From positions 1 to 58,231 of the forward strand of contig CAZSHZ010000093.1 of NCBI GenBank assembly GCA_964606955.1: DNA of 58,231 nt. The letters are read 5' to 3'. Source of the DNA: an uncultured Nitrospirota bacterium (GTDB taxonomy: Bacteria > Nitrospirota > Nitrospiria > SBBL01 > CAZSHZ01). Positions within the stretch are counted from its first letter, which is position 1; every line of letters begins with the position of its first letter. The notes beneath the pieces were generated by a model. The model was not told the origin of the DNA. It saw only the letters and a program-made list of their open reading frames with translations, and searched no databases. The translations under genes were made by a program, and so were the position numbers. Below, piece after piece: positions 1 to 58,231 of the stretch.

Positions 1-1
1 G

Positions 2-568
2 GTCTATGCGATCGCGCGCGATTCCAACGGGACCTTCTGGCTCGGGACCGAGGGGGGGCTGAACCGATTCGACGGCAAACATTGGAGCACATTCACGCAT
101 CGCGACGGGCTCGGAGCCGAAGTGCCGGGGGCCGGAAGATCGGCCGAGTCCCCCGGCGGAGATCCGGGCGCCGGTTACGGCCATCACGGAGGTCAGAAAC
201 AAATTGTAGCGAATCCGAACTTCATCCTCGACCTCGCAGTCGACCGCCAAGGAGCGGTCTGGATCGGGACCTGGGGCGCCGGCCTCTCGCGCTTCTCACC
301 GAAAAATCGGTCCGGCCGGCAATGGACGAACTACACTACTGCCCAAGGATTGGGGGGAAACTTCGTCCACGCTGTCGAGATCGATCGCGACGGGGTCGTC
401 TGGGCCGCCACGAACGGCGGCGTCTCGCGCCTGACCGGATCGGGTTGGACGACCTACACGACCGCGGACGGTCTTCTAGATAATAACGTCTTCTCCATCG
501 TCTTCGACGAGCGAGGGGGCCGCTGGTTCGGCACCTGGCGGGGCGTCTCCTACATGACCGGAGAATGA
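2..568 (+). CDS. C-terminal fragment of a beta-propeller repeat protein (two-component-regulator-propeller-like repeats); 5' end is outside the window
   Basis: Frame 2 is open from base 2 (VYAIARDSNGTFWLGTEGGLNRFDGKHWSTFT...) to the stop at 566-568. Units of the form W(I/L)GTxxGGLxRFxxxxWxxYTxxDGL recur about four times. Confidence 0.6.
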   Translation, partial: VYAIARDSNGTFWLGTEGGLNRFDGKHWSTFTHRDGLGAEVPGAGRSAESPGGDPGAGYGHHGGQKQIVANPNFILDLAVDRQGAVWIGTWGAGLSRFSPKNRSGRQWTNYTTAQGLGGNFVHAVEIDRDGVVWAATNGGVSRLTGSGWTTYTTADGLLDNNVFSIVFDERGGRWFGTWRGVSYMTGE

Positions 569-632
569 CGGCGCCCGTTCGGCTCGATTTACCTGAATTG
601 ACAGCCGTTAAACCGATGCGGAGAATAGCCCA

Positions 633-1757
633 ATGGTGCCGATCGGAAGAAAACCGCTCCCCCTGATCATTTTCCTTACGCTCTCTGCATGCACCCCGTC
701 CGCCCCGCCCCGTCCAAGCCCCCTCTTCCCCCCGGTAGAGTACCTGGTCGGCGACAGCCCCTCATTTCTTGCGGCGGCGGACTTCGACAGCGACGGGTTG
801 ATCGATCTCCTCTCCGTGAACGCCGGGAGCAACGACCTCTCGATTCTGACGGGAGATGGTGAGGGGGGCTTTAAAACGGGGGCGCGCATTCCGGTCGGGC
901 AGCACCCGCGCTGGGCCGCGGTGGCCGACTTCAACTCGGACGGCGCGCCGGATATCGCCGTCGTCAATCTCAACAGCGACGATCTCCGCCTCCTCCTCTC
1001 CTCCGGAAAGGGGCGGATGCGTCCGGCTCCCCCTATTCCGGTGGGGCGCTCCCCTTTTTCGGTCGCCGCGGGGGATTTCAACGGAGATCGGAAGCCGGAT
1101 CTGGCGATCACGCTCCGGTTCGACAAGATGATCATTCTCCTTGGAAACGGCAGAGGGGGGTTCACGCAGGGGGCCGGATATGATCCGGGCGACACCCCGA
1201 CCGGGGTGGTGGCAAGCGACCTGAATTCCGACCAGCGCCTTGACCTTGTTGTCGCCAACAACGGCGGGATGTCGGACGATTTCGTCGTCTTCTTCGGGAA
1301 AGGGGACGGCTCCTTCGAGCTTTCGGAAAAGTACAAGACGAAGATGCGCCCCCTCTATCTCGTCTCGGGGGACTTTAACGGGGACGGGAAAATCGACATC
1401 GTCGTTGTAAACGGAGTGCGCGACACGCTGAGCATCTTCTTGGGGAACGGGGATGGGACGCTTGTCCGGGGGAGCGACTTCGGCGCGGAGGGGGGACCGG
1501 TCTCGGCCGCAGCGGCGGATCTGGACGGGGATGGAAGGCTCGACCTCGCCGTCGTGAACGTCCGGAGCGACAATCTCTCGCTGATTATGGGGGAAGGGGG
1601 GGGGCGCTTTCATCACCCCCCCATCAATATCTTCACCGGCGCCGCCCCGTACTCGGTGATCGCCGCCGATTTCAACTCCGACGGACGCTCCGACATCGCA
1701 GTGGCGAACAACGGGAGCAACAGCCTCTCGGTCCTGATCGCCCGACGCGGCGGCTGA
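633..1757 (+). CDS. FG-GAP/VCBS-repeat lipoprotein
   Basis: N-terminal signal with lipobox LSAC. About seven copies of the D(F/L)N(S/G)DGxxD(I/L)(A/V)VxN motif at roughly 50-aa spacing. Confidence 0.8.
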   Translation: MVPIGRKPLPLIIFLTLSACTPSAPPRPSPLFPPVEYLVGDSPSFLAAADFDSDGLIDLLSVNAGSNDLSILTGDGEGGFKTGARIPVGQHPRWAAVADFNSDGAPDIAVVNLNSDDLRLLLSSGKGRMRPAPPIPVGRSPFSVAAGDFNGDRKPDLAITLRFDKMIILLGNGRGGFTQGAGYDPGDTPTGVVASDLNSDQRLDLVVANNGGMSDDFVVFFGKGDGSFELSEKYKTKMRPLYLVSGDFNGDGKIDIVVVNGVRDTLSIFLGNGDGTLVRGSDFGAEGGPVSAAAADLDGDGRLDLAVVNVRSDNLSLIMGEGGGRFHHPPINIFTGAAPYSVIAADFNSDGRSDIAVANNGSNSLSVLIARRGG

Positions 1758-1758
1758 A

Positions 1759-2646
1759 ATGCGCGAGTGGGCTGTCCTCCTCTTCGCCGGCTTCCTCCTC
1801 TTTCTGTTGGTGATCGGATTCGCCTTGCGGATGAGAACCGGCTTCTCCCAGCCGGGGCAGCAGGAGATCGCGGCCCCTCGCCCGGCGGCGGCTGATCCCA
1901 ACCGCTATGCGCATCTGAAGACCATCGTCGGAAAAGACGGCGTCCCGATGGCGATGATCCCGGCCGGAAAGTTTCTGATGGGGACCAAGGAAGAGGTCGG
2001 CGAATTCGACGAGCGCCCGCCGAGGGAGGTCACTCTCAAAGGATACGCCATCGACCTCTACGAGGTGAGCCGCGAATCGTATCTGAAATTCGTCGAGGCG
2101 ACGCGCCACCGCGACCCCGAGGTGATGGTCTTTTTCGATAATCCGAAAAAACTTGAGGCCTCTCCCCGGCAGCCGGTGGTCGGCGTGTCGTGGGATGACG
2201 CCAACGCATACTGCAGATGGGCCGGGAAGAGGCTCCCGACCGAGGCCCAGTGGGAGCGGGCCGCCCGAGGGGAGGATGGCCGCCGTTACCCCTGGGGCGA
2301 AGAGTTTCTAGAGGGGCACACCAACGTCCGGGGAGGGGAGGATGGATTCCTCTATACCGCCCCGGTCGGGTCGTTCGAGGCGGGCCGAAGCCCGTACGGT
2401 CTGTATGACACCGCGGGGAACGCGGCCGAGTGGGTCTTCGATTGGTACGACGAGTTTTACTACCGGGAGGGGCAGGTCACCCTTCCGAAAGGCCCGGAGA
2501 AGGGGATGGCCCGGGTCGTCCGGGGAGGCTCCTGGAACGATCCGAAGGGGGATGCGCGGACGACGAAACGGATGGCGATTGCGCCCTCCCGCTCCGAGGC
2601 GATCATCGGGTTCCGCTGCGCGGTTGATCTCCCGGAGGAGAACTGA
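1759..2646 (+). CDS. FGE-sulfatase (SUMF1/EgtB/PvdO) family protein, membrane-anchored, lacking the FGE catalytic cysteine pair
   Basis: N-terminal hydrophobic anchor. Family signatures: VSWDDANAYCRWAGKRLPTEAQWERAARG, GNAAEWVFDWY, VVRGGSW and GFRCA. No Cys occurs in the region after RGGSW. Confidence 0.8.
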   Translation: MREWAVLLFAGFLLFLLVIGFALRMRTGFSQPGQQEIAAPRPAAADPNRYAHLKTIVGKDGVPMAMIPAGKFLMGTKEEVGEFDERPPREVTLKGYAIDLYEVSRESYLKFVEATRHRDPEVMVFFDNPKKLEASPRQPVVGVSWDDANAYCRWAGKRLPTEAQWERAARGEDGRRYPWGEEFLEGHTNVRGGEDGFLYTAPVGSFEAGRSPYGLYDTAGNAAEWVFDWYDEFYYREGQVTLPKGPEKGMARVVRGGSWNDPKGDARTTKRMAIAPSRSEAIIGFRCAVDLPEEN

Positions 2647-2669
2647 AGCCGCGACGGCGAAGATCGTTA

Positions 2670-3029
2670 TTGCCTCCGGAGGAATTCGAGCGGCTCGTCG
2701 CCGGGGCGATCGAGGGTCTCCCGCCCCAGTTTGCAGATCGTCTGGAGAATATCGCGGTCGTGGTCGAGGAGGAGCCGACCGATGCGGAGCGGACCGAACT
2801 GGGTCTTGGACCGGGCGATCTTCTCTGCGGCGTCTATCGGGGGAGCCCCTACCCGGACCGAACCCCCTCGGGATACTTCGGCGCCCTCCCCGATCGGATT
2901 GTCCTCTATCGTTCGGAGATTCTCCGCCTCGCCCATGGAAAAGAGCGGATCATCCGCGAGATTCAGCGCACGGTGGTTCACGAGATCGGTCACTACTTCG
3001 GCCTGGCCGACCATGAGATGCCTTTTTAG
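2670..3029 (+). CDS. small zincin-like metallopeptidase family protein (DUF1025-type)
   Basis: 119-aa ORF with a TTG start and a C-terminal HEIGHYFG (HExxH) motif. Confidence 0.65.
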   Translation: MPPEEFERLVAGAIEGLPPQFADRLENIAVVVEEEPTDAERTELGLGPGDLLCGVYRGSPYPDRTPSGYFGALPDRIVLYRSEILRLAHGKERIIREIQRTVVHEIGHYFGLADHEMPF

Positions 3030-3086
3030 CGTTGACCCGATTACGCCGCCGTGGTATTTTCCTCTAAAATCTTGAGGAGGGGCGCG

Positions 3087-3767
3087 ATGAACAGACAGAC
3101 GCAGGCGCTAATCGCCGAGGGGATCGGGACCTTCATCTTTTTCACGATCGGAGCAGGGTCGATCATCACCGACCAGATGACGGGGGGAAAGGTCGGTCTC
3201 CTCGGGATCGCGGCGGCCCATGGGGTCATCCTGGCAATCATGGTCTCGGCCTTCGGGCATATCTCCGGCGGTCACTTCAACCCGGCCGTCACTACAGGCC
3301 TCTGGGCGGGAAATAAGATCGGCGGAGCCCTGGCGGCCCTATACATCGGGGCCCAACTGGTCGGGGCCGTCGCCGCCGGAGTCGCGCTTCGGATCGTCTT
3401 TCCGGAAAACGTCTGGCGGCCGGTCCACCTCGGCACGCCCGGGCTGGCGCCCGGAGTCGGGTTCTCCACCGCTGTATTCTTGGAGATTCTGATGACATTC
3501 TTTCTGGTCACCGCCGTCTATGGAACGGCCGTGGATGCCAGGGGACCGAAGATCGGAGGGTTCGCGATCGGCCTGACGGTCTTCTGCGACATTCTGTTGG
3601 GCGGACCGCTCACCGGCGCTTCAATGAACCCCGCGCGGACGTTCGGTCCCGCCCTGGTTTCAGGCTACTGGGATAACCACCTGGTCTACTGGATCGGGCC
3701 GTTGATCGGCGGGGCGCTGGCGGGCCTGGTCTACAACAACTCCTTTCTGGAGACCAGGAGCAGGTAA
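3087..3767 (+). CDS. MIP-family aquaporin/glycerol-facilitator-like channel
   Basis: Two NPA boxes (GGHFNPAVT and ASMNPARTF) and six hydrophobic segments. ATG at 3087 follows GAGGAGG at 3074-3080; the track ORF extends to a GTG at 3051. Confidence 0.9.
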   Translation: MNRQTQALIAEGIGTFIFFTIGAGSIITDQMTGGKVGLLGIAAAHGVILAIMVSAFGHISGGHFNPAVTTGLWAGNKIGGALAALYIGAQLVGAVAAGVALRIVFPENVWRPVHLGTPGLAPGVGFSTAVFLEILMTFFLVTAVYGTAVDARGPKIGGFAIGLTVFCDILLGGPLTGASMNPARTFGPALVSGYWDNHLVYWIGPLIGGALAGLVYNNSFLETRSR

Positions 3768-3789
3768 CGGGTTATTATAGGGGCTTTTG

Positions 3790-3818
3790 CCCCAAGCGCG
3801 CGGCGCTCGGGGACCCCC
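3790..3818. repeat. GC-rich palindromic element, copy 1 (CCCCAAGCGC-GCG-GCGCTCGGGG-ACCCCC)
   Basis: 10-bp arms with one mismatch, a 3-nt loop and an ACCCC tail. Preceded by the mini-hairpin GGGGCTTTTGCCCC at 3780-3793. Same architecture as the copies at 3854, 8315 and 27053. Confidence 0.7.
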
Positions 3819-3853
3819 AGCGTCGCCCCCTCCACCGGCAAAGCCTGATTCCA

Positions 3854-3882
3854 CCCCGAAGGCTCGGCCTTCGGGGACCCCG
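3854..3882. repeat. GC-rich palindromic element, copy 2 (CCCCGAAGGC-TCG-GCCTTCGGGG-ACCCCG)
   Basis: Perfect 10-bp arms, a 3-nt loop and an ACCCCG tail. Confidence 0.75.
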
Positions 3883-3920
3883 CAAAACGCCTCCCCCTCT
3901 CGCTCGCGTTGCTCGCTGGG

Positions 3921-3952
3921 TAGATCCCCCCGCAAGCCGGTGGGGGGATCTA
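3921..3952. repeat. inverted repeat TAGATCCCCCC-N10-GGGGGGATCTA overlapping the tusA stop codon; possible transcript-end hairpin
   Basis: Perfect 11-bp arms at 3921-3931 and 3942-3952. No U-tract follows on either strand, so it is not a canonical intrinsic terminator. Confidence 0.4.
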
Positions 3953-4183
3953 CTTCATCTTCCTGACGTAGCATTTATAGATTTTTCCCTCTTCCACCAG
4001 CTGGAGGAGTTCCTGGCCTGAGGTCCTGCACCAGGCCGGCATATCTTTTTTGATCCCAACATCGTCGGAAAGGACCTCGACCACCTGCCCGATCGTCATC
4101 TGCTTCATCTTTTTGGAGGTCAGGATGATCGGGATCGGACAGTAGAGACCGAGGGTATCGAGGGTAAGATCCGCGACGATCAC
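3950..4183 (-). CDS. tusA: TusA-family sulfurtransferase
   Basis: 77 aa. N-terminal LDTLGLYCPIPI carries the CPxP active-site motif of TusA/SirA proteins. The start overlaps the stop of the upstream desulfurase-like gene by 4 nt. Confidence 0.75.
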   Translation of the reverse strand: MIVADLTLDTLGLYCPIPIILTSKKMKQMTIGQVVEVLSDDVGIKKDMPAWCRTSGQELLQLVEEGKIYKCYVRKMK

Positions 4184-5343
4184 CGGAGCCCCCCGCCCGC
4201 AGCATAGATCGGAGAGAGACGGCGGAGTTGAGCAACCTCCTTAGGAAAGACCTCCAGGACGTAATCGACCTGGGCATCGTCGGTCCCCCTTCCGAGCGAA
4301 AAGACCACCCCGCCGGCGGCGATGTTTGGGGGAAACCCCATTGCGGTGAGGACCGGCGAGATCTTCTGGGCGTGCGAAGCGCAGGAGGAGCCGGAGGCCG
4401 CGATGATTCCGCGGCGCTCAAGACTCTTGATCAGAGCCTCCGCCTCGACATATTCAACGCAGACGGAGGCGATCGTCGGGAGGCGGTGCTCCCGCGAACC
4501 GGTGACATGGACCAGCGGCGTCCGCTCGGCCAATCCGTCGAGAAGCCGGTCGCGAAGAGCGGCGATCCGCTCCCCGTCCGCCGAAAGTCTTTCGATCGCG
4601 ACCTCGGCGGCGGCCCCCATTCCGGCGATCGCGGCGACATTCTCAGTTCCGGCGCGTCTCCCCTCTTCCTGGATCCCCCCCTCAATCAGCGGAAGGATCC
4701 GCACTCCCCGCCGGACAGTAAGAGCCGCCGCGCCTTTGGGGCCGTAAAAGGTCGGGGCCGCCAGGGTCAGCAGGTCAATGCCAAGACGCTCCAGATCGAC
4801 CGGAATGACTCCCACGCTCGCCACCGCATCGACATGGAAGCGAATCCCACGCGAGCGTAGGACTGGCGCAATCTGTTCGATCGGCTGGATCGATCCCATC
4901 TCGCTGCTCGCATGCTGGAGGGAAGCGAGAATCGTATCGGGCCGGAGGGCCCCTTCGATATTCCTCGGATCGACCCTCCCCTCTCGATCGACGGGGAGGA
5001 CGGAAACTTCCCACCCCTCCTTTTGAAGGCTTTGGAAGGGGTGGGCAACCGAGTAGTGCTCGACGGCCGAGGTGATCAGGTGCCCCCGTTTTCCGCGCGT
5101 GCTCCCGCGGATCGCCCAGTTATTCGCCTCACTCCCGGAGGCGGTGAAAAAAATCTCTTCCGGCGAGGCTCCGATCATTCTTGCGACGGCGGCGCGGGCG
5201 TGCGCGAGCGCCTCTTTCGGCTTTTGCCCGAGCGCATGGCGGCTCTGGGCGTTTCCGAAGTCATCGGAGAGAACCGGGAGCATCGCCTCGCGCGCCTCGG
5301 GCGCAAGCGGTGTTGCGCCGATATAATCCAAATAAACTTTCAT
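4180..5343 (-). CDS. cysteine desulfurase-like class V aminotransferase-fold protein in which the PLP-binding His-Lys is replaced by Pro-Thr
   Basis: Aligns along its full length with the bona fide IscS in this window. IDLLTLAAPTFYGPKGAAAL aligns with [20 protein letters not shown]. The persulfide loop Cys is retained (ASGSSCAS versus SSGSACTT). Confidence 0.8.
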   Translation of the reverse strand: MKVYLDYIGATPLAPEAREAMLPVLSDDFGNAQSRHALGQKPKEALAHARAAVARMIGASPEEIFFTASGSEANNWAIRGSTRGKRGHLITSAVEHYSVAHPFQSLQKEGWEVSVLPVDREGRVDPRNIEGALRPDTILASLQHASSEMGSIQPIEQIAPVLRSRGIRFHVDAVASVGVIPVDLERLGIDLLTLAAPTFYGPKGAAALTVRRGVRILPLIEGGIQEEGRRAGTENVAAIAGMGAAAEVAIERLSADGERIAALRDRLLDGLAERTPLVHVTGSREHRLPTIASVCVEYVEAEALIKSLERRGIIAASGSSCASHAQKISPVLTAMGFPPNIAAGGVVFSLGRGTDDAQVDYVLEVFPKEVAQLRRLSPIYAAGGGLR

Positions 5344-5347
5344 GCCG

Positions 5348-5365
5348 GCCTATGATACCATAGGC
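5348..5365. promoter_or_regulatory. perfect palindrome GCCTATG-ATAC-CATAGGC within the 24-nt spacer between divergent start codons
   Basis: Read directly from the DNA. The spacer between the minus-strand ATG (5343) and the plus-strand ATG (5368) is almost entirely this dyad. Confidence 0.35.
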
Positions 5366-5367
5366 AT

Positions 5368-5685
5368 ATGAGGTTCGGCCTTCTCCTCTCCACTCCGCCG
5401 GAAGCGCTTGATTGCGAGACCGCCGTCAATCTGGCAAGTCGTGCGATCGAACGGGGAAATGAGGTCTATCTCTATCTTGTCGACGACGGGGTGAAGAACC
5501 TCGATCGTCCTGAGATCTCCGATCTTACCCGGCGGGGGGCCCACCTCTTCCTCTGCGCATACGGCGGACAGCGGCGTGGGATTCACGCCTCCGATCCGAA
5601 GCATGCCGACTTCTCCGGCGCCTTCGCCGGGCTCGTCGTCCTCTCCGATCTGGTAAAAGGCTGCGACAAGTTCGTCTCCTTTTGA
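5368..5685 (+). CDS. DsrE/TusD-like sulfur relay protein
   Basis: MRFGLLLS start. LFLCAYGGQRRGI matches the TusD NICVAAALRRGV active-Cys region, and the C-terminal GCDKFVSF resembles TCDRVVQF. Confidence 0.65.
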   Translation: MRFGLLLSTPPEALDCETAVNLASRAIERGNEVYLYLVDDGVKNLDRPEISDLTRRGAHLFLCAYGGQRRGIHASDPKHADFSGAFAGLVVLSDLVKGCDKFVSF

Positions 5686-6020
5686 AAGTCGTCGTCCTTA
5701 TCCGGACCGACCCACGATCCTCTCACCGCCCCTGCGAGGGGGTCCGGATCGCGTTAGGGCTCGCCGCCGGCGACCATGAAGTGGACGTTATCCTCTCGGG
5801 GAAGTCCCCGCTGCTGCTCTCCCAGACCGACGATATGGTCGACGGAGAGATGGCCGAGAAATATCTCCCCTCGCTCAAGGAATATGTTCCGAAATTCTAC
5901 GTGGAGAGGGAGACGGTTGATCCGGCCGATCTGGACGGGACCGATTATGAAATCGAGCCGCTGGGTGCAAAGGAGGTCGCGCAGAGGCTAGCTTCGGCCG
6001 ATCGCTCGATCATCTTCTGA
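5682..6020 (+). CDS. DsrF/TusC-like protein
   Basis: 112 aa with a 4-nt overlap with the preceding gene. MKVVVLIRTDP start, DsrE-fold-like pattern, and a C-terminal ...IIF ending as in TusC. Confidence 0.5.
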   Translation: MKVVVLIRTDPRSSHRPCEGVRIALGLAAGDHEVDVILSGKSPLLLSQTDDMVDGEMAEKYLPSLKEYVPKFYVERETVDPADLDGTDYEIEPLGAKEVAQRLASADRSIIF

Positions 6021-6262
6021 TGCCCCGCAAGATTCTTCATATCGTGCGGCGCACCGACGACCCGCACGCCCTCGCGGTGGCGGCGCGCCAGCGCGAGGCA
6101 GGGGAAGAGGTGACGGTGGTGTTGATCCACGAGGCCGCCGGGGTTCCGGTGAGCCCGCCGAAACCTCTGGAGGGGGCGGTCTTTCCGCTGCCCCCCTCCG
6201 CCGAGGGTTACGACCGCCTTTTTGAGCTGATCGCGGTCGCCGACTCGATCGTCACCTGGTAA
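6020..6262 (+). CDS. DsrH/TusB-like protein
   Basis: 80 aa with start overlapping the previous stop. The C-terminal YDRLFELIAVADSIVTW resembles the TusB tail YTDFVRL...MAW. This is a weak call. Confidence 0.4.
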   Translation: MPRKILHIVRRTDDPHALAVAARQREAGEEVTVVLIHEAAGVPVSPPKPLEGAVFPLPPSAEGYDRLFELIAVADSIVTW

Positions 6263-6265
6263 GTC

Positions 6266-6475
6266 CTAGCGATTGGCGCGGTGCTCTTCGAGCCAGGCCA
6301 TCTGGATCGCCTCGAGTTTCCCTTCGGTCGAGACCTTCGGGTCGTCTGCGAAATCGGGGAGTTCGGTCACACAGCGGTGGAGGTCGGTAAAGCGTACGGT
6401 CAGCGGATCGAGATCCGGAAATTTCTCCGCCAGCGCGATTCCAATCTCTTCGGCGTCCTCCCACATCAGGGCCAT
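6266..6475 (-). CDS. iscX: Fe-S assembly protein IscX
   Basis: [46 protein letters not shown] is typical of IscX/YfhJ. Start chosen at the ATG at 6475, which forms an ATGA overlap with the fdx stop; the track ORF extends further upstream. Confidence 0.8.
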   Translation of the reverse strand: MALMWEDAEEIGIALAEKFPDLDPLTVRFTDLHRCVTELPDFADDPKVSTEGKLEAIQMAWLEEHRANR

Positions 6476-6798
6476 CAGTGCTGCTCCGCGACCCGCCAGC
6501 TCTGCGTCTCCGGCAGGATCTCGACGGTGACGTCTCCCTCCTTCAGCCGCGCCTGACAACCGAGGCGGGAGGTCAGGGTGAGCCCTTCGGCGGTGTCGAG
6601 CCGGTCCTCCTCATCCTCCTGCATCTTGGAAAGATGATCTATGCCCGACTTCACGATGACATGGCAGGTCGTGCAGGCGCAGTTTCCGCCGCAGTTGTGT
6701 TCCAGTTCGATGTGATGCTCCAGGGCCACATCCAAAATGCTCTGCCCTTCTTTCCCCTCCACCGTGATGTTCTGGGGAAGAAAGGTGACCTTAGGCAT
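6475..6798 (-). CDS. fdx: ISC-type [2Fe-2S] ferredoxin
   Basis: Cys ligands sit in the [12 protein letters not shown]...C pattern. Positioned after hscA. Confidence 0.9.
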
Positions 6799-8644
6799 CT
6801 TTCTTCTCCAGCGCTTCTTTGACGGCGCGGCTCATCAAGCTCTCGGCCAGCGGCATCGCGGCCGAATCAAGCCTCTCCAGCGCCTGCCGGATCGCCTGAT
6901 GGTCATTTCCGGCAACCGCCTGCTCGACCCCCTTCCTCGCCTCCCGAATCTCGGCGATCATCTCCGGGGCAGCAACCCCCTCCGCCTGCGCCAGCGCCTT
7001 TTCGGCGTGACGCAAGACCCCCTGGGCCTCGGTCCGCGCCTCAATCAGCATCCGCTCGGACATATCGGCGCGGGCGAAATGGATCGACTCCTCGATCATC
7101 CGCTCGACCTCGGCGTCCATCAATCCGTAAGACGGCTTCACCTCGATCCCCGCCTCCTTGTTCGTCCGCAGTTCCTTGGCGCGGACCTGGAGGATGCCGT
7201 TCGCGTCGATCAGAAACGTCACCTCGATCTTGGGGATCCCCGCCGGCATCGGATCGATCTTAAGATCGAAGCGCGCAAGCGAGCGGCAGTCGCGGACCAG
7301 TTCGCGCTCCCCCTGCACCACATGGATCGGCACCCTCGTCTGCCCGTCCATAAAGGTCGTGAACATCTCTTTGGCGGAAGCGGGGATCGTCGTATTGCGC
7401 GCGATCAGCTTGCTGACGACGCCCCCCATCGTCTCCATCCCGAGCGACAGCGGCGTCACGTCCAGCAGGAGAAGATCCTTAATGCCGCCGGCGAGGATGT
7501 CGGCTTGAACCGCCGCGCCGAGCGCGACGACCTCGTCGGGATTGAGCTCCGAGTGCGGCTTCTTGCCGAAGACCTCCTCGACCCGTCGGCGCACCAGAGG
7601 CATCCGGGTAGCCCCGCCCACAAGAATCACCTCATCGAGCTGTTCGGGCGCAAGCCGCGCATCCTCAAGCGCCTGGCGGCAGGGGGGGATCGTCCGCTCG
7701 ACGATGTCGGACGACCACTCCTCCAACTCGCGCCGGCTCAATACCCGGCGGTAGTCGACGCTGTCCCGGCAGACCGCCATCTCGGCGGTTGCTTCGAACG
7801 AGAGGCGGCACTTCGCCTCCTCGGCCGCAAGACGGACCGCCTGCATTAACTCCCGGTCGGCCTCGATCGGGCCTCCCGCCCGCTCGGCGACCTCCCCGGC
7901 CACGCGATCGACGATCCGCCGATCGATGTCGTCTCCTCCCAGGTGGGTATCGCCGTTCGTCGCGAGGACCTCAAAGACCCCCTCCTTGATCTTGAGGATT
8001 GAGATGTCGAACGTCCCGCCCCCCAGATCGTAGACCGCGATGATCCCTTCCTTCTTCTTCTGAAGCCCGTAGGCGAGGGAGGCCGCCGTCGGTTCATTGA
8101 CGATCCGCAAGACCTCCAGCCCCGCGATCTTGCCGGCGTCCTTCGTCGCCTGTCTCTGCGCGTCGTTGAAATAGGCCGGGACAGTGATGACCGCCTGGCC
8201 GACCAGCTCGCCGAAGAAGAGCTCCGCCCTCCGCTTCAACTCCTGGAGGATCAGCGCGGAGATCTCGGGCGGCGTGTAGATCCGCCCCCCCACTACGATC
8301 CGGACGATCTCCCGCCCCGAGCGCTCAGCGCTCGGGGACCCCGACTGCTGGGGCCCCGACTCCTCCGAGAGTCGGAACGGGAAATAGGCCAACTCGCTTT
8401 TGACATCGTCGCTCCCTCTCCCCATGAACCGCTTGATCGAGTAGATCGTCTGCTCCGCGTTCACAACGAGCTGCTTTTTGGCCTCGTATCCGATGCTCGC
8501 CGAGCCTTCCGGAGAGAAAGTCACCACGGAGGGGAGGAGGGGCCTCCCCTTCTCGTCCGGAATGACGCGCGGCTCCCCCCGATCCATGAAGGCCACCAGG
8601 CTGTTGGTCGTTCCGAGATCGATTCCGACCACGCGCGAGCTCAT
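6791..8644 (-). CDS. hscA: Fe-S cluster assembly chaperone HscA (Hsp70 family)
   Basis: [24 protein letters not shown] and the full Hsp70 architecture. Start set at MSSRVVGID (ATG at 8644), an ATGA overlap with the hscB stop. The 63-aa upstream extension in the track overlaps hscB. Confidence 0.95.
8315..8343. repeat. GC-rich palindromic element, copy 3 (CCCCGAGCGC-TCA-GCGCTCGGGG-ACCCCG), inside hscA coding sequence
   Basis: Perfect 10-bp arms, a 3-nt loop and an ACCCCG tail. Translated on the minus strand as ...[10 protein letters not shown]... Confidence 0.7.
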
Positions 8645-9285
8645 GAACGCCTCCCGATCAGAGCATCCCTGTGCGACAGCGCCGCGTCGATATCGGCGAG
8701 AAGGCGGGCGAAGTACCCAGCCTGGCCGAGGATCTGCTTCATCTCCTCGATAATGCGTGGATCCTGGCGGGCATCCCAGTCGCCCTTCATCCTCTCCAAC
8801 CGTTCGAGCCTCTGCCAATCCCGCTCCCGCCACCGGTCGCGCGCCTTCGCGAGTCTCTCCAAGATCTCGGCAGAGCCACCCCTCGCCTCCTCCATCAGTT
8901 CCTGAAGCTCTAGAACCTCCTCAAAAAGGTCGGACGGCGGCTTCTCGGCGCTGTCGGCCACCTCGGAAGGACCCCCAACCAGCCGGACGAGGTAGGCGGT
9001 CCGTTCCATAGGATCCCGAAGGGTGCGGTACGCAAGGTTCACCCGCGCCGTATTGGCGAGCGAGATCTCCCGTTCGGTCTCGGAGGCGCGCTGGAAGTAG
9101 TCGGGGTGAAACCTCCGCGATAATTCGTGGTAGCGCCGCTCGAGATCCTTCGGGTCCAGATGAAAGCAGCGCGGGAGGCCGAACAGGGCGAAATGATCCC
9201 TCTCTGCAAGGGGCTGGATGGCCCCGCAGTGGCCGCAGCGCCCCGCGGTCTCCTCAATCTCTTTTTTGCATCTCCAGCAGGTCAT
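8641..9285 (-). CDS. hscB: co-chaperone HscB with an N-terminal tetracysteine zinc-finger
   Basis: J-domain with HPD (RRFHPDYF) and a C-terminal helical domain. N-terminus is [23 protein letters not shown] (CxxC-x11-CxxC). Confidence 0.9.
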
Positions 9286-9290
9286 TTAAC

Positions 9291-9332
9291 CCAAAAAAAG
9301 AAGAGCCCTGATTCGGGTCGCCTCAGGGCTCT
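9291..9332 (-). terminator. intrinsic-terminator-like hairpin between iscA and hscB
   Basis: Minus strand reads AGAGCCCTGA-ggcgacccgaa-TCAGGGCTCT followed by TCTTTTTTTGGG. The U-tract ends 7 nt before the hscB ATG. Confidence 0.55.
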
Positions 9333-9372
9333 TTCGCGTACAGCGTTTGCGCGGGAGGGGCGGCCGTTTATC

Positions 9373-9762
9373 TCAGGCCGAGAACGACTCCCCGCACCCG
9401 CAACTCCGTTTGGCGTTCGGGTTGCCGAATTTGAAGCCCCCTCCCACCAGCGCATCGGAAAAATCGAGCGTGATGCCGGTGATGTAGAGCGCGCTCTTCG
9501 GATCGAGCAGGACCCGCAACCCATCGAACTCAAAGAGCTGGTCGTGCGGCCCCGGTTCGTTCTCAAATGTAAGCGTATAGCTCAGCCCTGAGCACCCTCC
9601 TCCTTTGACGCCGACCCTCAACGGTTTTCCAACGGCGTTCTCCGCAACGGCCAGCTCGCGGGCTTTTTTTACGGCCGCCGGGGTCAGCACGATCGGAGGG
9701 GCGTCCGAGGCGGGGGACAGGCTCTCTGCCCCCGCATTCATCTGAAGAGGCTTCGTCTCCAT
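9373..9762 (-). CDS. iscA: A-type Fe-S carrier IscA
   Basis: GGGCSGLSY and the C-terminal CGCGESFSA motif of the HesB/IscA family. Confidence 0.9.
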   Translation of the reverse strand: METKPLQMNAGAESLSPASDAPPIVLTPAAVKKARELAVAENAVGKPLRVGVKGGGCSGLSYTLTFENEPGPHDQLFEFDGLRVLLDPKSALYITGITLDFSDALVGGGFKFGNPNAKRSCGCGESFSA

Positions 9763-9769
9763 GATCCTC

Positions 9770-10168
9770 CTAGGCCGGCACCTCCTGCGTCGCCGCGGTC
9801 TTCTTTTTGTAGTCGGCGATCGCGGCCTTGATCGCGTCCTCCGCCAGGACCGAACAGTGGATCTTCACCGGCGGAAGGGAGAGCTCCTCGACGATCGCGG
9901 TATTCCTGATCTTCATCGCCTCATCGATCGTCTTTCCCTTCAGCCATTCGGTCGCCAAAGAAGACGACGCGATCGCGCTGCCGCAGCCGAAGGTCTTGAA
10001 CTTGGCCCCTTCGATGACGCCGTTGCTGACCTTGATCTGCAGTTTCATCACGTCCCCGCACTCGGGGGCCCCCACGATCCCCGTCCCAACGCTCGGATCG
10101 TTCTTGTCGAGGCTCCCGATATTGCGCGGATTGTTGTAATGGTCAATGACTTTTTCGCTGTACGCCAT
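9770..10168 (-). CDS. iscU: Fe-S scaffold IscU
   Basis: GAPECGDVMKL, FKTFGCGSAIASSS and LPPVKIHCSVLAEDA supply the three conserved Cys residues. Confidence 0.95.
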   Translation of the reverse strand: MAYSEKVIDHYNNPRNIGSLDKNDPSVGTGIVGAPECGDVMKLQIKVSNGVIEGAKFKTFGCGSAIASSSLATEWLKGKTIDEAMKIRNTAIVEELSLPPVKIHCSVLAEDAIKAAIADYKKKTAATQEVPA

Positions 10169-10185
10169 TTATCCCCCCGTTCTGT

Positions 10186-11406
10186 TTAATCCCGTGTCCA
10201 CTGGACCGTCTTCAGGTCGATCCCTTCCTTCGCCATCTCGTAAAGCGGGGACATCTCGCGCAGCCGCTTCACAGTCTCGATGACCCTCCCGATCACGTAG
10301 TCGATCTCCTCTTCCGTGTTAAACCGCCCTAAGCCGAAGCGGATCGAGGAGTGAGCCAGGTCGTTCCCCACCCCGAGCGCCCGAAGCACGTAAGAGGGCT
10401 CCAGGCTGGCGGTCGTGCAGGCGGAACCGGACGAGAGGGCGATCTCATTCAAGCCCATCAAGAGCGATTCCCCTTCCACATAGGCGAAACTAATATTCAC
10501 GTTGTTTGGCAGCCGCCGCACCGGATCTCCGTTGAGGTAGACCTCGTCCATGCCGGCGAGAATCCTATCCCGAAGTCTGTCCCGCAGGCAGGTCAGGCGC
10601 TCGCTCTCTTCCGACATGACCTTCGCGCAGATCGCACAGGCCTCCCCGAACCCGACGATCAGCGGGACCGGGAGCGTCCCCGAGCGCATCCCCCGTTCAT
10701 GCCCCCCTCCGTCGATGAGCGGCGCGATCCGCACCCGCGGGTTCCTTTTACGGACATAAAGCGCGCCGACCCCCTTGGGGCCGTAGATCTTGTGCGCGGA
10801 GAATGACATCACATCGATCCCGGCAGCGTTGACATCCACCGGGATCTTCCCGACTCCCTGCGTGGCGTCACAGTGAAAAATGATCCCCCGCTCCTTGGCC
10901 CATTTCCCGATCTCGTTCACCGGATTGATCGTTCCGATCTCATTGTTGGCCAGCATGATCGAGATCAGGATCGTCTTCTCGGTCGTCGCCGCCTTCACGT
11001 CGTCGGGGTTGACGACCCCGTCCGGCCCGACGGAGACATAGGTCACCCGATATCCCATCTTCTCCAGCCGCTTGCAGGTGTCCAAGACCGCCTTGTGCTC
11101 GGTCACCGCGGTGATGATGTGATCGCCCTTCTCCCGATACATCTCCGCGACGCCTTTGAGGGCCAGGTTGTCCGATTCAGTGGCGCCGGAGGTGAAGATG
11201 ATCTCCTTCGAATCGCAGTGGATGAGCGCCGCGATCTGCTTGCGGGCATTTTCCACCGCCTCCTCGGCTTGCCACCCGAAGAGATGATTGCGGCTCGCCG
11301 CATTCCCGAATTTTTCGGTGAAATACGGCAGCATGGCCTCAACCACCTTGGGATCGGTCGGGGTCGTAGAATGGTTATCCATAAAGATCGGGAACTTCAG
11401 CATCAT
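10186..11406 (-). CDS. iscS: cysteine desulfurase IscS
   Basis: [17 protein letters not shown] contains the PLP lysine, and [21 protein letters not shown] contains the active-site Cys. The C-terminal DLKTVQW tail is typical of IscS. Confidence 0.95.
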
Positions 11407-11867
11407 ATCTCCTTCAAGGATCCAGACAAGGATCCCGATTCGACGTTCAGGGTCGCGGCCGGGAGCGGCTCATCCTGTCGGTAGAGATCCTCGACCGTCA
11501 TACTGTCGAGAAAGGCGGTGAGGGAGTCCTGGATCTTCCGAAAAGGGGTGCGGACGGTGCAGAGATCGACGTGCTCGCAGCGCTGGTTCTCGTAGCATGA
11601 GGCAATCCGGACCGGCCCCTCGATCGCGCGGATCACCTCGCCGACCGTGATTTCGTCCAGATCCCTGGAGAGCGTGTATCCCCCCTTCGGCCCATTGTGG
11701 CTCACGATGATTCCGCCTCTGACCAACTTCTGCAAAATTTTCGCTAACAACTCCGGAGGGAGACGGTAGAACTCCGAAATCATCTTCGCGTTGACATTGA
11801 CATCAAGCGACCCCATATACTGGATCGCCATCAGGCCATAGTCGATACGTTTCGTAAGTCTCAGCAT
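11403..11867 (-). CDS. iscR: Rrf2-family Fe-S regulator IscR
   Basis: [15 protein letters not shown] winged-helix N-terminus. Cluster ligands are spaced C-x5-C-x5-C ([13 protein letters not shown]). First gene of the isc operon. Confidence 0.85.
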
Positions 11868-11980
11868 CTTTAACTCCTGGTAGAAAGCCGACTATTTTTA
11901 TCGGACTTAGTTAAAAGGAAGATAACATAGGCCTTTAGGGGTGTCAAGTTATTTCCGATGAAAATTGTCGGAGACCCGGG

Positions 11981-12895
11981 TCAGGCTCTCGCTTGCGCCT
12001 TTCTCTTATCTGATTTCATCAATAAAAGCAATGGGCTGGCGATATACCATGAGGAATAAGTCCCGACGATAATCCCAAGGAGAAGGGCAAGCGAAAAATC
12101 GTGGATCGTCTCCCCGCCGAACAGATAGAGGGCGATGACCGCCAGCAGCGTGGTCAGCGAGGTGTTCAATGTCCGCGAAAGGACCTGGTTGATGCTGGCG
12201 TTGATCGCCTCCTCCAGCGACTCTCTCCTTTTAGTCCGCAGGTTTTCCCGGATCCGGTCAAAGACCACCACCGTGTCTGTCAGAGAATAGCCGGCGATCG
12301 TCAAAAGGGCCGTGACGAGAAGGAGCGTGACCTCCTTATTCATCAGAAAGAAGAGGCCGAGGACCGCCAGGACGTCGTGAACGGTAGCGGTCACCGCGGC
12401 AAGACCGAAACGAAAGTCGAAACGGACGGCGATGTAGAGGATGATTCCGATCAGGGAGAGGAAGATCGCCACTGTGGCGTCCTTCCGCAATTTCTGGCCG
12501 ATCATCGGCCCAATCTCGGTTGCGCTCTCGACGACGAAGCGGTTGTCGGGGACCGCCTCCATGAGCGCCACGACGATCCGGTCCGGAGTCCCCTCCCCCA
12601 CCTCCTGCTTGCGCAGGCGGACCAAAAACCTGTCCCCCCCGGTGAACTCCTGGATCTCCGCGTCGGAAAACCCCTTGGCGCCGAGCGCCTCCCGCACGCG
12701 CTCGATCAGAAGGGGCTTGTCGAGTTTCAATTGCAGGGCCATCCCTCCGGAGAAATCGATCCCGAGATTCGCCCGGCCGCGATAGATCTGCACCACGGCG
12801 GCCAGGCCGATCAGGACCAGAATCGTCGAGAAGACGAAGAAATATCTCCGCTTTCCGATAAAATCGAAACGGGTATCTTTGAAGATCTCGATCAA
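11981..12895 (-). CDS. secF: protein translocase subunit SecF
   Basis: Typical SecF pattern (GIDFSGG, six TM segments). 4-nt overlap with secD. Confidence 0.9.
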   Translation of the reverse strand: MIEIFKDTRFDFIGKRRYFFVFSTILVLIGLAAVVQIYRGRANLGIDFSGGMALQLKLDKPLLIERVREALGAKGFSDAEIQEFTGGDRFLVRLRKQEVGEGTPDRIVVALMEAVPDNRFVVESATEIGPMIGQKLRKDATVAIFLSLIGIILYIAVRFDFRFGLAAVTATVHDVLAVLGLFFLMNKEVTLLLVTALLTIAGYSLTDTVVVFDRIRENLRTKRRESLEEAINASINQVLSRTLNTSLTTLLAVIALYLFGGETIHDFSLALLLGIIVGTYSSWYIASPLLLLMKSDKRKAQARA

Positions 12896-14529
12896 ATCGA
12901 CAGCCTCTCGAGGCGCCTCAGATTCACCAGGTCGAAAACCACCTTGGTCCCGATCAGCGACGTAAAAAGATTGATGATCACCCCCAGCGAGAGGGTAACC
13001 GCGAACCCCTTGATCGGGCCGGTCCCAAAGAGGAACAGGACAAAGGCGGTGATCAGGGTGGTCACATGGGAGTCGAAGATCGTGACGAACGCCTTAGAGT
13101 ATCCGGCGTCCACCGCAAGCCGGGGAGGCTTCCCGGATCGCAACTCCTCGCGGATCCGCTCGAAGATGAGGACGTTGGAGTCGACCGACATCCCGATGGT
13201 GAGGATGATCCCGGCGATGCCGGGGAGGGTCAGCGTGGCGTTGAGGGCGGCCAGGGCCCCGATCAGAAGAATCATGTTGAACACCAGCGTGAAGTCCGCG
13301 ATCACTCCGGAGAGACGGTAATAGAAGATCATGAATCCTCCGACCAGCACCGTCCCCACGATCCCCGCTTTCATCCCGTGATCGATCGAGTCGCGCCCGA
13401 GCGAAGGACCGACGGTGACGTTCTGGATGATCTTCACCGGAGCCGGGAGGGCGCCCGCCCGCAGCACGATGGCAAGATCGCTCGCCTCCTCGGTCGTAAA
13501 CGAGCCGCTGATCTGGGCCCGCCCGCCGGAGATCCTGTCCTGAATCACCGGCGCCGAGTAGACCGTGTTGTCCAGAACGATCGCCAGCCGCCGCTTGACG
13601 TTCTCTCCGGTCACCCGCTCAAAGATTTTCGCCCCCGTGGCGTCGAACGTGATGGAGACATAGGACTGGTTGAAATTGTCGAAGGCGACCCGCGCATCCG
13701 AGAGGAGATCCCCGGTCAATGCGGCCTCCTTTTTCACAAGGAGCGGGGTCTTTGTCACGCGCCCGGTCTCCCGATTCACCCTCCGCTCGAAGAGGATCTG
13801 GCCCCCGGCGGGGACTTTCGGCGAGAACTCGTTGAAGACCTTCTCCTCCTCCTCCGGCGGGATCGAGACGGGGAGCTCCCGCCCGACAGGGGACTCCTCA
13901 TCGATCAGTTTGAATTCGAGCAGCGCCGTCTTGCCGATCAACTCGATCGCCCTCTGGGGGTTCTTCACCCCCGGGAGTTGGACCAGAATCTGCTTGGCCC
14001 CCTGCTTTTGAATCAACGGCTCGGCGACGCCGAACTGGTCCACCCGATTCCGGATCGTCTCCAGCGCCTGTGAGGTCGAGGAGTCGAGCACCCGGCTCAC
14101 CTCGCTCTCCTTGGGGGCGAATACGATCTCGCTTTCGGATTCCCGGACCAATCGAAAGGTCGGGAAATTGTCCGAGACGAGCTTCTCCGCGGCGGTCCGG
14201 GTGGAAGCATCGGCGGTCCGGACCCGGATCCCCTCCTCGATGCGATCGACCCCCACGATCCCCGAAACCTTCTTCTCTTCGAGAACCCTCTTCATGGCCG
14301 GTGCCGTCCGATCGATCATCCCTGCGATCGCCTTCTCCCCTTCGACCTCCAGGACCAGATGCATCCCTCCCTGCAGATCGAGCCCGAGGTTGACCCCGCG
14401 GCTCGGGAGGTATCTCTGCCACCATCCCGGCAGACTCGAATAGAGAGGGGTAGAGGGGAGAAAGAAGATAATCGAGAGAAAGACCGTGGCAAGGATCAGA
14501 AGCGCCCGCCGCTGGATCCTCTTTTTCAC
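12892..14529 (-). CDS. secD: protein translocase subunit SecD
   Basis: LGLDLQGG motif, a large periplasmic domain, and a C-terminal six-TM domain resembling SecF. Confidence 0.9.
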   Translation of the reverse strand: MKKRIQRRALLILATVFLSIIFFLPSTPLYSSLPGWWQRYLPSRGVNLGLDLQGGMHLVLEVEGEKAIAGMIDRTAPAMKRVLEEKKVSGIVGVDRIEEGIRVRTADASTRTAAEKLVSDNFPTFRLVRESESEIVFAPKESEVSRVLDSSTSQALETIRNRVDQFGVAEPLIQKQGAKQILVQLPGVKNPQRAIELIGKTALLEFKLIDEESPVGRELPVSIPPEEEEKVFNEFSPKVPAGGQILFERRVNRETGRVTKTPLLVKKEAALTGDLLSDARVAFDNFNQSYVSITFDATGAKIFERVTGENVKRRLAIVLDNTVYSAPVIQDRISGGRAQISGSFTTEEASDLAIVLRAGALPAPVKIIQNVTVGPSLGRDSIDHGMKAGIVGTVLVGGFMIFYYRLSGVIADFTLVFNMILLIGALAALNATLTLPGIAGIILTIGMSVDSNVLIFERIREELRSGKPPRLAVDAGYSKAFVTIFDSHVTTLITAFVLFLFGTGPIKGFAVTLSLGVIINLFTSLIGTKVVFDLVNLRRLERLSI

Positions 14530-14867
14530 TCCTCTTCCCCTTCGCCGACCAGTTCCTCAATGTGACTCCTCCGGAACTTCAGCCGGACACCGTCCACATC
14601 GACCGTAACGGTATTCTTACCGAGGTTGACAACCCGGCCGACGATTCCTCCGCGGGTGAGGACGCGGTCCCCTTTTTTAAGGTCTGCCAGCGTCTCCCGC
14701 CAGCGCCGGCTTTTTTTCTGCTGGGGCAGAATGAGAAGGATATAGAACACGATAAAGATGAGGATAAAAGGAAAGAAAGAGACGATGACCCCCGAAATGC
14801 CACCGGACTGCCCAGATGGGCCGGGAGCCTGCGCCCACGCCGTCGAAATCGCTTCCCACTTCAACAT
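14526..14867 (-). CDS. yajC: preprotein translocase subunit YajC
   Basis: Single TM followed by LKKGDRVLTRGGIVGRV. Canonical tgt-yajC-secD-secF order. Confidence 0.85.
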   Translation of the reverse strand: MLKWEAISTAWAQAPGPSGQSGGISGVIVSFFPFILIFIVFYILLILPQQKKSRRWRETLADLKKGDRVLTRGGIVGRVVNLGKNTVTVDVDGVRLKFRRSHIEELVGEGEEE

Positions 14868-16027
14868 CCGCTCATTCCCTCCTCCCCCCTCTGATCAGAA
14901 CCCTCTCGGGCCGCCCGGAACTCCCTTTGAAATTCCGCCTCGCGTCCGGCCCTAATCGCGGCGCGGATCCCGCGCATCAGCGAGAGATGATAATAGAGAT
15001 TGTGCAGCGTGAGCAACCGGACCGACAACACCTCGCCCGCGCTGTACAGATGACGGAGGTATGCGCGCGAGAACGTCCGGCAGGTCGGACAGCCGCAGAG
15101 CGGATCGATCGGCCGCTTATCCCCCGAGTATGCGGCGTTTTTAATCAGAAGCCTCCCGAAAGAGGTAAACAGAAAACCGTTGCGCGCATGCCGCGTGGGA
15201 ACCACGCAATCGAAAAGATCAATCCCGCCAAACGCCCCGCAGAGAAGCTCTTCCGGCATCCCGACCCCCATCAGATAGCGGGGACGTCCGACTGGGAGGT
15301 GCGGTAACACCGCCTCCAGCATCTCGCGCCTCTGGGCGGGAGGTTCCCCCACCGCAAGACCCCCGATTGCGTATCCATCAAAACCGATCGCCGTGATCTC
15401 CTGGGCCGAGCGCCGGCGCAGGTCGGCATAGAATCCCCCCTGCGCGATCCCATAGAGGAACCGGGCCCCACGCCTCGCCTCAAATCGATCTTTGCATCGT
15501 CGTCCCCAGGCCGCAGTAAGCGAGACCGCCCTCTCGGCGTCTCCCCGTTCGGAGGGATAAGGAAGACAGAGGTCGAGGGCCATCATGATGTCGGAGCCGA
15601 GATTCTCCTGCGCGTCGATCGCGCGCTCGGGCGAGAGGAAGAGGGACGATCCGTCCAGGTGCGAGCGAAAAGAGATCCCGTCGTCGGTTACGTGCACAAG
15701 GGGAGAGAGGGACATCGCCTGAAATCCGCCCGAGTCGGTCAGAATCGCTCCGGGCCAGGCCATGAATTCATGGAGCCCGCCGAGGGCCGCGATCTTCTCG
15801 TCGCCCGGTCGGAGCATCAGGTGATAGGCGTTGGCAAGCACAATCCGGCAGCCGAGCCCCTCCAGATCCGCCGGCGTCATCCCTTTAACGCTCCCCGCCG
15901 TCCCCACCGGGATGAACGCGGGGGTCTCGACGTCGCCGTGAGCCGTGCGAAGCCGTCCGACCCGCGCCCTCCCCGAGCCCCGAGCAAGAATTTCGAAATT
16001 CGCTTCGGCCACCACCTCGCCGTTCAT
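14861..16027 (-). CDS. tgt: tRNA-guanine transglycosylase
   Basis: TPAFIPVGT, LTDSGGFQ and the zinc motif CxCxxC...H (CGCPTCRTFSRAYLRHL). Start set at MNGEVV (16027) because the track extension would overlap argS. Confidence 0.9.
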   Translation of the reverse strand: MNGEVVAEANFEILARGSGRARVGRLRTAHGDVETPAFIPVGTAGSVKGMTPADLEGLGCRIVLANAYHLMLRPGDEKIAALGGLHEFMAWPGAILTDSGGFQAMSLSPLVHVTDDGISFRSHLDGSSLFLSPERAIDAQENLGSDIMMALDLCLPYPSERGDAERAVSLTAAWGRRCKDRFEARRGARFLYGIAQGGFYADLRRRSAQEITAIGFDGYAIGGLAVGEPPAQRREMLEAVLPHLPVGRPRYLMGVGMPEELLCGAFGGIDLFDCVVPTRHARNGFLFTSFGRLLIKNAAYSGDKRPIDPLCGCPTCRTFSRAYLRHLYSAGEVLSVRLLTLHNLYYHLSLMRGIRAAIRAGREAEFQREFRAAREGSDQRGEEGMSGC

Positions 16028-16037
16028 GCCGACCCCT

Positions 16038-17708
16038 TCACATTCGCTCGGGCGCCGAGACCCCAAGGATCGAAAGCGCGTTGGCCAAAACGATCCGGAC
16101 CGCCTCGACGAGGGCGAGACGGGCAGCGGACAGTTCAATATCGTCCGCGATGACCCGATGCTTGTAGTAGTAATTGTGGAAGATCCCTGCAACCTCCTGC
16201 AGGTAGAAGGTCAACCGGTGCGGCTCGCGCGCGCCGGCAGCCGACTCGATCAGTCCCGGGTAAAAGGAGAGATAGCGAAGGAGCGCCCGCTCCTCCGGGA
16301 GCGTCAGCCGATGGAAGGCTTCGCCGGGTTCGACGCGATGCTCCTCGGCGAAGCGGATGACGGAACAGACGCGGGCGTGCGCGTACTGAACGTAATAGAC
16401 CGGATTCTCCAAGGACTGCTTCTTAGCGATCTCGAGGTCGAAGTCGAGCGGGGTGTCGGACCGGCGGGTCAGGAACATGAAGCGGGCCGCATCGACGCCG
16501 ACCTCATCGACGACATCCGCCAGGGTTACGAATTCGCCCCCCCTCGTCGACATGGCAACCGGCTTTCCGTCCCGCAACAGATTCACCAGTTGAACCAGAA
16601 TGATGGAGAGACGCTCCGGCGGGATGAGAAACGCCGCAAGGGCGGCCTTCATCCTCGGGACGTAGCCGTGGTGATCGGCCCCCCAAACATCGATGACCTC
16701 ATCGAATCCCCGATCGAACTTGTTTTTGTGGTAAGCGATGTCGGAGGCGAAGTAGGTCGGGCGGCGGTCCTGCGCGCGGAGCGCCACCCGATCCTTGTCG
16801 TCGCCGAACCGGGTCGTCTCGATAAAGAGCGCCCCCTCCCGCTCGTAGGCCAAGCCTCTTTTTTCCAAATCCTCCAGGGAAGAGGCGACCTCCCCCTTCT
16901 CATAGAGAGACGATTCAGAAAACCAGTGATCGAAGCGAACTCTGAATTGCTCCAGATCCTTCCGGATCCCCTTCATGATCTCTCCGGCCGCAAAATTTCT
17001 TAAGGTTGCGATCCCCTCCGCCTCGTCCGCCAAAAGCCGGTCTCCCTCCCGCCTGTGCGCTTCGCGGGCGATCCGGACGATATACTCCCCCTGGTAATAC
17101 CCTTCAGGGAGAGGGGAGATCTCTTCCGACCCCGAACCGAGTTTCCCCGCGCAGAGATCTCTGTATCGCAGGAAGACCGATTTTCCAAGGGTCTCCATCT
17201 GGTTTCCGATGTCGTTGATGTAATACTCGCGTTCGACGTCGTAGCCCACGGCCTCCAGCAGGCAAGCCAAGGCGTCTCCGAGCGCGGCGCCCCGGCCATG
17301 CCCCACATGGAGGGGACCGGTCGGATTTGCCGAGACGAACTCCACCTGAATTCTTTTTCCCTTTCGAGGAGCCCGGCCGAAGCGATCCCCCTTCTCCCGC
17401 ACCTCCCTCAGCACATCGTGCCAGAAGCCGGAGAAAAGGAAGAAGTTTAAATACCCGCCGCCGGCCACCTCAACCCGTTCTATCGGAGGGGCGACCGCAA
17501 TCCTCTTCTTGAGGATTTCAGCGACCTGCCGGGGAGATTTCCTCTCGGCGCGTCCGAGGATCATCGCGACCGGAGAGGCAAAATCACCATGACCCTCCCG
17601 GCGCGGGATCTCCAGGGTGATCGGCGGAAAAGGCTCCGCCTTCAACTCCCCGCTCTCTTTGCATTGTCGGATCGCCTCCGTCAGGAGGCCGACGAGGGTC
17701 TCTCGCAT
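16038..17708 (-). CDS. argS: arginine--tRNA ligase
   Basis: SANPTGPLHVGHGR (HIGH motif), a class I fold and the C-terminal anticodon-binding DALR domain. Confidence 0.95.
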   Translation of the reverse strand: MRETLVGLLTEAIRQCKESGELKAEPFPPITLEIPRREGHGDFASPVAMILGRAERKSPRQVAEILKKRIAVAPPIERVEVAGGGYLNFFLFSGFWHDVLREVREKGDRFGRAPRKGKRIQVEFVSANPTGPLHVGHGRGAALGDALACLLEAVGYDVEREYYINDIGNQMETLGKSVFLRYRDLCAGKLGSGSEEISPLPEGYYQGEYIVRIAREAHRREGDRLLADEAEGIATLRNFAAGEIMKGIRKDLEQFRVRFDHWFSESSLYEKGEVASSLEDLEKRGLAYEREGALFIETTRFGDDKDRVALRAQDRRPTYFASDIAYHKNKFDRGFDEVIDVWGADHHGYVPRMKAALAAFLIPPERLSIILVQLVNLLRDGKPVAMSTRGGEFVTLADVVDEVGVDAARFMFLTRRSDTPLDFDLEIAKKQSLENPVYYVQYAHARVCSVIRFAEEHRVEPGEAFHRLTLPEERALLRYLSFYPGLIESAAGAREPHRLTFYLQEVAGIFHNYYYKHRVIADDIELSAARLALVEAVRIVLANALSILGVSAPERM

Positions 17709-17718
17709 CTTTCCTTAT

Positions 17719-18429
17719 CTAACGGACCGTGGCGCGCGGCGAGCTGGATTTCAGGATCGGCCCGGGAACCGAGGCGAGCCTGGGGGTCAGCAGGATCAAA
17801 AGTTCCCTCCCCTCCCGTTGAAAGGAACGATCGGCATGCCAATATTCATACCAATACTGGAAGAAGGGGATGCCGGCCAGCCACGCGCGCACTCCGGAAT
17901 CGGAGGGAGAGGCTCTGCGCCCGAGCGCGAGGGTGTTCCCCGGCCTCAAGAGAAAGTCCTTTTCCTCGGGAGCGGGAGGGGTCGCCCTGACATGAATCAA
18001 AAAATCCCCTTGGAGGGTCATCTGCAAAGTCACATCAATCTTCAATCCCGATGGCGTCCCCTCCCCGCCGAATCCCGCATCGATCCCCTTCTCCCCCGTA
18101 ATCTCGATTTCTTGATTCTCCTGGGTCCGGAACGTGGCGTCGATGAGAACCTCGGCTCCCTCCCCCGCCGCAGCCCGGAATTCTGTGGCAGAGGGATCGA
18201 GGTCTCCGAAGAGGAGCGGAGAACGGGAATCAATCTCTCCGTCCCACTGAAGCCCGAGGGTCTGGAAAAGGAAAGCGGGACCACGAAGGATCGCCGTCTC
18301 GATCGCGATCTGGACAGGAGCATCGGCATCGGCAAACGCGAGTGACGCACCGATCAGAATAAGAATTGCCGAGAGGAGAACGCGGCTCATCTGGCGAAAA
18401 AGTGTAGCGGCTCGCCGAAGGTGAGTCAA
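17719..18429 (-). CDS. secreted protein with a secretin-like C-terminal segment
   Basis: Signal peptide (LLSAILILIGASLAFA). The C-terminus AGIPFFQYW...ELLILLTPRLA resembles the conserved end of secretin domains, but 236 aa is short for a secretin. Confidence 0.4.
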   Translation of the reverse strand: MTHLRRAATLFRQMSRVLLSAILILIGASLAFADADAPVQIAIETAILRGPAFLFQTLGLQWDGEIDSRSPLLFGDLDPSATEFRAAAGEGAEVLIDATFRTQENQEIEITGEKGIDAGFGGEGTPSGLKIDVTLQMTLQGDFLIHVRATPPAPEEKDFLLRPGNTLALGRRASPSDSGVRAWLAGIPFFQYWYEYWHADRSFQREGRELLILLTPRLASVPGPILKSSSPRATVR

Positions 18430-18470
18430 TCTTCTTTACATTTCTTGAGCAGGGCCCTAAGATTGCGCGG

Positions 18471-18995
18471 ATGATTTCGGGCCTCTTGATCCTGGCGCTC
18501 CTGACCGTTGCGGACAGTCTCCCAGGAAAGCCGGTGCCGATCCTCGGAAACGATCACATCGAGCGACCCGATTCTCCACACCGGCCGTACAACAGCAACC
18601 CGCCGACCTCCGGTCCGCACACCCCGTTCATCGCCCGGTGGGGAATCTATCGGGGACCGATCCCGAAGGAGGTGCAGGTCCATAATCTGGAGGATGGAGG
18701 GGTGGTCCTGAACTATAATTGCAGCCGTCTTCCAAAAGGCGCTTCCTGCGAGAGTATGCGCCAAGCGCTTGAGAAGGTCGCCGCCGGGTACTTAAGCCGC
18801 GCGGATCAGGAAAAGAAAGGAAGGTCCGAGTCGCGCTTTGAGCACCTCCTCCTCGCCCCCTATCCGGAGATGGATAGCGCCATCGCGCTGACCGCCTGGG
18901 GCCGGATCGATAAATTCAACGAATTCGAAGAGGGGCGCGTCCGGCGATTCATTGAGGCGTTCATCGGCATCGACCACCATCCCGCGCACGAATAA
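18471..18995 (+). CDS. DUF3105-like secreted/membrane protein
   Basis: The NPPTSGPH...VHNLEDGGVVLNY pattern is recalled from the DUF3105 family. N-terminal hydrophobic segment. Confidence 0.55.
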   Translation: MISGLLILALLTVADSLPGKPVPILGNDHIERPDSPHRPYNSNPPTSGPHTPFIARWGIYRGPIPKEVQVHNLEDGGVVLNYNCSRLPKGASCESMRQALEKVAAGYLSRADQEKKGRSESRFEHLLLAPYPEMDSAIALTAWGRIDKFNEFEEGRVRRFIEAFIGIDHHPAHE

Positions 18996-20499
18996 GATTT
19001 TTACGTTCCGCCTTCTCCTCGCTCTCCTCTCCGGCGTTCTTCTCACCCTCTCATTCCCGACGTACGACCTCTGGCCGCTCGCATGGATCTCCCTTGTCCC
19101 GCTCCTTTTCGCCCTTCGCGCCTCCGGAGGCGTTCCCAAAAGGGAGGCCTTCCTTCTCGGCTGGGCGGCGGGCACGATCCATTTCGCCTCGACGATCTAC
19201 TGGGTGACCATCAGCATGATCGATTTTGGCGGGATGCGCCCTCTCGTCGCATACCCCTTGATGCTCCTTTTGGCCGCATACCTTGGGCTCTATCCCGCCC
19301 TCTTCTCGATTGCCATGGTCCGGCTCCCCTGGGCGGCCGCCCCTTTTCTCTGGACGGCGCTCGAACTGGCGCGAGGCCGCCTTCTGACGGGATTCCCTTG
19401 GGCTTTGATCGGATATTCCCAATACCGGAATCTGACGCTGATTCAGATCGCCGACATCGGAGGGGTCTATCTGGTCGGTTTCATCGTCGTGCTGGTCAAC
19501 GCCGCCCTCGCGTCCGTCATCGTCCAGCGCCGCCGGCGCGCCGTCACCGCGCCATTGACCTGGGTCGCCCTCTCGCTCCTCCTCGCCACCCTCCTCTACG
19601 GCAGAGCCCGGCTGGCCGAGCCGTACGGCGCCGAGCAGCTGCGGGTGGCCGTCATTCAGGGAAATATTCCGCAGGAGCGCAAATGGGACGATCAGTACCG
19701 CCGCGAGGCGATCGACATCTACAGCCGGCTGACGCGCGGCTTCGCCGGCAGCGATCTTGTCGTCTGGCCGGAGACGGCTGCGCCCTTCTTTTTCGAAGCG
19801 GAGAGCCGCTGGCGGGAGGAACTGATCAACCTTGCACGGCGGGAAAGGGTCCCGCTCCTTTTCGGAAGCCCCGCCATGCGTATCATTCCCGACCAAAAAC
19901 CCGTTCTCCTCAACTCGGCGTACCTGATCTCTCCTCTCGACGAGGGGGTGAAGATCGCGCGGTACGACAAGATCCATCTCGTCCCGTTCGGCGAGTACGT
20001 TCCGATCAAGGCGCTCCTTTTCTTTGTCGACAAAATGGCGGAGGGGATAGGAGATTTCATCCCGGGCTCGCAGATCGTCGTCTTGGAGGGGGCGAAAGAG
20101 AAAGTTGGAGTCGTCATCTGTTTTGAGGTGATTTTTCCGGAGCTGGTCCGGCAATTCGTCTTGCAGGGAGCGCGGGTGATGACCACCATCACAAACGACG
20201 CATGGTTCGGCCGATCGGCCGGCCCCTATCAACACTTCTCGATGGCCGTCTTCCGCGCGGTCGAAAACCGGGTTCCCTTTGCGCGGGCCGCGAACAGCGG
20301 GATCTCCGGGTTGATCGATCCCTACGGCCGCGTTCTCGTTCAGACGGAACTCTTCACCGAGGCGACCGCGAGCGCCACCCTGCGGTCCGCAGGCCGTCCG
20401 GCGCTCTATCCCCGAATCGGCGACCTCTTCGCCTGGGCCTGTGCTATAATCGCGCTCGTCGGAACGGCCTTCCGCTTCAAAGGAGAGAGATCCGGATGA
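18952..20499 (+). CDS. lnt: apolipoprotein N-acyltransferase
   Basis: N-terminal multi-TM region followed by a CN-hydrolase domain (VVWPE, ...KxHLVPFGEYVP, VVICFE). The start at 18952 overlaps the previous gene by 44 nt and is uncertain. Confidence 0.85.
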   Translation: MRRSSASTTIPRTNKIFTFRLLLALLSGVLLTLSFPTYDLWPLAWISLVPLLFALRASGGVPKREAFLLGWAAGTIHFASTIYWVTISMIDFGGMRPLVAYPLMLLLAAYLGLYPALFSIAMVRLPWAAAPFLWTALELARGRLLTGFPWALIGYSQYRNLTLIQIADIGGVYLVGFIVVLVNAALASVIVQRRRRAVTAPLTWVALSLLLATLLYGRARLAEPYGAEQLRVAVIQGNIPQERKWDDQYRREAIDIYSRLTRGFAGSDLVVWPETAAPFFFEAESRWREELINLARRERVPLLFGSPAMRIIPDQKPVLLNSAYLISPLDEGVKIARYDKIHLVPFGEYVPIKALLFFVDKMAEGIGDFIPGSQIVVLEGAKEKVGVVICFEVIFPELVRQFVLQGARVMTTITNDAWFGRSAGPYQHFSMAVFRAVENRVPFARAANSGISGLIDPYGRVLVQTELFTEATASATLRSAGRPALYPRIGDLFAWACAIIALVGTAFRFKGERSG

Positions 20500-21594
20500 C
20501 GACAGATCCGCAACAGAGACTTGCCGCGATACGCCGGGAACTCGATCGCGTCCGGGGGCACCTTTGACCCCGGCAAAATCAACGAGCGGCTCGAGCGACT
20601 CTCGCGAGAGGCCTCCGATCCCGATTTCTGGAAGAATCCAGAAAGCGCAAAGAAAACCCTCGGAGAAAAGTCCCGCCTCGAAAAAGAGCTGAAACGTTTT
20701 GAGGAGTTGGACCGGCGGATGAAGAACGCCTCGGAGCTCCTCGACCTCGCCGGCGCAGAGGAGGATCTCCCGCTGATGGAGGAGCTCTCACGAGAACTCT
20801 CCCTCCTCTCCGAACAGGTCTCCCGCCTGGCGGTCGAAAAGATCCTTTCGGGGCCGAAGGACGCCAACAACGCGATCGTCACCATCCACCCGGGGGCGGG
20901 CGGGACCGAATCGCAGGATTGGGCGCAGATGCTGATGCGGATGTACCTTCGGTGGGCCGAACGGAAAGGATTCAAGACCGACATCCTCGACCTTCAACCG
21001 GGGGAGGAGGCCGGAATCAAAAGCGTCACCTTTTCGGTCTCGGGAGAGTTCGCGTACGGATATCTGAAATCCGAATCGGGGGTCCACCGGCTTGTCCGGA
21101 TTTCCCCCTTCGACGCCAACAAGCGCCGCCATACCTCGTTCGCCTCCGCCTTTGTCTCACCGGAGGTCGGCGAAGAGCCGGAGGTGATGCTCGACGACAA
21201 GGATCTTAAAACCGATACCTACCGCGCCTCCTCGGCCGGCGGCCAGCATGTCAACAAAACCTCCTCCGCCGTCAGAATCACGCATCTCCCTACGGGGACA
21301 GTGGTCCAGTGCCAGAATGAACGCTCCCAGCACCAGAATCGGGCCGTGGCCTTGAAGGTCCTCCGCTCCCGCCTGTACGAGATGGCCATGAAGAAGAAGA
21401 AAGAGGAGATCGCGCGGCTTGCGGGGGAAAAGAAGGAGATCGGATGGGGGAGCCAGATCCGTTCCTACGTCTTCCAGCCCTATCAGATGGTGAAAGACCA
21501 TCGGAGCGGGCTGGAGAAGGGAAATGTCGAGGCGGTGATGAACGGAGAGATCGACGACTTTATAGACGCCTATCTCTTGGCGTCGGCGGGCTAA
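20496..21594 (+). CDS. prfB: peptide chain release factor 2, programmed +1 frameshift: join(20496..20564,20566..21594)
   Basis: Frame 0 encodes MTTDPQQRLAAIRRELDRVRGHL and stops at TGA 20565-20567, within GGGGGCACCTTTGAC (SD-like GGGGG, then CTT TGA C). The +1 frame continues DPGKINERL... through SPF and GGQHVNKTSSAVR. Confidence 0.92.
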
Positions 21595-21833
21595 ACGGTA
21601 ATCAGGCCTTTGCGAATCGCGTATCGGATCAGATCGGCCATTGTCCGGAGCGCCAGTTTGTTCATGATGTTGGCGCGGTGCGTCTCGACGGTCTTGATGG
21701 AGATCGACAGCCGATCGGCGATTTCCCGGTTGCGGAGACCTCCCGCCACCAGGCGGGCAATCTCGGTCTCCCGGGGCGTCAACCGCCTCAGTCCCTCTCC
21801 CTCCTCTCTTCTTCCTCTGCTTCCTATCGGCAT
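21591..21833 (-). CDS. LuxR/GerE-type HTH protein (DNA-binding domain only)
   Basis: LTPRETEIARLVAGGLRNREIADRLSISIKTVETHRANIMNKL. Start uncertain: M27 at 21833 or the ORF start at 21911. Confidence 0.7.
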   Translation of the reverse strand: MPIGSRGRREEGEGLRRLTPRETEIARLVAGGLRNREIADRLSISIKTVETHRANIMNKLALRTMADLIRYAIRKGLITV

Positions 21834-21949
21834 AGGCCCTCCTCCGCACAGTTGGGCAAAAACTGCGTGACTATGCAGAAGAACAAGGGTGTTGTAAATA
21901 GGTAGAAACACGTTAAATTACCGGAGATTAAAGACGAGAGCGGCGTTCG

Positions 21950-22381
21950 TCAGCGCCGCCCGGTGGAGAGGCTCCGCACGAAGAGGAGGACCAGCCACCC
22001 CTCCTCGTCGTTGATCACGCTCCCGATCATCGGCATCATCGCAGTCCCGGGGCTGCCATGTTTCAATATCCAAAAGAGTTCGCCGTCGGTGCGGGAGCGA
22101 TGAAAGAGGGGATTTGTAAAGTTCCGGGGAGAGGGGTCGAGTCCGACCGCCGCTAATCCGTCCCCCTTCCCCTCCTTTCCATGGCAGACGAGGCAAGTCC
22201 CCTTTCCGACAAAAATCGCCTTTCCCCGGGCGATGTTCTTGGGCGTCGGAGCAAAAGGATTTTTCAGGGAGCGGGCTTGGGCAAGGTGCTCCGGCGGGAC
22301 CCGGGGAGCGATGACGTCACGCTCCGCGGCGTTCCCGCCGGATGGGAAAAACAAAAAGAGAAGAAAAAGTAGAAAACTCAA
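21950..22381 (-). CDS. monoheme c-type cytochrome (paralog 1 of 3)
   Basis: Signal peptide, a single CLVCHG haem site and a distal GSPGTAMMP Met region. Confidence 0.8.
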   Translation of the reverse strand: MSFLLFLLFLFFPSGGNAAERDVIAPRVPPEHLAQARSLKNPFAPTPKNIARGKAIFVGKGTCLVCHGKEGKGDGLAAVGLDPSPRNFTNPLFHRSRTDGELFWILKHGSPGTAMMPMIGSVINDEEGWLVLLFVRSLSTGRR

Positions 22382-22386
22382 AATCG

Positions 22387-22881
22387 CTACGGCTGCTTTG
22401 CCAGGCTCCGCTCAAAGAGGATGATCAGAGACATCTCCTCCTCGGTAATGATCGCGGGAACATACGAGATCATCCCGGTTCCAGGGCTCCCGTTCATAAT
22501 CACCCAGCGCATCTCCCCTTCGCTCTTGGTCGCCGCGAACCTTTGGTTATGGAAGTTGCGCGGGGAAGGATCGAGCCCCGCTCCGGCGGGACCGTCCCCC
22601 CTCCCCTCGTTGCCGTGGCAGGTGAAACAGGTCGCTTTCCCGGTGAAGAACTCCTTCCCCTTTGCGATGTTCTCCGGCGTCGGCGGAAAAGGGTTCTTCC
22701 AGGCCCTCGCCGCCCCGATCTGATCGGGTGGAACACGGAGCGCCAAAGGGTCCTTCTCCGCAGCATGCGCCGCGACGATCGCCAGCACCGCCGCGATCGA
22801 AGCCAAGACGGCGTACTTACTCACACTTTGCGCCGCCGAGGCTCTTTTCGAAGATGATGATCTGCCAGAGCTCGTTCTCAT
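22387..22881 (-). CDS. monoheme c-type cytochrome (paralog 2 of 3)
   Basis: CFTCHG haem site and GSPGTGM. An alternative GTG start at 22824 would cut the overlap with paralog 3 from 65 to 8 nt. Confidence 0.8.
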   Translation of the reverse strand: MRTSSGRSSSSKRASAAQSVSKYAVLASIAAVLAIVAAHAAEKDPLALRVPPDQIGAARAWKNPFPPTPENIAKGKEFFTGKATCFTCHGNEGRGDGPAGAGLDPSPRNFHNQRFAATKSEGEMRWVIMNGSPGTGMISYVPAIITEEEMSLIILFERSLAKQP

Positions 22882-23344
22882 CCACGGTTGGAGTCCCGGT
22901 TAGCCCGAGCGCCGACTCGGCGTCAATCAGATAGGGAACCATCCCCGTCCCATCCGGGTGGCTCGGAGCGTCTTTCTTGGAGAAATCCCCTTTGGTCCCG
23001 TTGGAGGTGACCCAGAACATCTCTCCGCAGCTCTTTTTCTTATGAAACTCCGGGTTGGTGAAATTCCGGGGACCGACCTGCGTTCCGGCCGCTCCCGCGC
23101 CGTCCCCTTTCCCTTCGTTCCCATGGCAGACAAAGCAGGTCGCCTTCCCGACAAAGAGCTCCTGCCCCGCCGCGACATTTTCCGGCGTGCTCGGAAGGGG
23201 GTTCTTCCTGGCCTTGGCGGCCGCTATCAAGTCGGGTGGGACTCTCGGTTTGAGCGGCTCATGTTCCGGCTTTACATCCTGTGCAACCACGTTGAGTGCA
23301 AAAAGGGCGGTGAATATCCCTGCGAGAAACCATGCTCTTTTCAT
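22817..23344 (-). CDS. monoheme c-type cytochrome (paralog 3 of 3, with an internal insertion)
   Basis: Start set at MKRAWFLAGIFTALFALNVVA (signal peptide). CFVCHG haem site. About 30 extra residues before the distal Met region compared with paralogs 1 and 2. Confidence 0.8.
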   Translation of the reverse strand: MKRAWFLAGIFTALFALNVVAQDVKPEHEPLKPRVPPDLIAAAKARKNPLPSTPENVAAGQELFVGKATCFVCHGNEGKGDGAGAAGTQVGPRNFTNPEFHKKKSCGEMFWVTSNGTKGDFSKKDAPSHPDGTGMVPYLIDAESALGLTGTPTVDENELWQIIIFEKSLGGAKCE

Positions 23345-23447
23345 CTTGATCTCCTCTAGGTTGTCCTCTGGCGATCCGTGTAGCCCTCTGTCGAAAGCGC
23401 ACTGTTTAGCACGTTCGGGCGGCTTTTTCAACTTTTTTCCGATTTTC

Positions 23448-23477
23448 TTGACACCCTTTCCGGCCAGGACTTAAGAT
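23448..23477 (+). promoter_or_regulatory. candidate sigma70-type promoter (TTGACA-N18-TAAGAT) upstream of the FGE-like gene
   Basis: TTGACA at 23448-23453 and TAAGAT at 23472-23477. This would give a nearly leaderless TTG start at 23487. Confidence 0.25.
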
Positions 23478-23486
23478 GGCCGAACT

Positions 23487-24281
23487 TTGTGGGTTTTCGC
23501 GCTGCTCGTCTCCCTCTTGTTCGTCGGATGCTCGGCAACCCCCTCCGACATGGTCCGGGTCCCCGCGGGAGAATTCATCAGGGGCACGGATGAGGAGGAT
23601 GTGGAACATAAGGCCGACGAATTCGGGATCGTCAAGCCCTGGTTCGTCGATGAACACCCGATGCGCAAGATCCGCCTTCCGGAATTCAAAATCGACCGTT
23701 ATGAAACGACCAACGAACGGTACCTTTCGTTTGTCCGCGCGACAGGACATCGTCCTCCCCCCCACTGGAACTCTGGGGTGCCCGACGAAAAGATCTTAAA
23801 GAAGCCGGTTGTCCTGGTCACCTGGGATGATGCGCGGGCGTTCTGTCGCTGGGCCGGGAAGAGGCTCCCGACCGAGGCCGAGTGGGAGAAGGCCTCGCGG
23901 GGGGAGGACGGCCGCCCTTATCCCTGGGGCTCCCGTTTCGAGACGAACCGGGCGAACGTTGGGGGGTCCTACGGCGACCTCCTCCCGGTCGGCACCTTTG
24001 AATCGGGAAAGAGTCCCTACGGCGCCTACGATATGGTCGGAAACGTCTGGGAATGGGTGGAGGATTGGTACAAACCCTATCCGGGAAACGGCTATGAGAA
24101 CCCGAATTTCGGGGAGAAGGTCCGGGTGATCCGGGGGAACTCCTGGTCCACCATCGGCCACTTCCCTCCCGAGATCCATCGCGAACTGGTGGAGCACCAC
24201 TCCACGACGACATTCCGCCTCTTCGCACGGCCCGACTCGGTGATTGCCGACGTGGGGTTCCGATGCGCCAAAAGCCGCTGA
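23487..24281 (+). CDS. FGE-sulfatase (SUMF1/EgtB/PvdO) family lipoprotein, lacking the FGE catalytic cysteine pair
   Basis: LLFVGCSA lipobox-like signal. VTWDDARAFCRWAGKRLPTEAEWEKASRG, GNVWEWVEDWY, IRGNSW and GFRCA. No Cys after RGNSW. Confidence 0.8.
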   Translation: MWVFALLVSLLFVGCSATPSDMVRVPAGEFIRGTDEEDVEHKADEFGIVKPWFVDEHPMRKIRLPEFKIDRYETTNERYLSFVRATGHRPPPHWNSGVPDEKILKKPVVLVTWDDARAFCRWAGKRLPTEAEWEKASRGEDGRPYPWGSRFETNRANVGGSYGDLLPVGTFESGKSPYGAYDMVGNVWEWVEDWYKPYPGNGYENPNFGEKVRVIRGNSWSTIGHFPPEIHRELVEHHSTTTFRLFARPDSVIADVGFRCAKSR

Positions 24282-24325
24282 AGCCTTTTAAAACTTCAGG
24301 GATCATCGCCCTCCCCCTCCCCTGG

Positions 24326-25669
24326 ATGACGCCGCAGGAGGCCGCCGCCCGCCTCCGTTCGGAGAGACTCGTCCTCCTTGAGAGTCCGCCGGGCTGCCCC
24401 GTTCCGGCGACCTCCCGTTACTCTTTTCTGGCCGTCGATCCTTTTTTGACGATCACCTCAAGAGGGGAGCGGACGGAGATCAACGGGGCGGATCAGCCGG
24501 GAGACCCCTTTCACATCTTAAAAGAGCTGCTGGCACGGCACCAGACGCCCCGGGTGGCGGGGCTCCCCCCGTTTCAGGGAGGCGCTGCGGGATATTTCGC
24601 CTACGATCTTGTCCGACATCTCGAGAGGGTCCCACTCTCCCCGTGCGACCAGAAGGGGCCGGAGATGGCGATCGGATTTTACGACCTCTGTCTTGCCTGG
24701 GACCATGCAGAAGAGAGCCTGACCGCCATCTTTTCTCCTGCCGGACGCCGAAGCGGGCCCGCCCTTCGTGAGGAGGGAGAGGCGCGGCTCTTTCGCCTGT
24801 GGGAACGCCTCCAAAAGAGGCCGGAAAAATCGACGTTTCGCGCCGCGCCGCGCGACCTGCAGGGAAACATGACGCGGGAGGGGTTCCTCGCCGCGGTCTT
24901 AAGGTGCAAGGAGTACATCGCCGCCGGGGACGTCTTTCAGGTCAACCTCTCCCATCGTCTTACCCTTCCGTTTCGCGGAGATCCCTTTGCCTACTACCGC
25001 CGTCTGATGTCAATCAATCCATCGCCGTTCTCCTCCTTCCTGGAGTTTCCCGATGTCTCGATCGTCTCCGCCTCGCCGGAGCGGCTGGTCCGTCTCCTGC
25101 GCCAAGAGGCGGAGACCCGGCCGATCGCGGGGACGCGCCCTCGGGGTAAAAGCGCACGGGAGGAGGAGAGGATGCGGCAGGAACTCCTCGCAAGCCCGAA
25201 GGAGCGGGCGGAGCATCTGATGCTCGTTGATCTTGAGCGGAACGATCTCGGCAGGGTCGCCCGATACGGGACGATCAAGGTGGATGAGCTGATGACGCTG
25301 GAGAGGTATTCTCATGTCCTTCATATCGTCTCGAATATCAGGGGAGAACTCCCGGAGGGACTCGGGCCGGTCGATCTGCTGCGAGCGGTCTTTCCGGGGG
25401 GGACCGTGACCGGCGTCCCGAAGATCCGCTGCATGGAGATCATCGCAGAACTGGAGCCGACGTCGCGCGGGATCTACACCGGCGCGATCGGCTATCTCTC
25501 CTTCTCGGGCGATATGGATCTGGCGATTCCGATCCGAACGGCGGTCATCTCGCAGGGGAAAGCACACATTCAGACAGGGGCCGGCATCGTCGCGGACTCG
25601 ATTCCCGAGGCGGAATATGACGAGACGATGGCAAAGGCGGCTGCGCTCCTTCAGGCATTGGGTAAATGA
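24326..25669 (+). CDS. chorismate-utilising enzyme, component I (aminodeoxychorismate/anthranilate synthase family; PabB-like by context)
   Basis: Chorismate-binding domain motifs (SPERLV, PIAGTRPRG, DLERNDLGRV, FPGGTVTGVPK, GAIGY, GAGIVADS). 4-nt overlap with a class IV aminotransferase-fold gene. Start at 24326 preferred over 24263, which overlaps the previous gene. Confidence 0.75.
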   Translation: MTPQEAAARLRSERLVLLESPPGCPVPATSRYSFLAVDPFLTITSRGERTEINGADQPGDPFHILKELLARHQTPRVAGLPPFQGGAAGYFAYDLVRHLERVPLSPCDQKGPEMAIGFYDLCLAWDHAEESLTAIFSPAGRRSGPALREEGEARLFRLWERLQKRPEKSTFRAAPRDLQGNMTREGFLAAVLRCKEYIAAGDVFQVNLSHRLTLPFRGDPFAYYRRLMSINPSPFSSFLEFPDVSIVSASPERLVRLLRQEAETRPIAGTRPRGKSAREEERMRQELLASPKERAEHLMLVDLERNDLGRVARYGTIKVDELMTLERYSHVLHIVSNIRGELPEGLGPVDLLRAVFPGGTVTGVPKIRCMEIIAELEPTSRGIYTGAIGYLSFSGDMDLAIPIRTAVISQGKAHIQTGAGIVADSIPEAEYDETMAKAAALLQALGK

Positions 25670-26523
25670 ACTGGATCTGGGTCGACGGAGGGCTCCATCC
25701 GGTCCGACGACCCGTAAAAGGGGCCCTCTCCCCACTGGACCGCGGCCTCTTATATGGGGACGGACTGTTCGAGACGCTTCGAATCGAAAATGGCCGCCCG
25801 CTCTTCTGGGACGAGCACTTCGAGAGGCTCGCGAAATCGGCCGGACGGATCGTCCTCCTTCTTCCCTCGCGACGCTCTCTGGGGGCCGCGCTTGCAAAGA
25901 CATTGGCCGCGAACCGAATGGAGAGAGGCCTTGCCCGCCTTACCGTCACCCGGGGGAGCGGGACCGCGTCGAACGCTCCGGCGCTGGCGCCGCCGAAGAG
26001 AAGCCAGCCCTCTCTTATCGTCACCTTGAGGAGACGGACGTTCTCAGAAGAGGCGATGCGGGCGACGATCTGCCGGACAAGGCGCGAGGGGACCTACGGG
26101 CTGAAGAGCACCAATCTGATCTGGGCGGTCCTCGCGCAGGCCGAGGCGGAGGAAAAGGGGGCCGACGAAGGGATCGTCCTCTCGCACGACGGCCGGATCG
26201 TCGAGGGGACGATCACCAATATCTTCTTTGTCCGAAAAGGGGTCATCAAAACCCCTTCAGAGGCCTGCGGGATCGTCCCAGGGATCACCCGCCGGCTCGT
26301 CATAGACCTCTGCGCGAAAATGGGGCTCCGGGTCGAGGAGGGGACCTTCTCCCCTTCCGACCTTCTCTCCTCGAACGAAGCGTTTCTCACCGGAACCGGA
26401 GTGGGTGTGCGGCCGCTGATCCGGGTCGACCAGAAGAAAATCGGCCGGGGGGAGAGCGGAGCAATCACAAATTTACTGGCGAAGGAATACGAGCGACTGG
26501 TGAAGCGGGAGGCTGAAGAGTAG
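25666..26523 (+). CDS. class IV aminotransferase-fold protein (aminodeoxychorismate lyase PabC-like)
   Basis: RGLLYGDGLFETLR, the Lys-containing GLKSTNL region, EGTITNIFF and size (285 aa). Translationally coupled to the PabB-like gene. Confidence 0.65.
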   Translation: MNWIWVDGGLHPVRRPVKGALSPLDRGLLYGDGLFETLRIENGRPLFWDEHFERLAKSAGRIVLLLPSRRSLGAALAKTLAANRMERGLARLTVTRGSGTASNAPALAPPKRSQPSLIVTLRRRTFSEEAMRATICRTRREGTYGLKSTNLIWAVLAQAEAEEKGADEGIVLSHDGRIVEGTITNIFFVRKGVIKTPSEACGIVPGITRRLVIDLCAKMGLRVEEGTFSPSDLLSSNEAFLTGTGVGVRPLIRVDQKKIGRGESGAITNLLAKEYERLVKREAEE

Positions 26524-26527
26524 CGCG

Positions 26528-27979
26528 TTACTTGCGGGCAGGCGCCGCCGCCGGGATCCGCTCCGCCTTGACCTTGGCGATCCGCCGGCCGTCCATGTCG
26601 ACCACGGTAAACTTGAAATCGCCGTAATAGATGATATCCCCACCGCGCGGGACCGCCTGAAGTTGGGAGAGGACGAAACCGCCGAGCGTCTCATATTCGG
26701 GAGATTCAGGAAGGACCAGACCCCAGTCCGAGGCGAGGTCGCGGATCGCCAAAGAGGCGTCGACGGCCAACGAGCCATCTTTCAGGCGCTCCACGGGCCG
26801 CTCTTCGATATCGTATTCATCCCGGATCTCGCCGACGATCTCCTCGATCAGATCCTCCATCGTGACGAGCCCCTCTACGCTTCCATACTCATTGACGACG
26901 ATCGCCATCTGCATCCGCCGCCGCTGCAGCTCTTTTAAAAGATGGCTCACCTTCATCGTCTCGGGGACGAAAAAGACCGGATGCAACAGATCGACGAGTT
27001 TGACCTCGGCGGCGCCGCCCTCCGGATTCCTGCGAGCGTCGGGCTTTGATAGCCCCAAAGACGCGGTCTTTGGGGACCCCGGGTCCTGCGCGAGCGCCTG
27101 AGGTCTGGGGGTTGGCTCGGAAGGGGGCAGGCCCCCTTCCGCATCATTCTTGGTCACCTTCTCGGCGAGGGTGGCCAGGAGATCCTTAAACACCAGGATC
27201 CCGCAGATATCGTTGATATTGGTCTTGTAGACCGGATAGCGGGAGAACTTGTTCTCGGCGACGAACTTCAAGACCTCCTGAACGGGGGTGTCGCTCTGGA
27301 GGGCGTGAATGTTGAGACGGTGAACCATCACCTCCCGGACGGAGATGTCGTGGAACTCGAAAACGGAATGGATCAGCTCCTGCTCGGTTGGATCGAACAC
27401 CCCCTTCTCCCTCCCCTCTTTTAAAAGGAGTCTGATCTCCTCTTCAGTCACAAAGGGGCCTGCCGGACCGGGACCCAACGGCTTTAAGATCCAGCGGCTC
27501 GTGGCGGTCAGAATCCGGGTCAACCAGGAGGAACTGCGGGCAAAAAACTCCATCGGAATGGCCACCCAAAGGGCAAGACGCTCGGGGTAGCGGATCGCCA
27601 ACGACTTCGGGACGAGCTCGCCAAAGGTCACGTTCAGATATGAGATCAGGACGACGGCGATGATCATTGCGATCGCCTCGCTGAAGCCGGCAAGAACCGG
27701 ATTGTCGAGACCCGCCAGATACGGCTTGAGGCTCTCAACCGCAGCCACCCCTCCGACCGCAGCGGCAGCCGATCCGACGATCGTGATCCCTACCTGCACG
27801 GTGGCAAGGAGCCGCTCAGGGTCCCCCTGGAGGAGGGCAGCCGCCCGGGCCGCCCGGTTCCCTTTCTCGGCCAACTCCTTGATGTTGCTCTTACGGGCCG
27901 CAATCAGCGAAATCTCGGCGCAGGCGAAAAACCCGTTTGCTAGGATCAGAAGGAGGATGAGGAGAATCTGCCAGGGCAT
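26528..27979 (-). CDS. CNNM/HlyC-CorC family transporter (DUF21 + CBS pair + CorC_HlyC) with a low-complexity insert in the CBS region
   Basis: N-terminal DUF21 TM domain (ANGFFACAEISLIAARK), CBS pair and the C-terminal CorC_HlyC domain (LGGFVLSQLQAVPRGGD). Start set at MPWQILL (27979). Confidence 0.85.
   Translation of the reverse strand: MPWQILLILLLILANGFFACAEISLIAARKSNIKELAEKGNRAARAAALLQGDPERLLATVQVGITIVGSAAAAVGGVAAVESLKPYLAGLDNPVLAGFSEAIAMIIAVVLISYLNVTFGELVPKSLAIRYPERLALWVAIPMEFFARSSSWLTRILTATSRWILKPLGPGPAGPFVTEEEIRLLLKEGREKGVFDPTEQELIHSVFEFHDISVREVMVHRLNIHALQSDTPVQEVLKFVAENKFSRYPVYKTNINDICGILVFKDLLATLAEKVTKNDAEGGLPPSEPTPRPQALAQDPGSPKTASLGLSKPDARRNPEGGAAEVKLVDLLHPVFFVPETMKVSHLLKELQRRRMQMAIVVNEYGSVEGLVTMEDLIEEIVGEIRDEYDIEERPVERLKDGSLAVDASLAIRDLASDWGLVLPESPEYETLGGFVLSQLQAVPRGGDIIYYGDFKFTVVDMDGRRIAKVKAERIPAAAPARK
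27053..27081. repeat. GC-rich palindromic element, copy 4 (CCCCAAAGAC-GCG-GTCTTTGGGG-ACCCCG), inside the CorC-family coding sequence
   Basis: Perfect 10-bp arms, a 3-nt loop and an ACCCCG tail. Preceded by GGGCTTTGATAGCCC (27041-27055) as in copy 1. Translated as ...PGSPKTASLG... Confidence 0.7.
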
Positions 27980-28110
27980 AAGGACAGAAGTAGCATAGCA
28001 TACCGGGTTCCCACCCACAAGAAGAAGGGAGGCGAAAAAATTATTGACAGAGAACAAAAATGCCCGTAATATCAGCAATCACGATTTAATCGATCGGAGT
28101 TATATACATC

Positions 28111-28533
28111 ATGAAGTTCTCGGCAAAAGTCGAATATGGGGTCTTTGCGGCGATCGATCTGGCAGCCAACTATGAGGGGGGTGCGGTCCGCGGGAGGGAG
28201 CTTGCGCAGCGCCAGGGGATTCCACTCCGTTTCCTAGAGCAGGTGATGAACGGTTTAAAGCAGCGCGGAATTGCGATCAGCGTGCGAGGCCCGCATGGGG
28301 GATACGCCCTGGCAAAGCCCCCTGATCAGATCCGGCTGTCTGAGGTAATCACCGCCCTGGACAGCGGAGAGCGGCCGCGAAAATCGAGCGAGCCGGGCGG
28401 CTGGGCAGGCCGGGAGATCCTCAATGAGGTCAAAAAAGAGATGGAGGGATTCCTTTCGGAGACGACCCTCCGCGATCTCGCCCGGCGGAAGGGAGAGAAG
28501 GAAGAGCGGCGTTTTTTGATGTACCACATCTAA
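28111..28533 (+). CDS. Rrf2-family transcriptional regulator without any cysteine (CymR-like)
   Basis: MKFSAKVEYGVFAAIDLA winged-helix N-terminus. The 140-aa product contains no Cys. Confidence 0.8.
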   Translation: MKFSAKVEYGVFAAIDLAANYEGGAVRGRELAQRQGIPLRFLEQVMNGLKQRGIAISVRGPHGGYALAKPPDQIRLSEVITALDSGERPRKSSEPGGWAGREILNEVKKEMEGFLSETTLRDLARRKGEKEERRFLMYHI

Positions 28534-28540
28534 AGAGACC

Positions 28541-30259
28541 ATGGAGCGAAAATACCTCGACACGGACATCCTGATCATCGGAGGGGGAACGGCCGGCTGC
28601 ATGGCCGCCGTTGAGACGAAGGAGCGCTATCCGCAGCTGAAGGTCGCGATCCTGGAGAAGGCGCATATCGACCGCTCCGGTTGCCTGGCCGGGGGGATGA
28701 ACGCGATCAACGCCTATCTGAATCCGGGCGAGACGCCGGAGTCGTTTGCCCGTTACGTCCGGTTCGACTCCTGCGGGTTGATCCGGGAGGACCTGGTCAC
28801 CTCGATGTCCGAGCTTTTTGAATACGCGGTAAAAAAGGTCGAGAAGTGGGGGCTTCCGATCCTCACCGACAAGAACGGGAACTATGTCCCGCGCGGCCGG
28901 TGGAATATCAAGATCAACGGAGAATCGCTCAAGCCGATCCTGGCAAAGGCCGCCCGGGAAGCAGGGGCCGTCGTCCACAACTGGATCGTCGTGACCAATC
29001 TTTTGACAACGGAGTCCGATCCGCGAAGGGTCATCGGAGCGACCGGTTTCTCGATCCGGACCGGGGTCTTTTTCATCGTCCGCGCCAAGGCGACGATCAT
29101 CGCCACCGGCGGCGCCGCCGGGATCTATCGATCCCTCAACGTCTTCGACGCGCAGCATAAGACTTGGTATTGCCCCTACAACACCGGAGCGGGATACGCG
29201 ATGGGGATACGGGCCGGCGCGGAGATGACCTCCTTCGAGATGCGGTACGTCGCCTTGAGAACCAAAGATGTCATCGCCCCGACCGGAACAATCGCGCTTG
29301 GGGTGAATGCCCCACAGATCAATGCAAAGGGGGAAAAGTTCATGCAGACCCGCTACGCCCATCTCGGCGGGGATGCCGCACCCACCCCCTATCGCGCCTA
29401 CGCCCCGATTCAGGAGATCAAGAGCGGGAGAGGACCGGTCTACCTCGACACCCGTGGCATCACCCCCGAGCAGGTCCATAACTTAAAGGGGGCATTTCTC
29501 GACATGTACCCCTCGCAAGTCCTCTACTGGGTCTCCAACGATATCGATCCCTCAAAAGAGCCGGTCGAGGTGCAGACGACCGAACCCTATATCGTCGGTG
29601 GGCATTGCCAGGCAGGCTATTGGGTGGATGGGGAGCGGCGCACAACCCTCCCCGGCCTCTATGCGGCGGGGGATGTGGCCGGCGGCGCGCCGTTCAAGTT
29701 CATCTCCGGCTGCTGGGCGGAGGGGGTCATCGCGGCTCGGGCAGCCGGCCGAGACGTCATCGCTCTGCCGTGGGAGGTGATCGACCCGGGTCAGGTAGAG
29801 ACCGAGGAGAAACGGGTCTTCGCGCCTCTACGCGCCCACGGCAAAATCAGAGGCGGCGTGATCCCCTATGAGATGGAGGTCCGCCTTCAAAAGATCATGG
29901 AGGAGTACGCAGGCGGCGCCTCCAGCTACTATGAGATGAACGAGGAGAGGCTTCTCATCGCCCGGCGCGAACTGGCAAGGCTCCCCGCCCAGACCCCGCA
30001 TCTGATGAGCGATGATCTGCATTCTCTCATGAAGGCGCACGAGATCATCGACCGGATCGACGTCGCGCGCGTGCTGGTGGAGCATCTGATCTATCGAAAA
30101 GAGACCCGCTGGCCCTCGTATCAGACCCGCGTCGATTATCCCCAGCGGGATGATGAGAACTGGTTAAAATTCGTTAATTCCGTCGCAAAAAACGGCGAGA
30201 TCGTGATGATGACGCGCCCCTATGAACAGATGATTGCCGGGGACCGCTACAAACCTTAA
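28541..30259 (+). CDS. aprA: adenylylsulfate (APS) reductase alpha-subunit-like flavoprotein
   Basis: FAD motif DILIIGGGTAGC. ...RSGCLAGGMNAINAYL...YVRFDSCGLIREDLV resembles archaeal/bacterial AprA as I recall it. Followed by an AprB-like ferredoxin and sat. At 572 aa it is shorter than typical AprA. Confidence 0.7.
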   Translation: MERKYLDTDILIIGGGTAGCMAAVETKERYPQLKVAILEKAHIDRSGCLAGGMNAINAYLNPGETPESFARYVRFDSCGLIREDLVTSMSELFEYAVKKVEKWGLPILTDKNGNYVPRGRWNIKINGESLKPILAKAAREAGAVVHNWIVVTNLLTTESDPRRVIGATGFSIRTGVFFIVRAKATIIATGGAAGIYRSLNVFDAQHKTWYCPYNTGAGYAMGIRAGAEMTSFEMRYVALRTKDVIAPTGTIALGVNAPQINAKGEKFMQTRYAHLGGDAAPTPYRAYAPIQEIKSGRGPVYLDTRGITPEQVHNLKGAFLDMYPSQVLYWVSNDIDPSKEPVEVQTTEPYIVGGHCQAGYWVDGERRTTLPGLYAAGDVAGGAPFKFISGCWAEGVIAARAAGRDVIALPWEVIDPGQVETEEKRVFAPLRAHGKIRGGVIPYEMEVRLQKIMEEYAGGASSYYEMNEERLLIARRELARLPAQTPHLMSDDLHSLMKAHEIIDRIDVARVLVEHLIYRKETRWPSYQTRVDYPQRDDENWLKFVNSVAKNGEIVMMTRPYEQMIAGDRYKP

Positions 30260-30270
30260 GAGGAGGACAG

Positions 30271-30651
30271 ATGCCGGTCTGGGTCGATCCTGAGAAGTGC
30301 AACGGCTGCTACGGCGCGGCCCAACCCCCTTGCCTGCGGATGTGCCCCGGAGATCTGATCGTCAAGGACATGAAGGCCGACAAGGCCTATCTGAAATATC
30401 CGGAGGACTGCTGGGACTGCCTCCCCTGCGTGAAGGCCTGCCCGGAGGAGGCGATTGAGTTTGTCCTCTCCTACCAGATCGGCTTTAGAAACGCCCGGCT
30501 GATTCCGCATGTCGCGAAGGGCCGCGACAAGATTACCTGGGAGTGCCACGACAGCCGCGGGAATATCGAGGAGTTTGTGATTCCGACGAAGATCCTCCCG
30601 ATGGCGCTCGACGAGAAGGTCGAGGGGGCCCCGATCGATTTCTCAATATGA
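30271..30651 (+). CDS. aprB: APS reductase beta-subunit-like 2x[4Fe-4S] ferredoxin
   Basis: Cys spacing C-x2-C-x7-C-x3-CP (CNGCYGAAQPPCLRMCP) and C-x2-C-x2-C-x3-CP (CWDCLPCVKACP) matches the AprB pattern. MPVWVDPEKCNGC start. Confidence 0.7.
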   Translation: MPVWVDPEKCNGCYGAAQPPCLRMCPGDLIVKDMKADKAYLKYPEDCWDCLPCVKACPEEAIEFVLSYQIGFRNARLIPHVAKGRDKITWECHDSRGNIEEFVIPTKILPMALDEKVEGAPIDFSI

Positions 30652-31820
30652 TGGCTTCGATCCCGCACGGAGGAAGGCTGGTCACCCTTTTGGCGGAGCA
30701 GCGGGATCGGGCCGATCTGGCCCGCAAGGCCTCGGGCCTGCCGAGGCTGGTGCTGACGGCCCGCCAGATGTCGGACCTGGAGCTTCTCGTCCACGGGGCG
30801 CTCTCCCCGCTGGAGGGTTTCATGGGGAGCGCCGAGTTCGAATCGGTCCTCTCCGGGATGCGACTCCCCTCCGGGCTGATCTGGTCGATTCCGATTACCC
30901 TGGCGACAAGCCGCGAGACGGCCTCCCAACTCCGCGAAGGGGGGGAGGTCGCCCTTGCCGATCCCTCCGGGAGGCCTGTGGCCCTTCTCGCGTTGGCCGA
31001 AAAATTCCCTCACAAAAAAGAGCCGGAGGCCTTGAGCGTCTACGGGACCGCGGATCCGAAACACCCCGGGGTCGCGTATGTCCTATCGATGCCCCAGATC
31101 CTTTTGGGTGGGAAAGTGATCGCTTTCTCCGATCTCCTTGGGACCGACTTCTCTGAATTCAGGCTGACGCCAAGTGAGACGCGCGGGCTTTTTGAGGAAC
31201 GGGGATGGAAGCGGATCGTCGCCTTCCAGACCCGGAACCCGATTCACCGGGCCCACGAATATATCCAGAAGTGCGCGCTTGAGATCGCCGACGGACTCCT
31301 GGTTCACCCGATCGTCGGGGAGACAAAGGGAGACGACATCTCCGCCGAGGTTCGGATGCGCTGTTACCGCGTCCTCCTCGACAACTATTATCCCAAGGAG
31401 CGCACGTTACTCGCCGTCTTTCCGGCCTCCATGCGGTATGCCGGCCCCCGGGAGGCGATCTTTCACGCCATGATCCGGAAGAACTACGGCTGCACCCACT
31501 TCATCGTCGGCCGCGACCACGCCGGAGTCGGAAACTACTACGGTCCCTTCGACGCCCAGAAGATCTTTCACCGCTTCACCGAACAAGAGCTCGGAATCAC
31601 GCCGCTCTTCTTCGACAACACCTTTTACTGCCGCCGTTGCCTCGGGATGGTATCGGCAAAGACCTGTCCCCACGACGCCACCGAGCATATCGCCCTGTCC
31701 GGGACAAAGGTTCGGGAGATGTTGATCGCGGGGATCGCCCCGCCGCCCGAATTCACCCGTCCCGAGGTCGCCGCGATATTAATTGAGGCGATGCGTGACG
31801 GGACAGGGCCGAAGCCGTGA
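30648..31820 (+). CDS. sat: sulfate adenylyltransferase (ATP sulfurylase)
   Basis: QTRNPIHRAHE and GRDHAGVGNYYGP motifs. Start at the ATGATG overlapping the aprB stop (30648/30651); the track extension upstream lies inside aprB. Confidence 0.9.
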   Translation: MMASIPHGGRLVTLLAEQRDRADLARKASGLPRLVLTARQMSDLELLVHGALSPLEGFMGSAEFESVLSGMRLPSGLIWSIPITLATSRETASQLREGGEVALADPSGRPVALLALAEKFPHKKEPEALSVYGTADPKHPGVAYVLSMPQILLGGKVIAFSDLLGTDFSEFRLTPSETRGLFEERGWKRIVAFQTRNPIHRAHEYIQKCALEIADGLLVHPIVGETKGDDISAEVRMRCYRVLLDNYYPKERTLLAVFPASMRYAGPREAIFHAMIRKNYGCTHFIVGRDHAGVGNYYGPFDAQKIFHRFTEQELGITPLFFDNTFYCRRCLGMVSAKTCPHDATEHIALSGTKVREMLIAGIAPPPEFTRPEVAAILIEAMRDGTGPKP

Positions 31821-31937
31821 CGGGGCGTCTTTACCCCAGGGGTTGACCTTCCAGTCGCTGGAACGCGTATCTCAATATGGAAAAGCTTCCCTTAGGTTGG
31901 GAAGCCCGGGAGCGTTTGGCTCCCTCAGCACAGGAGG

Positions 31938-32594
31938 TTGAACATGAAAAGGGTGATCTGGCTCTCGATAATCCTGATTTTCAGTTTCGGTTGTGTTGCG
32001 TCCCCCGTTACGGCGCAGGAGCACCCGGATCGGAATAAGTTTCACGCCGACGTGGCGCATACGTTACTTGATATGAATACGACGCTCGACATGATCGAGG
32101 CCTTTCGCGCCCAAGAGAAGATGCCTCCCGACCGCGACGCCGTCCATGAGAAGGCTGCACACGGTTTCAAGCACGGGCTGGAGCTCTTCGGGGTCGAGGT
32201 CAAAATGAAGGAGCACGCTGATCGAAACAAGTTCCATGCAGATGTGGCCCATTCGCTTCTGGATATGAATGTTGCCCTGGACCGGATCGAGGGCTTCCGC
32301 GCGCAGGGGACGATGCCACCGGATCGGGATGAGATGCATGAGAAGACGGCCCACGGTTTCAAGCAGGCGCTGGAGCTCTTTGGAGTTCAGTTCACCATGC
32401 CGAAGCATCCCGATCGAAACAGATTCCATGCTGATGTGGCGCACGCGCTCCTGGAGATGAATACCACACTGGACATCATTGAGAGCTTCCGGGCCGAGCA
32501 GAAGATGCCCCCGAACCGGGATGAGATGCATGAGAAGGCGGCCCACGGTTTCAAGCAGGCGCTGGAGCTCTTTGACGTGAAGATCAAAATGTAA
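31938..32594 (+). CDS. secreted His-rich protein built from three tandem 64-aa repeats (unknown family)
   Basis: Signal peptide (VIWLSIILIFSFGCVASPVTA), then three units of HPDRNKFHADVAHxLLDMNxxLDxIExFRAQxxMPPDRDxxHEKxAHGFKxxLELFGV. GGAGG lies before the ATG. Confidence 0.65.
   Translation: MNMKRVIWLSIILIFSFGCVASPVTAQEHPDRNKFHADVAHTLLDMNTTLDMIEAFRAQEKMPPDRDAVHEKAAHGFKHGLELFGVEVKMKEHADRNKFHADVAHSLLDMNVALDRIEGFRAQGTMPPDRDEMHEKTAHGFKQALELFGVQFTMPKHPDRNRFHADVAHALLEMNTTLDIIESFRAEQKMPPNRDEMHEKAAHGFKQALELFDVKIKM
32019..32591 (+). repeat. three tandem ~192-nt coding repeats (32019-32210, 32211-32402, 32403-32591)
   Basis: Repeat period of exactly 64 codons (His29, His93, His157 are equivalent). High identity is visible at both protein and DNA level. 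Confidence 0.85.
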
Positions 32595-32610
32595 GAAAGG
32601 AGGCTTAGGC

Positions 32611-33330
32611 ATGGACACGGGATTCGAGGGGAAGATCGAAGAGGTCTCGCGGCCCCTCTCCGATGGCGACCCGCGGCGTCGCCTTGCAGCCTTGCGGAAA
32701 CTGACCGAGATCGGGATCTGCCTCCCCTGGGAGGAGAGGCCAGTCGTGGTCCGACGGATGGCGGAACTCGTCGGGGACAGGGAGCCCTTTATTCGCTGGA
32801 ATCTCGCCATCTCGCTCGGTATTCTCGGTCATGAAGAGGGGCTCGTGCCGCTCGGAAACCTGGCAACGGATGAGCATGCGAATACCCGCTTTCGGGCCGC
32901 TCTCGCGATCGGGCTGATCGGAGAGGAGCGAGGAATCGAAACCCTGGAATCGATGGTCGGCGATCCCTACGAGATCGGGGGCCATGCGGCAGTCCGCGCC
33001 TTCGTGGCGATCGCCCTGGGAAAACTGGGGAGGGAACGCGGGATTCCTCTCTTAAAGAAGCTCGCCGCCGACGCCGATCCAGTCGTCCGGTGGCATACCG
33101 CCGTGGCCCTGGGAGATATCGGCCATGTGACGGGAGTTCCCGTCCTCTTTAAGTTGGCGGAAGACCCGATCCCCTTTGTCCGCGCCCACGCGGCAATCGC
33201 CCTCTCCCAGATCGGGGACCCAAGCGCGATCCCCTGTCTAGAACGGATCGCGAGCGATCCGGTGCCTAAAGTCGCCAAGATGGCGGAGGAATCCCTCCGG
33301 CTTCTCAAATCTCTAGGTCCAGACAGGTGA
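32611..33330 (+). CDS. HEAT-repeat (PBS-lyase-type) protein
   Basis: Recurrent DPxVRxxAAxALGxIG(D/H) units (for example DPVVRWHTAVALGDIGH, PFVRAHAAIALSQIGD). AGGAGG lies 8 nt upstream of the ATG. Confidence 0.8.
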   Translation: MDTGFEGKIEEVSRPLSDGDPRRRLAALRKLTEIGICLPWEERPVVVRRMAELVGDREPFIRWNLAISLGILGHEEGLVPLGNLATDEHANTRFRAALAIGLIGEERGIETLESMVGDPYEIGGHAAVRAFVAIALGKLGRERGIPLLKKLAADADPVVRWHTAVALGDIGHVTGVPVLFKLAEDPIPFVRAHAAIALSQIGDPSAIPCLERIASDPVPKVAKMAEESLRLLKSLGPDR

Positions 33331-33740
33331 GGATCGGCCAAGCGGGGAGAGAGGTAGGCCTGCATCCCAGGACGATCCGCTATTACGAGGAGATCGGGCT
33401 CCTCAGGCCGAAACGGAGCTTCAGTCCCCACGGGAACGGATATCGAATATACGGCCGAGACGATCTCGAACGCCTCACGTTCATCAAAGAGGCGAGGCTT
33501 CTGGGGTTCTCGCTAGCCGAGGTCAAAACCGCGCTCCAATCGATAGACGAGGGCTGCTGCGAAGCCGCGCGTCCGCTCATGACCCGCCTCCTGGAAGAGA
33601 AACTCCCCGAGATCGACAGGCGGGTTCAAAACCTCCAGGGGCTTCGCCGTCGGCTCCTCCGGCTGAAGGAGCAGGTCGCCTCAAGGCGACAAACCGTTGC
33701 CACTCCCTCTTGCAAAGGAGTCACCAATTGCGCCTTCTAG
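33327..33740 (+). CDS. MerR-family transcriptional regulator with C-terminal cysteines (metal-sensor-like)
   Basis: IGQAGREVGLHPRTIRYYEEIGLL HTH, a coiled-coil segment, Cys-Cys at DEGCCEA and the C-terminal SCKGVTNC. GTG start overlaps the previous stop (GTGA). Confidence 0.8.
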   Translation: MRIGQAGREVGLHPRTIRYYEEIGLLRPKRSFSPHGNGYRIYGRDDLERLTFIKEARLLGFSLAEVKTALQSIDEGCCEAARPLMTRLLEEKLPEIDRRVQNLQGLRRRLLRLKEQVASRRQTVATPSCKGVTNCAF

Positions 33741-33750
33741 GCCCCTACGG

Positions 33751-33779
33751 TTGACTGAGCACGCGCTCTTTCTTATAGT
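33751..33779 (+). promoter_or_regulatory. candidate promoter TTGACT-N17-TATAGT with the dyad GAGC-N4-GCTC in the spacer
   Basis: Read directly from the DNA. Lies between the merR-like stop (33740) and the YVTN gene start (33795). Confidence 0.35.
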
Positions 33780-33794
33780 TCCGTCGTTCCGTCC

Positions 33795-34745
33795 ATGAGC
33801 GTGATTGTTTTCATCCTGGCATTTTTCATCTCAACGGCTGTCCGGGCCGAGCCGGTCTACACGGCGGATGAGAAAGGGGGGACGATCTCGGCGGTCGATG
33901 CCGAGACCGGGGAGTTGATCGGCCGGCTCGAGGGGCTGGCCGCGCCGCATAACATTCATCTCGGACCAGACGGCCTTCTCTACGCAACGGAGGGGAAGGC
34001 CGATCGCGCGGTCCGGATCGATCCGAAAAAGTTGGCGATCGAGGCTCGTTTTCAGACCGGAAAAGCCCCCGCCCACATTTTCGTCACGCCGGACCGAAAA
34101 TATATCCTTGTCACCAACACCGGCTCGGACGACCTGTCGGTCATCAACTACAACTCCCTCTTTACGGTCCGCCGGCTCGCGGTGGGAGACGGTCCGCACG
34201 GGCTGTCCGTCTCCGCAGACGGCCGGTGGGCGTTCGTCCCCAACTGGAACAGCGGGGATCTGGCGATCGTCGATCTGGCCGAGCTGAAGCTCGCCGCGCG
34301 CATCCCAATCGGCAAGGTCGGCGTTCAGTCATGGGTCACCCCCGATGGCCGGTTCATCTTCGTCACCGATCTGAAGTCAAACAGCGTCTCTAAGATCGAT
34401 GTGGCCGGCCGGAAGGTCGTCGCCACAATCCCGGTCGGCGAGGCCCCCGCGCAACTGGCGGTGACCCCCGACGGGAAGTGGATGATCTCCTGCGACCAGA
34501 AATCGGGAACGATCACCGTCGCGGAGGTGGAGAGCGGGCGGGTCGTCAAAAAGGTGCCTCTGGGGAAATGGCCGCATGGGATCTCTTTCTCCGCCGACGG
34601 CCACTTCGCGTATGTGAGCAATACCGAAAGCAATGATCTGTCGGTGGTCGATCTTGAAAAACTGGTCGAGGTCAGACGGATCTCTGTCGGCCTCGGACCG
34701 AACGGCGTGGCGGCCAGTTATCCGATTCGTCCGCAGAAACCCTAG
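33795..34745 (+). CDS. YVTN-family beta-propeller repeat protein (secreted)
   Basis: Signal peptide. Repeated units of the form Y(V/A)(T/S)NxxSxxLSV(I/V)D and P(H/A)G(L/I)xx(S/T)PDG. Confidence 0.75.
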   Translation: MSVIVFILAFFISTAVRAEPVYTADEKGGTISAVDAETGELIGRLEGLAAPHNIHLGPDGLLYATEGKADRAVRIDPKKLAIEARFQTGKAPAHIFVTPDRKYILVTNTGSDDLSVINYNSLFTVRRLAVGDGPHGLSVSADGRWAFVPNWNSGDLAIVDLAELKLAARIPIGKVGVQSWVTPDGRFIFVTDLKSNSVSKIDVAGRKVVATIPVGEAPAQLAVTPDGKWMISCDQKSGTITVAEVESGRVVKKVPLGKWPHGISFSADGHFAYVSNTESNDLSVVDLEKLVEVRRISVGLGPNGVAASYPIRPQKP

Positions 34746-34796
34746 TCTCCTTTACTTTTTCTCATTCTGATATTATGATGTTGTTTCGCTCTTATC

Positions 34797-35717
34797 ATGA
34801 ACGAGAATTCCCTTAAATCGATCTTAAAAAAGATCGCCTACCCGGACGACGCCAAGGTCATGCAGCAGATCGTCGACCAGCAACTGGCTGTGAAACTCCG
34901 GATGGGTCAGGTCAAGCGGAAGATCGTTGTCCTCTCGGGCAAGGGGGGGGTCGGCAAAAGCATGACGACCGTGAACCTCGCCCTCGCCTTCGCCCGGAAG
35001 GGGCACAAGGTCGCGATCCTCGATGTCGATCTGAACGGGCCGTGCGTGCCGAAGATGCTCGGGATAGCCGGGAAACGGTTCGAGATCACTCCGGAAGGGG
35101 CGATCCCGCCGGTCGGGCCGCTCGGGATCAAGGTCGGCTCGATGGACTTCTTCCTCTCGGATGAGACGGCGCCGGTCCGCTGGAAAGGGCCGATGGACCT
35201 CTCGCCGGTCTGGCTCGGGATGATGGAGATGAGCGTGATCCGCGAATTTTTGGCCGATATCGTCTGGGGCGAGGTCGATTTTCTCTTCACCGATCTCCCC
35301 CCGGGTGCCGCCGCTGATAAGCCTCCGGTGATCGCCTCGTTCATCCCGGAACTCGACGGCGCGGTCGTCGTGACGACCCCTTCCGAGGTCGTAAAGAGCA
35401 TCGTGAAAAAATCGATCGTCTACGCCCGCGACTTGGGGATCCCGATCCTCGGGATGATCGAGAACATGAGCGGCGCCTTCTGCCCGAACTGTTCCACCGA
35501 GGTCCATTTTTTCGACAGCGATTCGCAGGCAATGGCCGAGGAGTTGTCGGTCCCGTTTTTGGGAAAGATCCCGTTTGATGGCGAGATCTCCCGGGCCTGC
35601 GATCGGGGCGAGCCGCTGTTGGATTCCGATCACCCGATCGCGCGGCGCTTCACCGAGATTGCGGAGAAGATCGAGCAATTCCTCTCGTTTAAAAGACTAC
35701 TGGCGGAAAAACTATAG
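34797..35717 (+). CDS. Mrp/NBP35/ApbC-family Fe-S cluster carrier ATPase
   Basis: Deviant Walker A LSGKGGVGKS and the CxxC motif (FCPNCS) following GMIENMS. Confidence 0.9.
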   Translation: MNENSLKSILKKIAYPDDAKVMQQIVDQQLAVKLRMGQVKRKIVVLSGKGGVGKSMTTVNLALAFARKGHKVAILDVDLNGPCVPKMLGIAGKRFEITPEGAIPPVGPLGIKVGSMDFFLSDETAPVRWKGPMDLSPVWLGMMEMSVIREFLADIVWGEVDFLFTDLPPGAAADKPPVIASFIPELDGAVVVTTPSEVVKSIVKKSIVYARDLGIPILGMIENMSGAFCPNCSTEVHFFDSDSQAMAEELSVPFLGKIPFDGEISRACDRGEPLLDSDHPIARRFTEIAEKIEQFLSFKRLLAEKL

Positions 35718-35730
35718 CGGAGATGCGAAA

Positions 35731-36423
35731 ATGAAGTTTGTCTGCATGAAATGCGAAAAATTCATGATGTTCGAGAAGGTGGAAAATCCGGCCTCCGAAT
35801 CGCTCGGCGTGACGTTCGGCTGTCCGAGTTGCGGGAACAAGGTGGCGATGGTCACAAACCCGGGCGAGACCAGCCTCGTTCATGCGCTCGGCGTCAAGCT
35901 CGGGGGGCGGACCGCGGCGGCGGAGCCGATGGAGCTGACACGCGAGACCTTAAAGGAGGGGGCGCCGGCGACGACGGCCGCCGCGACGGCGACCGCGGTA
36001 GAAGCCGCGGTTGAAAAGTCGGGGGGCACCTGTCCCTTTTCATCGATGCTCGCCGGAATGGGGGGGGCGGAGGGCGCAAAGGAGACCGGCCCGGGACCGA
36101 TCTCCTGGTCGGCCGAGGCCGAGGAGCGCCTCTCCAAGATCCCGACATTCATGCGGCCCATGGTCCAGATGGGGATCGAGGCCTACGCAAAAAAGAACGG
36201 CGTCTCGATGATCACGGCGGAGGTCATGGACGCCTCGCGCAACGATTCCGCAGAGCTGGTCTGGACGGCGGCCGCCGAGTCCCGGCTTTCAAACATCCCC
36301 TCGTTCATCCGGCCGATGGCGCGCAAAGAGATCGAGCGGATCGCCAAGGAGAAGGGGTACAAGCAGATCGACGAGAGGATGATGGACGAGGCGAAAGAGA
36401 AGTTCATGTCGATGGGATATTAA
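35731..36423 (+). CDS. zinc-ribbon protein with two PCP_red-like (protochlorophyllide reductase subunit-B C-terminal-like) domains
   Basis: Start at ATG 35731 (MKFVCMKCEKF...GCPSCGNK gives CxxC...CxxC). Ala-rich linker, then the duplicated units ISWSAEAEERLSKIPTFMRPMVQMGIEAYAKKNG and LVWTAAAESRLSNIPSFIRPMARKEIERIAKEKG. Confidence 0.55.
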   Translation: MKFVCMKCEKFMMFEKVENPASESLGVTFGCPSCGNKVAMVTNPGETSLVHALGVKLGGRTAAAEPMELTRETLKEGAPATTAAATATAVEAAVEKSGGTCPFSSMLAGMGGAEGAKETGPGPISWSAEAEERLSKIPTFMRPMVQMGIEAYAKKNGVSMITAEVMDASRNDSAELVWTAAAESRLSNIPSFIRPMARKEIERIAKEKGYKQIDERMMDEAKEKFMSMGY

Positions 36424-36446
36424 AAAGCGGAAGGGGGCACGCCCGA

Positions 36447-37139
36447 ATGCCGACCGCCGGCGAGACCTTCGTCCATGAACTGGAACAGGAGATCCTCAAA
36501 CATCCGGCGGTCCATCACCCCTTCTTAAAACGGTTTGCCTCCGAGCCGCTCTCGCTCGATCAGATCCGGACGTTCGGGCTTCAGCATTACCAGTTGGTAA
36601 AGGTCTTCGTGAACTACATGACGAATCTCCTCCCGAAGATCCCGGATAAAGACGCCGCGCGGCTCTTCCGGGTCGTCTTCAACGACGAGTACGGCCAGTG
36701 GACGATCTTCCGCAGCCATCCCGCACTCTACCGGAATTTTTTACGCGCGCTGGGGCTCCCCGACGAGGCCTGGGGGCGCGTGCCGCTCCTCCCCGAAACC
36801 TCGGGATATATCGAGGGACATATGCGGTTGACCCGCGAGGGGGACTTTCTCGTCGGCTTAGGCGCGATCGGGCCTGGGCATGAGTTCTCGATTCCGACGA
36901 TGTTCGCCTATCTGGTGAAGGGGTTTAAGAAGAACAGCGGCCTGTCGCCCTCCGAGATAGAGTACTTCACGATGCACATCGAGGAGGATGTCGAGCACGC
37001 GAAGGTCTTCAACGAGCTGATCGTCCGGCACGCCGCCCCCGAGGAGAATCAGAAGAGAATCCGCGACGGCGTGATGACCTCGCTCCGCTGGCGCACGCAC
37101 TTCTGGGACGGCTGCTCCCGCGCGGTATTCGGGGGCTGA
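36447..37139 (+). CDS. haem-oxygenase-like iron-containing redox enzyme family protein (TenA/PqqC/CADD-like fold)
   Basis: HPAVHHPFLKRFASEPLSLDQIRTFGLQHYQLVKVF..., the later EFSIP...HIEEDVEHA pattern with E/H ligands, and size (230 aa). Confidence 0.6.
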   Translation: MPTAGETFVHELEQEILKHPAVHHPFLKRFASEPLSLDQIRTFGLQHYQLVKVFVNYMTNLLPKIPDKDAARLFRVVFNDEYGQWTIFRSHPALYRNFLRALGLPDEAWGRVPLLPETSGYIEGHMRLTREGDFLVGLGAIGPGHEFSIPTMFAYLVKGFKKNSGLSPSEIEYFTMHIEEDVEHAKVFNELIVRHAAPEENQKRIRDGVMTSLRWRTHFWDGCSRAVFGG

Positions 37140-37371
37140 GCCCAACAGAGGAGAGTCCACATGACCTACGACATCTATCGTTCATTGATGATCGAAAGAA
37201 AAGATAAAAGTGGTGGCAATACTTTCGGAAGAATCAACGCAGTGAGGAAAGCCTTGACCGATCTCGGGATTCACCTCTCAAAGTAAGCAGCATCCCACAT
37301 CAGGCCTTTCGGAGCTTCTTTCTACCTCTCTCGACGGAAGCAAAGCAAACTGGACGCAACTGTATCAAGTT

Positions 37372-37385
37372 GCTACAATCGTAGC
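37372..37385 (+). promoter_or_regulatory. palindrome GCTACAATCGTAGC overlapping an extended -10 (TGCTACAAT) upstream of the antitoxin gene
   Basis: TACAAT at 37374-37379 is preceded by TGC. The 5-bp arms flank it, the position expected for an autoregulated toxin-antitoxin operator. Confidence 0.4.
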
Positions 37386-37401
37386 CACGAGGGGGAAAAC
37401 G

Positions 37402-37665
37402 ATGAAGTTTGCCAACGTGAGGGAATTAAAAAATAAGACTTCAGCGGTCCTGCGAAGAGCGGAAAAAGACGATGTGGTGATCACCTCGAAGGGAAAACCT
37501 CGGGCGATTATCACCGGAATCACCGAAGAGGACTTCGATGACTATCTCCTGGAGCGCAGCCCGAAACTCATCCAGGCCCTGGAGGACGCCTGGACCGAAT
37601 ATCTAAAAAAGGGCGGAATCAGTCTCGAAGAATATCTGAAGAAACGAAAGCGCAGGGGTGGATAA
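37402..37665 (+). CDS. Phd/YefM-family type II antitoxin
   Basis: MKFANVRELKNKTSAVLRRAEKDDVVITSKGKPRAIITGI is a typical Phd/YefM N-terminus. 87 aa. Confidence 0.85.
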   Translation: MKFANVRELKNKTSAVLRRAEKDDVVITSKGKPRAIITGITEEDFDDYLLERSPKLIQALEDAWTEYLKKGGISLEEYLKKRKRRGG

Positions 37666-37825
37666 ATTTTCCCTGGCGCTCTCTCCCGCCGCTCAGCGCG
37701 ATCTTGATCGGTTGGAGGAGAGAGTAGTCCAGACCGTTAATGGTCACCTTCACGTACTCCGCGAGAACCCCTTCCCTAGGGGCAAACTCATCAAAAAGAT
37801 CAAAGGAAAAGGCTCGGAATTCTAG
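37658..37825 (+). pseudogene. truncated RelE/ParE-family toxin remnant (N-terminal about 55 codons only)
   Basis: GTG at 37658 overlaps the antitoxin stop. It encodes VDKFSLALSPAAQRDLDRLEERVVQTVNGHLHVLRENPFPRGKLIKKIKGKGSEF then TAG. This matches the N-terminal half of RelE/ParE toxins but lacks the catalytic C-terminal half. Confidence 0.55.
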
Positions 37826-37852
37826 CGGAAAAATTCCTCCGAAACCTTTAAA

Positions 37853-38294
37853 TCAGACCTCCAGCCAGAAGGTGGCCGGGCCATCGTTTTCGATCTCGAC
37901 GAGCATCGAGGCCCCGAACCGGCCGGTCCGGACGGGACGGCCGGTGACCTGCTGCAGGCGGTCGCAAAAGAACCGGTACAGCCGCTCCGACTCGGGCGGC
38001 TTCATCGCCCGTTCAAAGCCGGGGGCGTTTCCCCTTTCGTAAGTCGGCGCAGAGCGTAAATTGCGAGACCACGAGGGACTCGCCGCCGATCTCCTCATTT
38101 GACAGATTCATTTTCCCGGCCGGATCGTCAAAAATCCGGAGACCAGAGATCTTCTTTGCCATCGCCTCGGCGCTCGCGTCCGTATCCCCGCTTGCAACAC
38201 CGAGGAAGATGACGATCCCGCGGCCGATCTCGGCGTGAATGTCCCCGGCGATCCGAACCGCGCCGCGGCGAACGCGCTGGATCAGCGCCTTCAC
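37853..38294 (-). pseudogene. dtd: D-aminoacyl-tRNA deacylase interrupted by a 1-nt frameshift in a G5/C5 run (or an assembly error)
   Basis: ORF 38013-38294 gives MKALIQRV...VVSQFTLCADLRKGKRP. ORF 37853-38098 continues in another frame with GFERAMKPPESERLYRFF...TGRFGASMLVEIENDGPATFWLEV. Deleting one G from GGGGG at 38021-38025 restores ...KRPGFERAM... Confidence 0.8.
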
Positions 38295-38299
38295 CGGAT

Positions 38300-39466
38300 T
38301 CAGGAAAACAGCCCTTTGAAATTCCTCCCCGGGACGATCTTCCCGAGGACGACCGGGTGCGTCGCTCCGGTCGCCGACGGGACGTTCGACGGCTCCCCCG
38401 TGGCGGTCTGGTAGGCGAAGAGCGCAAAGGCCGTCGCCTCGATCGCACGGCTGGCAAAACCAAAATCCTCAAAGGTTCGGAGCGGGATCGGTGCGACCCT
38501 TTCTGCGAGCATCCGCATCAGCGTCGGATTATGTCCCCCGCCCCCTCCCACGATCATCTCCGCCGCCGGCTCCTTCGGAAGAAAGGTTCTCACGTTATAG
38601 GAAATCGCATCCGCCGTGAAGGCGGTCGCGGTGGCGATGAGGTCGGCGGTTGAAAACCTGCCTCCCATCGAGCGGAGCCGTTCGATCATCGGGAGCCCGA
38701 ATACCTCCCGGCCGGTCGTCTTCGGAGGGCGGGACCGGACAAACGGATGCCGCACCAGACACGCCAGAAGCGGCCGGACCACCCTCCCAGAGGCGGCCAC
38801 CCTCCCTCCCCGGTCCATCGCCCTCTTCCCTCTCGAGAGATCGTGGACCAGGCCGTCGATCAACATGTTCCCGGGACCGACGTCGAAGGCCAGAATTCGG
38901 TCGAACCGCCCACCGGGAGGGAGATAGGTCACATTCGAAATCCCTCCGATATTGACGACGATCCGCGCCGTTCGATCGCCTGAAAAGAGGATGGCGTGCA
39001 GAAATGGCGTCAGCGGCGCCCCCTGCCCGCCGGCGGCGAGGTCGCGCGGCCGAAAATCTGCGATGGTGGTAATTCCGGTCCGCTCCGCAATGACGGAGGG
39101 CTCGGCGATCTGCAACGTCGAGCGGATGGCAAACCCGGCGTCCTTCCGGGGGACCGGGAGGTGATGCACGGTCTGACCGTGCGAGCCGATCAGGGCGACC
39201 TCGTCAAGGGGGACCTCGGCCTCTTCGGCGATCTTCATCGCCGCCCGGGCGAAGAGTTCTCCGAGCAAAAAGTTGAAATGGCAGATCTGCGCCACCGATC
39301 CGCTCGCCTGCGCCGCGATCAGCCGCCTTTTCACGCCGGCAGGATAGGGATAGGTCTTGAAACGGATAAGGCCGATTTTCGGGTGCGGGGCCCTCCCAGA
39401 AATCTCGACGAGGGCCGCGTCAATCCCGTCGGTTGAAGTCCCCGAGATCAGCCCGATGACCTTCAC
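38300..39466 (-). CDS. anmK: anhydro-N-acetylmuramic acid kinase
   Basis: MKVIGLISGTSTDGIDAALVE N-terminus and the full-length AnmK pattern (388 aa). Confidence 0.9.
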   Translation of the reverse strand: MKVIGLISGTSTDGIDAALVEISGRAPHPKIGLIRFKTYPYPAGVKRRLIAAQASGSVAQICHFNFLLGELFARAAMKIAEEAEVPLDEVALIGSHGQTVHHLPVPRKDAGFAIRSTLQIAEPSVIAERTGITTIADFRPRDLAAGGQGAPLTPFLHAILFSGDRTARIVVNIGGISNVTYLPPGGRFDRILAFDVGPGNMLIDGLVHDLSRGKRAMDRGGRVAASGRVVRPLLACLVRHPFVRSRPPKTTGREVFGLPMIERLRSMGGRFSTADLIATATAFTADAISYNVRTFLPKEPAAEMIVGGGGGHNPTLMRMLAERVAPIPLRTFEDFGFASRAIEATAFALFAYQTATGEPSNVPSATGATHPVVLGKIVPGRNFKGLFS

Positions 39467-39525
39467 CAGGGCAAATTATCTCCTCCACCCTTGCGAAAGT
39501 AAAGGCGGCTCTATAGGATGGGACG

Positions 39526-40446
39526 ATGCGGCCGACCTTCCGAAACTCTTGTTGTCCTGCGGTTTTTCTCTTATTTCTCATCTCGGCGCCGGCCGAAGCA
39601 AAGGTCAAGGTGGTGGCGACCCTCCCCGTGCTGAAGGATTTCGTCGAGGCGGTCGGGAAAGAGCGCGTGGAGGTGAGAAGCCTGATCAGCGGCCTGGAGA
39701 GCGAGCACACCTATACGCCACGCCCTTCCGATCTTGCCACGGTGGCCGAAGCGCGGATGCTGGTCAAAATCGGCCTCGGTCTTGAGATCTGGGTGGATGG
39801 GCTCGTGAAAAACGCGGGGAACTCAACGCTCCTGGTGATCACGACGTCGGACGGGGTTCCGCTGCTGCGGGATCAGGCGGGGGAAGAACATCGAGAGCGA
39901 AGGAGGTTCAAGGAGCGGCATTCGATGGGGAATCCGCACATCTGGCTGGACCCGGAGAATGCGAAGATCATGATCCGCCACATCACCGCGGGGCTGATTA
40001 AGGTCGATCCGGAGAATCGAGCGGCCTACCTGAAAAACCAGTCGGACTTCTTCGAGCAGATCGACTCACTTGAGCGGACGCTCAAAAGGCGGGTGAGCCT
40101 CCTTCCGGACCGGAGGATCATCACGCATCATCCGGCCTGGCCCTACTTCGCCCGCCGCTTCGGGTTCGTGATCGTAGGGAACATCCAGGCACAGGTCGGG
40201 AGCGAGCCCTCGGCGCGCCGCCTCTCTCAACTGATCGACCGGATCCGGCGGGAGAAGATCCGCGTGGTCGTTTCGGAGCCGCAACTCTCCCCTCGCATCC
40301 CCGACACGCTCCGGCGCGAGACCGGGGTAAAGGTCGTGCTCCTCTCTCCGCTTCCCGGCGCGATCCCGGGGACCGAGAGTTATCTGAAACTAATCTCCTA
40401 CTCTGTCGGCGTTCTGGCCAACGCCCTGGAAAAGGACCGGACATGA
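39526..40446 (+). CDS. metal ABC transporter substrate-binding protein (ZnuA/TroA/MntC cluster 9 family)
   Basis: Signal peptide, VVATLPVLKDFV, EHTYTPRPSD, GNPHIWLDP and the HPAWPYFARRFG motifs of the family. Confidence 0.85.
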   Translation: MRPTFRNSCCPAVFLLFLISAPAEAKVKVVATLPVLKDFVEAVGKERVEVRSLISGLESEHTYTPRPSDLATVAEARMLVKIGLGLEIWVDGLVKNAGNSTLLVITTSDGVPLLRDQAGEEHRERRRFKERHSMGNPHIWLDPENAKIMIRHITAGLIKVDPENRAAYLKNQSDFFEQIDSLERTLKRRVSLLPDRRIITHHPAWPYFARRFGFVIVGNIQAQVGSEPSARRLSQLIDRIRREKIRVVVSEPQLSPRIPDTLRRETGVKVVLLSPLPGAIPGTESYLKLISYSVGVLANALEKDRT

Positions 40447-41222
40447 GGCCGGCGATCATCTGCGAAGGGGTCACGGTCGCCCTCGGCCGGCGCGTGATTC
40501 TTGAAAATCTTACGATGGAGGTCGCGCAGGGGGAATTCGCCGGCATCATCGGCCCGAACGGCGCGGGAAAAACGACGCTCCTGCGGGCGATCCTCGGCCT
40601 GGTCCCGCTCTCCGGCCGTCTGACAATCTTCGACTGCAATCACAAGGATCTCCGCTGCTCTCACCGCGCGCAGATGGGATATGTCCCGCAGAAGGAGCGG
40701 GTTGATCCGAATTTCCCGATCACGGTCTGGGAGGTAGCGGCGATGGGGAGATTCTCCTCGATCGGCCTTCTCCGCCGACCTGCTCTCCTTGACCGGAAGA
40801 TCGTTTCGGAGGCGCTGGAGGCGGTCGGGATGCTCGAGCGGGAGACGGCCCCCTTCGGAAGCCTCTCCGGCGGTCAGCAGCAGCGCGTCCTGAGTGCGCG
40901 GGCCCTGGCGCAGCAGCCCCGCGTCCTTTTACTGGACGAGCCGACCACCGGGGTCGACGCACCGACGCAGCACAGCATCCTCGAGTTGATCCGGCGGCTC
41001 CATCGGGAGAGAGGGCTGCTGGTCCTCTTCGTCACGCACGATATCAATCTGATCTCCCCCTTCGCCGACTCCCTGATCCTGCTGAACCGCCGCCTCTACG
41101 CCAAGGGACCCCGGGAGGGGGTTTTAAGAAAAGAGATCCTCCAGGAGGTCTACGGAAAGGAGGTGATCGTCACGTCCGACGCCGGGCGGTTCGTGATCAT
41201 CTCCGATCACCACCGCGGATAA
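40443..41222 (+). CDS. metal ABC transporter ATP-binding protein
   Basis: Walker A GPNGAGKTT, signature LSGGQQQR and Walker B LLLDEPT. 4-nt overlap with the binding-protein gene. Confidence 0.9.
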   Translation: MRPAIICEGVTVALGRRVILENLTMEVAQGEFAGIIGPNGAGKTTLLRAILGLVPLSGRLTIFDCNHKDLRCSHRAQMGYVPQKERVDPNFPITVWEVAAMGRFSSIGLLRRPALLDRKIVSEALEAVGMLERETAPFGSLSGGQQQRVLSARALAQQPRVLLLDEPTTGVDAPTQHSILELIRRLHRERGLLVLFVTHDINLISPFADSLILLNRRLYAKGPREGVLRKEILQEVYGKEVIVTSDAGRFVIISDHHRG

Positions 41223-41223
41223 G

Positions 41224-42057
41224 ATGTTCGATCTCCTTGCATACGGTTTTATGCAGCGCGCCCTTGCCGCCTCGATCGTCGTGGGACTTGTCTGCTCCAT
41301 CATCGGGGTCTTCGTCACGTTGCGGGGGCTCTCCTTCATCGGCGCCGGAACAGCCCACGCCGCCTTCGCGGGGGTCACGCTCGCTTATCTCGTCGGTCTC
41401 CCCCCCTTCCCCCTGGCCGTCTCGTTCAGCCTAGCCACCGCCTGGATCACCGGATTTTTGGAGCGGGCCGGAAAGATGAAGCTCGACGTTTCGGTCGGAA
41501 TCTTTTACACGACCACGATGGCGATGGCGGTCCTCTTTCTCGGAATGATGCAGGAGTACAATCCGGAGGTCTACGGATATCTCTTCGGGAGCATTCTCTC
41601 GGTCACCCAGGAGGATCTGATTGTGATCGTGATTCTCTCCATCGTCATCCTCGCCCTCCTCTGGGCATTCTTTAAAGAGTTTCACTTCATCACGTTCGAC
41701 CCGGAGATGGCGGAAGCGAGCGGCATTCCCGGCCGCCGGCTCTTTTTCCTTCTGCTGACTCTCATCTCGTTGACAATCGTCCTGGCGTTGAAGGCGGTCG
41801 GCGCGATCCTGGTCTTTGCCCTGATCGTCATCCCCCCAGCGGCCGCCCATCAGTTTGCCTTCAGTATGCGGGGGATGCTCCTCAGATCGGCCCTCTTCGG
41901 GGTCGGGTCGGCCGTCGCGGGGGTCTTCCTCTCCTATCTTTTTGACCTCCCCTCGGGGGCCACGATTGTCCTGATCGCCGCGGCCCTCTTTTTTCTCTCC
42001 GTCTTTGTCTCGCCCAAACGCCAAACATGGGGGCGGGTCGAAGGGCACGGCGGATAA
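41224..42057 (+). CDS. metal ABC transporter permease (ZnuB/TroC/MntB family)
   Basis: About eight TM segments. The FMQRALAASIVVGLVC start is typical of ABC-3 permeases. Confidence 0.9.
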   Translation: MFDLLAYGFMQRALAASIVVGLVCSIIGVFVTLRGLSFIGAGTAHAAFAGVTLAYLVGLPPFPLAVSFSLATAWITGFLERAGKMKLDVSVGIFYTTTMAMAVLFLGMMQEYNPEVYGYLFGSILSVTQEDLIVIVILSIVILALLWAFFKEFHFITFDPEMAEASGIPGRRLFFLLLTLISLTIVLALKAVGAILVFALIVIPPAAAHQFAFSMRGMLLRSALFGVGSAVAGVFLSYLFDLPSGATIVLIAAALFFLSVFVSPKRQTWGRVEGHGG

Positions 42058-42067
42058 AATTTTGGAC

Positions 42068-42096
42068 TTGACAGCCCGAAAAAGAAGGGATATAAG
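42068..42096 (+). promoter_or_regulatory. candidate sigma70-type promoter TTGACA-N17-TATAAG upstream of the giant multicopper oxidase gene
   Basis: TTGACA at 42068-42073, a 17-nt spacer, and TATAAG at 42091-42096. About 105 nt upstream of the ATG at 42202. Confidence 0.45.
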
Positions 42097-42201
42097 GAAA
42101 ATTCTCATGGTTTGGGAATCCTGTTCTTCAGTCCCGTTTCACCCGCAATTCTCTGACCGAGTTAAGTCAACGAACAGATTAAAATTGAAAAGGGGGGAAT
42201 A

Positions 42202-45200
42202 ATGCAGATCGCAGCAGCTTATAATTTTCGGAAGGGTTTGCTTATCTTCGCGCTGGTCCTGGCGGTCCCGGCGTGGGCCTTAGGCGCGGATAACGCAGAC
42301 CAAAACATCAACGACATGCACGCCATGCACGGCGGAACCGGCACCGAGGTCTCGCGAGAGAACGCGGGCCCCGCCCTCATGGGGGCCCTGACCAACCGCC
42401 TCGACTCCGAAATCGCGCGCGCAGGCGGCCAGATGGGCGGTTTTACCTCAAGCGGACAGGCGCACGCGATGTCGCAGGGGGTCCCACTTCGGATCTCGAC
42501 TACCGAGGAGTCTGTGACGTCGGGCGGCCGGTGCCCGGACGGGGTCCCCATCAAGAACTTCGATATCTCTGCGATCAACGTCCAGATTACCCTCAACCGC
42601 TTCATGCAGTTTTTCCCCGGCTACCTCTACGCCCTGACCGAGGATCTCCCGAAGGTCCGCGAGGAGGAGAAGAAGAACGCCGAGGCCCGGAAGAGCGCCG
42701 ATGAGTTCCGCGACGCCGGGGTCTCCACCGGACTTCAGGGCGATTTGATCCAGCCGCTGGTCATCCGCGCCGGCGCGGGCGACTGCGTCCGGATCATCCT
42801 CCGCAATCAGACGACGAACGAGGAGCCGGTCAGCATCCATATCCACGGTTCAAGCCTGATCATCCGCGCCACCGGCCAAGCGGCGACGATGATAAACAAG
42901 GACTCTCTCGTCATGCCTGGAAAGAGCCAGGAGTTTGAGTGGTACATCCCCGGAGACCAGCCGGACAACGCGCACCACTTCCACAGCCATGCGGTCCGCG
43001 AGCAGTGGAACCTCGGGATGTTCGGAGCGTTGGTGGTTGAGCCGCGCGGCTCGCGCTATCTCTCCCCCTGGAGCGGAAAAGAGATGAAGAGCGGGTGGAT
43101 GGCGATGATCGAGGACCCGAACGGTCCGGACTTCCGCGAGTTCGCGATCTTCTATATGGAGATCGGGGATGAGGTCGTCCGGATTCTCGACCGCAAGGGC
43201 GAACTCCTTCCGCAGCGGGACCCCATGACCGACACGTATCGGCCCGCCGCGCGCGGCCTCAATTTAAGGAGCGAGAACCATGGGACCCGCCTTACGCTCC
43301 AGAAGGAGAAGCACGGGATCCATGACGAGTCGATGGCCTACGGATCGTACACCTTCGGAGATCCGGCCACGACTGTTCCCCGCTCCTATCTCGGCGATCC
43401 GGTCAAGTTCCGGATGATGGGGGGGGCCGAGATCATCCATTCCCATCATCTTCACGGCGGAAGCGACCGCTGGCCGCGCTCCCCCGAGGCGGTCACGAAG
43501 GCGGAGTTTGACTTTGCCGCCACATCCAGCGGGACCGGACCGGTGAAGTTCCCGCCGATTCGGACCTCCTCCGAGCGGCTGGATGTCCAGGCGATCGGCG
43601 CCGCGGAATCATTTAACGAGGTGATCGAGTGCGGTTCCGGCGGCTGCGCCTACGGCGCCGGAGACTACACCTTCCACTGCCATATTCCTCAGCACTACGT
43701 GACCGGAATGTGGGGCTTCTGGCGGGTCTACACCACCCTTCAGGCGGCGGGCTCGCAGGACGACATCATGCCGGCGCTGGCGGAGCTCCCCGATCGGAAG
43801 GGTAAGATGAAGGAGGCGGTCGATTCCTCCAAACTGGTCGGCACCACAGTGGACTGGTTTGCCGGAAAGAAGTTCAAGATTACGGCGGACAAGACCGACT
43901 GGAGTGCAAATCCCCAGATGGTTTCGATCAAGGATTGGGTGGAGATGCAGCTTCCGGCCCAGGGACTTCCGGGCGGCCAGGAGGACGAGCATAAGCAGAT
44001 CGTCTCTTACGACGCTAGCGTCTATAACTGGAAGTGGGAGAGGAATGTCGCGTTGAACGAGCCCGAGACCAAGCAGGTCTGGGCCAATTATAAATCGCCT
44101 GCCCCGGGGAAACGGCTCCCGATCCGATGGGATTCGGCCACTGGCAAGCCCTCGATTCCGTGGGAGCGACCACACCTGGGTAAGCGCCCCCCATTCTCGC
44201 CCGACCACAATCCGGCCCCGTTCTTTGAGCCGATCCGGCTCAATAAGGATGGGAAACGGACGACCGAGCCGGCCCAGCCCGGGGAAAACGGCCCTTGGAG
44301 CCTCTGCCCCTCGAACGCGCCGCGCAAATACTACACGATCAACGCGATCGGACTTCCGATCACGTTGAAAACGGCGACCGCCAAAACGCCGGCGATCGTC
44401 GATCCGGACGCCCAGATCTTCGTCCTGGAGGAGGAAGAGGCGGCGGTCCGGGTGACACCCGCCAAGCAGGTGCCGCTGGCGATCCGCGCGAACGTCTACG
44501 ACTGCGTGGACGTCGTCTTCAAGAGTAAACTTCCGGACGACAAGCGGGTGGCCAATTCCAGCAAGGTCAACATGCACCCGCACTTCTTCCAGTTCGACAT
44601 CACCGCCACCGACGGGGTGATCATCGGATTCAACTATGAGCAGTCGGTCCGGCCGTTCAACCTGTTGAAGTCGGAAGACCGGGAAGAGACACACCACGGA
44701 ATGCCGATGCCGCAGAATACAACGCTGACAAAGGCGGCCAAGGCAGGGGATCTCTCGATTACGGTCGCCTCGACAGTCCGGCATATCGACGTGAACGAGG
44801 ACAAGTTCGACACCCCGATGTTCCACCCGGGAACTGTGATCGGAATCGGCCTGGACGGAGTCGGAGAATTCGAGGCGAGAAGGATCAAGGAGATCAATGG
44901 GAACAAGGTGATCTTCACCGAACCGCTGATCAACGACCACGCGGCCGGACGGATCGTCAGCGTTGAGTACGTCCGCTACCGCTGGTATCCGGACGTCGAT
45001 CTCGGGATCGTCTTCTGGCATGACCATGTCTTCGGGCTCGACTCCTGGGGACACGGGCTGTTCGGCTCGACGATCGTCGAGCCGCCTCGCTCCACCTATC
45101 ACGATCCAACGACCGGCAAGGAGGTCCGAAGCGGTCTGGTCGTCGATATCCACACCACCGATCCGGTCTCGGCAAAAGTGACAGGGAGTTTCCGGGAGAT

Positions 45201-46986
45201 CGTCATGCGGATCATGGACTCGAATCCGCGGACTGCCGAATTGATTTCGGCCGACAACCCGATGGCTGGGAGGCCATCGGTCGACGGAACCCCATCTGCA
45301 AAGTATCCCGATAAGATCAACAAATCGCCGATGAGCTTTCTCAATGGTGGGGAGGCGACCACCGGGAGCGGACTTGATATGCGGGTGGAGCCGCTCTCGG
45401 TCCGGCTGGCCAACAACCCCGATCCCGCACTCCTCTTCTCCAGCAAGATCCATGGGGATCCGGAGACGGCGCTGGTCCGGGCCTATCTGGGCGACCCGAT
45501 CGTCTTTAGGGTCCTTCAGCCTGCAGCCAACGAGGCGCACACCTGGCATGTGAGCGGCCACTGGTTCCCGGAGGATCGGTACAACGACGACGCCCTTCCG
45601 CGCAACACACTTCGGATCGCGATCGCCGAGCGGATGGACGTGGTGCTCCCGGCGGCGGGAGGACCGCAGCGGATGGCGGGAGACTATCTCTACTACTCCG
45701 GCCGGGCCTCCCACTTCGCGGAGGGGTCATGGGGGCTCATTCGCGTACTGGATAAAATGGACAAGGGCCTGCAGCCTCTGCCGAGCCGTGAAGAGATCCC
45801 GACCTCGGTGAAGGAGCTCTGCCCGGGCGACGCGCCTGTGAAGAACTTCGCGGTCTCGGCCGTCGACCACACCCTGAAGTTCAACCCCGGAATCCCGGAG
45901 GTGATGGAGGTCGATCTTGGACGGAATCTGAAGCTCGGCAACAAGGAGGGGAAGGTTTATCTCCTCGACGATGAGGTCACCCGGGTCAAGAGCGGGATGC
46001 TCTCACCGCACCCGCTGACCCTTCGGGTGAATGTCGGCGACTGCATCAAGATCAAATTGACCAACCGGATGGCGAAGGAGCGGGCCGGTCTACATGCGGA
46101 CGGGCTTGCCTTTGACCCGAAGGATTCGATGGGGATCAACGTCGGAAACAACGGCGGCGACCAGACCGTCGCTCCGGGCCAGAGCCGCCTCTACACGTTC
46201 TATGCGCATCCGGAGCTGGGCGAGAACGCGGCGCTGATCCAGGACTGGGGGAACGTGATCGACAATCCGCGGAACGGCCTGTTCGGGGCGATCATCATCG
46301 GTCCGAGAGGGTCGAAGTATCGCGATCCGGCCGGCGGAGCGGATATTTCGATGCGGAACTCCTGGCAGGCGGATGTGATCGTGGACCGGTCGGTCCCGGG
46401 GAACGAGACCCGGGAGAACTATCGGGACTTCGCCCTGATCTTCCAGGACGAGGACAACCTGATCGGCACCAGCTTTATGCCGTACGCCCAGAAGGTGGCG
46501 GGTTTGACCGGGATCAACTATCGCGCCGAGCCGAAAGACTACTACCTCGACGAGAAGGGGTGCGCGGTCGGTCTGGTCTTCCAGTGCATCTCCGAGAGCA
46601 GCAAGGGGGCCATCAACACGCCGGTTCTGGAAGCGCACGCCGGGGACAAGGTCCTCATCCATGTCTTCGGCGGGTTCATGGAGCAGGTGGGGGTCTTCGC
46701 GCTCGATGGTCACGAATGGCCGGTGGATAATTTTCGAGGGGCGCACCTCCACAGCTCTCTGGAGTTCGGCGGCAGTTCCTATGTCCGTGTCGATCTTCGG
46801 GGCGGCGCCGGCGGACCGCATCAGCTCCCCGGTGACTACATCTATATGAACCATCGGGCGGCCTACATCGACGCCGGTCAGTGGGGGATCTTAAGAGTCC
46901 TCCCGAAGGGGGAGAAGAGAATCCTGGCGCTCAATCCGACCGAGTCGAAAGTCCGGCCGGTCTCTCTTTCGGCGAACGGCCGCTAG
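42202..46986 (+). CDS. giant (1594 aa) secreted multicopper oxidase, internally triplicated
   Basis: Sec-type signal (ALVLAVPAWALG). Complete copper-ligand set in the first ~510 aa: HIHG (42838-42849), HHFHSH (42973-42990), HSHHLHGG (43438-43461) and HCHIPQHYVTGM (43675-43710). Degenerate second and third units follow (WHDH at 45016-45027, HTWHVSGH, and others). Confidence 0.88.
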   Translation: MQIAAAYNFRKGLLIFALVLAVPAWALGADNADQNINDMHAMHGGTGTEVSRENAGPALMGALTNRLDSEIARAGGQMGGFTSSGQAHAMSQGVPLRISTTEESVTSGGRCPDGVPIKNFDISAINVQITLNRFMQFFPGYLYALTEDLPKVREEEKKNAEARKSADEFRDAGVSTGLQGDLIQPLVIRAGAGDCVRIILRNQTTNEEPVSIHIHGSSLIIRATGQAATMINKDSLVMPGKSQEFEWYIPGDQPDNAHHFHSHAVREQWNLGMFGALVVEPRGSRYLSPWSGKEMKSGWMAMIEDPNGPDFREFAIFYMEIGDEVVRILDRKGELLPQRDPMTDTYRPAARGLNLRSENHGTRLTLQKEKHGIHDESMAYGSYTFGDPATTVPRSYLGDPVKFRMMGGAEIIHSHHLHGGSDRWPRSPEAVTKAEFDFAATSSGTGPVKFPPIRTSSERLDVQAIGAAESFNEVIECGSGGCAYGAGDYTFHCHIPQHYVTGMWGFWRVYTTLQAAGSQDDIMPALAELPDRKGKMKEAVDSSKLVGTTVDWFAGKKFKITADKTDWSANPQMVSIKDWVEMQLPAQGLPGGQEDEHKQIVSYDASVYNWKWERNVALNEPETKQVWANYKSPAPGKRLPIRWDSATGKPSIPWERPHLGKRPPFSPDHNPAPFFEPIRLNKDGKRTTEPAQPGENGPWSLCPSNAPRKYYTINAIGLPITLKTATAKTPAIVDPDAQIFVLEEEEAAVRVTPAKQVPLAIRANVYDCVDVVFKSKLPDDKRVANSSKVNMHPHFFQFDITATDGVIIGFNYEQSVRPFNLLKSEDREETHHGMPMPQNTTLTKAAKAGDLSITVASTVRHIDVNEDKFDTPMFHPGTVIGIGLDGVGEFEARRIKEINGNKVIFTEPLINDHAAGRIVSVEYVRYRWYPDVDLGIVFWHDHVFGLDSWGHGLFGSTIVEPPRSTYHDPTTGKEVRSGLVVDIHTTDPVSAKVTGSFREIVMRIMDSNPRTAELISADNPMAGRPSVDGTPSAKYPDKINKSPMSFLNGGEATTGSGLDMRVEPLSVRLANNPDPALLFSSKIHGDPETALVRAYLGDPIVFRVLQPAANEAHTWHVSGHWFPEDRYNDDALPRNTLRIAIAERMDVVLPAAGGPQRMAGDYLYYSGRASHFAEGSWGLIRVLDKMDKGLQPLPSREEIPTSVKELCPGDAPVKNFAVSAVDHTLKFNPGIPEVMEVDLGRNLKLGNKEGKVYLLDDEVTRVKSGMLSPHPLTLRVNVGDCIKIKLTNRMAKERAGLHADGLAFDPKDSMGINVGNNGGDQTVAPGQSRLYTFYAHPELGENAALIQDWGNVIDNPRNGLFGAIIIGPRGSKYRDPAGGADISMRNSWQADVIVDRSVPGNETRENYRDFALIFQDEDNLIGTSFMPYAQKVAGLTGINYRAEPKDYYLDEKGCAVGLVFQCISESSKGAINTPVLEAHAGDKVLIHVFGGFMEQVGVFALDGHEWPVDNFRGAHLHSSLEFGGSSYVRVDLRGGAGGPHQLPGDYIYMNHRAAYIDAGQWGILRVLPKGEKRILALNPTESKVRPVSLSANGR

Positions 46987-47006
46987 GCCGGTTCCGAGAT
47001 AGATCA

Positions 47007-47041
47007 GGGGCGCGAGGTTGAGGCCTCGCGCCCCTTTTTTA
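47007..47041 (+). terminator. intrinsic terminator after the multicopper oxidase gene
   Basis: GGGGCGCGAGG-ttgagg-CCTCGCGCCCC (11-bp stem) followed by TTTTTTA. Confidence 0.7.
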
Positions 47042-47497
47042 TTCCCCGGTCAGGCGCCGATAGAGTCGATGAAACTCTTCGGTATCGAGGGGCGGGTCCG
47101 ACAGCCTCTGAAGATCTTCCGGGCGGATTGGCACCTGCACAATTTCATCAAAGATCGAGGTCCCGATCGCAATGTAGCCGGGCCGGATCCTCTTCTGCGG
47201 GATCAAGAACTTCACGCCCCGGTTGTGGGTCGTCGCAAGACGGATCGCCAGCCGGGCCACATCGGCGGGAATCTCTCTCCCGATTGCGATATTCGCCGGA
47301 GGATTGCCGGCTGCGAAGAATTGATGCCGGATCCGGGTCACCGAGAGGGCCGCGAACTCTTTTTTGATCTGGTCCAGATCTCCCCTCCGCTCCGCCGCAA
47401 GAGAAATCTCTACGAGGACGGGTCCCGCCAGGGCAGGCGACGGCGCGGGTAGAAGCAGGAGCGTAAGAAAAAGCGCTTCAAATATTTTAATGGACAG
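47039..47497 (-). CDS. small secreted hypothetical protein, probable non-canonical (CTG or ATT) start
   Basis: The track ORF (47039-47341) is open further upstream in the same frame and encodes a signal-peptide-like SIKIFEALFLTLLLLPAPSPALA-GP. This is preceded by AGGAG. No ATG, GTG or TTG is available; CTG lies at 47497 and ATT at 47491. Confidence 0.4.
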   Translation of the reverse strand: MSIKIFEALFLTLLLLPAPSPALAGPVLVEISLAAERRGDLDQIKKEFAALSVTRIRHQFFAAGNPPANIAIGREIPADVARLAIRLATTHNRGVKFLIPQKRIRPGYIAIGTSIFDEIVQVPIRPEDLQRLSDPPLDTEEFHRLYRRLTGE

Positions 47498-47524
47498 TCG
47501 GATCTCCTTTCGATATATTTTACT

Positions 47525-48586
47525 ATGATAAGGACAATGGTGCAGAGAAAACCTCTCCTCGCCCTCCTCCTTCTGATCGCGCTCCCCGTTTCCCAGATTC
47601 CAGGTGCCGACCCGGTAAAATGGACCTACTCAACGGGAAATACCATCTTCTCGGCCGTCGCCCTCGGCGGAGAGGGGAGAATCTATGTCGCCTCCTTCGA
47701 CGGGTATCTCTACGCCTTGACATCGGCCGGAACCCTGAGGTGGCGATACAGAGTCGGCCGCTTCGCCAATTCGACCCCGGCGCTCGACAGGGACGAGACT
47801 CTCTACGTCGGTTCGGAGGACCATTTCCTCTACGCCCTGACGACCGGGGGCGACCTGAAATGGCGCTATACCGCCGGCGCAGGGATCTTCTCATCCCCGG
47901 CGATCGGCAGCGGGGGGGCGATCTACTTCGGATCCGAGGACGGCTATCTCTATGCGCTGGACCCGCGCGGAACGCTCCTCTGGCGGCGCAAGATCGGCAC
48001 TCCCGTCAGTTCGGACCCGGCCGTCGGGAGAGACCAAACGGTCTATCTCGGCTCGGAGGACGGCCGGCTCTACGCCTTCGCCTCCGACGGAGAGTTGAGA
48101 TGGCACGCACTCCTCGATTCGGGCCTCTCCTCCCCCACGGTCGGACCGGACGGCGCCATCTACGTCGGATCAACAGGGGGATACCTTTACAGCATCGCCC
48201 CCGACGGGAAGACGCGCTGGCGCTATCGGACTGAAAAATTCGTCTCCGCCGCCCCGGCGATCGGAGTAGACGGAACCATCTACGCCGGATCTTACGAGGG
48301 GGATCTATACGCGCTCACGCCCGATGGGGCGCTGAAGTGGCGCTCCCCGGTGCAAAGCTCGCTCCATTCCACCTCCGGGATCGGACCGGACGGCAAGATC
48401 TTCATCGGATCGGTGGACGGTTTCCTCTATGCTCTGACCCCCAACGGGGAGCCCGTCTGGCAGTTCCGGCCGGGCCACGCCGTCTCCTCCATCCCGACGC
48501 TTGCAAAGGACGGGACGGTCTATGTTGGATCCCACGACGGCTTTCTCTTCGCCCTCGTGGTCAAGAAAAGGCAGTTTCTTTCCTAA
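47525..48586 (+). CDS. PQQ-like/BamB-like beta-propeller repeat protein (secreted)
   Basis: Signal peptide, then about eight units of the form G(T/A)(L/I)(Y/F)(V/F)GSxDGxLYAL(T/D)xxGxL(K/R)W(R/Q). Confidence 0.8.
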   Translation: MIRTMVQRKPLLALLLLIALPVSQIPGADPVKWTYSTGNTIFSAVALGGEGRIYVASFDGYLYALTSAGTLRWRYRVGRFANSTPALDRDETLYVGSEDHFLYALTTGGDLKWRYTAGAGIFSSPAIGSGGAIYFGSEDGYLYALDPRGTLLWRRKIGTPVSSDPAVGRDQTVYLGSEDGRLYAFASDGELRWHALLDSGLSSPTVGPDGAIYVGSTGGYLYSIAPDGKTRWRYRTEKFVSAAPAIGVDGTIYAGSYEGDLYALTPDGALKWRSPVQSSLHSTSGIGPDGKIFIGSVDGFLYALTPNGEPVWQFRPGHAVSSIPTLAKDGTVYVGSHDGFLFALVVKKRQFLS

Positions 48587-48627
48587 TAGGGGACCGCCAT
48601 TTGACCTTACTCCTCAACCTTCCTATC

Positions 48628-49377
48628 ATGAAACCGATGAAATTGGTAGGCCTTCTCCTCCCGACTCTCCTCCTTCTTCCCGTCCTGGGAATCCAGGAAC
48701 CCCGGAAGATTGCCGATATCGAGCGCTATTTTCCCGACAACATCGGCGAGCACTGGACATACCGGGGAATCGTGGTCGACCAGATCCGCCGGGTGGGAGA
48801 TGCGGGTGAATATACCAACACCGCCACCATCACCGGGACCACGGTGAAAAAGGGGGTGACAGTGAAGGTCTTCGTCGAATCGAACCAGGCGAACAACGGC
48901 CCCGCCGAGAGTTATTTTTTGAAGGACAAGAACGGCATCACCTACTACGGCGGAAACCCGACGACGACGTTTGAAACTGGAATCACTCCGTATCGGGTCG
49001 TCCCCTTCCCCTTCGAGATCGGCCTCTCGTTCCGGCAGTTGGAGAAAAAGGGGGTCAACTTCGGGCGGGATCTCGATCATGACGGAAAGGACGAGACTGC
49101 GGATGTCGTCGCTGAAATTAAATTCTCCCGTTTCGAGACGATCACCGTCCCCGCCGGCACATTTAAAGACTCTCTGCGGACCGAGGGGCTGATGGATATT
49201 GCGATCAGCCTTTCCAAGAGCGGCCGGGTAGTCCATCTGATCGACCGGACGACCAACTGGTTCGCCTATCAGATCGGCCTGATCAAAGGGATTGAGCGGA
49301 CGGAGTGGCCGGTCATCGACGCCGCCCCGCCGCGCATTCTCACCGTGACCGAAGAGCTGGAAGAGTTCGCGTTCTAA
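48628..49377 (+). CDS. secreted hypothetical protein
   Basis: Start set at MKPMKLVGLLLPTLLLLPVLG (signal peptide) because the track extension overlaps the previous gene. No family recognised. Confidence 0.5.
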   Translation: MKPMKLVGLLLPTLLLLPVLGIQEPRKIADIERYFPDNIGEHWTYRGIVVDQIRRVGDAGEYTNTATITGTTVKKGVTVKVFVESNQANNGPAESYFLKDKNGITYYGGNPTTTFETGITPYRVVPFPFEIGLSFRQLEKKGVNFGRDLDHDGKDETADVVAEIKFSRFETITVPAGTFKDSLRTEGLMDIAISLSKSGRVVHLIDRTTNWFAYQIGLIKGIERTEWPVIDAAPPRILTVTEELEEFAF

Positions 49378-49383
49378 CCTGAC

Positions 49384-50367
49384 TTAAGGGAGCGCCTGCT
49401 GAAGGATTGTCGCCACCAGCCAGCCGATCGCCCCGCAGACAGGGAAGGTAAGAATCCAGGCGAGCACCACCTCACCGACCACTCCCCAGCGGACCGCCGA
49501 GAGCCGCCGAGAGGCCCCCACCCCCATGATCGACGTGCCGATTGTATGGGTTGTGCTCAGCGGGATCCCCAGGCGTGAGGCGAGTTCGATGACCACGGCT
49601 GCGCCGGTTTCAGCGGCAAAGCCCTGGTGAGGTTCGAGCGTGACCATCCGGATCCCCAGGGTCCGGATGATCCGCCACCCGCCGACCGACGTCCCGATCC
49701 CCATCATCAGGGAGCAGAGGAGAATCACCTCCCATGACACATGAAACTCCGGGCGCACCCCCCCCAGCACGAGGGCCAGCGCGAAGACCCCCATGAACTT
49801 CTGACCGTCGTTGCTCCCGTGACTGAAGGCCATGAACGCGGCCGAGAGGATCTGAAGCTTTCCGAAGAGCCTCCGGACCGTTCCAGGGGTTGACCTCCGG
49901 AACAGCCAGGAGATGGCGACGATAATGAGCAGTCCCACCCCGAACCCGAAAAAGGTCGAGAAAATCAGCCCTGTCCCGACTTTTTGCCATCCGCCCAATA
50001 GGAGCGCCTTGGGCCCCGAAGTCGCCAGGGTTGCACCCGCCAGCCCCGAGACGAGCGCATGGGTCTCGCTGGTGGGAAGACCAGAATACCAGGCAGCAAG
50101 CGTGCTCCAGAGAACGATGGCGACCATGGCGGCCCCGACCGTGGTCAGGTTGATCGCCTGCAACTGCACGATACCCCTCCCGATCGTCTCCGCGACGGCC
50201 GTACCCGACATGACCCCGACCGCATTGAAAACGGTCGCCATGATCACGGCCCTCCTGGGAGAAAGAACCCGCGTCGAAACGACGGTAGCGATCGCATTGG
50301 GGGCGTCGGTCCATCCATTGACAAATTCTGCGGCCAGCACCAACGCGAGCACGACAATCAGGCCCAT
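49384..50367 (-). CDS. inorganic phosphate transporter, PiT family
   Basis: EFVNGWTDAPNAIATVVSTR and SHGSNDGQKFMG are the duplicated PiT signature motifs. Start at M27 (50367) or M21 (50385). Confidence 0.85.
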   Translation of the reverse strand: MGLIVVLALVLAAEFVNGWTDAPNAIATVVSTRVLSPRRAVIMATVFNAVGVMSGTAVAETIGRGIVQLQAINLTTVGAAMVAIVLWSTLAAWYSGLPTSETHALVSGLAGATLATSGPKALLLGGWQKVGTGLIFSTFFGFGVGLLIIVAISWLFRRSTPGTVRRLFGKLQILSAAFMAFSHGSNDGQKFMGVFALALVLGGVRPEFHVSWEVILLCSLMMGIGTSVGGWRIIRTLGIRMVTLEPHQGFAAETGAAVVIELASRLGIPLSTTHTIGTSIMGVGASRRLSAVRWGVVGEVVLAWILTFPVCGAIGWLVATILQQALP

Positions 50368-50614
50368 TGAAATTTCTCCGCCCATGGGATTCTCTACCGC
50401 GAGACAACCTCCGGAGCATGACAAGAAACGTAACGCCGGGCGCATCCTGCCACACGGTTCTCGCCAGAGTCAATCTAAAATCGCCTTTCTAAGGGGCGGG
50501 AAGGCGCCGAATTGGGGCACGATCACCTCCAGTGAAGATTGCGCAAAAAACGCTCGAAGAGGTCCGCGAGGCCGTCGGTTTGTGGTAAAATTCTGTCACT
50601 CCCTAGAAAACTGA

Positions 50615-51580
50615 ATGAAACGGGAAGAAGACCTCGACCTCTACTATTATCTTAGGCTGACCCGGGAGTTTGAGGATCGTGTCAGCAAACTCCACCTGCA
50701 GGGGAAGATCCTGGGGGGCGTCTATTCCGGCCTCGGCCAGGAAGCGATCGTCGTCGGGATCTGTTACGGCTTAAAAAAAGAGGACTTCATCGCCCCGCTC
50801 CACCGCGACATGGGGGCATTTCTCGTCAAGGGGGTCGAGCCGAAGCTCCTGATGGCCCAACTAATGGGGAAGGCGACCGGACTCTCCAAAGGGAAGGACT
50901 CGTTCCTTCATGCCGGCGATCTCTCCGTCGGCGTTTTCGGGTCGACCAGCATGCTCGGCTCCTCCCTCCCGGTCGCCACCGGTGCTGCCCTGAAATTCAA
51001 ACTGAAGAAGGAGCCGCACGTCGCGGTCGCCTTCTTCGGGGAAGGGGCGAGTTCGCGCGGCGACTTTCACGAAGCGCTCAACTTCGCAGGGATCCACAAA
51101 CTCCCCGTCGTCTATGTCTGCGAAAATAATTTTTACGCCTACTCCACACCGCAGAGCCTTCAGATGGCCATCGATGATGTCGCGAGCCGGGCGGAGGGAT
51201 ACGGCTTCAAAGGCGCGGTCTGCAGCGGGAACGATCTTTTCGCCGTGATAAAGACGGCGCGCGAGGCGATCCGGCGGGCGCGCAAGGGGGAGGGACCGAC
51301 GCTGATCGAGTGCAAGACCTACCGGATGCACGGCCACTCGGAGCACGACCAGCCCTGGTACCGTCCCGAGGATGAGGTGGTCGAATGGGAGAGCCGGGAC
51401 CCGATCCTCCGCTTTGAGATCTACATGGAGAAGAAGGGATACGATCTGAAAGCGATCAAAGAGGAGACGGAGAGGCGGGTCGCGGCTGTCGTGGAGGAGG
51501 CGGTGGCATTCGCCGAAAACTCGCCGTATCCGAATCCAAAAGAAGCGCTCCAGGACCTTTATGCCGACCCAATCGACTGA
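50615..51580 (+). CDS. 2-oxoacid dehydrogenase E1 component alpha subunit (TPP-dependent)
   Basis: TPP-binding region FFGEGASSRGDFHEALNFAG...VCENNFYA, plus YRMHGHSEHD. Confidence 0.9.
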   Translation: MKREEDLDLYYYLRLTREFEDRVSKLHLQGKILGGVYSGLGQEAIVVGICYGLKKEDFIAPLHRDMGAFLVKGVEPKLLMAQLMGKATGLSKGKDSFLHAGDLSVGVFGSTSMLGSSLPVATGAALKFKLKKEPHVAVAFFGEGASSRGDFHEALNFAGIHKLPVVYVCENNFYAYSTPQSLQMAIDDVASRAEGYGFKGAVCSGNDLFAVIKTAREAIRRARKGEGPTLIECKTYRMHGHSEHDQPWYRPEDEVVEWESRDPILRFEIYMEKKGYDLKAIKEETERRVAAVVEEAVAFAENSPYPNPKEALQDLYADPID

Positions 51581-52562
51581 CGGCCGGACGACCTATATCC
51601 GGGCGATCCGGGACGCCCTCTTCGAGGAGATGAAGCGGGACGAGAATGTCTTCATCCTGGGAGAGGATGTGGCAGTGCTCGGCGGCGCCTTCAAGGCGAC
51701 GGAGGGGCTCTACCAGGAGTTCGGCCCCGAGCGGGTGATCGACACGCCGATTGCCGAGTCGCTGATCGTCGGCGCCGCGATCGGCGCGGCAATCCTGGGG
51801 ATGCGGCCGGTCACCGAGATGCAGTTCGGGGACTTCATCTCATGCGCCTTCGATCAGATCGTCAACATGGCGGCGACGCTCCGTTATCGACACGGCGGGA
51901 AGGCGTCGGTGCCGATCGTCATCCGCTGTCCTTCGGGCGCTGGGGTCCACGGGGGGCTCTTCCACTCCCAGAATCCGGAATCCTGGTTCATGCCGACGCC
52001 GGGACTGAAGATCGTCGCACCGGCGACCGCTTACGACGCCAAGGGACTCTTGAAGGCCGCAATCCGGGACAATGACCCCGTAATTTTTTTCGAGCATAAG
52101 GGGCTCTACCGGAGGATCAGCGAACCGCTCCCCGCGGAGGAGTACGTCGTCCCCCTCGGAAAAGGAGAGGTTCGCCGATCGGGGAGAGACTTGACGATCG
52201 TGACCTACAGTGCGATGGTGCATACGGCGCTGAAGGCGGCCGAGCGATTGGCCTCGGAGGAGAGGATCGAGGCTGAAGTGATCGACTTGAGGACCTTAAA
52301 ACCTTGGGACCGTCGGATGGTCGCCGAATCGGTGAAAAAGACCAGTAAGGTGATGATCGTACACGAGGACCGCAGGACCGGAGGGATCGGGGCGGAGATC
52401 GCGGCCACGATCGGGGAGACCCTCTTCGAACACCTCGACGGCCCGGTCGTAAGGCTCTGCGCCGAAGATACACACTACGCCTTCTCGCCGCCGCTGGAGG
52501 ATTTCATTCTTCCGAACGAAGAGAAGATCGTCGCAAAGGCGAAGTGGCTTGCGGCGTACTGA
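51561..52562 (+). CDS. 2-oxoacid dehydrogenase E1 component beta subunit
   Basis: Typical E1-beta pattern: LGEDVAVLGGAFKATEGL, DTPIAESLIVGAAIGAA and HSQNPESWF. Confidence 0.9.
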   Translation: MPTQSTDGRTTYIRAIRDALFEEMKRDENVFILGEDVAVLGGAFKATEGLYQEFGPERVIDTPIAESLIVGAAIGAAILGMRPVTEMQFGDFISCAFDQIVNMAATLRYRHGGKASVPIVIRCPSGAGVHGGLFHSQNPESWFMPTPGLKIVAPATAYDAKGLLKAAIRDNDPVIFFEHKGLYRRISEPLPAEEYVVPLGKGEVRRSGRDLTIVTYSAMVHTALKAAERLASEERIEAEVIDLRTLKPWDRRMVAESVKKTSKVMIVHEDRRTGGIGAEIAATIGETLFEHLDGPVVRLCAEDTHYAFSPPLEDFILPNEEKIVAKAKWLAAY

Positions 52563-52601
52563 AGCGGCGGAAGGGGACCTGTCCCCTTCCGCAGGAGCGC
52601 G

Positions 52602-53780
52602 ATGCCGACAAAGGTGATCATGCCGCAACTCGGTGAGAGCGTGGTTGAAGGGACGATTGCGAAGTGGCTCGTCTCCGAGGGGGATCGGATCAAGCGGGAT
52701 CAGCCGATCGCGTTAATATCGACAGACAAGATCGACGTCGAGATCCCCGCGCCTGCCGAAGGGATCCTAAAATTTCTGATCCCCGAGGGGGGGGTCGCCC
52801 CGGTCGGGAGCGAAATCGCCCTGATCGGGCAGGAGGGGGAGGCCGAGCCCTCCAAGACGGCGGTTCCCACGCCGGAAAAATCTGAAGCGCCCCTTAAGGG
52901 AGAGGAACCCCGTCTCTCGCCGCTGGTCCGGCGATTGGCGGCGGAGCACCGGGTTGATCTTTCCAAGGTCAAAGGGAGCGGCCTCTCCGGCCGGATCACA
53001 AAAGAAGACATCCTCGCCACCGCGGCTCCGGGACGGACCGCAGCACCTCCCGCCGCGCCGCCGCCTGCCGAGGACCATACCTACAAGCCTCCGGTCGTCG
53101 AGCCGCAAGAGGGGGACCGCGTCCTCCCCTTCTCGCGCCTCCGGAAGTTGACCGCCGAACATATGGTGTTCAGCAAGAGGAACGCCGCCCATGTCACCAC
53201 GGTCGCCGAGATTGATATGTGGAATGTCGGCCGTGCCCGGGAGGGGACCGACCTTTCCTATCTCCCCTTCGTCGTCTTCGCCGCGATCGAGGCGCTCAAG
53301 GAATTTCCCCAGATGAACGCGGCGGTCCAGGGCGATTCGCTGATCATTCGAAAGGCGATCAATATCGGAATCGCCGTGGAGACCGAACGCGGATTGGTCG
53401 TGCCGGTCATCCGCAGGGCGGACGAGAAATCGCTCAAAGGGCTCGCCGCGATGATCTTGGATCTGGCGGTTCGCGCCCGCGAACAGCGACTCCTTCCGGA
53501 CGACATCGCGGGGGGGACGTTCACCGTAACGAATCCGGGGAAGAAGGGAAATCTTTTCGGAACGCCGATCTTGATGCAGCCGCAGGTCGGCATTCTCCGA
53601 TTGGGAGAGGTCACCAAGCGGCCGGTCGCCGTGGAACGCGACGGCCAGGACACGATTGCGATCCACCCGATGATGTTTCTCGCCCTTTCCTACGACCACC
53701 GGGTGATCGACGGGGTCGCCGGAAACGAGTTTCTACATCGGGTCAAGGAGATCCTTCAGGAGGGGAAGTTTGCCCTCTGA
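52602..53780 (+). CDS. dihydrolipoamide acyltransferase E2 component
   Basis: Lipoyl domain ([13 protein letters not shown]...[13 protein letters not shown]), E3-binding domain ([22 protein letters not shown]) and catalytic DHRVIDG. Confidence 0.9.
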
Positions 53781-54585
53781 GAAATCGACCCTTCTCGCCG
53801 TCAACAATCTCTCCGTCCGCTTCGGACCGCTGAAGGCGGTTGACGGGATCTCTTTTTCAATCGGAGAGGAGGAGACGCTGGCCCTTGTCGGCGAGTCGGG
53901 GTGCGGAAAGACGATCACCGCTCTCTCGATCCTCCGCCTGGTCCCGCCTCCGGGGGAGATCGTCGCGGGGGAGATCCGCTTCGAGGGGACGGACCTGATG
54001 CGTCTCTCCGAGCGGGAGATGCGGGAGATCCGGGGGGCAAAGATCGCAATGATCTTCCAGGAGCCTTCGACCGCCTTAAATCCGGTGCTGACGATCGGGG
54101 ACCAGGTTTCCGAAGCGCTCCGGGCCCATCAACGAGTCTCCGCGCGCTCGGCCCAGGAGGCGGCGGTCGAGATGCTCCGCCGGGTGGAAATTCCCTCTCC
54201 CGAACAGAGGATTCACGACTATCCGCATCAGCTCTCCGGTGGGATGCGGCAGCGCGCAATGATCGCAATGGCCCTAATGACCCGGCCCAAACTCCTCTTA
54301 GCGGATGAGCCGACCACGGCGCTCGACGTGACCATTCAGGCCCAGATCCTGGATTTGTTGAAACGCCTCAAGGACGAATTTGCGATGTCGGTCCTGCTGA
54401 TCACGCATAACCTCGGAATCGTCGCTGAGACGGCGGACCGGATCGTCGTGATGAACGAGGGGCGGATCGTCGAGGAGGCGCTGACCGGGCCCCTTTTCGC
54501 TCACCCGCGCCACCCTTATACGAACACCCTCCTTGCCGCGGTGCCGAGGCTGGGAAGCCGCCTGCGAGGCCGTCCTGCTCCCTGA
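53770..54585 (+). CDS. ABC transporter ATP-binding protein, DppD/OppD-like
   Basis: Walker A GESGCGKT, signature LSGGMRQR, Walker [13 protein letters not shown]. Confidence 0.85.
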
Positions 54586-55634
54586 TGTCCTTCCTCACAG
54601 TTAAAAATCTCGTCAAGCACTTCCCGGTCGGGCGAGGCTGGTTCTCGCGGACCACGGAGGTTGTGCATGCGGTGGACGGCGTTACCCTCTCGATGCGCGA
54701 GGGGGAGACGCTCGGGCTGGTCGGAGAGTCGGGCTGCGGCAAGAGCACTCTGGCCCGCCTGATCCTCCGCTTAATTGAGCCGACGTCGGGGGAGATCTTC
54801 TTCGACGGAGAAGATCTCCTCCGGATGGACAAAGAGGCGCTTCGCCGAACGCGCAGAAAGATCCAGATGATCTTCCAGGACCCTTACGCCTCGCTCAATC
54901 CGCGCATGCGGGTCCGAGACATTGTCGGCGAGCCGCTGATCATTCACGGAGCCGGCAACGGCCGGACGCGCCCTCTCTCGAAAGCGGAGCGCGAGGATCG
55001 GGTGGCACAGATCCTGGATCGGGTCGGGCTCTCCCGCGAGGCGATGGAGCGATATCCCCACGCCTTCTCCGGGGGGCAGCGCCAGCGGATCGGCATCGCG
55101 CGCGCCCTGATTTTAAATCCCAAACTGATCGTCGCCGACGAGCCGGTCTCGGCTTTGGACGTCTCCATCCAGGCGCAGGTGATCCGGCTCCTGTTCGACC
55201 TCAAGCGCGAGTTCTCCCTCTCCTATCTCTTCATCGCGCATGATCTGGCCCTAGTCGAGCAGGTCTCCGATCGCGTTGCGGTGATGTATCTGGGAAAGAT
55301 CGTGGAGACGGCCTCCGCCGAGGATCTCTACCAGGCGCCCCTCCATCCCTACACGGAGGCGCTCCTCTCGGCGGTCCCGATCCCCGACCCGACGGTCAAG
55401 CGCAAACGGCTCCTCCTCCCCGGAGACGTCCCCTCGCCCATCTCGCCCCCCTCGGGCTGCCGCTTCCATCCCCGCTGTCCCCTTTACGCCAAATATCGGG
55501 AGCCGATCTGCGTCAATGAAGAACCTCCCCTTACGGAGATCCTGCCGGCTCACTTCGCCTCCTGCCATCTGCGCCAGGCCGGGTACGATATGCCGACGCG
55601 ATCGCCGATCGCTGAAGGGGATTCCGCAAAGTGA
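54585..55634 (+). CDS. ABC transporter ATP-binding protein, DppF/OppF-like with a C-terminal oligopeptide domain
   Basis: [28 protein letters not shown], and a C-terminal [11 protein letters not shown] motif. Confidence 0.85.
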
Positions 55635-56401
55635 GCCGGACCCGAATGGAGAGGGTTCTCCCGCCGATCCCGGAGGAACTCTCAACGCAGCGCCTAAAAA
55701 ATTATCACGGCGAGGAGTGGCACACGCCTCGCGGCCGGCGGATCCGCGAGGTCGTCTTCGGAATCAACGACGGCGTGATCACCACAATCGGATTCCTCGC
55801 CGGGGTCACCGGCTCCGCCATTCCGCACTCGGTCGTCACGCTGGCCGGGATCGTCATGGTGGCGGCCGGAGCCGTCTCCATGGCGATCGGGGCGTTCGTC
55901 TCCAGTAAGGCGCAGATGGAGTTTTTCGAGCAGGAGATCGCCCGCGAGCGGGAGGAGATCGAGACGGCCCCGGAGAAGGAACGCCAGGAGGTGCACGAGA
56001 TCGTCTCGGAGATGGGTTTTCTTCCCGACGAGGCCGGAATGATCTCCCGCCGGATCACCTCGGACAAGAATCTCTGGCTGTCGTTTATGATGAAGGAGGA
56101 GCTGGGGATCGGCGCTCTGCAGTTCGACAATCCGCTCCATCTCGGGCTCCTCATCGGTTTCTCTTTTCTGCTCGGCGGGGTCCCCCCTCTGTTTCCCTAT
56201 ATCATCCTCGATCGGCCGCTGACGGCCCTCGGCGCCGCGGTGCTGACATCTCTGCTGATCCTTTTTGCGACCGGCGCGATCAAAACCGTCGTGGCGAAAG
56301 GACATTGGTGGAAAAGCGGTCTTTCGATGATGGGGTTCGGAACGGCCGCGGCGGGGATCGGTTTCGCCGCCGGCCTGCTGATCCGAAGTTTCATCGGTTG
56401 A
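55631..56401 (+). CDS. VIT1/CCC1-family iron/manganese transporter
   Basis: [23 protein letters not shown], an acidic cytosolic helix ([19 protein letters not shown]) and C-terminal TM segments. GTG start overlaps the previous stop. Confidence 0.8.
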
Positions 56402-56508
56402 TCGGCTATGTCCGCGAGGCCTCGCGGCAGCTCGACCTGACCTATGGAAAGATGCGGCTGGAGGAGGGACGATCCCCACCCAGCGGAAAAGGAGGGATAA
56501 TTTCATCA

Positions 56509-56895
56509 CTAGGATTGCAGGAGCTTTTCGATGTTCTGGATGAACTGTTTGGTGGCGCCGATTTCCTCTCGGACCGTGCCCTCGTCAAAGATCGTAGCGG
56601 GGGAGTAGTCGGCGTCTTCTCGATACGCCGCTAATTTCGTGAACAGGCGTGCGTCTGCGGGATCGACCTTGCCGCTCCGTACAAAATGCAGGCCGAACAG
56701 GGTCTTCACTCCGTCGTGCGTCTTCGGATCGAATCCGGAATCAAAGAGAAGGGCTCTCACGTGATGAAAGAGGGCATAGTATAGGCGCGAGATCGCCCCG
56801 CGGAGAAAACCGCTTTCAAAAAGCTTCTCTGCCTCTTTCAGGGCTTCACGGCCGATCTCGAGTTCCAGCTTGACCCGCTCTTCCTGTCCGCTCAC
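56509..56895 (-). CDS. HEPN domain protein (toxin of a HEPN/MNT pair)
   Basis: FLRGAISRLYYALFHHVRALL and ...AAYREDADY near the C-terminus. 4-nt overlap with the upstream nucleotidyltransferase gene. Confidence 0.75.
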   Translation of the reverse strand: MSGQEERVKLELEIGREALKEAEKLFESGFLRGAISRLYYALFHHVRALLFDSGFDPKTHDGVKTLFGLHFVRSGKVDPADARLFTKLAAYREDADYSPATIFDEGTVREEIGATKQFIQNIEKLLQS

Positions 56896-57242
56896 AATTC
56901 AATCCCTTCCGATCTGAGCGCGCGTCCCAGGCCAAGCCCATCCTCCGCATCACGTGCGGTCAGCGCGTGCGGCGAGAGATCAAGACCGGTTTCAAAAGAG
57001 ATTTTCCAAGCGAGGTCGATGAGAAGGTCGCGCACTCGGCCGATCTCTGAATGGACCCCTTCCCGGAAGACCACGGCGATATCAAGATCGGAGTACTCGT
57101 CTGCCTCCCCTCGCGCCCTCGAGCCGAAGAGGATAATCCGCCCGACCTGCGAACCGAGGGATTGCCGCGCCTGATGGGCAAATCGGCTGAGTGCTTCCTG
57201 TTCCAGCGAAGAGATCTTCATCATTAGAACATTATCGCCCAT
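56892..57242 (-). CDS. minimal nucleotidyltransferase (MNT) domain protein
   Basis: ILFGSRARGEADEYSDLDIAVVF matches the GSxxxG...DxD nucleotidyltransferase motif. 116 aa. Confidence 0.8.
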   Translation of the reverse strand: MGDNVLMMKISSLEQEALSRFAHQARQSLGSQVGRIILFGSRARGEADEYSDLDIAVVFREGVHSEIGRVRDLLIDLAWKISFETGLDLSPHALTARDAEDGLGLGRALRSEGIEL

Positions 57243-57328
57243 TGAGATCTAAATTTCAAAACACCTATGAGAACGGGTTGACTTGGGGGCCTGAGCAATG
57301 GTACACAGACCTCTCTAAAGGTCAATCA

Positions 57329-58231
57329 ATGGCCCAATTTATCGAGCGTAGACGCGCAGAGAAGCCAGCCACTTTTCCCGATCGGCGCAGACAGATGCGG
57401 CGACAAAAAACCGGGCCGGTGGAGGCGGAGCACAGGCGGCCGGAGAAGCGCTGGTCGATACGCCGGCGGGTCGAGGCGCAACTTGAGCTCTCCTGCCGCG
57501 GGAGTCCGGTCGCATGCCTCCCGGGTGAAATCAATTCGGAAGGGGTAGACGTCGTCGTGCAGACCCTCCCCGACCTCCTTGCGCGTTACGCAGTCAGGAT
57601 CGATTTTCCCGCGCGGTTTCCGCTGGAGTTCTCCGCAAAAATCGTCCACACAGAGAGGATCGATCCGGAAGGTTTTCGGATCGCCCTTCAGTTCGACCCC
57701 TGCTCTTCCTGGGACAAAAGCCTGCTGGCCGCACTGATTTCCGGCGCCTTCCCGGCGATCTCCGTCGCCGCGCCCGTCGAGAACGCCCCCGCGGAAAAGA
57801 TCGAGGAAATATTCGGGCGGGCACGCGAAGCGTTCGAGGCCTGGAGAAATTTCCCCGTCGAGGAACGGGTGCGGCGGATCCGGCTTTTCTTAAGCGAACT
57901 CTTCAGGCACAAGGACGAGATCATCCGGATCCTCCACGAGGAGACCGGAAAACCGCTCCCTGAGATCGAGATGATGGAGATCGGCGCGATCGACCTGATC
58001 CTCAAGTATTTCGCACAAAACGCCTCCCGCATCCTAAGAGATCGATCGGTCAGGGTCCCGTGGATCTTCGCGAACAAAAAGGCGCTGATCCGCCATATCC
58101 CGCGAGGGATCGTGGGACTGATCACCCCCTGGAACCTCCCGCTGATGATCCCGCTGGGAGACGCCATTCCGGCGCTGATTGCCGGGAATGCGGTTGTCCT
58201 GAAACCCTCCGAGTGGACCTCTCGGACCGCC
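57329..58231 (+). CDS. aldehyde dehydrogenase family protein with an N-terminal PilZ-like domain; 3' end is outside the window
   Basis: This frame is not listed in the track because it is open to the window end. From ATG 57329 it reads MAQFIERRR...HRRPEKRWSIRRRVEAQLEL...GEINSEGVDVVV...FRIALQFD (PilZ-like). It continues EKIEEIFGRAREAFEAWRNFPVEER...GIVGLITPWNLPL...AGNAVVLKPSEWT (ALDH motifs). Confidence 0.75.
   Translation, partial: MAQFIERRRAEKPATFPDRRRQMRRQKTGPVEAEHRRPEKRWSIRRRVEAQLELSCRGSPVACLPGEINSEGVDVVVQTLPDLLARYAVRIDFPARFPLEFSAKIVHTERIDPEGFRIALQFDPCSSWDKSLLAALISGAFPAISVAAPVENAPAEKIEEIFGRAREAFEAWRNFPVEERVRRIRLFLSELFRHKDEIIRILHEETGKPLPEIEMMEIGAIDLILKYFAQNASRILRDRSVRVPWIFANKKALIRHIPRGIVGLITPWNLPLMIPLGDAIPALIAGNAVVLKPSEWTSRTA

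Follow-up and report, generated by a model that had tools for sequence, protein, structure and literature searches.

A predicted exported histidine-rich repeat protein as the candidate output of a MerR-type metal-stress switch in an uncultured groundwater Nitrospirota bacterium

A gene for a small histidine-rich protein built as a threefold repeat stands close to a MerR-family regulator gene in the genome of an uncultured groundwater Nitrospirota bacterium, and it raises the question of what such a protein does and which signal calls for it. The whole stretch of DNA that was analysed, referred to here as the window, is 58,231 nt long; positions are those of the window, and features lie on its plus strand unless stated otherwise. 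The gene, which encodes 216 amino acids, occupies 31944..32594 including the stop codon, as judged from the reading of the ORF, from homologues, and from purifying selection. Its start codon is best placed at ATG 31944: the Shine-Dalgarno sequence AGGAGG (31932..31937) lies 6 nt before it, the N-termini of orthologues are MKR, and GGAGG precedes the ATG in five out of five aligned loci. TTG 31938, taken as the start in the preliminary description of this DNA, abuts the Shine-Dalgarno sequence directly. Between orthologue pairs, pN is 0.11–0.38 vs. pS of 0.58–0.81, and dN/dS is at most 0.2 with a single exception of 0.33 among the pairs with computable dS; the ORF is a real gene under strong purifying selection. 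An antisense ORF of 248 aa (32064–32810) was rejected as a by-product of the GC-rich repeats, selection and homologues both favoring the plus strand. The leader contains two hairpins, GCTTCCC/GGGAAGC and GGGAGC/GCTCCC (31885..31924; MFE −28.8 kcal/mol, z = −2.6), which match no Rfam family, are not kept in the other loci of the intergenic alignment, and were not found as a repeated element.

The N-terminus is Sec-like by eye, with MKR followed by a hydrophobic run and then VTA|QE. The signal peptide was delimited by eye with the −3/−1 rule to residues 1–24 (MKRVIWLSIILIFSFGCVASPVTA; 31944..32015) with a presumed SPase I cut at VTA|QE; orthologues have equivalent AQA|QE or VLA|QE sites, and the stretch is modeled by AF2 at a pLDDT below 50. 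From this Sec-type N-terminus, which agrees with the signal peptide proposed earlier, we infer that the protein is exported to the periplasm. “FGC” in the signal peptide was not accepted as the mark of a lipoprotein, since its Cys lacks conservation and AxA sites are present in the orthologues.

The signal peptide is followed by exactly three units of 64 aa (32019–32591), as the preliminary description had it, namely, unit 1 at residues 26–89 (32019..32210), unit 2 at residues 90–153 (32211..32402), and unit 3 at residues 154–216 (32403..32591); TRF reports a period of 192, 2.9 copies, 77% matches, and a score of 622. “Near-identical,” the word used for the units in that description, is too strong for a unit-to-unit identity of 71–75% in protein and 75–79% in DNA. 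Furthermore, the DNA-level conservation, from which recent duplication or concerted evolution had been deduced, does not bear such a conclusion. Synonymous sites between the units are almost saturated (pS 0.69, 0.74, and 0.42 vs. pN 0.13–0.15), so that the likeness in DNA is what protein conservation alone gives, and the repeats are therefore old and maintained by selection; homogenisation is hinted at for units 2 and 3 only. The whole unit is unusually tightly constrained (pN 0.04–0.28 with saturated pS).

Units 1, 2, and 3 contain six, five, and five His residues, respectively, in the pattern formerly described, while the mature part of the protein has no Cys. The pattern is fixed only in part across the family: over 30 diverse units, H9, H14, H43, and M35 are invariant, and H48, D4, D40, E44, and M63 are kept in at least 90%, but H2 and H52 vary, leaving four (near-)invariant His positions. 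The best-conserved positions of the 30 diverse units are ligand-type residues. A point against metal binding is that H9/H14 and H43/H48 are spaced i, i+5, the classical same-face pair being i, i+4. The conserved His and Met are flanked by small residues, Ala10, Ala13, Ala46, Ala47, and Gly49.

The family is tiny and unannotated, and most likely it has not been described before. Its distribution, which the preliminary description had proposed to determine, amounts to 26 proteins in 5.8 billion, mostly from groundwater Nitrospirota MAGs, with one related locus in a Planctomycetales MAG. Eight clusters came out when 1.84 billion representatives were searched exhaustively by HMM; one of them, a TPR protein (E 1.5e-4), is regarded as spurious. 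The gene is present in 3 of 185,579 species genomes, and a search of 40 related genomes did not find it. When the protein and all 19 three-unit members were scanned against Pfam and NCBIfam, nothing but sub-threshold helical noise came up (IQ_SEC7_PH, MIT, SpoVG, and others); a “SpoVG” label given by JGI to one homologue is the same noise. Sequence searches of the PDB, both with the protein and with a profile of 30 units, gave nothing below E = 0.1. The family is indeed not recognised by Pfam, NCBIfam, or PDB sequence searches, and no confident match to a characterised family of non-metal function was obtained from these or from Foldseek. Related islands encode two more His-rich secreted orphans, and hhalign showed no relation of the unit profile to either.

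By AF2, the three-unit protein is modeled as three helical hairpins (pLDDT 88, pTM 0.81, 172 residues at 90 or more), formed by helices 30–56 and 64–81 in unit 1, 94–119 and 128–145 in unit 2, and 158–184 and 192–209 in unit 3. The helical character assigned to the units by eye is thus reproduced with two predicted helices in each unit. The helical bundle suggested along with it holds as far as the three modeled hairpins are concerned, but no known bundle fold is matched: Foldseek of the three-unit model against the PDB gave nothing significant (best E 0.26, TMq at most 0.27). The one-unit model resembled only generic hairpins of the PDB (designed trimers, encapsulated ferritin, iMazG, and a CZB domain), none significantly. 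Its top matches were chains of HALC3_104, a designed C3 helical-hairpin homotrimer (PDB 8d06; prob 0.97–0.99, TMt 0.70–0.75, E about 0.5), with an RMSD of 1.7–2.7 Å over 53–58 columns. HALC3_104 is artificial and has no homology to the family, and the match informs on geometry, not on function; it hints at a way for one-unit proteins to form trimers and at a reason for the fusion of three units in our protein. Natural forms of the family have one or three units, the two-unit forms being chimeric. Probably, the three hairpins of the modeled protein pack as a single-chain pseudo-trimer.

What probably regulates the gene can be read from its upstream region. A MerR-type promoter is located at 31843..31873, with a −35 element TTGACC (31843–31848), a 19-nt spacer (31849–31867), and a −10 element TATCTC (31868–31873). 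A dyad operator TTCCAG-N3-CTGGAA (31849–31863) was located within the spacer by inverted-repeat and pattern searches. An over-long spacer of 19–20 bp enclosing a dyad is the hallmark of MerR-activated promoters, and the left half-site ACCTTCC is the same as that in the CueR box of Escherichia coli copA. A standard sigma-70 scan misses this promoter because it allows spacers of 16–18 nt. The same box heads the gene at four related loci (L003, L005, L006, and L009), and the block TTGACCTTCCAG is invariant in comparison with them, while the rest of the intergenic alignment is unalignable. At four other loci (L001, L002, L010, and L020), dyad promoters with a 19-nt spacer head merR-first operons containing the gene; dyads in the other loci are 5–9 bp. 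In the 1.88-Mb genome, there is a single exact copy of the box. Two matches with three mismatches in the same genome were ascribed to chance: one that was examined lies inside rsmH, and a reversed-pattern control gave equally many. No such box accompanies the one Cu ATPase of the genome, a point against the metal-binding reading given below. Judging from promoter and neighbourhood, the His-rich gene is a likely target of a MerR-family activator, and its induction by metal is predicted.

The neighbourhood is as follows. After a gap of 16 nt and with its own AAGGAGG, the His-rich gene is followed by a gene for a 239-aa HEAT-repeat protein that lacks a signal peptide (32611..33330; HEAT_2, E 4.9e-53), which is probably co-transcribed with it; in the related loci, the HEAT gene was not found beside homologues. 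The stop of the HEAT gene is overlapped by 4 nt by merR (33327..33740), two genes downstream of the His-rich gene, which encodes a MerR-family regulator of 137 aa (Pfam MerR_1, 3.4e-21; MerR-DNA-bind, 3.6e-13). No other metal-type MerR is encoded in the genome. In the window, and in each of the nine independent related loci whose flanks were usable, a MerR gene is no more than two genes away. One of these loci is that of the Planctomycetales MAG, indicating that the pair travels together. Given the 19-nt-spacer dyad promoter upstream, its conservation in other loci, and a MerR gene adjoining in all nine of these loci, the protein is tied to a metal-sensor-like MerR much more strongly than could be seen for the preliminary description. 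MerR alone is conserved beside the homologues, and a sigma-70-like promoter (33751–33779) separates the genes downstream of merR; on both grounds, a shared role for all seven genes of the longer cluster is not supported.

In the regulator, Cys76/Cys77 lie where the dimerisation helix begins and Cys128/Cys134 at the C-terminal end, and its loop cysteines sit about 10 residues farther out than those of MerR proteins with solved structures. Its closest PDB relatives are Hg-MerR (4ua1) and CueR (1q05), and it is equidistant from the MerR, CueR, ZntR, and CadR models of NCBIfam, all below cut-off. The divalent-metal sensors ZntR, MerR, and CadR have Cys79 where CueR has Ser77; the regulator is aligned with Cys at this position, which argues against Cu(I). 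Metal-related genes are found around several homologues. For example, L001 has genes for a P1B-1 ATPase (with CPC, YN, and MxxSS), a cupredoxin, and DUF2933, and L003 has CsoR and DsbD/thioredoxin genes. In L010 and L020, a gene for a CopZ/MerP-like Cys-rich secreted protein is placed between merR and the His-rich gene. Related islands also have genes for HMA and rubrerythrin-like proteins and for a glutathione-reductase-like flavoprotein. In the window itself, a Zn/Mn-type ABC importer and, 10 kb downstream, a 1594-aa multicopper oxidase of the MnxG type (ORF 42202–46986) are encoded.

Because of the MerR-type promoter, its conservation, and the adjacency of MerR, periplasmic metal binding is the best reading of these data: with a probability of roughly 0.6, the protein is exported to the periplasm, binds metal there, and serves as the principal product of a metal-stress switch of the MerR type. 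The cytoplasmic regulator would bind metal via its cysteines and activate the sub-optimally spaced promoter, whose transcript would cover the His-rich gene, the HEAT gene, and merR. The pre-protein would then be exported by Sec and cut after VTA, and the mature chain would fold into three mutually packed helical hairpins; one-unit relatives would form homotrimers instead. In each unit, His9, His14, His43, His48, Met35, usually Met63, Asp4, Asp40, and Glu44 may form several metal sites, by which periplasmic metal ions would be sequestered or passed on. Regulatory context and residue conservation are thus best read as those of a metal buffer or chaperone. Copper appears to be the likeliest metal, given the neighbours in L001, L003, L010, and L020 and the fact that Cu proteins of the periplasm typically combine His with Met ligands (PMC7558416). 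The NCBIfam scores of the regulator, however, favor no single metal, and Zn, Cd, Ni, or a Hg-class metal instead of copper is possible. A more ambitious form of the metal-binding reading is that the family represents a new class of metalloprotein in the periplasm, a six-helix bundle with pseudo-threefold symmetry within one chain and with layered His (and Met) at several stacked or interfacial metal sites, which as the sole structural output of a mobile, self-contained MerR module of Nitrospirota and other phyla would defend the cell by sequestration without a dedicated efflux pump; this is a tentative and rather unlikely proposal.

A metal binder may serve supply rather than defence, holding periplasmic Cu (or Mn) as a metallochaperone for a client such as the MnxG-type oxidase. 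The importer and the oxidase in the window fit this role, as does the fact that CueP, a MerR-induced periplasmic Cu protein, can double as a Cu donor (PMC7558416). It is nevertheless unlikely: the oxidase is not conserved beside the homologues, the related genomes searched have no copy of the gene, and activation by MerR is typical of responses to excess metal, not of supply. Haem was the other ligand named in the preliminary description, and a b562-like haem or tetrapyrrole-binding redox protein with axial His/Met ligands would account for the conserved helical His and Met with their small flanking residues; genes with tetrapyrrole-flavored Pfam names (HEAT_PBS, PCP_red, and haem-oxygenase-like) follow in the window. 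These neighbours, however, are absent from every other locus, where only MerR is conserved, and a separate sigma-70-like promoter comes after merR. The protein has neither a CxxCH motif nor a fold match to cytochrome b562 or c′. The haem half of that earlier claim is accordingly the weaker one, and we consider it very improbable.

Two further readings leave metal aside as the cargo. Spy, CpxP, and ZraP are exported, oligomerising long helical hairpins that are induced by stress, ZraP also binding zinc, and the protein, predicted to be exported, stress-regulated, and composed of all-helical hairpins, could be an envelope-stress chaperone or adaptor of such a kind, whose His would serve partner binding or pH sensing, not metal storage. 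The thiol/redox genes of some neighbourhoods would suit it. Against this stand the concentration of invariance on His, Met, Asp, and Glu and the searches: the protein has no LTXXQ motif, the LTXXQ and Metal_resist models of Pfam are absent at E up to 10 in all 19 three-unit members (hmmscan), and sequence and fold searches of the PDB did not return Spy, CpxP, or ZraP. The chaperone reading is thus improbable. Those proteins also differ in the type of their regulators (CpxAR, BaeSR, and ZraSR). Alternatively, the regulator may sense redox or thiol stress, its CC pair and Cys-rich tails forming disulfides, and the protein may be a periplasmic component of the oxidative-stress response with another role for its His. 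Indeed, the rubrerythrin-like, glutathione-reductase-like, and DsbD/thioredoxin genes of related islands also fit a redox/thiol-stress regulon and count against the metal-binding reading. In the same islands, however, CopZ/MerP-like, HMA, Cu-ATPase, and CsoR genes are found, and the regulators score best against the MerR, CueR, ZntR, and CadR models, with SoxR and NmlR only after them; redox sensing is therefore a highly unlikely explanation.

Returning to the metal-binding reading, the nearest precedent is CueP of Salmonella enterica (PDB 4GQZ), which binds copper in the periplasm and belongs to the regulon of CueR. There, as proposed here, a cytoplasmic metal sensor of the MerR family switches on the synthesis of an exported metal-binding protein; CueP buffers periplasmic metal and can pass it on (PMC2919089, PMC7558416). 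There is no match in sequence or fold between the two. CueP forms a dimer of mixed alpha/beta structure and uses Cys as well as His, while the protein described here is predicted to be all-helical, has a Cys-free mature part and three repeats, and probably shares one operon with its regulator. PcoE and SilE are also small, exported, His/Met-rich, and induced by metal stress; they are considered a first line of defence that takes up Cu(I)/Ag(I), PcoE acting as a periplasmic metal sponge (PMC7558416). These are under the control of two-component systems (CusRS, PcoRS, and SilRS), and homology to them was not seen, with no NCBIfam family, no meaningful Pfam match, and no PDB sequence match. Without metal, PcoE and SilE are largely disordered, and they carry HxxM/MxxH motifs, whereas our protein has a strict 64-aa repeat and a firm predicted fold (pLDDT 88). 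CopM of Synechocystis is an exported or periplasmic, all-helical His/Met protein that binds Cu and Ag and is induced by copper. It differs in being a single four-helix bundle (DUF305) under the CopRS two-component system, and Pfam DUF305 gave no match to our protein at E up to 10.

If the metal-binding reading is true, a new family, probably with a new fold arrangement, joins the periplasmic buffers and chaperones CueP, PcoE/SilE, CopM, ZraP, and CusF. It stems from groundwater Nitrospirota that have not been cultured, and the way in which this group handles metals (Mn/Cu oxidases) currently attracts interest. The module, compact and self-contained, consists of a single regulator, an unusual promoter, and a putative exported binder; it could be tested easily in E. 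coli and is potentially useful as a part for metal-inducible expression or biosorption. A natural hairpin that occurs both as a one-unit and as a three-unit chain is of interest to the design of symmetric metalloproteins as well. The family is rare and its function is deduced from context, and the interest will be that of specialists rather than general.

A minor observation concerns the N-terminus of the mature protein. For the ATCUN (amino-terminal Cu/Ni) motif, which requires His as the third residue behind a free N-terminus, 16 of the 19 three-unit proteins would start with X-X-H (QEH, QDH, or EDH) if the predicted cut follows VTA, AQA, or VLA, and an N-terminal Gln may cyclise.

As judged from sequence, the His-rich protein is probably (about 60%) a buffer or chaperone that binds metal, is exported, and is induced through MerR; the promoter evidence is the strongest part of this case. 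On the + strand, 22 bases past the end of the sat stop codon (31820), a −35 element TTGACC (31843–31848) is separated by a 19-nt spacer from a −10 element TATCTC (31868–31873), and the spacer holds a perfect dyad, TTCCAG-N3-CTGGAA (31849–31863). Promoters that MerR-family proteins activate are recognised by an over-long spacer that bears the operator, and a scan for ordinary sigma-70 promoters with 16–18 nt spacers did not call this box. The same box, TTGACCTTCCAG..., precedes the homologous gene in the related loci L003, L005, L006, and L009, and in the upstream alignment nothing is invariant beyond this block, three bases in the right half-site, the first two −10 bases, and SD/ATG. In L001, L002, L010, and L020, where the His-rich gene lies behind merR, 19-nt-spacer promoters with 5–9 bp dyads are found before merR; L004 alone gave an ambiguous picture. 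Furthermore, a MerR gene lies at most two genes away from the His-rich gene, both in the window, where the preliminary description had noted a metal-sensor-like MerR, and in 9/9 independent related loci with usable flanks. In the window's own genome the exact box occurs once, and the window MerR is the only metal-type one, the other good MerR match being a Cys-free protein adjoining an IHF-like gene. Two boxes with three mismatches were discarded: they show no excess over control, and the one examined falls inside rsmH.

The operon in the window probably consists of the His-rich gene, a HEAT gene (16-nt gap), and merR (4-nt overlap). A strong sigma-70-like promoter (33751–33779; TTGACT, 17 nt, TATAGT; 10 of 12) lies between merR and a secreted YVTN beta-propeller gene, which it would drive, and suggests that the propeller, Mrp/NBP35, PCP_red, and haem-oxygenase-like genes form a separate transcription unit. 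It is therefore unlikely that the longer seven-gene cluster outlined previously is one unit, and no gene beyond merR in it is conserved beside homologues. The 70-nt leader from the −10 box to the Shine-Dalgarno sequence contains two stable hairpins (31885–31924; MFE −28.8 kcal/mol, z = −2.6), which are neither conserved in the other loci nor a repeated element, and belong to no Rfam family. Directly upstream (28541–31820) lie aprA (572 aa, NF005331 at 751 bits), aprB (126 aa), and sat, in the order A-B-sat. Because no terminator-like site is found between the sat stop and the MerR-type promoter, read-through from sat into the His-rich gene is possible.

The + strand ORF was listed from a TTG at 31938, with an alternative ATG at 31944. 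The ATG is almost certainly the true start, because a Shine-Dalgarno AGGAGG (31932–31937, + strand) stands 6 nt upstream of it and orthologues start with MKR or MKS. The protein of 216 aa opens with a putative Sec signal peptide, read by eye as MKR, a hydrophobic run, and an SPase I site between VTA and QE. Orthologue pairs have pN of 0.11–0.38 against pS of 0.58–0.81, and dN/dS is at most 0.2 in all computable pairs except one (0.33); thus, the + strand gene, present in a single copy in its genome, is real. An antisense ORF at 32064–32810 was rejected as a by-product, since selection between orthologues supports the + strand gene.

After the signal peptide, the rest of the protein is exactly three 64-aa units, as had been described: unit 1 (32019–32210), unit 2 (32211–32402), and unit 3 (32403–32591), all on the + strand (Tandem Repeats Finder: period 192, 2.9 copies, 77% matches, score 622). 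The His pattern given earlier was found as well, with 16 His (6, 5, and 5 per unit) and no Cys in the mature chain. When conservation was scored over 30 diverse units, H9, H14, L16, L17, L23, M35, P36, H43, A47, and F50 (numbered within one unit) were invariant, D4, F8, A13, I26, D40, E44, H48, G49, L54, L56, F57, G58, and M63 were at least 90% conserved, and H2 (often Q or K) and H52 were variable. The polar positions that stay fixed are thus, per unit, His at four, Met at one or two, and an acidic residue at three.

The units had been called near-identical and their DNA likeness ascribed to recent duplication or concerted evolution; neither view holds. Identity is only 71–75% in protein and 75–79% in DNA, and between-unit pS is 0.69, 0.74, and 0.42 against pN of 0.13–0.15. 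Six other genes give the same picture; for example, units 1 and 2 of L009 share 92% protein identity despite a pS of 0.75. The DNA likeness therefore merely reflects very strong protein-level selection. Judged by these values, the window repeats are old, not recent, and a hint of some homogenisation is confined to units 2 and 3. In a tree of 62 units, grouping is by position within sub-clades and by clade at the deepest split, which would fit either a triplication long ago, with exchange now and then, or two triplications that arose independently. Natural homologues include one-unit and three-unit proteins. Two-unit forms are all on short contigs, with chimeric units (e.g., a unit 2 start and a unit 3 end), and their shortening by exactly one period reflects either unequal crossing-over or assembly collapse.

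An AlphaFold2 model of the three-unit protein (19-sequence alignment; pLDDT 88, pTM 0.81) has six helices forming three hairpins of ~27 and ~18 residues, so that the helical units proposed by eye are reproduced as one hairpin each. Foldseek found no match to this model in the PDB (best E 0.26, TMq ≤0.27). The 87-aa one-unit relative from L020 was modelled with a signal-peptide helix and the same hairpin (pLDDT 84.5), and in the PDB it best matches chains of the designed C3 hairpin homotrimer 8d06 (prob 0.97–0.99, TMt 0.70–0.75, RMSD 1.7–2.7 Å, insignificant at E ~0.5), followed by generic hairpins (encapsulated ferritin, iMazG, CZB). These fold matches, insignificant as they are, together with the existence of one-unit and three-unit forms, suggest that the three-unit chain may be a covalently linked pseudo-trimer.

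The family had not been recognised, and indeed Pfam, NCBIfam, and PDB sequence searches returned no relative. Only 26 proteins were found among 5.8 billion, 8 clusters (one a spurious TPR match) by exhaustive HMM search of 1.84 billion representatives, 3 loci in 185,579 species genomes (two groundwater Nitrospirae MAGs and one Planctomycetales MAG), and 3 loci in a JGI metagenome scan; the family was absent from the 40 relatives of the window's genome searched. Publicly the proteins are named "hypothetical protein" or, spuriously, "SpoVG": PF04026 (SpoVG) is sub-threshold in 3/19 members (best E 0.033), and the label "DNA-binding cell septation regulator SpoVG" on JGI protein P0002 was rejected as a mis-annotation from a sub-threshold helical match. 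The proteins are a new small family of a functional kind already known. The one-unit homologue in the Planctomycetales MAG (L010 ~1480–1745) has an in-frame stop within its signal peptide, between LAVALLV and LVIG, and is either a pseudogene or affected by a sequencing error.

The metal-binding role proposed in the preliminary description is thus partly supported, and sharpened, by the MerR-type promoter and MerR neighbourhood; metal binding itself we infer. CueP is periplasmic and controlled by a MerR-family protein (PMC2919089; PMC7558416), a working mode proposed here as well, and a sequestering role is proposed by likeness to the "sponge" PcoE/SilE (PMC7558416). However, the His-rich protein is a member of neither, every homology test being negative, and unlike disordered sponges it is predicted to have a firm fold. 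Rivals to the buffer or chaperone reading are a chaperone that supplies the multicopper oxidase nearby, a stress chaperone like Spy/ZraP, a haem protein, and a component of a redox-stress regulon.

The window MerR carries Cys76/Cys77 where the dimerisation helix begins and Cys128/Cys134 at the C-terminus, and shares the motif (E/D)GCC with the regulators of L001, L003, L005, L006, and L009. The regulators of L002, L004, L010, and L020 are of a second type, without (E/D)GCC and ending in CC-x-P-x-CGPETCG. Among NCBIfam models, MerR, CueR, ZntR, and CadR score equally, all below cut-off. Copper is likelier than any other single metal, at about a one-in-three chance. In its favour, the ACCTTCC half-site of the MerR box matches the CueR box, L001 has a P1B-1 type ATPase (CPC, YN, MxxSS) with cupredoxin and DUF2933 genes, L003 holds CsoR with DsbD/thioredoxin genes, and L010 and L020 hold CopZ/MerP-like secreted Cys proteins. 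The ligand set of His plus Met also speaks for copper (PMC7558416). With cleavage at the presumed site, 16/19 proteins would begin X-X-His, formally an ATCUN motif. Against copper stand redox-type neighbours in some islands, and the Cys at the "position 79" site of the regulator, which is typical of divalent-metal sensors. Moreover, the only P1B ATPase of the window's genome, which is of the Cu(I) type (G000:C96 ~12711–15254, L025 2212–4755, − strand; two CxxC HMA domains at the N-terminus followed by CPC, YN, and MALSS), has no MerR box upstream, and is therefore not obviously co-regulated with the His-rich gene.

The Cys-rich motif CC-x-P-(L/F/A)-C-(G/P)-(P/D)-(E/x)-(T/x)-CG, covered by no Pfam or NCBIfam model, recurs at C-termini of MerR regulators and at N-termini of small separate proteins in the MerR islands (L001 7420–8010; L002 7069–7503; L003 1366–2175; L004 1074–1986; L005 202–558; L009 2129–2500; L010 612–1100; L020 1760–2242); the small protein of L004 combines a TM helix with a periplasmic part that is HMA-like. 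The islands also contain two more orphan families, whose secreted, helical proteins are rich in His and have motifs such as LHDQLHxMRDxLH and LHxLHHEMR (L003 2229–2675; on the − strand, L009 1602–2126, L005 2036–2515, L006 2302–2784, and L009 3526–4005); hhalign showed no relation between these proteins and the 64-aa unit. A second MerR box on the opposite strand, CTGGAAGGTCAAG, the reverse complement of CTTGACCTTCCAG, occurs in L005 (~1100–1125), L006 (~1365–1390), and L009 (2600–2616), and these islands therefore have a bidirectional MerR-controlled region, in which the divergent genes faced by the second box encode a rubrerythrin-like protein and a CC-motif protein.

Follow-up and report, generated by a model that had tools for sequence, protein, structure and literature searches.

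A probable mosaic of an inserted MerR-type metal-response module and an older mrp–PCP_red–HDO operon in an uncultured Nitrospirota bacterium

All seven of the open reading frames (g1–g7) listed between positions 31938 and 37139 of the window, a 58,231-nucleotide stretch of contig from an uncultured Nitrospirota bacterium, were found on the + strand, as the initial annotation had indicated, with intergenic gaps of -4 to 54 bp (Table 1). The domains it had assigned to their products stand after Pfam and NCBIfam profile searches, and we agree that this combination of genes matches no described pathway. The shared strand is unremarkable in itself; the + strand run starts upstream of g1 with the Rrf2 gene (28111–28533), aprA, aprB and sat, and extends past g7 through a phd antitoxin gene ending at 37665, and because it starts earlier and ends later, the limits of the seven-gene set are arbitrary. 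Three other sequencing runs yielded assemblies with 99.7–99.9% identity to the window across 32545–36629, and these independently reproduce the g2–g3–g4–g5–g6 junctions.

Table 1. Genes and predicted promoters at the locus, with window coordinates.
Feature	Position	Strand	Characteristics
Rrf2 regulator, AprA, AprB, Sat (backbone context)	28111..31820	+	Directly 5' of mrp in relatives
MerR-type promoter/operator	31843..31873	+	TTGACC, 19-nt spacer with dyad TTCCAG-tcg-CTGGAA, TATCTC (consensus match)
g1, His/Met-rich repeat protein	31944..32594	+	Exported, Cys-free, three 64-aa helical-hairpin repeats
g2, cytoplasmic HEAT/PBS-lyase-type repeat protein	32611..33330	+	HEAT_2, E = 4.9e-53
g3, metal-sensor-type MerR regulator	33327..33740	+	MerR_1, E = 3.4e-21
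Sigma-70-like promoter of g4	33751..33779	+	TTGACT, 17 nt, TATAGT (consensus match)
g4, exported YVTN/YncE-type beta-propeller	33795..34745	+	YNCE/YVTN, E = 1e-23; signal peptide
Sigma-70-like mrp promoter	34751..34779	+	TTTACT, 17 nt, TATGAT (consensus match)
g5, Mrp/NBP35-family P-loop ATPase	34797..35717	+	NUBPL/Mrp PF10609, E = 1.2e-73, 248 bits
g6, zinc-ribbon/PCP_red protein	35731..36423	+	Four-Cys zinc ribbon, linker, two PCP_red domains (E = 3.3e-32)
g7, haem-oxygenase-like di-metal oxidase (HDO)	36447..37139	+	Haem_oxygenas_2, E = 8e-28

The g1 reading frame begins at an ATG with an AGGAGG ribosome-binding site, 6 nt inside the TTG listed at 31938, and encodes a protein with a predicted signal peptide and three repeats sharing 72–76% identity, the mature form of which lacks Cys but contains 16 His and 12 Met. 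Searches of Pfam and NCBIfam gave no family match, and a fold search of the PDB gave none either; the AF2 model is confident (pLDDT 88), with six helices forming three helical hairpins. The family comprises 26 proteins in 5.8 billion sequences and 8 representatives in 1.84 billion proteins. Its members are built from a single 64-aa hairpin repeat or from three in tandem, with His at fixed places; these His residues are conserved family-wide and account for most of the invariant positions, and Met is also conserved. We place g1 in a new and very small protein family. In loci L081–L086 and L095 the g1 homologue has a MerR gene next to it or close by, and other neighbours include genes for a CopA-type ATPase and a cupredoxin (L083) or for CsoR and DsbD/thioredoxin (L081). 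We suggest that the exported protein binds metal and may buffer it or pass it on in the periplasm, each hairpin repeat offering four or five conserved His, and also Met, as putative sites. In being exported, Cys-free, helical, His/Met-rich and associated with a metal-stress regulator it is like PcoE/SilE, CopM and ZraP/Spy/CpxP, but neither its sequence nor its fold shows detectable similarity to these proteins, and it differs in its repeats with their fixed His pattern and in the size of its family (~26 members).

The MerR-type promoter/operator 5' of g1 is the one match in the window (0.04 expected by chance). Most g1-family genes elsewhere follow a promoter of this type, the same layout being found 5' of g1-like genes or merR–g1 operons in L081, L083–L088, L094 and L095 (8 distinct loci). 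It has the 19–20 bp spacer with a dyad operator that marks promoters of this type, and g3, whose GTG start codon shares bases with the stop codon of g2 (GTGA), has the winged HTH and coiled-coil dimerisation helix of MerR activators and also matches the Pfam MerR-DNA-bind domain (E = 3.6e-13). Among solved structures it comes closest to Bacillus MerR, CueR, Tn501 MerR and CadR, and it scores at about half the cut-off for all NCBIfam metal-sensor models (71 bits vs 147.4 for CueR, TIGR02044, and 73.5 bits vs 150.85 for the MerR Hg(II) sensor, TIGR02051). The fold, the C-terminal Cys residues and the 19-nt spacer with its dyad are shared with the CueR/ZntR/MerR regulons (E. coli CueR–PcopA and ZntR–PzntA, and Tn501 MerR), and the operator half-sites CCTTCCAG/CTGGAA resemble the CueR box of the E. 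coli copA promoter (PcopA). However, the Cys residues of g3 (Cys77, Cys78, Cys129 and Cys135) do not match the ZntR pattern, and differ both from CueR, which has Ser77 and C-x7-C in place of Cys77/78 and C129-x5-C135, and from the Hg sensor MerR, which has Cys82, Cys117 and Cys126 (C-x8-C) where g3 has a C-x5-C placed 51 residues after Cys78. The target differs too: in place of an efflux pump, oxidase or reductase there is a HEAT protein and a periplasmic repeat protein of a new kind, rich in His and Met. A g3 dimer would sit on the dyad within the over-long spacer, and a thiophilic metal at its Cys site would realign the -35 and -10 elements and switch transcription on; copper is our leading guess for this metal. 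The promoter probably drives g1, the HEAT gene and merR as an autoregulated operon, and we take g1–g3 to be a MerR-type metal-response module.

The mrp operon has a predicted sigma-70-like promoter of its own, and TTGAC[AT]-17-TA(T/G)A-type promoters are found at the equivalent site in L002, L008, L014, L096 and L098. The g5 product has the domain and motifs of the Mrp/ApbC/NBP35 family, including a deviant Walker A (GKGGVGKS) and CPNC (CPxC) for the bridging cluster. Although it resembles the ApbC/Mrp/NBP35 carriers, including Desulfovibrio MrpORP, in its PF10609 domain, Walker A and CPxC, it falls below the equivalog cut-offs for ApbC (169.3 vs 348) and MrpORP (266.4 vs 450, with positions 2–250 of 365 matched), and unlike these it comes in every case with a zinc-ribbon/PCP_red partner, a combination of which our literature search found no description. 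The partner, g6, most likely starts at 35731 (MKFVCMKCE...) rather than 35575 because all homologues begin there, and consists of a CxxC...CPxC zinc ribbon, a linker that is conserved though unstructured and carries an invariant CPFS motif, and two confidently predicted three-helix PCP_red domains. These domains are like the C-terminal PCP_red domain of BchB/ChlB and Asr4154 (PDB 2L09), but g6 differs from both in its N-terminal four-Cys ribbon and conserved CPFS linker and from BchB/ChlB in having no nitrogenase-like catalytic domain (Oxidored_nitro); it scored 75 bits against the BchB cut-off of 490 (TIGR01278), PCP_red in two copies was its only match, and unlike that of DPOR its host is no phototroph. 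We infer that Mrp would act as an ATP-dependent carrier of a bridging [4Fe-4S] cluster with g6 as its dedicated partner or adaptor, and a physical partnership between the two is predicted.

The third gene of this operon, g7, encodes an HDO whose ligands E81, H91, E146, H177, D181 and H184 align to CADD E81, H88, E142, H174, D178 and H181, and all six are invariant in 20 family members. In fold family and metal ligands it is like CADD, BesC and the PqqC-like oxidases, but it is ~25% identical to CADD and has Leu in place of both the sacrificial Tyr27 and Lys152 of the latter; every member of the g7 family has Leu27, and the aligned members carry a hydrophobic residue (L/I) where CADD has Lys152. 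The product may be a di-metal, O2-activating enzyme acting on a small molecule. The family is confined to the Nitrospirota, and its gene comes after mrp–PCP_red in all 33 HDO-bearing loci examined.

To compare neighbourhoods we used 80 genome loci from the class Nitrospiria anchored on the PCP_red gene (g6). The Mrp gene adjoins it in 80/80, and the HDO gene follows it directly in 26/80, as it does in L089–L092 and L096–L098; HDO is joined to Mrp–PCP_red in Manganitrophaceae/Troglogloeales-type and some marine lineages, and the triad recurs in unrelated flanking contexts. The Mrp–PCP_red(–HDO) unit is thus conserved in the Nitrospirota. None of the His-repeat, HEAT, MerR and YVTN genes (g1–g4) occurs in these 80 loci, and they are also missing from L089–L092 and from the closest relatives, L096–L098. 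Conversely, HEAT, Mrp, PCP_red and HDO genes are all lacking from the loci anchored on g1 homologues, where the sole YVTN relative, a weak one (~37% identity over ~114 aa), lies in L083 some 3 kb downstream of the g1 homologue. The place of g2 between g1 and merR is therefore particular to this lineage, and g4, which belongs to the same insertion, stands behind a predicted promoter of its own, the best site in a 10-kb scan (10/12 consensus positions).

That there is an insertion follows from six syntenic relatives (L002, L008, L014 and L096–L098) with the order Rrf2–(TauE)–AprA–AprB–Sat–Mrp–PCP_red–HDO(–AnmK–ZnuABC), in which sat directly precedes mrp with a gap of 57–234 bp; the backbone of the window is the same, Rrf2 included, and g1–g4 form a 2.9-kb insertion in it, the junctions of which are confirmed by the three independent assemblies within 32545–36629. 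Neither a target-site duplication nor a terminal repeat nor a shift in GC was found, and so the choice of gain here over loss elsewhere rests on parsimony across many lineages. We consider it probable that the 5.2-kb stretch was put together from two evolutionarily independent modules, the first (~31.84–34.75 kb) apparently a lineage-specific insertion between sat and mrp, and the second (34.75–37.14 kb) the seemingly ancestral operon mrp – zinc-ribbon/PCP_red – HDO. We see no seven-gene pathway here but two modules side by side, each of modest novelty.

The initial annotation had instead proposed that all seven genes form a single metallocofactor-maturation or metal-stress system under the MerR regulator. 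Their common strand and tight spacing, the plausible metal links of all seven and the absence of strong terminators between them would agree with this, but the neighbourhoods do not: g1–g4 are missing from every g6-anchored locus and from the closest relatives, no g1-anchored locus has g2, g5, g6 or g7, and the co-conservation by which it had suggested checking the idea is not seen. Control of all the genes by one metal- or redox-sensing regulator also fails, as the MerR operator occurs solely upstream of g1 and mrp keeps a separate, conserved promoter, and we regard a single system as very improbable. What is left of the proposal is metal stress for g1–g3 and, for the co-conserved g5–g7, a possible handling of metallocofactors, in two halves that are independent of each other. 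A milder version, which we think unlikely, is that modules of independent origin have been co-opted locally, so that in this lineage mrp–PCP_red–HDO is partly under MerR control by read-through, and metal stress, harmful to Fe-S clusters, would also raise the Fe-S carrier. There is no convincing intrinsic terminator on the + strand after g3 or g4, that is, between g3, g4 and g5, the gap between g4 and mrp is just 51 bp, and Fe-S enzymes are targets of copper toxicity; however, the argument is purely positional, the native mrp promoter has been kept, and the arrangement is found in one lineage only.

Other readings concern single proteins within the two independent modules that we favour. The predicted all-helical hairpins of g1, its export and its stress-type regulator would also suit a periplasmic stress chaperone or adaptor like Spy, CpxP or ZraP, one that is induced under envelope or metal stress and binds no metal, but it matches none of these three in sequence or fold, and family invariants that are mostly His, with conserved Met, are typical of periplasmic metal sites. 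Metal binding and chaperoning are in any case compatible, as ZraP does both, and a purely chaperone role for g1 seems doubtful; we continue to favour a metal-binding protein. For g7, CADD/4-aminobenzoate synthases are the nearest proteins of solved structure (E ~1e-11) and CADD is the best NCBIfam match, which together with the six retained ligands might suggest a self-sacrificing pABA synthase and a triad serving folate synthesis. We rejected this, considering it most improbable, as g7 has neither Tyr27 nor Lys152 and scores 79.1 bits against the CADD cut-off of 200 (TIGR04305), and genes for a PabB-like chorismate-binding enzyme and for a PabC-like class IV aminotransferase are present in the window (24263–26523).

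A wider and tentative reading is that Mrp–PCP_red(–HDO) is a system for metallocofactors, specific to the Nitrospirota and linked to sulfur assimilation, and that g1 founds a new periplasmic metal-buffering family under a non-canonical MerR sensor. If so, the former might be, for example, a dedicated assembly or delivery factor serving sulfate-pathway enzymes of the siroheme-[4Fe-4S] or Fe-S type, in which the tetrapyrrole-associated PCP_red domains would serve as the adaptor and HDO as an O2-dependent accessory enzyme, and metal buffers of the g1 type would be built from His/Met helical-hairpin repeats. The link to Fe-S and sulfur assimilation is suggested by the frequent place of the unit behind sulfate-activation and sulfite-reductase genes, and among 62 loci the gene just 5' of mrp is CysN/C-type in 32 and sat in 3.

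All seven ORFs of the same-strand cluster described in the initial annotation were found at 31938-37139 on the + strand, with intergenic gaps of -4 to 54 bp, and each domain label given there was upheld by Pfam and NCBIfam matches (see the table below); g1, the His/Met-rich repeat protein, is without a family match in either database. The start of g1 is most likely the ATG at 31944, which has an AGGAGG site ahead of it, and that of g6 is at 35731 (MKFVCMKCE...), a start point common to all homologues. The run of genes on this strand extends beyond the seven, from Rrf2-aprA-aprB-sat (28111 onwards) to a phd antitoxin gene at 37665. The unusual junctions do not reflect an assembly chimera, because 32545-36629 is reproduced by three independent assemblies that are 99.7-99.9% identical. 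A scan of 28-42 kb for riboswitches and regulatory RNAs found none. A short ORF with a good ribosome-binding site directly 3' of the HDO gene (g7) was considered as an eighth gene and rejected, as it is conserved in none of the related loci.

Features of the seven-gene region, of the rest of the window and of related loci (handles beginning with L)
Feature	Position	Sequence, match or description	Basis
g2		HEAT_2, E = 4.9e-53	Pfam/NCBIfam
g3		MerR_1, E = 3.4e-21	Pfam/NCBIfam
g4		YNCE/YVTN propeller, E = 1e-23, plus TIGR02276 repeats	
g5		NUBPL/Mrp (PF10609), E = 1.2e-73	
g6		PCP_red, two copies, E = 3.3e-32	
g7		Haem_oxygenas_2, E = 8e-28	
Promoter/operator 5' of g1	31843-31873	TTGACC, TTCCAGTCGCTGGAACGCG (19 nt), TATCTC	read from sequence
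Sigma-70-like site 5' of g4		TTGACT, 17 nt, TATAGT; best such site in the region	consensus match
mrp promoter, directly 5' of mrp		TTTACT, 17 nt, TATGAT	consensus match
g6 linker	35850-36090	residues about 40-120	
MerR genes beside g1 homologues, often with a Cys-rich tail	L081:1366-2175; L082:1074-1986; L083:9420-10010; L084:7069-7503; L095:1760-2242		
Second His-rich repeat protein	L081:2229-2675	148 aa, 3' of merR	
Sulfate-activation neighbourhood of Mrp-PCP_red	28111-31820; also in L028-L080 (Nitrospira-type), L002, L008, L014, L096-L098		
Extended triad variant	L092:4165-10709		
PabB-like and PabC-like genes	24263-26523	chorismate-binding enzyme and class IV aminotransferase, 4-bp overlap	
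Rejected eighth ORF	37161-37286	41 aa	
Phd/YefM-type antitoxin gene	37402-37665		
Split dtd	37853-38294	- strand; two overlapping frames, 93 aa and 81 aa	
Protein with multicopper-oxidase match	42202-46986	1594 aa	

Homologues of g6 (the zinc-ribbon/PCP_red protein) number more than 1,200, the best all being Nitrospirota near Ca. Manganitrophaceae, and the window lineage is itself close to these manganese-oxidising bacteria. Scanning a single genome for each GTDB species gave 509 loci, and the best 80 of these were analysed with 10-kb flanks and compared by tblastn with all of the window proteins. The mrp gene (g5) lies directly 5' of the PCP_red gene in 80/80 of these best loci, and the HDO gene lies directly 3' of it in 26/80, from Manganitrophaceae-, Troglogloeales- and related lineages; HDO was missing in the Nitrospiraceae and Nitrospirales among them. 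The Mrp-PCP_red-HDO triad was seen again in four further contigs with different flanks (L089-L092). None of g1, g2, g3 and g4 was found in any of the 80 loci. The seven genes are therefore not co-conserved, and the earlier proposal of one co-functional seven-gene system, with all of its genes under the MerR regulator, is refuted by the criterion that the initial annotation itself set.

The closest relatives (L096-L098, with g6 identities of 64-66%) and three genome loci (L002, L008 and L014) share a backbone in the order CNNM(-), Rrf2, (TauE), AprA, AprB, Sat, Mrp, PCP_red, HDO, ..., AnmK(-), ZnuA, ZnuC, ZnuB, in which sat and mrp are just 57-234 bp apart. The window has the identical backbone, with PabC, CNNM and Rrf2 on its 5' side and AnmK-ZnuABC on its 3' side, and differs from it by 2.9 kb carrying g1-g4 between sat and mrp. 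Parsimony argues for a gain in the window lineage and not for many losses elsewhere. No flanking direct or inverted repeats, tRNA or GC shift were found around g1-g4 as insertion scars, and no plasmid-borne copies of g1 or g6 were found when looked for. The region consists of a MerR metal-response operon, whose periplasmic cargo is novel and very rare, inserted beside a conserved and uncharacterised Mrp-PCP_red-HDO operon. Read-through may couple the two in this one lineage, since no convincing terminator separates them; the mrp operon has its own promoter, as the site directly 5' of mrp is matched by TTGAC[AT]-17-TA(T/G)A-type promoters at the equivalent place in five relatives. A MerR metal-response operon is a known kind of thing, the novelty of each module is modest, and on present evidence neither is a categorically new system. 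What is gained is the removal of a false lead, with two sharper testable units in place of a seven-gene pathway.

The promoter 5' of g1 has a 19-nt spacer enclosing the dyad TTCCAG-tcg-CTGGAA, and an over-long spacer of this length around a dyad is a hallmark of promoter activation by metal sensors of the MerR family. The window has a single copy of the motif (0.04 occurrences expected by chance), and a MerR-type promoter was seen at 8/10 of the distinct g1-family loci examined, counting the window; in these eight the layout 5' of the g1-like gene or merR-g1 operon is TTGAC[CA], a 19-nt spacer with a dyad, and a -10 element. No such promoter was seen at L082 and L093, which are the most divergent loci. 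The g1-family loci L085-L088 and L094 also have a second TTGAC[CT]TTCCAG element on the opposite strand some 60-70 nt 5' of the g1 promoter, which suggests that a rubrerythrin-like gene and small unknown genes have a divergent promoter, putatively under MerR control.

The g1 protein has a signal peptide and three 64-aa repeats with 72-76% protein identity, which at the DNA level are 192-nt tandem copies, and the mature protein is Cys-free, with 16 His and 12 Met. The family is rare, with 26 proteins in a search of 5.8 billion clusters and 8 representatives at E <= 1e-3 in an exhaustive profile search of 1.84 billion proteins; members have three repeats or one, and four to five His plus Met are conserved per repeat. 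The AlphaFold2 model is confident (pLDDT 88, pTM 0.81) and consists of three helical hairpins, and Foldseek found nothing similar in the PDB (best E 0.3). A MerR gene adjoins the g1 homologue or is two genes off in all g1-anchored loci with usable flanks (L081-L084, L086 and L095), and L085 has a partial MerR gene at the contig end. No HEAT, Mrp, PCP_red or HDO gene was found in any g1-anchored locus, and only L083 has a YVTN relative, which is weak and 3 kb off; this leaves MerR plus g1 as the conserved core. As g2 follows the stop codon of g1 with a ribosome-binding site and has a GTGA overlap with merR, it would be co-transcribed in the window, yet it is lineage-specific. In L081 there is a second, unrelated exported His-rich helical repeat protein with HDQLHxMRxxLH-type repeats and no Pfam match.

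The g3 regulator has Cys77 and Cys78 and a C-terminal C-x5-C pair, and with each of the NCBIfam sensor models its score is about half the cut-off. The metal it senses may be copper, which is favoured by the sequence of the operator, the composition of g1 and the neighbours of g1 elsewhere. The operator resembles a CueR box, as in E. coli PcopA, periplasmic proteins that are rich in His/Met and free of Cys typically bind copper, and g1 homologues elsewhere neighbour a CopA-type ATPase with cupredoxin, and a CsoR. A plain CueR is disfavoured by Cys77/Cys78, which lie near the position separating divalent-metal sensors, by the C-x5-C spacing and by the low model scores. Many of the MerR regulators beside g1 homologues terminate in a Cys-rich tail, CC(E/D)P(L/F)CxP(E/D)xCG, which the window g3 does not have; in L082 a small membrane protein begins with the same motif. 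Being rare, periplasmic and linked to a MerR-type promoter, the g1 family offers a clean system in which to find a new metal-binding fold and the metal sensed by an unusual MerR.

In the second operon, g5 has the Mrp hallmarks GKGGVGKS and CPNC, and was rejected as an ApbC or MrpORP equivalog by NCBIfam. g6 consists of a CxxC...CPxC ribbon, a linker and two confident PCP_red three-helix domains, to which confidence in the AF2 model is limited (overall pTM 0.33); among solved structures, it has no relatives besides the BchB C-terminus and the orphan Asr4154. The linker is conserved in sequence (MVTNPGET, GVKLGGR, ELTRETLK and an invariant CPFS) and predicted to be disordered (pLDDT < 50), and resembles a peptide on which a partner protein would dock. 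The Mrp-PCP_red pair is present in all of the sampled Nitrospiria loci, including nitrite-oxidising Nitrospira, and often lies behind sulfate-assimilation genes. The gene directly 5' of mrp encodes a CysN/C-type sulfate adenylyltransferase/APS kinase in 32/62 loci, with a NIR_SIR-TusA sulfite reductase, a PAPS_reduct protein and an Rrf2 regulator further upstream in the same 32. It is sat in 3/62 and in the syntenic contigs L096-L098, a context with Rrf2 and AprAB further upstream, and thus the pair sits behind two non-homologous sulfate-activation systems. In seven loci the gene is of YyaL type, and 20 of the 62 have none of CysN/C, sat and YyaL. This pattern, which is not universal, is suggestive of a link between Mrp-PCP_red and sulfur and Fe-S assimilation; any function of the triad is one that we infer. 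In our literature searches nothing relevant came up for PF08369/PCP_red, for Mrp in Nitrospira, for MerR in Manganitrophus or for HDOs in Nitrospirota, and no published description of the triad was found. The pair could mean that the Mrp/NBP35 Fe-S carriers have a partner that has gone unrecognised, and could give a first function for stand-alone PCP_red domains. In the L092 variant, HDO is followed on the same strand and with tight spacing by a four-PCP_red-domain protein, NikR, an OprB porin and ZnuA.

The HDO gene is 3' of mrp-PCP_red in 33/33 of the HDO-bearing loci examined, and the best listed of 199 g7 homologues have Nitrospirota names wherever named. g7 aligns with CADD/4-aminobenzoate (pABA) synthases at E about 1e-11 and retains the full set of six metal ligands, none of which varies across 20 family members, but the sacrificial Tyr27 of CADD is replaced by an invariant Leu in the g7 family, and Lys152 by Leu in g7 at a position that is hydrophobic (L/I) across the aligned family. 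The score is also below the cut-off, and the PabB-like and PabC-like genes indicate that the classical pABA route is present; a role for g7 in pABA synthesis is therefore unlikely, and we rejected it. A tetrapyrrole/bilin theme is evoked by the names of three products: a HEAT protein of PBS-lyase type, a 'haem-oxygenase-like' enzyme and a protein with a 'protochlorophyllide reductase' domain. We likewise rejected this theme, as a coincidence of names, because the ligands of the HDO are those of a di-metal site, the HEAT gene shows no co-conservation and there is no tetrapyrrole enzyme core.

Further along the window, the antitoxin gene has no recognisable toxin gene adjoining it and is missing from the syntenic relatives. 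The 1594-aa protein matches multicopper-oxidase domains only near residues 180-280, and has no Pfam match outside these. The dtd gene (D-aminoacyl-tRNA deacylase) is apparently split, either by a frameshift that would make it a pseudogene or through an error in sequencing.

Follow-up and report, generated by a model that had tools for sequence, protein, structure and literature searches.

The region between positions 39526 and 49377 of the window (the whole 58,231-nucleotide stretch analysed here) is probably composite, combining a backbone made of znuABC and the gene for a 249-aa secreted protein with a three-gene, metal-oxidizing module centered on an MnxG-like multicopper oxidase. The module, consisting of the oxidase, a small secreted protein and a beta-propeller protein, would occupy, between znuB and the 249-aa gene, a slot whose content varies. 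The host genome (Nitrospirota; 1.88 Mb, 94%-complete) belongs to the same order as Ca. Manganitrophus. A sequence-only reading of this DNA had described one contiguous metal-handling neighbourhood. Every gene it named is present where it had been placed, but nowhere in relatives does the oxidase have the importer or the 249-aa protein beside it. Comparison of these genomes dissolves the "metal neighbourhood", a warning that genes found side by side in a small, rearranged genome need not belong together.

The ABC importer recognized earlier at 39526-42057 consists of a ZnuA-family (cluster A-I) substrate-binding protein (39526..40446, + strand; Pfam ZnuA, 232 bits), an ATPase whose gene overlaps both neighbours (40443..41222, +; Pfam ABC_tran) and an ABC-3 family permease (41224..42057, +; Pfam ABC-3, 246 bits), a ZnuABC-type set of overlapping genes in one operon. 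The best solved relatives of the binding protein are the zinc binders Synechocystis ZnuA (1PQ4), YcdH and AdcA, and alignment to 1PQ4 and YcdH places a histidine in all three ligand motifs (ESEHTY, GNPHIW and THHPAW) and a serine at the position where Mn/Fe binders carry aspartate. At what we take to be the ligand positions, on which the assignment of metal specificity rests, the protein thus has the three histidines of a zinc site and none of the Asp/Glu ligands of Mn/Fe binders. Of the Zn/Mn type originally suggested, the system is, judging by these residues, most likely one for zinc uptake. It resembles ZnuABC/AztABC (as in Synechocystis ZnuA 1PQ4 and B. subtilis YcdH) in its three-gene architecture, its ZnuA fold family and the three conserved His ligands, but differs from them in having a short charged loop with two His instead of a long His-rich loop, in scoring below every NCBIfam equivalog cut-off (ZnuA, 110 against 268 bits; AztC, 165 against 350; MntC, 170 against 400), and in its upstream region, where a Zur/Fur-type palindrome was sought ahead of znuA and not found. 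A second, Asp-containing binding protein is encoded elsewhere in the host genome.

Orthologues of ZnuABC occur in 40 of the 41 relatives (54-64% identity); in relatives, the ATPase orthologues (59-61%) follow znuA and the permease orthologues (66-69%) keep their place in the order. In these genomes ZnuA orthologues adjoin anmK, and tblastn recovered a common order, sat-mrp-PCP_red-HO-anmK-znuA-znuC-znuB, followed by a variable slot of ~2-12 kb and then by the 249-aa protein. The latter (48628..49377, +) carries a signal peptide and starts at ATG 48628, not at the listed GTG 48337; with this correction it is the further secreted protein that had been noted as lacking a family, its family search returning only a sub-threshold DUF3108-like match (E 0.008). 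It has a single-copy orthologue in 32/41 relatives, and in the five examined (L033-L037) its position is ~2-12 kb past znuB and in no case next to the oxidase. The slot of one relative, G014, holds a malic enzyme and a Band 7 gene, and in closed genomes the backbone and its ZnuA orthologue are 0.66-1.47 Mb from the oxidase. Conversely, no importer was found at 20 oxidase loci and 23 small-protein loci, nor adjoining the oxidase in its closest relatives (80% and 77% identity). By the evidence of gene order, znuABC and the 249-aa protein are a conserved housekeeping backbone outside the oxidase module.

Synteny had been named beforehand as the test that could refute the single neighbourhood, and it divided the region: the small protein and, in one related family, the propeller accompany the oxidase, whereas the importer and the 249-aa protein do not, so that a cluster of importer, oxidase, propeller and secreted proteins is not conserved among relatives. 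It is therefore very improbable that these genes constitute an integrated locus for Mn or Fe oxidation or detoxification in which the importer supplies or senses the metal of the oxidase. Such a locus would fit the single strand shared by the genes from 39526 to 46986, the 144-bp, terminator-free gap between znuB and the oxidase, the MerR, His-rich and VIT1 genes in the same window, and a second small genome (G005) in which znuA and znuC lie 6 kb from an oxidase paralogue. We regard the proximity in G005 as incidental, given that three features stand in between: an enoyl-CoA hydratase fragment, mutL and a TPR gene. Against an integrated locus, the adjacency is unique to the host among the 41 relatives, the 20 oxidase loci and the 23 small-protein loci, the importer and the 249-aa protein keep a conserved position of their own, the binding site is of the zinc type, and the oxidase has its own promoter-like element. 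Metal oxidation, as had been proposed for the neighbourhood as a whole, is plausible for the three-gene core because the oxidase is MnxG-like; one contiguous metal-handling neighbourhood finds no support.

The wider surroundings also speak against an integrated locus, the MerR island forming a separate insertion and the remaining neighbours being housekeeping genes. MerR (33327-33740) and a three-repeat, His-rich periplasmic protein (31938-32594; 16 His in 218 aa) do lie within 10 kb, as had been reported, and VIT1 is found at 55631-56401, near the expected 55.6 kb; the three monohaem cytochromes c (21950-23431), which had been counted within the same distance, are ~16 kb upstream of the region. 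The MerR island is missing at the same backbone of G014. Other flanking genes encode AnmK, a PiT phosphate transporter, 2-oxoacid dehydrogenase E1/E2 and oligopeptide ABC ATPases. The E1 dehydrogenase is sited elsewhere in relatives. That the oxidase once neighboured the dehydrogenase operon in an ancestor was considered and rejected, since the E1/E2 genes near an oxidase paralogue in one relative (G002) share only 37% identity and the true E1/E2 orthologues are located elsewhere.

The oxidase (42202..46986, +; 1594 aa) follows the importer on the same strand, as described before, and has a Sec-type signal peptide. The separate promoter-like element and the clean terminator attributed to it were both recovered. 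The former is a sigma-70-like candidate read from the sequence at 42068..42096 (+; TTGACA at 42068-42073, a 17-nt spacer and TATAAG at 42091-42096), which escaped a consensus scan because its last base is G; the latter is an intrinsic terminator at 47006..47035 (+), between the convergent oxidase and small-protein genes, with a 13-bp stem containing 10 G-C pairs followed by a T-run (TTTTTTATT). No terminator was found in the gap separating znuB from the oxidase, and read-through from znuB is therefore possible. The aligned 220 nt upstream of orthologous oxidases held no conserved element in common with the window, the promoter candidate included. A sigma-54 promoter was rejected, its consensus, sought upstream of the oxidase, being absent there in the window and present in only two of 18 relatives' loci.

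All three two-domain units of the oxidase are homologous to MnxG. Its best solved relative is Bacillus MnxG (9bxa_A; phmmer E 1e-94, 321 bits), with segments 181-534, 788-1295 and 1057-1198 aligned colinearly over the three units, and 9bxa_A was also the first Foldseek match to residues 101-1300 of the model (E 4e-56, TM 0.55), ahead of ceruloplasmin (TM 0.36-0.47). The AF2 model, at pLDDT 71 of only moderate quality, thus places the fold nearer to MnxG than to other six-domain oxidases. The type-1 and trinuclear copper motifs (HxH, HxH, HxxHxH and HCHxxxHxxxxM) are all present, as H213/215, H261/263, H413-418 and H492-C493-H494-H498-M503, making a full set of one type-1 site and the eight His needed for a trinuclear cluster. 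The HCH..H of MnxG (H334/C335/H336/H340) aligns with H492/C493/H494/H498, and across 24 family members there is no variation at H413/415/416/418, H492-C493-H494, H498, M503, H792/794 or H940/942. The Pseudomonas-type MnxG equivalog model (NCBIfam NF041487) was not passed (109.8 bits against a cut-off of 3100).

The Bacillus sp. PL-12/SG-1 Mnx complex is described as MnxG with an MnxE3F3 ring (PDB 9BXA; Novikova et al. 2024, as cited in PMC13689576). It heads both the sequence matches, with its three colinear units, and the fold matches, and it further resembles the window oxidase in having the type-1/trinuclear motif HCHxxxHxxxxM in the same domain and in pairing a large secreted multidomain oxidase with small accessory proteins. 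The two differ in that identity is only ~20%, the window oxidase is ~370 residues longer, its small partner shows no relation to MnxE/MnxF by sequence or by predicted fold, a spore context is missing here, and the propeller partner is absent in Bacillus. In Pseudomonas putida GB-1, an mnxG operon with a giant MnxG-named oxidase and helper genes is under sigma-54 control (PMC13689576). This parallels the sigma-54 activators adjoining the oxidase in relatives of the host, but SCO1/SenC genes are missing here and the host promoter looks sigma-70-type.

The family itself is already known, having been noted in 2013 as a putative periplasmic multicopper oxidase of Nitrospina/Nitrospira (Lucker et al. 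2013, PMC3578206) and in 2022 as "two novel MCOs" of Ca. Manganitrophaceae (Yu et al. 2022, PMC9040806). Giant MnxG-like oxidases were present in 23/23 sampled Nitrospiraceae genomes and in 38/41 relatives, these being relatives of the only known manganese-respiring bacteria. The host protein is 73-80% identical to one Manganitrophus-type copy and 59-63% identical to Nitrospira-type copies, and is encoded by a single copy instead of 2-3. Manganitrophaceae and Nitrospira oxidases come with the same small partner and, in Manganitrophus-like genomes, the same propeller. Unlike in those genomes, the host oxidase has no second oxidase beside it and none of the companions usual in relatives, namely cupredoxin-like CarboxypepD_reg proteins, a TPR protein and a sigma-54 activator, and the module stands at a different genomic place, adjoining znuABC.

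The substrate of giant MnxG-like oxidases has been guesswork since 2013; for the host enzyme, Mn(II) is the leading candidate. An enzyme of copper or iron homeostasis, oxidizing cuprous or ferrous ions in the manner of CueO or ceruloplasmin and not manganese, could account for ceruloplasmin being the second-best structural match and for the CopD-like membrane protein gene that co-varies in expression with the oxidase at a paralogous Manganitrophus locus. By both sequence and fold the enzyme stands much nearer to MnxG than to either ceruloplasmin or enzymes of the CueO type, and in the window the oxidase has no copper-resistance genes next to it, making such a role rather improbable.

As a Sec-exported, MnxG-type enzyme of six cupredoxin domains, the oxidase would fold and be loaded with copper outside the cytoplasm, because its export is of the Sec type. 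In the periplasm, the metal ion would give up single electrons to the type-1 copper, from which they would pass to the trinuclear copper cluster, where O2 would be reduced to water. Should the enzyme serve energy conservation instead, it would not reduce O2 itself; electrons from Mn(II) would go to blue-copper carriers in the periplasm and through them enter the respiratory chain. This accords with the host belonging to the same order as the Mn-lithotroph Ca. Manganitrophus, with the one to three cupredoxin-like proteins (bearing an H...CxxHxxM motif) that follow the oxidase in relatives, and with a single metagenomic locus at which the oxidase lies beside a bd-like oxidase and cytochromes c; such transfer is also what Yu et al. 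2022 (PMC9040806) require of the enzyme if it is to serve lithotrophy. However, the invariant full set of trinuclear-cluster ligands argues for direct O2 reduction, the only two cupredoxin-like genes of the host (24-32% identical) are on another contig, Cyc2 and porin-cytochrome complexes are the candidates favoured by Yu et al. 2022 (PMC9040806), and expression of a paralogue in strain Mn1 varies ~60-fold between Mn-grown cultures, unlike what is expected of a core energy enzyme. We regard energy conservation as quite unlikely. The published expression data are not transferable to the host oxidase, as they concern a paralogue of 54-55% identity at a different locus (a sigma-54 activator with a PAS domain, then CopD, the oxidase and a cupredoxin-like protein).

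A role in oxygen defence, in which the module makes periplasmic Mn(III) that scavenges superoxide in an organism without the classical enzymes, is less far-fetched but still unlikely. The same proposal was made for the homologous Nitrospina/Nitrospira oxidase (Lucker et al. 2013, PMC3578206), and a search of the 94%-complete genome that covered Fe/Mn superoxide dismutase, catalase and Nramp found none of the three. Yet in the literature this is purely a hypothesis, the absences are read from an incomplete genome, and the dedicated small partner and the propeller are left unexplained.

The composite reading, a putative metal-oxidizing module set into a housekeeping backbone, draws attention to the much less conspicuous gene of ~150 aa that is the conserved partner of the oxidase. 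It encodes a secreted alpha/beta protein (47039..47497, −), convergent with the oxidase as had been seen. Its signal peptide is reached only from CTG 47497, the probable start, with AAGGAG 6 nt upstream; homologues have signal peptides, and their alignment extends upstream past the listed GTG 47341, which would be wrong as a start because conserved sequence would be lost. Among the 41 relatives, the family is present in 36 and has a copy within 10 kb of the oxidase in 25, copies of the window subtype usually lying downstream and convergent. In a sample of 151 genomes from the phylum, the family occurred in 17, all among the 36 that bear the oxidase and in 0/115 of those without, and 19/19 copies were within 3.4 kb of it; at species level, 14/23 loci had an oxidase within 8 kb, and one (L047) repeats the convergent layout with an oxidase 81% identical. 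In the genomes sampled here the family is thus restricted to oxidase-bearing Nitrospiria, with linkage extending across that class.

The small protein appears so far undescribed. It matches no Pfam family, and its AF2 model (pLDDT 93) found nothing significant among PDB folds (best E 0.09). Homology to MnxE/MnxF was rejected when a family profile search of PDB sequences gave no match, leaving a single small partner that resembles neither accessory subunit. Most plausibly, the protein, and perhaps the propeller, would act in the periplasm as a maturation factor, accessory subunit or scaffold, playing the part of Bacillus MnxE/MnxF while sharing neither their sequence nor their fold; as the small-protein family has no conserved Cys/Met/His cluster hinting at copper handling, any role given to it is a guess. 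We tentatively raise the possibility that in one Nitrospiria clade it is an obligate partner of the oxidase, a new accessory subunit or maturation factor doing the job of MnxE/MnxF with an unrelated fold, and that the propeller serves as its scaffold among Manganitrophus-like lineages. Should this hold, the minimal set of three genes in this reduced genome would be the simplest form in nature from which to rebuild the system. With a single oxidase, small partner and propeller, all bearing recognisable signals, the module already gives expression and assay work a practical point of departure.

The third member of the module is the eight-bladed propeller identified earlier as BamB/PQQ-like (47525..48586, +; Pfam PQQ_2 and Beta-prop_ACSF4), a secreted protein with eight ~40-aa repeats. 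It shares with BamB only the eight-bladed PQQ_2 propeller fold class, and identity with BamB was rejected on a TIGR03300 score of 131 bits against a cut-off of 285 and a signal peptide without a lipobox cysteine. In seven Manganitrophus-like genomes of one family (f4), the gene right after the orthologous oxidase is an orthologue of the propeller (53-61% identity), while in two other families (f2 and f7) the propeller orthologues lie on contigs other than that of the oxidase; adjacency of the two genes was seen only in Manganitrophus-like genomes and in the host.

ORF listing and profile searches of the 38.3-50.4 kb interval bore out the succession of genes described in the sequence-only reading: a metal importer, a multicopper oxidase, a small convergent gene, a propeller and a further secreted protein. 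To the right of AnmK (38300-39466, minus strand), three overlapping plus-strand genes encode a znuABC-type importer, consisting of a ZnuA-family binding protein (39526-40446), an ATPase (40443-41222) and an ABC-3 permease (41224-42057). The oxidase gene follows on the same strand (42202-46986; 1594 aa), and both control elements proposed for it are present, namely a promoter-like TTGACA and TATAAG pair with a 17-nt spacer upstream (42068-42096) and a strong hairpin terminator downstream (47006-47035). The small protein gene is convergent with the oxidase (minus strand, ending at 47039, with CTG 47497 as its probable start), and beyond it lie, on the plus strand, an eight-bladed PQQ_2/BamB-like propeller (47525-48586) and a 249-aa secreted protein whose family we did not recognise. 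We revised the start of the latter to ATG 48628; the frame as listed is longer and runs into the propeller gene, and its matches in relatives arise only from alternative-frame conservation. The right flank consists of a minus-strand PiT phosphate transporter and housekeeping genes (2-oxoacid dehydrogenase E1/E2, oligopeptide ABC ATPases), followed by VIT1. Three cytochromes c, said to lie within 10 kb, are in fact about 16 kb away (21950-23431); they are tandem monohaem genes on the minus strand, encoding proteins of 143, 164 and 204 aa. At the other edge of the checked region, the minus-strand translation of 37853-38294 contains an internal stop.

The proposal that all these genes form one contiguous metal-handling neighbourhood did not survive the check named for it, synteny in relatives, in respect of the importer or of the 249-aa secreted protein. 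The relatives used for synteny include Candidatus Manganitrophus sp. GAC4 and one Manganitrophaceae chromosome. When 20 oxidase loci from relatives were fetched and searched with all window proteins, no importer genes were found at any of them. Nor is there an importer near the oxidase in its two closest relatives on long contigs (80% and 77% identity). Of the 41 relatives, 40 have a ZnuA orthologue (54-64% identity), whose distance from the oxidase is 1.45 Mb in genome G017, 1.47 Mb in G030 and 0.66 Mb in G014. In G005, znuA and znuC do occur 6 kb from an oxidase paralogue, but mutL, a TPR gene and a fragment of an enoyl-CoA hydratase gene separate them from it. The 249-aa protein likewise has a single-copy orthologue in 32/41 relatives, close to znuABC.

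The order recurring in relatives is sat, mrp, PCP_red, a haem-oxygenase-like protein, anmK (on the opposite strand), znuA, znuC and znuB, then, in the fetched loci, about 2-12 kb of variable genes and finally the 249-aa protein. In G014 this variable stretch is occupied by genes for a malic enzyme and a Band 7 protein; in the window, the genes for the oxidase, small protein and propeller take their place. The best-supported reading is that the region is a composite: a minimal, MnxG-like oxidase module has been relocated to a site in the backbone between a zinc-type importer and a conserved secreted protein. Further left, the window carries a metal-sensor island (31938-34745: a His-rich three-repeat protein, a HEAT protein, MerR and a YNCE propeller) that is absent in G014; since sat and mrp are only 256 bp apart in that genome, we regard the island as a separate insertion. 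On the right, relatives carry their orthologue of the E1 dehydrogenase at a different location, and five of them lack a PiT orthologue.

Within the module, the genomic linkage of the small protein to the oxidase is strong. The small protein is present at 12 of the 20 oxidase loci, and its family occurs in 36/41 relatives; even though the assemblies are fragmented, 25 genomes have a copy no more than 10 kb from an oxidase. The window subtype is usually downstream of and convergent with the oxidase (50 bp to 3.2 kb apart in the 41 relatives), and a second subtype lies upstream in 21/23 copies. In an even sample of 151 genomes across the phylum, the oxidase was found in 36 genomes, all of one class. 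Seventeen genomes had the small protein, every one of them oxidase-bearing, with all 19 copies within 3.4 kb of an oxidase. The small protein was present in 15 of the 16 genomes of this sample with an oxidase copy of at least 59% identity, and in Nitrospiraceae the adjoining oxidase was always a 59-63% identical copy. A scan of species-representative genomes yielded 23 loci, all in Nitrospirota, 14 of them with an oxidase within 8 kb, one in the same convergent layout with an 81% identical oxidase. For comparison with chance, we estimate that the 10-kb surroundings of two or three oxidase genes would make up about 2% of a 3-Mb genome, related genomes being non-independent observations.

Homologues of the small protein extend well upstream of GTG 47341 and have signal peptides. 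In the window only a start at CTG 47497, which lies six bases past an AAGGAG, takes in the signal peptide; no ATG, GTG or TTG start that would include it exists between 47341 and 47497 on the minus strand, the sole alternative being ATT 47491. Homologues in relatives have canonical starts; the CTG must be a rare start codon or else reflect an error in base calling. Searches against Pfam and PDB sequences gave no match. None of the 67 homologues in the database has a name, and where a taxon label is given, as it is for a few, it is Nitrospirota. The protein is modelled with high confidence (pLDDT 93) as a compact alpha/beta fold, for which the best PDB match was insignificant (E 0.09, TM 0.35-0.42). 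With neither a sequence nor a significant fold match in the PDB, we rejected a relationship to MnxE/MnxF.

The propeller has orthologues in 12/41 relatives (own genome counted). Among the 20 oxidase loci it is confined to those of the Manganitrophus-like family f4, where tandem oxidase paralogues lie on either side of it; it adjoins the orthologous oxidase in seven f4 genomes and lies on other contigs in families f2 and f7. It is from linkage only that we infer roles for the small protein and the propeller. In relatives the oxidase is commonly accompanied by a sigma-54 activator, a TPR protein, a secreted protein of 140 aa and up to three cupredoxin-like proteins (at least one), none of which was found beside the window oxidase. 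The cupredoxin-like proteins are secreted, about 300 aa long and contain a CarboxypepD_reg domain; their H...CxxHxxM motif (H...CGMHEFMQ) is amicyanin-like in its CxxHxxM part. They follow the oxidase at 16/21 loci in 1-3 tandem copies (L013-L032; e.g., L027:6211-7179). Two distant copies (24-32% identity) are encoded elsewhere in the window's own genome (C172:23726-25508). Published tables label these proteins just "carboxypeptidase family protein".

Pfam matched only the first cupredoxin domains of the oxidase, which has a Sec-type signal peptide without a twin arginine. Its database homologues carry the names Nitrospirota, Nitrospiria and Candidatus Manganitrophaceae. By sequence, Bacillus MnxG (9BXA) is by far the best match among solved structures (E 1e-94, three colinear units), with MnxG H334-C335-H336...H340 aligned to H492-C493-H494...H498; position 340 is alanine in 9BXA, the deposited structure being an H340A mutant. 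A fold search with an AlphaFold model of residues 101-1300 (pLDDT 71) again ranked 9BXA chain A first (E 4e-56, TM 0.55), followed by ceruloplasmin and factor V/VIII. The Pseudomonas-type MnxG model scored 110 bits against a cut-off of 3100, and we therefore term the oxidase MnxG-like rather than MnxG. In an alignment of 24 family members, the second-domain HxxHxH and HCHxxxH...M motifs and the second-unit HxH pairs (H792/794, H940/942) are invariant, and the first-domain HxH pairs (residues 213-263) are conserved in only 79-96%. Given this difference between the HxH pairs, the trinuclear copper cluster is perhaps situated between the second and third domains rather than built from the first unit alone. 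Judging from established multicopper oxidase chemistry and the invariant ligand set, the copper centres would couple one-electron metal oxidation to O2 reduction; since MnxG is the closest characterised relative, we infer by analogy that the metal would be Mn(II).

The importer, from its sequence, is likely zinc-specific. The best solved relatives of its binding protein are zinc binders (Synechocystis ZnuA, YcdH, AdcA and AztC), and it has histidine in all three ligand motifs and serine where Mn/Fe binders have aspartate, the ligand identities being those we take to hold in the solved structures. It reached the cut-off of no curated equivalog model. A second ZnuA-family binding protein in the same genome (C151:589-1311) has an aspartate-rich fourth-ligand motif and is a better candidate for Mn/Fe uptake.

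A homologous periplasmic oxidase, similar to the Bacillus SG-1 enzyme, was reported in Nitrospina and Nitrospira, and a Mn(III)-based defence against reactive oxygen was proposed (Lucker et al. 2013, PMC3578206). The module might take part in such a defence; in favour of this, the window's own genome (1.88 Mb, 94% complete, the window being contig 93) yielded no hit for Fe/Mn superoxide dismutase, catalase or Nramp. "Two novel MCOs" occur in all Candidatus Manganitrophaceae, and a role in lithotrophy would need electron transfer to a periplasmic carrier (Yu et al. 2022, PMC9040806). According to a 2024 preprint, every Nitrospira genome in its set has mnxG-like genes, although its authors caution that function is not predicted by homology. 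In strain Mn1, one oxidase gave values of 35, 40, 35, 2200, 334, 132 and 1976 over seven Mn-grown cultures, a pattern shared by a CopD-like protein, a PAS-sigma-54 activator and a CarboxypepD_reg protein (Yu et al. 2022, Table S6). A third oxidase locus of Manganitrophus-like genomes (L042, G017:970000-989900), encoding a PAS-sigma-54 activator, a CopD-like membrane protein, an oxidase, a cupredoxin-like protein and a hemerythrin, matches these four strain Mn1 genes, whose published expression co-varies up to about 60-fold between Mn-grown cultures. We rejected these data as a record of the window oxidase, because the matching gene order in a closed relative belongs to a 54-55% identical paralogue, not the orthologue. 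Finally, a metagenomic contig (L041, JGI 3300019487, 10001-25046) carries the oxidase, the small partner protein, a cupredoxin-like protein and two proteins with FGE-sulfatase domains, after which come a cytochrome bd-like oxidase and cytochromes c, an order resembling the Nitrospina cluster drawn in 2013.

Follow-up and report, generated by a model that had tools for sequence, protein, structure and literature searches.

The question raised by this locus is where, in a giant multicopper oxidase built from repeated units, the catalytic copper resides and what such an enzyme oxidises. The gene (42202..46986, +, ATG start) lies in a 58,231-nucleotide stretch of DNA from an uncultured Nitrospirota bacterium, here called the window, and encodes a protein of 1594 aa that, as an earlier note on this DNA had stated, carries a Sec-type signal without a twin arginine. 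The same note described three units of ~530 aa, of which only the first retained a complete copper site, the motifs of the second unit being degenerate, and took this arrangement to differ from that of MnxG. Here, sequence comparison leads us to conclude that unit 1 does not hold the catalytic cluster alone but has it in common with unit 2, that the copper-site arrangement is the known arrangement of MnxG rather than a new one, and that this MnxG-type Nitrospirota oxidase is a further member of an already known architecture class.

The repeat itself is well founded. All 15 motifs quoted in the earlier note occur in the protein, once each: HIHG (aa 213), HHFHSH (258), GMFGALVV (272), HSHHLHGG (413) and HCHIPQHYVTGM (492) in unit 1; MHPHFF (791), WHDHVFG (939), GLFGSTIV (952), HTWHVSGH (1113) and YLYYSG... 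(1162) in unit 2; and LHADGLAF (1297), NGLFGAIIIG (1358), IHVFGG (1486), GHEW (1503) and YIYMNH... (1546) in unit 3. In BLASTP comparisons, unit 1 (aa 105-525) matches unit 2 (aa 696-1190) with E=5e-20 and unit 3 (aa 1191-1594) with E=7e-20, and units 2 and 3 match each other with E=2e-16, at 24-27% identity throughout; the three-unit repeat is far above chance. The units are not equal blocks of ~530 aa, however: a 172-aa inter-unit domain, a ~100-aa insert in domain 3 and a ~80-aa N-terminal tail are extra to a core of six cupredoxin domains in three tandem two-domain units. All six domain segments are detected in 78-79 of 79 distant representatives.

Domain 1 (aa ~109-290; 42526..43071, +) has the HxH motifs H213/H215 and H261/H263 and is matched by Pfam Cu-oxidase_3 (aa 180-282, 1.4e-15); Pfam also gives a Cu-oxidase_2 match (2e-9) in the oxidase. 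Domain 2 (aa ~291-525; 43072..43776, +) contains the sole T1 site and half of the predicted trinuclear cluster. Domain 3 (aa ~698-965; 44293..45096, +) has H792, H794, H940 and H942 together with a conserved H951. In domain 4 (aa ~966-1190; 45097..45771, +), Y1165-S1166-G1167 stands where the T1 Cys motif is expected, and H1113, H1116, H1120 and H1171 are retained. Domain 5 (aa ~1191-1375; 45772..46326, +) keeps its first HxH as H1298-A-D1300 and has lost the second (Q1347/W1349), and domain 6 (aa ~1376-1570; 46327..46911, +) has M1549-N1550-H1551 in place of HCH. The region between units 1 and 2 (aa 526-697; 43777..44292, +) is an extra folded domain with AF2 pLDDT mostly 75-92; it has no internal-repeat match and so does not count among the cupredoxin repeats. 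Of the distant representatives, 48/79 have it at a detectable level of similarity, and in the short Bacillota-type ones it was not detected. The domain-3 insert (aa 820-922; 44659..44967, +) is a beta-rich segment across which the MnxG alignment skips from MnxG residue 556 to 557-558; it is modelled by AF2 as strands, with pLDDT mostly 75-95 and lower at its start, and is present in 23/79 distant representatives.

The only T1 copper ligand set recognisable in the protein is that of domain 2 (H413, C493, H498 and M503). It is invariant in all 117 close relatives, except for H498 (116/117), and the T1 and other domain-2 ligands recur in 71-72 of 72 distant relatives, where the axial M503 is Met in 61 and Phe, Ile or Ala in the rest. 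As the earlier note had it, HCH with the T1 Cys (C493) is found in unit 1 alone, the corresponding positions of domains 4 and 6 reading YSG and MNH. Because four canonical motif types follow one another in order within aa 213-503, it could be thought that a complete T1 plus trinuclear site lies inside unit 1 in the style of a three-domain laccase, with units 2 and 3 as copper-free scaffolds unlike those of MnxG. We regard this as highly improbable on several grounds. First, domain 2 has a single HxxHxH/HCH set and can build one cluster, and the conserved partner set is in domain 3: the trinuclear His of domain 2 (H416, H418, H492 and H494) are present in 117/117 close and 71-72/72 distant relatives, and those of domain 3 (H792, H794, H940 and H942) in 117/117 and 71/72; H951 is present in 117/117 and 42/72. 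Second, the domain-1 His are variable (H213 in 90/117 and H263 in 83/117 close relatives, H215 in 24/72 distant ones). Whole clades lose them yet keep the T1 and domain 2/3 ligands, and Nitrospira clades carry IN..HH or HH..HY in domain 1. Third, the domain-1 HxH motifs are missing from Bacillus MnxG, whose oxidase activity is proven, and the domain-3 ones are present in it. Fourth, the domain-1 His co-vary with domain 6 and not with domain 2. Fifth, unit 1 consists of two cupredoxin domains and, in contrast to laccases and CueO-type enzymes with three domains, the domain-1 His are dispensable in the family while the conserved partner ligands lie ~300-450 residues downstream, in domain 3. Finally, in every bacterial six-domain oxidase analysed by Vasin et al. 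2013 (PMC3600357), T1 was placed in domain 2 and the trinuclear site between this domain and domain 3. Of the claim that unit 1 alone holds the complete site, the single T1 copper therefore stands and the confinement of the cluster does not, the cluster ligands spanning domains 2 and 3. Because the His of MHPHFF and WHDHVFG are conserved while the domain-1 His motifs vary, we read these unit-2 motifs as catalytic ligands rather than degenerate remnants. H213/H215 and H261/H263 of domain 1 are outside the catalytic cluster and are proposed to face domain 6.

The closest known system is MnxG, the Mn(II) oxidase of the Mnx complex of Bacillus sp. PL-12 (9bxa), whose chain 9bxa_A is the best sequence match in a phmmer search of the PDB (E=1e-94). 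Both proteins are a triplicated two-domain unit of six cupredoxins with one T1 site in domain 2, and their domain-2 and domain-3 cluster ligands correspond residue for residue: MnxG H281/H284/H286 and H334/C335/H336/H340/M345 align with the domain-2 ligands of the oxidase, and H529/H531 and H575/H577 with H792/H794 and H940/H942. The MnxG ligands were assigned from sequence alignment, the H340A label of 9bxa and Vasin 2013, and the register is valid because the H340A substitution in 9bxa sits opposite H498. AF2 models of two segments agree with this assignment to a fold family. The model of aa 105-1200 (pLDDT 73.7, with confidence <50 for aa 408-491 of domain 2) and that of aa 696-1594 (pLDDT 84.3) both have 9bxa_A as best structural match (E=8e-45 and E=2.6e-64), followed by ceruloplasmin (E ~1e-16 and ~1e-30), factors V/VIII and two-domain laccases; both models are rich in beta structure, and their alignments with 9bxa_A and ceruloplasmin cover ~940-1140 columns. 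Thus, the six cupredoxin domains and the likeness to MnxG and ceruloplasmin suspected earlier were found, and the supposed difference from the MnxG arrangement was not. The two proteins nevertheless differ in size (1594 aa vs 1227 aa) and are only ~20-22% identical. The oxidase has the inter-unit domain (aa 526-697), the domain-3 insert (aa 820-922) and a His/Met tail in addition to what MnxG has, is Sec-exported in a Gram-negative organism where MnxG is a spore-surface protein, and has four domain-1 His and H1551 in domain 6 that MnxG lacks. It scores 109.8 bits against the NCBIfam MnxG equivalog NF041487, whose cutoff is 3100, and is therefore a distant homolog of MnxG and not an ortholog. 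The earlier note had allowed that close orthology to a characterised oxidase of the same architecture would count against it; with ~20-22% identity to MnxG the protein is no close ortholog of a characterised enzyme, and the copper-site architecture is a known one.

Other systems help to place the protein. In trimeric two-domain and in six-domain oxidases, the trinuclear cluster is formed between units and not inside one. Each unit of the oxidase resembles one subunit of the two-domain oxidases (SLAC-type small laccases, the Nitrosomonas blue copper oxidase 3g5w and mgLAC 2zwn), which as homotrimers have their trinuclear cluster between neighbouring subunits; the cluster of the oxidase is therefore placed between units 1 and 2. 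It differs from these enzymes in that three subunits are fused in one chain and two of three active sites are lost or reduced. With the eukaryotic six-domain ferroxidases ceruloplasmin and hephaestin it shares a pseudo-threefold ring of six cupredoxins. In ceruloplasmin, domains 2, 4 and 6 each have a T1 site and the trinuclear cluster is between domains 1 and 6, whereas in the oxidase domains 4 and 6 lack the Cys, the predicted cluster is at 2/3 and the 6/1 interface has a partial His set; domain 6 lacks the HxH of HxxHxH and the first His of HCH that would mark a ceruloplasmin-type protein. By their description, the six-domain proteins of Vasin 2013 (P. putida MnxG PputGB1_2447, Leptothrix MCOs, a Nitrosomonas europaea MCO and others) are alike in size (1.2-2.7 kaa), in having T1 in domain 2 only and the cluster at domains 2/3, and in residual ligands at other domain interfaces. 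The distant representatives in our set repeat the invariant domain 2/3 ligand pattern.

Altogether, we favour with reasonable confidence a model of a Sec-exported, MnxG-type six-cupredoxin oxidase with one catalytic centre (T1 in domain 2, cluster at domains 2/3) and a probable second site. The fold family, the identity and conservation of the ligands and the His coupling described below are direct observations; the cluster geometry is inferred, and the electron path is drawn by analogy with CueO, CotA and MnxG. The protein would have arisen by triplication of a two-domain unit. A reducing substrate would hand single electrons to the lone blue T1 copper in domain 2 (H413, C493, H498 and M503), and the H492-C493-H494 triad would relay each electron to the trinuclear copper cluster. 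This cluster, placed where domains 2 and 3 meet, would be held by H416, H418, H492 and H494 of domain 2 and H792, H794, H940 and H942 of domain 3, and would reduce O2 to water. Domains 4-6 would complete the pseudo-threefold ring without a redox-competent T1 site.

What, then, are the domain-1 His for? The four-His set of domain 1 and H1551 of domain 6 change on the same branch nine times against 0.7 expected (p=3e-10), with 17 changes in the domain-1 set and 15 in H1551 over 374 branches. In an unbiased scan of ~1490 positions for coupling to the domain-1 His, H1551 is the top position outside domain 1, and the reverse scan from H1551 returns H263, H215, Q268 and H213. The nine shared events comprise four multi-tip clades (16, 48, 25 and 14 tips) and five single tips. 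As a control, the same scan of domains 4 and 5 gave no significant pair: raw counts bearing on a possible relic site between domains 4 and 5 had looked correlated, nothing was left after phylogenetic control, and the best remaining pair was H1116 with D1300 (p=1.5e-3). The coupling between the domain-1 His and H1551 is suggestive of a second, optional metal site where domains 6 and 1 meet, and H213, H215, H261 and H263 together with H1551 probably form such an extra, optional site in the clade of the oxidase. H215, H261 and H1551 stand at the positions of H103, H141 and H501, which together coordinate one T3 copper in CueO. The domain 1/domain 6 contact would follow from a ceruloplasmin-type ring topology combined with the co-variation, and metal occupancy of the putative site is presumed.

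A stronger version of this proposal, which we advance only tentatively, is that a clade consisting of Manganitrophaceae-type proteins, both Manganitrophus paralogs and some Planctomycetota keeps a functional second metal site at domain 6/1, derived from an ancestral second trinuclear site. As an equally tentative part of this reading, H215, H261 and H1551 would be a complete three-His position, similar to T3 or to the T2 of nitrite reductase, with H213, H263 and M1549 beside it and no T1 wire nearby, and the site would have been lost several times as a unit, e.g., in Nitrospira clades. If so, it could hold an extra Cu, or could bind Mn(II)/Mn(III) so as to deliver substrate or nucleate oxide. 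An alternative to which we give appreciable, though less than even, weight is that the domain-1 and domain-6 His bind no metal and are only what evolution has left of an ancestral second trinuclear site, their apparent coupling arising from clade structure or misalignment. Indeed, most partner ligands in domain 6 are gone, with G1490 and F1492 in the HxH place, M1549 for the first HCH His and N1550 for the Cys; of the nine shared events, five are confined to a single tip and could reflect sequence or alignment errors; and residual ligands at the 1/6 and 4/5 interfaces were already seen by Vasin 2013 (PMC3600357). However, unselected relics should decay independently, and here nine branches coincide, four of them leading to multi-tip clades; the analogous domain 4/5 positions are without a signal like that which ranks H1551 first outside domain 1; and H215/H261/H1551 match the T3-copper positions of CueO. 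Because the Manganitrophaceae-type proteins have the putative second site and the Nitrospira-type ones do not, they offer a clear contrast for testing its importance. The ligand map that results, with T1 in domain 2, an O2-reducing cluster at domains 2/3 and a separable, clade-specific His cluster at 6/1, should keep experimenters from mutating the wrong histidines.

The family to which the oxidase belongs comprises at least 576 loci in species-representative genomes. It is widespread and has already been noticed in Nitrospira and in Mn-oxidising Manganitrophaceae, its substrate role being putative. Orthologs 71-86% identical (mostly 76-82%) are found in Ca. Manganitrophaceae and related Nitrospiria genomes; identity is ~62% to Nitrospira proteins and 52% to a Ca. 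Manganitrophus SA1 paralog. The distant-representative clusters come from Planctomycetota, Chloroflexota and Bacillota and are annotated 'multicopper oxidase domain-containing protein' or, in one case, 'DUF3347 domain-containing protein'. To our knowledge, a life based on Mn(II) oxidation has been shown for Manganitrophaceae alone. Nitrospira dominate manganese-removing sand filters, and both groups carry this giant oxidase family of putative function. Family members appear as "mnxG" in Nitrospira MAGs from rapid sand filters (bioRxiv 10.1101/2024.12.25.630300) and as "novel MCOs" of the Manganitrophaceae core genome in Yu et al. 2022, mBio; the passages of these two sources that concern them note gene presence and expression in strain Mn1 but do not analyse domains or ligands.

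A metal ion is the most likely substrate. Our leading candidate, held with somewhat less than even confidence, is Mn(II), and Cu(I) or Fe(II) would come next. The only characterised homolog of the same architecture found here, MnxG, is a Mn(II) oxidase, and in strain Mn1 a paralog ranks at the 95th expression percentile during Mn-oxidising growth (Yu et al. 2022, mBio), a figure that belongs to the 52%-identical paralog and not to an ortholog of the present gene. That homology does not reveal the substrate in multicopper oxidases is pointed out in bioRxiv 10.1101/2024.12.25.630300. With the same architecture, the enzyme might instead be a periplasmic cuprous or ferrous oxidase in the style of CueO, PcoA or Fet3, MnO2 formation being absent or incidental, a role that we regard as possible but less likely. 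Recurrent neighbours of the relatives' genes are copper-related (CopD-like, the small metal-binding protein SMBP and Cus/Czc-type RND efflux), the His/Met-rich N-terminal tails of close relatives resemble segments that bind Cu(I), nitrite-oxidising Nitrospira, for which Mn oxidation is not known, commonly carry the family, and Yu et al. 2022, mBio, argue that an O2-reducing oxidase offers no energy conservation from Mn. Against such a role speak the activity of MnxG and the absence of any copper-resistance gene adjoining the oxidase in the window, as well as the place of the orthologs in the core genome of the only Mn lithotrophs known so far and the strong expression of the paralog in Mn-dependent growth, both as given in Yu et al. 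2022. The same source names a Mn(II):cytochrome c oxidoreductase that feeds the respiratory chain as the only way in which such oxidases could serve lithotrophy, and the high expression of the paralog under Mn-oxidising conditions would fit it. That the present oxidase works in this way, not reducing O2, seems to us very remote: no cytochrome c gene adjoins it in the window, organisms other than Mn lithotrophs conserve the family equally well, and O2 reduction is argued to be retained because all eight trinuclear-cluster His are invariant.

The gene is preceded by a putative promoter and ribosome-binding site (42076..42201, +), read by eye, with TTGACA-17 nt-TATAAG at ~42076-42104 and GGGGGGA ahead of the ATG; a sigma-70 scan does not return this promoter because its -10 hexamer lacks T at position 6. 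A sigma-54 activator lies upstream of the relatives' oxidase in 34/83 loci; we rejected sigma-54 control of the present gene, as the intergenic region upstream has no -24/-12 match and the window no activator homolog. The signal peptide (aa 1-28; 42202..42285, +), read from the sequence as ...VPAWALG|AD, would be cleaved after aa 28. Tat export is unsupported, the signal having no twin-arginine motif and an RR-like motif occurring at the N-terminus of just 6/117 close relatives. The tail that follows (aa 29-108; 42286..42525, +), which contains His and Met (NINDMHAMHGG...), is probably disordered and may bind copper. His/Met-rich strings occur in the N-terminal tails of the close relatives inspected, and the segment is detectable in only 1/79 distant representatives. 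Long antisense ORFs within the gene, such as one of 701 aa on the minus strand (43609..45714), were regarded as artefacts of GC-rich sequence.

Immediately upstream on the same strand is a ZnuA/ABC/ABC-3 operon (39526-42057) of ambiguous specificity (MntC 170 bits and AztC 165 bits, both under cutoff). In its position behind a ZnuABC-type importer the gene is unlike all 83 other loci examined, and a module of metal uptake and oxidase was dismissed because none of these 83 related loci has a Znu gene near the oxidase. CarboxypepD_reg, SMBP, CopD-like partners and a tandem paralog, common in relatives, are absent from the window. Downstream, a strong hairpin terminator (47006..47035; 13-bp stem, 10 GC pairs, T-tail) separates the oxidase gene from a convergent small gene (47039..47494, -), beyond which lies a gene for a BamB/PQQ-like beta-propeller protein (47525..48586, +; Pfam PQQ_2, Beta-prop). 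The propeller gene is downstream of the oxidase in only 3/83 loci (L009, L010 Ca. Manganitrophus GAC4 and L072), a weak association. The small gene is an open frame for a secreted hypothetical protein of ~151 aa with a signal-like N-terminus; its apparent start is a non-canonical codon, CTG or ATT, preceded by an AGGAG ribosome-binding site. It has one non-significant Pfam match (E=0.18) and none in NCBIfam. No MnxE/MnxF-like partner came to light: in a PDB sequence search, in which we assume the accessory chains of 9bxa to be included, the homolog of the small protein at L001 matched no chain at E<=10. The protein is 59% identical to that homolog (L001 3756-4310) and 47% identical to L003 12929-13420. 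Homologs adjoin the oxidase in 36-37/83 loci, and the small protein is a possible partner of the oxidase.

The oxidase gene, at 42202..46986 (+), starts with ATG and encodes 1594 aa. Each motif quoted from it in the earlier note is present once (aa 213, 258, 272, 413, 492, 791, 939, 952, 1113, 1162, 1297, 1358, 1486, 1503 and 1546), and the Pfam domains Cu-oxidase_3 and Cu-oxidase_2 are recognized. The three-unit repeat proposed there is statistically solid in BLASTP between units, with E=5e-20 for unit 1 (aa 105-525) and unit 2 (696-1190), E=7e-20 for unit 1 and unit 3 (1191-1594) and E=2e-16 for units 2 and 3, at 24-27% identity for all three pairs. An antisense ORF of 701 aa (43609-45714, -) and several shorter ones lie inside the gene; these ORFs are Arg/Pro/Gly-rich, as GC-rich DNA would give, and were taken as non-coding.

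The oxidase belongs to the known class of MnxG-type six-domain oxidases, as a new and biochemically uncharacterised protein. First, the best match in a PDB sequence search was MnxG of Bacillus sp. PL-12 (9bxa_A; E=1e-94), with two-domain laccases far weaker at about 1e-5. Second, when the protein was modelled with AlphaFold2 as two overlapping parts, aa 105-1200 (pLDDT 73.7, pTM 0.74) and aa 696-1594 (pLDDT 84.3, pTM 0.85), 9bxa_A was the best structural match of both (E=8e-45, TM 0.55 and E=2.6e-64, TM 0.65, respectively), followed by ceruloplasmin, coagulation factors V/VIII, and two- and three-domain laccases. These matches of both models show that units 2 and 3 are, as presumed, true cupredoxin pairs, and not unrelated to cupredoxins, a possibility that the earlier note had raised. 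The relationship to MnxG is that of a distant homolog, not an ortholog, with a structure-based identity to the Bacillus protein of ~20-22% and a score of 110 bits against the cutoff of 3100 of the NCBIfam MnxG equivalog. All six cupredoxin segments were found in 78-79 of 79 distant representatives. Sequence alignments also reveal two folded extras that Bacillus MnxG does not have, i.e., a domain between units 1 and 2 (aa 526-697), detectable in 48/79 of these representatives, and a ~100-aa insert within domain 3 (aa 820-922), detectable in 23/79. AlphaFold confidence is <50 at aa 408-491 (window 43423-43674), in domain 2 between HSHHLH and HCH, and the flanking ligands are invariant; this stretch, which holds C477 and C482, may be a flexible or partner- or metal-dependent loop.

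The T1 Cys is present in unit 1 only, as the earlier note had it, and the protein has a single T1 site; however, the full copper site is not confined to that unit. Among 117 full-length relatives that are 51% identical or more (close set), H413, H415, H416, H418, H492, C493, H494 and M503 of domain 2 are invariant, as are H792, H794, H940, H942 and H951 of domain 3, and H498 is kept in 116/117. The His residues of domain 1 are variable in the same set (H213 in 90/117, H215 in 96, H258 in 57, H259 in 27, H261 in 112 and H263 in 83). From 1.84 billion cluster representatives, searched exhaustively with 1733 matches at E<=0.001, 71 further ones at 32-51% identity were drawn (distant set), in which the domain-2 and domain-3 His and the Cys are kept in 71-72/72 and the axial Met in 61/72, with Phe, Ile or Ala in the others; H215 is down to 24/72 and H263 to 25/72. 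Per lineage, whole Nitrospira clades read IN..HH or HH..HY in domain 1 with domains 2 and 3 intact.

In HMMER alignments, with MnxG residues counted by hand, H281/H284/H286 of MnxG lie opposite H413/H416/H418 of the oxidase, H334-C335-H336...M345 opposite H492-C493-H494...M503, and HIH (H529/H531) and HDH (H575/H577) opposite H792/H794 and H940/H942, whereas MnxG lacks the domain-1 HxH pairs and reads MHFQE and FFTDLG there. The register is independently validated by 9bxa itself, which is an "H340A" mutant with Ala340 opposite H498, the second T1 histidine. Thus, the unit-2 motifs, previously described as degenerate, are in domain 3 invariant in 117/117 and aligned to MnxG ligand positions. 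In SLAC-type and ceruloplasmin structures, clusters form between units, and the same is expected of a fused two-domain oxidase trimer. With its single HxxHxH/HCH set, domain 2 can build one cluster only. Domain 3 is the conserved partner, and the conserved set of eight His is split over the two. For every bacterial six-domain oxidase in their analysis, Vasin et al. 2013 (PMC3600357) report a mononuclear site in domain 2 alone and a trinuclear one made up by domains 2 and 3. The copper-site arrangement is, therefore, the known one in a family already flagged in the literature, and the suggestion that it departs from MnxG has to be corrected.

In ceruloplasmin, domains 1 and 6 hold the cluster between them, and by analogy with this ring topology the domain-1 HxH motifs of the oxidase would face domain 6. 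There, the HCH-equivalent reads M-N-H, with its second His at position 1551. The presence of all four of H213/H215/H261/H263 goes together with that of His1551, almost perfectly so in the close set, where 65 sequences have both, 50 neither and 2 are discordant; over 188 sequences these counts are 77, 99 and 12. Shared ancestry was controlled for by a neighbour-joining tree of the 188 sequences, on which changes were mapped by Fitch parsimony. On its 374 branches, the four-His state changes on 17 and H1551 on 15, and both change on the same branch 9 times versus 0.7 expected (hypergeometric p=3e-10). Of these shared changes, four are multi-tip clades of 16, 48, 25 and 14 sequences. When about 1490 positions were scanned without bias, H1551 came out top among those outside domain 1, and the reverse scan from H1551 yields H263, H215, Q268 and H213; candidate positions of domains 4/5, which serve as a negative control, gave nothing significant in the same scan (best p=1.5e-3).

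In CueO, the ligands of one T3 copper are H103 (second His of motif 1), H141 (first of motif 2) and H501 (second of HCH). Their equivalents here, H215, H261 and H1551, make up a complete three-His set. The other domain-6 partner ligands are lost, with G1490 and F1492 in place of HxH and M1549 and N1550 in place of the first His and the Cys, and the cluster could be a silent relic. Because coupled loss is the mark of residues working together, we consider an additional, optional metal site between domains 6 and 1 the more likely of the two. This coupled His cluster, by its covariation a candidate second metal site that can be put to the test, is what our analysis adds, and it sets Manganitrophaceae-type proteins, which have it, apart from Nitrospira-type ones, e.g., with IN..HH / KNQ, which lack it.

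From multicopper oxidase chemistry, a substrate would be oxidised by one electron at T1, the electron would then move through the His-Cys-His triad, and the trinuclear cluster would reduce O2 by four electrons. We favour Mn(II) as the candidate substrate because of the MnxG relationship, the core-genome status in Manganitrophaceae and the expression of a paralog. A word-indexed search gave 1866 homologs at E<=1e-10, and at least 576 loci were found when one genome per species was scanned. The best loci are from Manganitrophaceae, Nitrospiria and Ca. Manganitrophus sp. GAC4 (71-86% identity, mostly 76-82%), followed by many Nitrospira at about 62%, rapid-sand-filter and comammox MAGs among them, and by a few Methylomirabilis, Pirellulaceae and Deltaproteobacteria at about 52-54%. 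Yu et al. 2022 describe "two novel MCOs" in the core genome of all Ca. Manganitrophaceae. In their Table S6, the family member Ga0306812_1011759 of strain Mn1 is in the 95th expression percentile under Mn-oxidising conditions and ranges from 35 to 2200 over seven Mn-grown transcriptomes, and the sigma-54 regulator Ga0306812_1011761, two locus tags away, varies in step with it (39 to 920), which suggests an inducible regulon. The Mn1 gene order is that of the SA1 paralog locus L005 (5695-12914), whose protein shares 52% identity with that of the window, and the expression evidence thus concerns a paralog of the oxidase studied here.

A serious rival is that the substrate is Cu(I) or Fe(II) and the role one in metal homeostasis. 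In its favour are the neighbours related to copper that relatives have, how abundant the family is in Nitrospira, and His/Met tails. Export is by Sec, in agreement with the Sec-type signal without twin arginine read earlier, and an RR-like motif is present in only 6/117 close relatives. After the signal peptide, a His/Met-containing tail (aa 29-108, window 42286-42525, +) reads NINDMHAMHGG...; it is richer in His/Met in the close relatives inspected, e.g., EEDHSHHMMDMS and MDHSGHDMGQMMQDMSM, and recalls the Met/His segments that bind Cu(I). A preprint (bioRxiv 10.1101/2024.12.25.630300) reports "mnxG" in every Nitrospira MAG that it covers, with the warning that the substrate does not follow from homology.

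The oxidase gene looks monocistronic. By eye, it is preceded by a putative promoter, TTGACA-17-TATAAG, which a promoter scan did not list, and a strong ribosome-binding site. A hairpin at 47006-47035, with a 13-bp near-perfect GC-rich stem and a T-tail, lies between the oxidase gene and the gene convergent with it and is likely a terminator, possibly a bidirectional one. Immediately upstream on the same strand is a complete ZnuA/ABC ATPase/ABC-3 permease metal importer (39526-42057, +) of ambiguous specificity (MntC-like 170 bits, AztC-like 165 bits, both under cutoffs); such an importer adjoins the oxidase in 0/83 related loci. The convergent gene (47039-47494, -) encodes a small secreted hypothetical protein of ~151 aa, homologs of which adjoin the oxidase in 36-37/83 loci. 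Its conserved frame runs upstream of the first ATG/GTG/TTG, the standard-start ORF being 47039-47341 only, and its start codon is probably a CTG or ATT that follows an AGGAG ribosome-binding site. The protein had no significant Pfam and no NCBIfam match, and a PDB search with its homolog from locus L001 gave no match. Other recurrent neighbours in relatives are CarboxypepD_reg/fn3_3 (50/83 loci), a sigma-54 activator (34/83), SMBP (30/83) and a CopD-like protein (9/83); of the recurrent neighbours, only the small secreted protein was found in the window. In three of five loci with gene tables inspected, a second paralogous giant oxidase is nearby, each ~1600 aa and a few kb apart (L001, 1-703 and 8001-12818; L003/L004, 605-5323 and 8001-12746), with CarboxypepD_reg/fn3_3, SMBP and hypothetical genes between them, while the window has a single copy. 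Downstream, at 47525-48586 (+), a BamB/PQQ-like beta-propeller protein that has a signal peptide is encoded; only L009, L010 (Ca. Manganitrophus GAC4) and L072, the closest three of the loci with sufficient flank, have it in this place.

Elsewhere in the window, a VIT1-family (Fe/Mn) transporter (55631-56401, +) and a CNNM/CorC-type divalent-cation transporter (26528-28078, -) are encoded, neither of which is linked to the oxidase in relatives. An FGE-sulfatase (formylglycine-generating-enzyme-like) gene lies at 1759-2646 (+), about 40 kb from the oxidase, and another about 1.5 kb downstream of the oxidase in the two Nitrospira loci L003/L004 (14204-15082, -), which may be a coincidence. Finally, an aprA-like flavoprotein gene followed by that for ATP sulfurylase (sat) at 28541-31820 (+) fits the assimilatory sat/aprAB route, a core Manganitrophaceae trait according to Yu et al. 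2022, in agreement with the taxonomic placement of the window.
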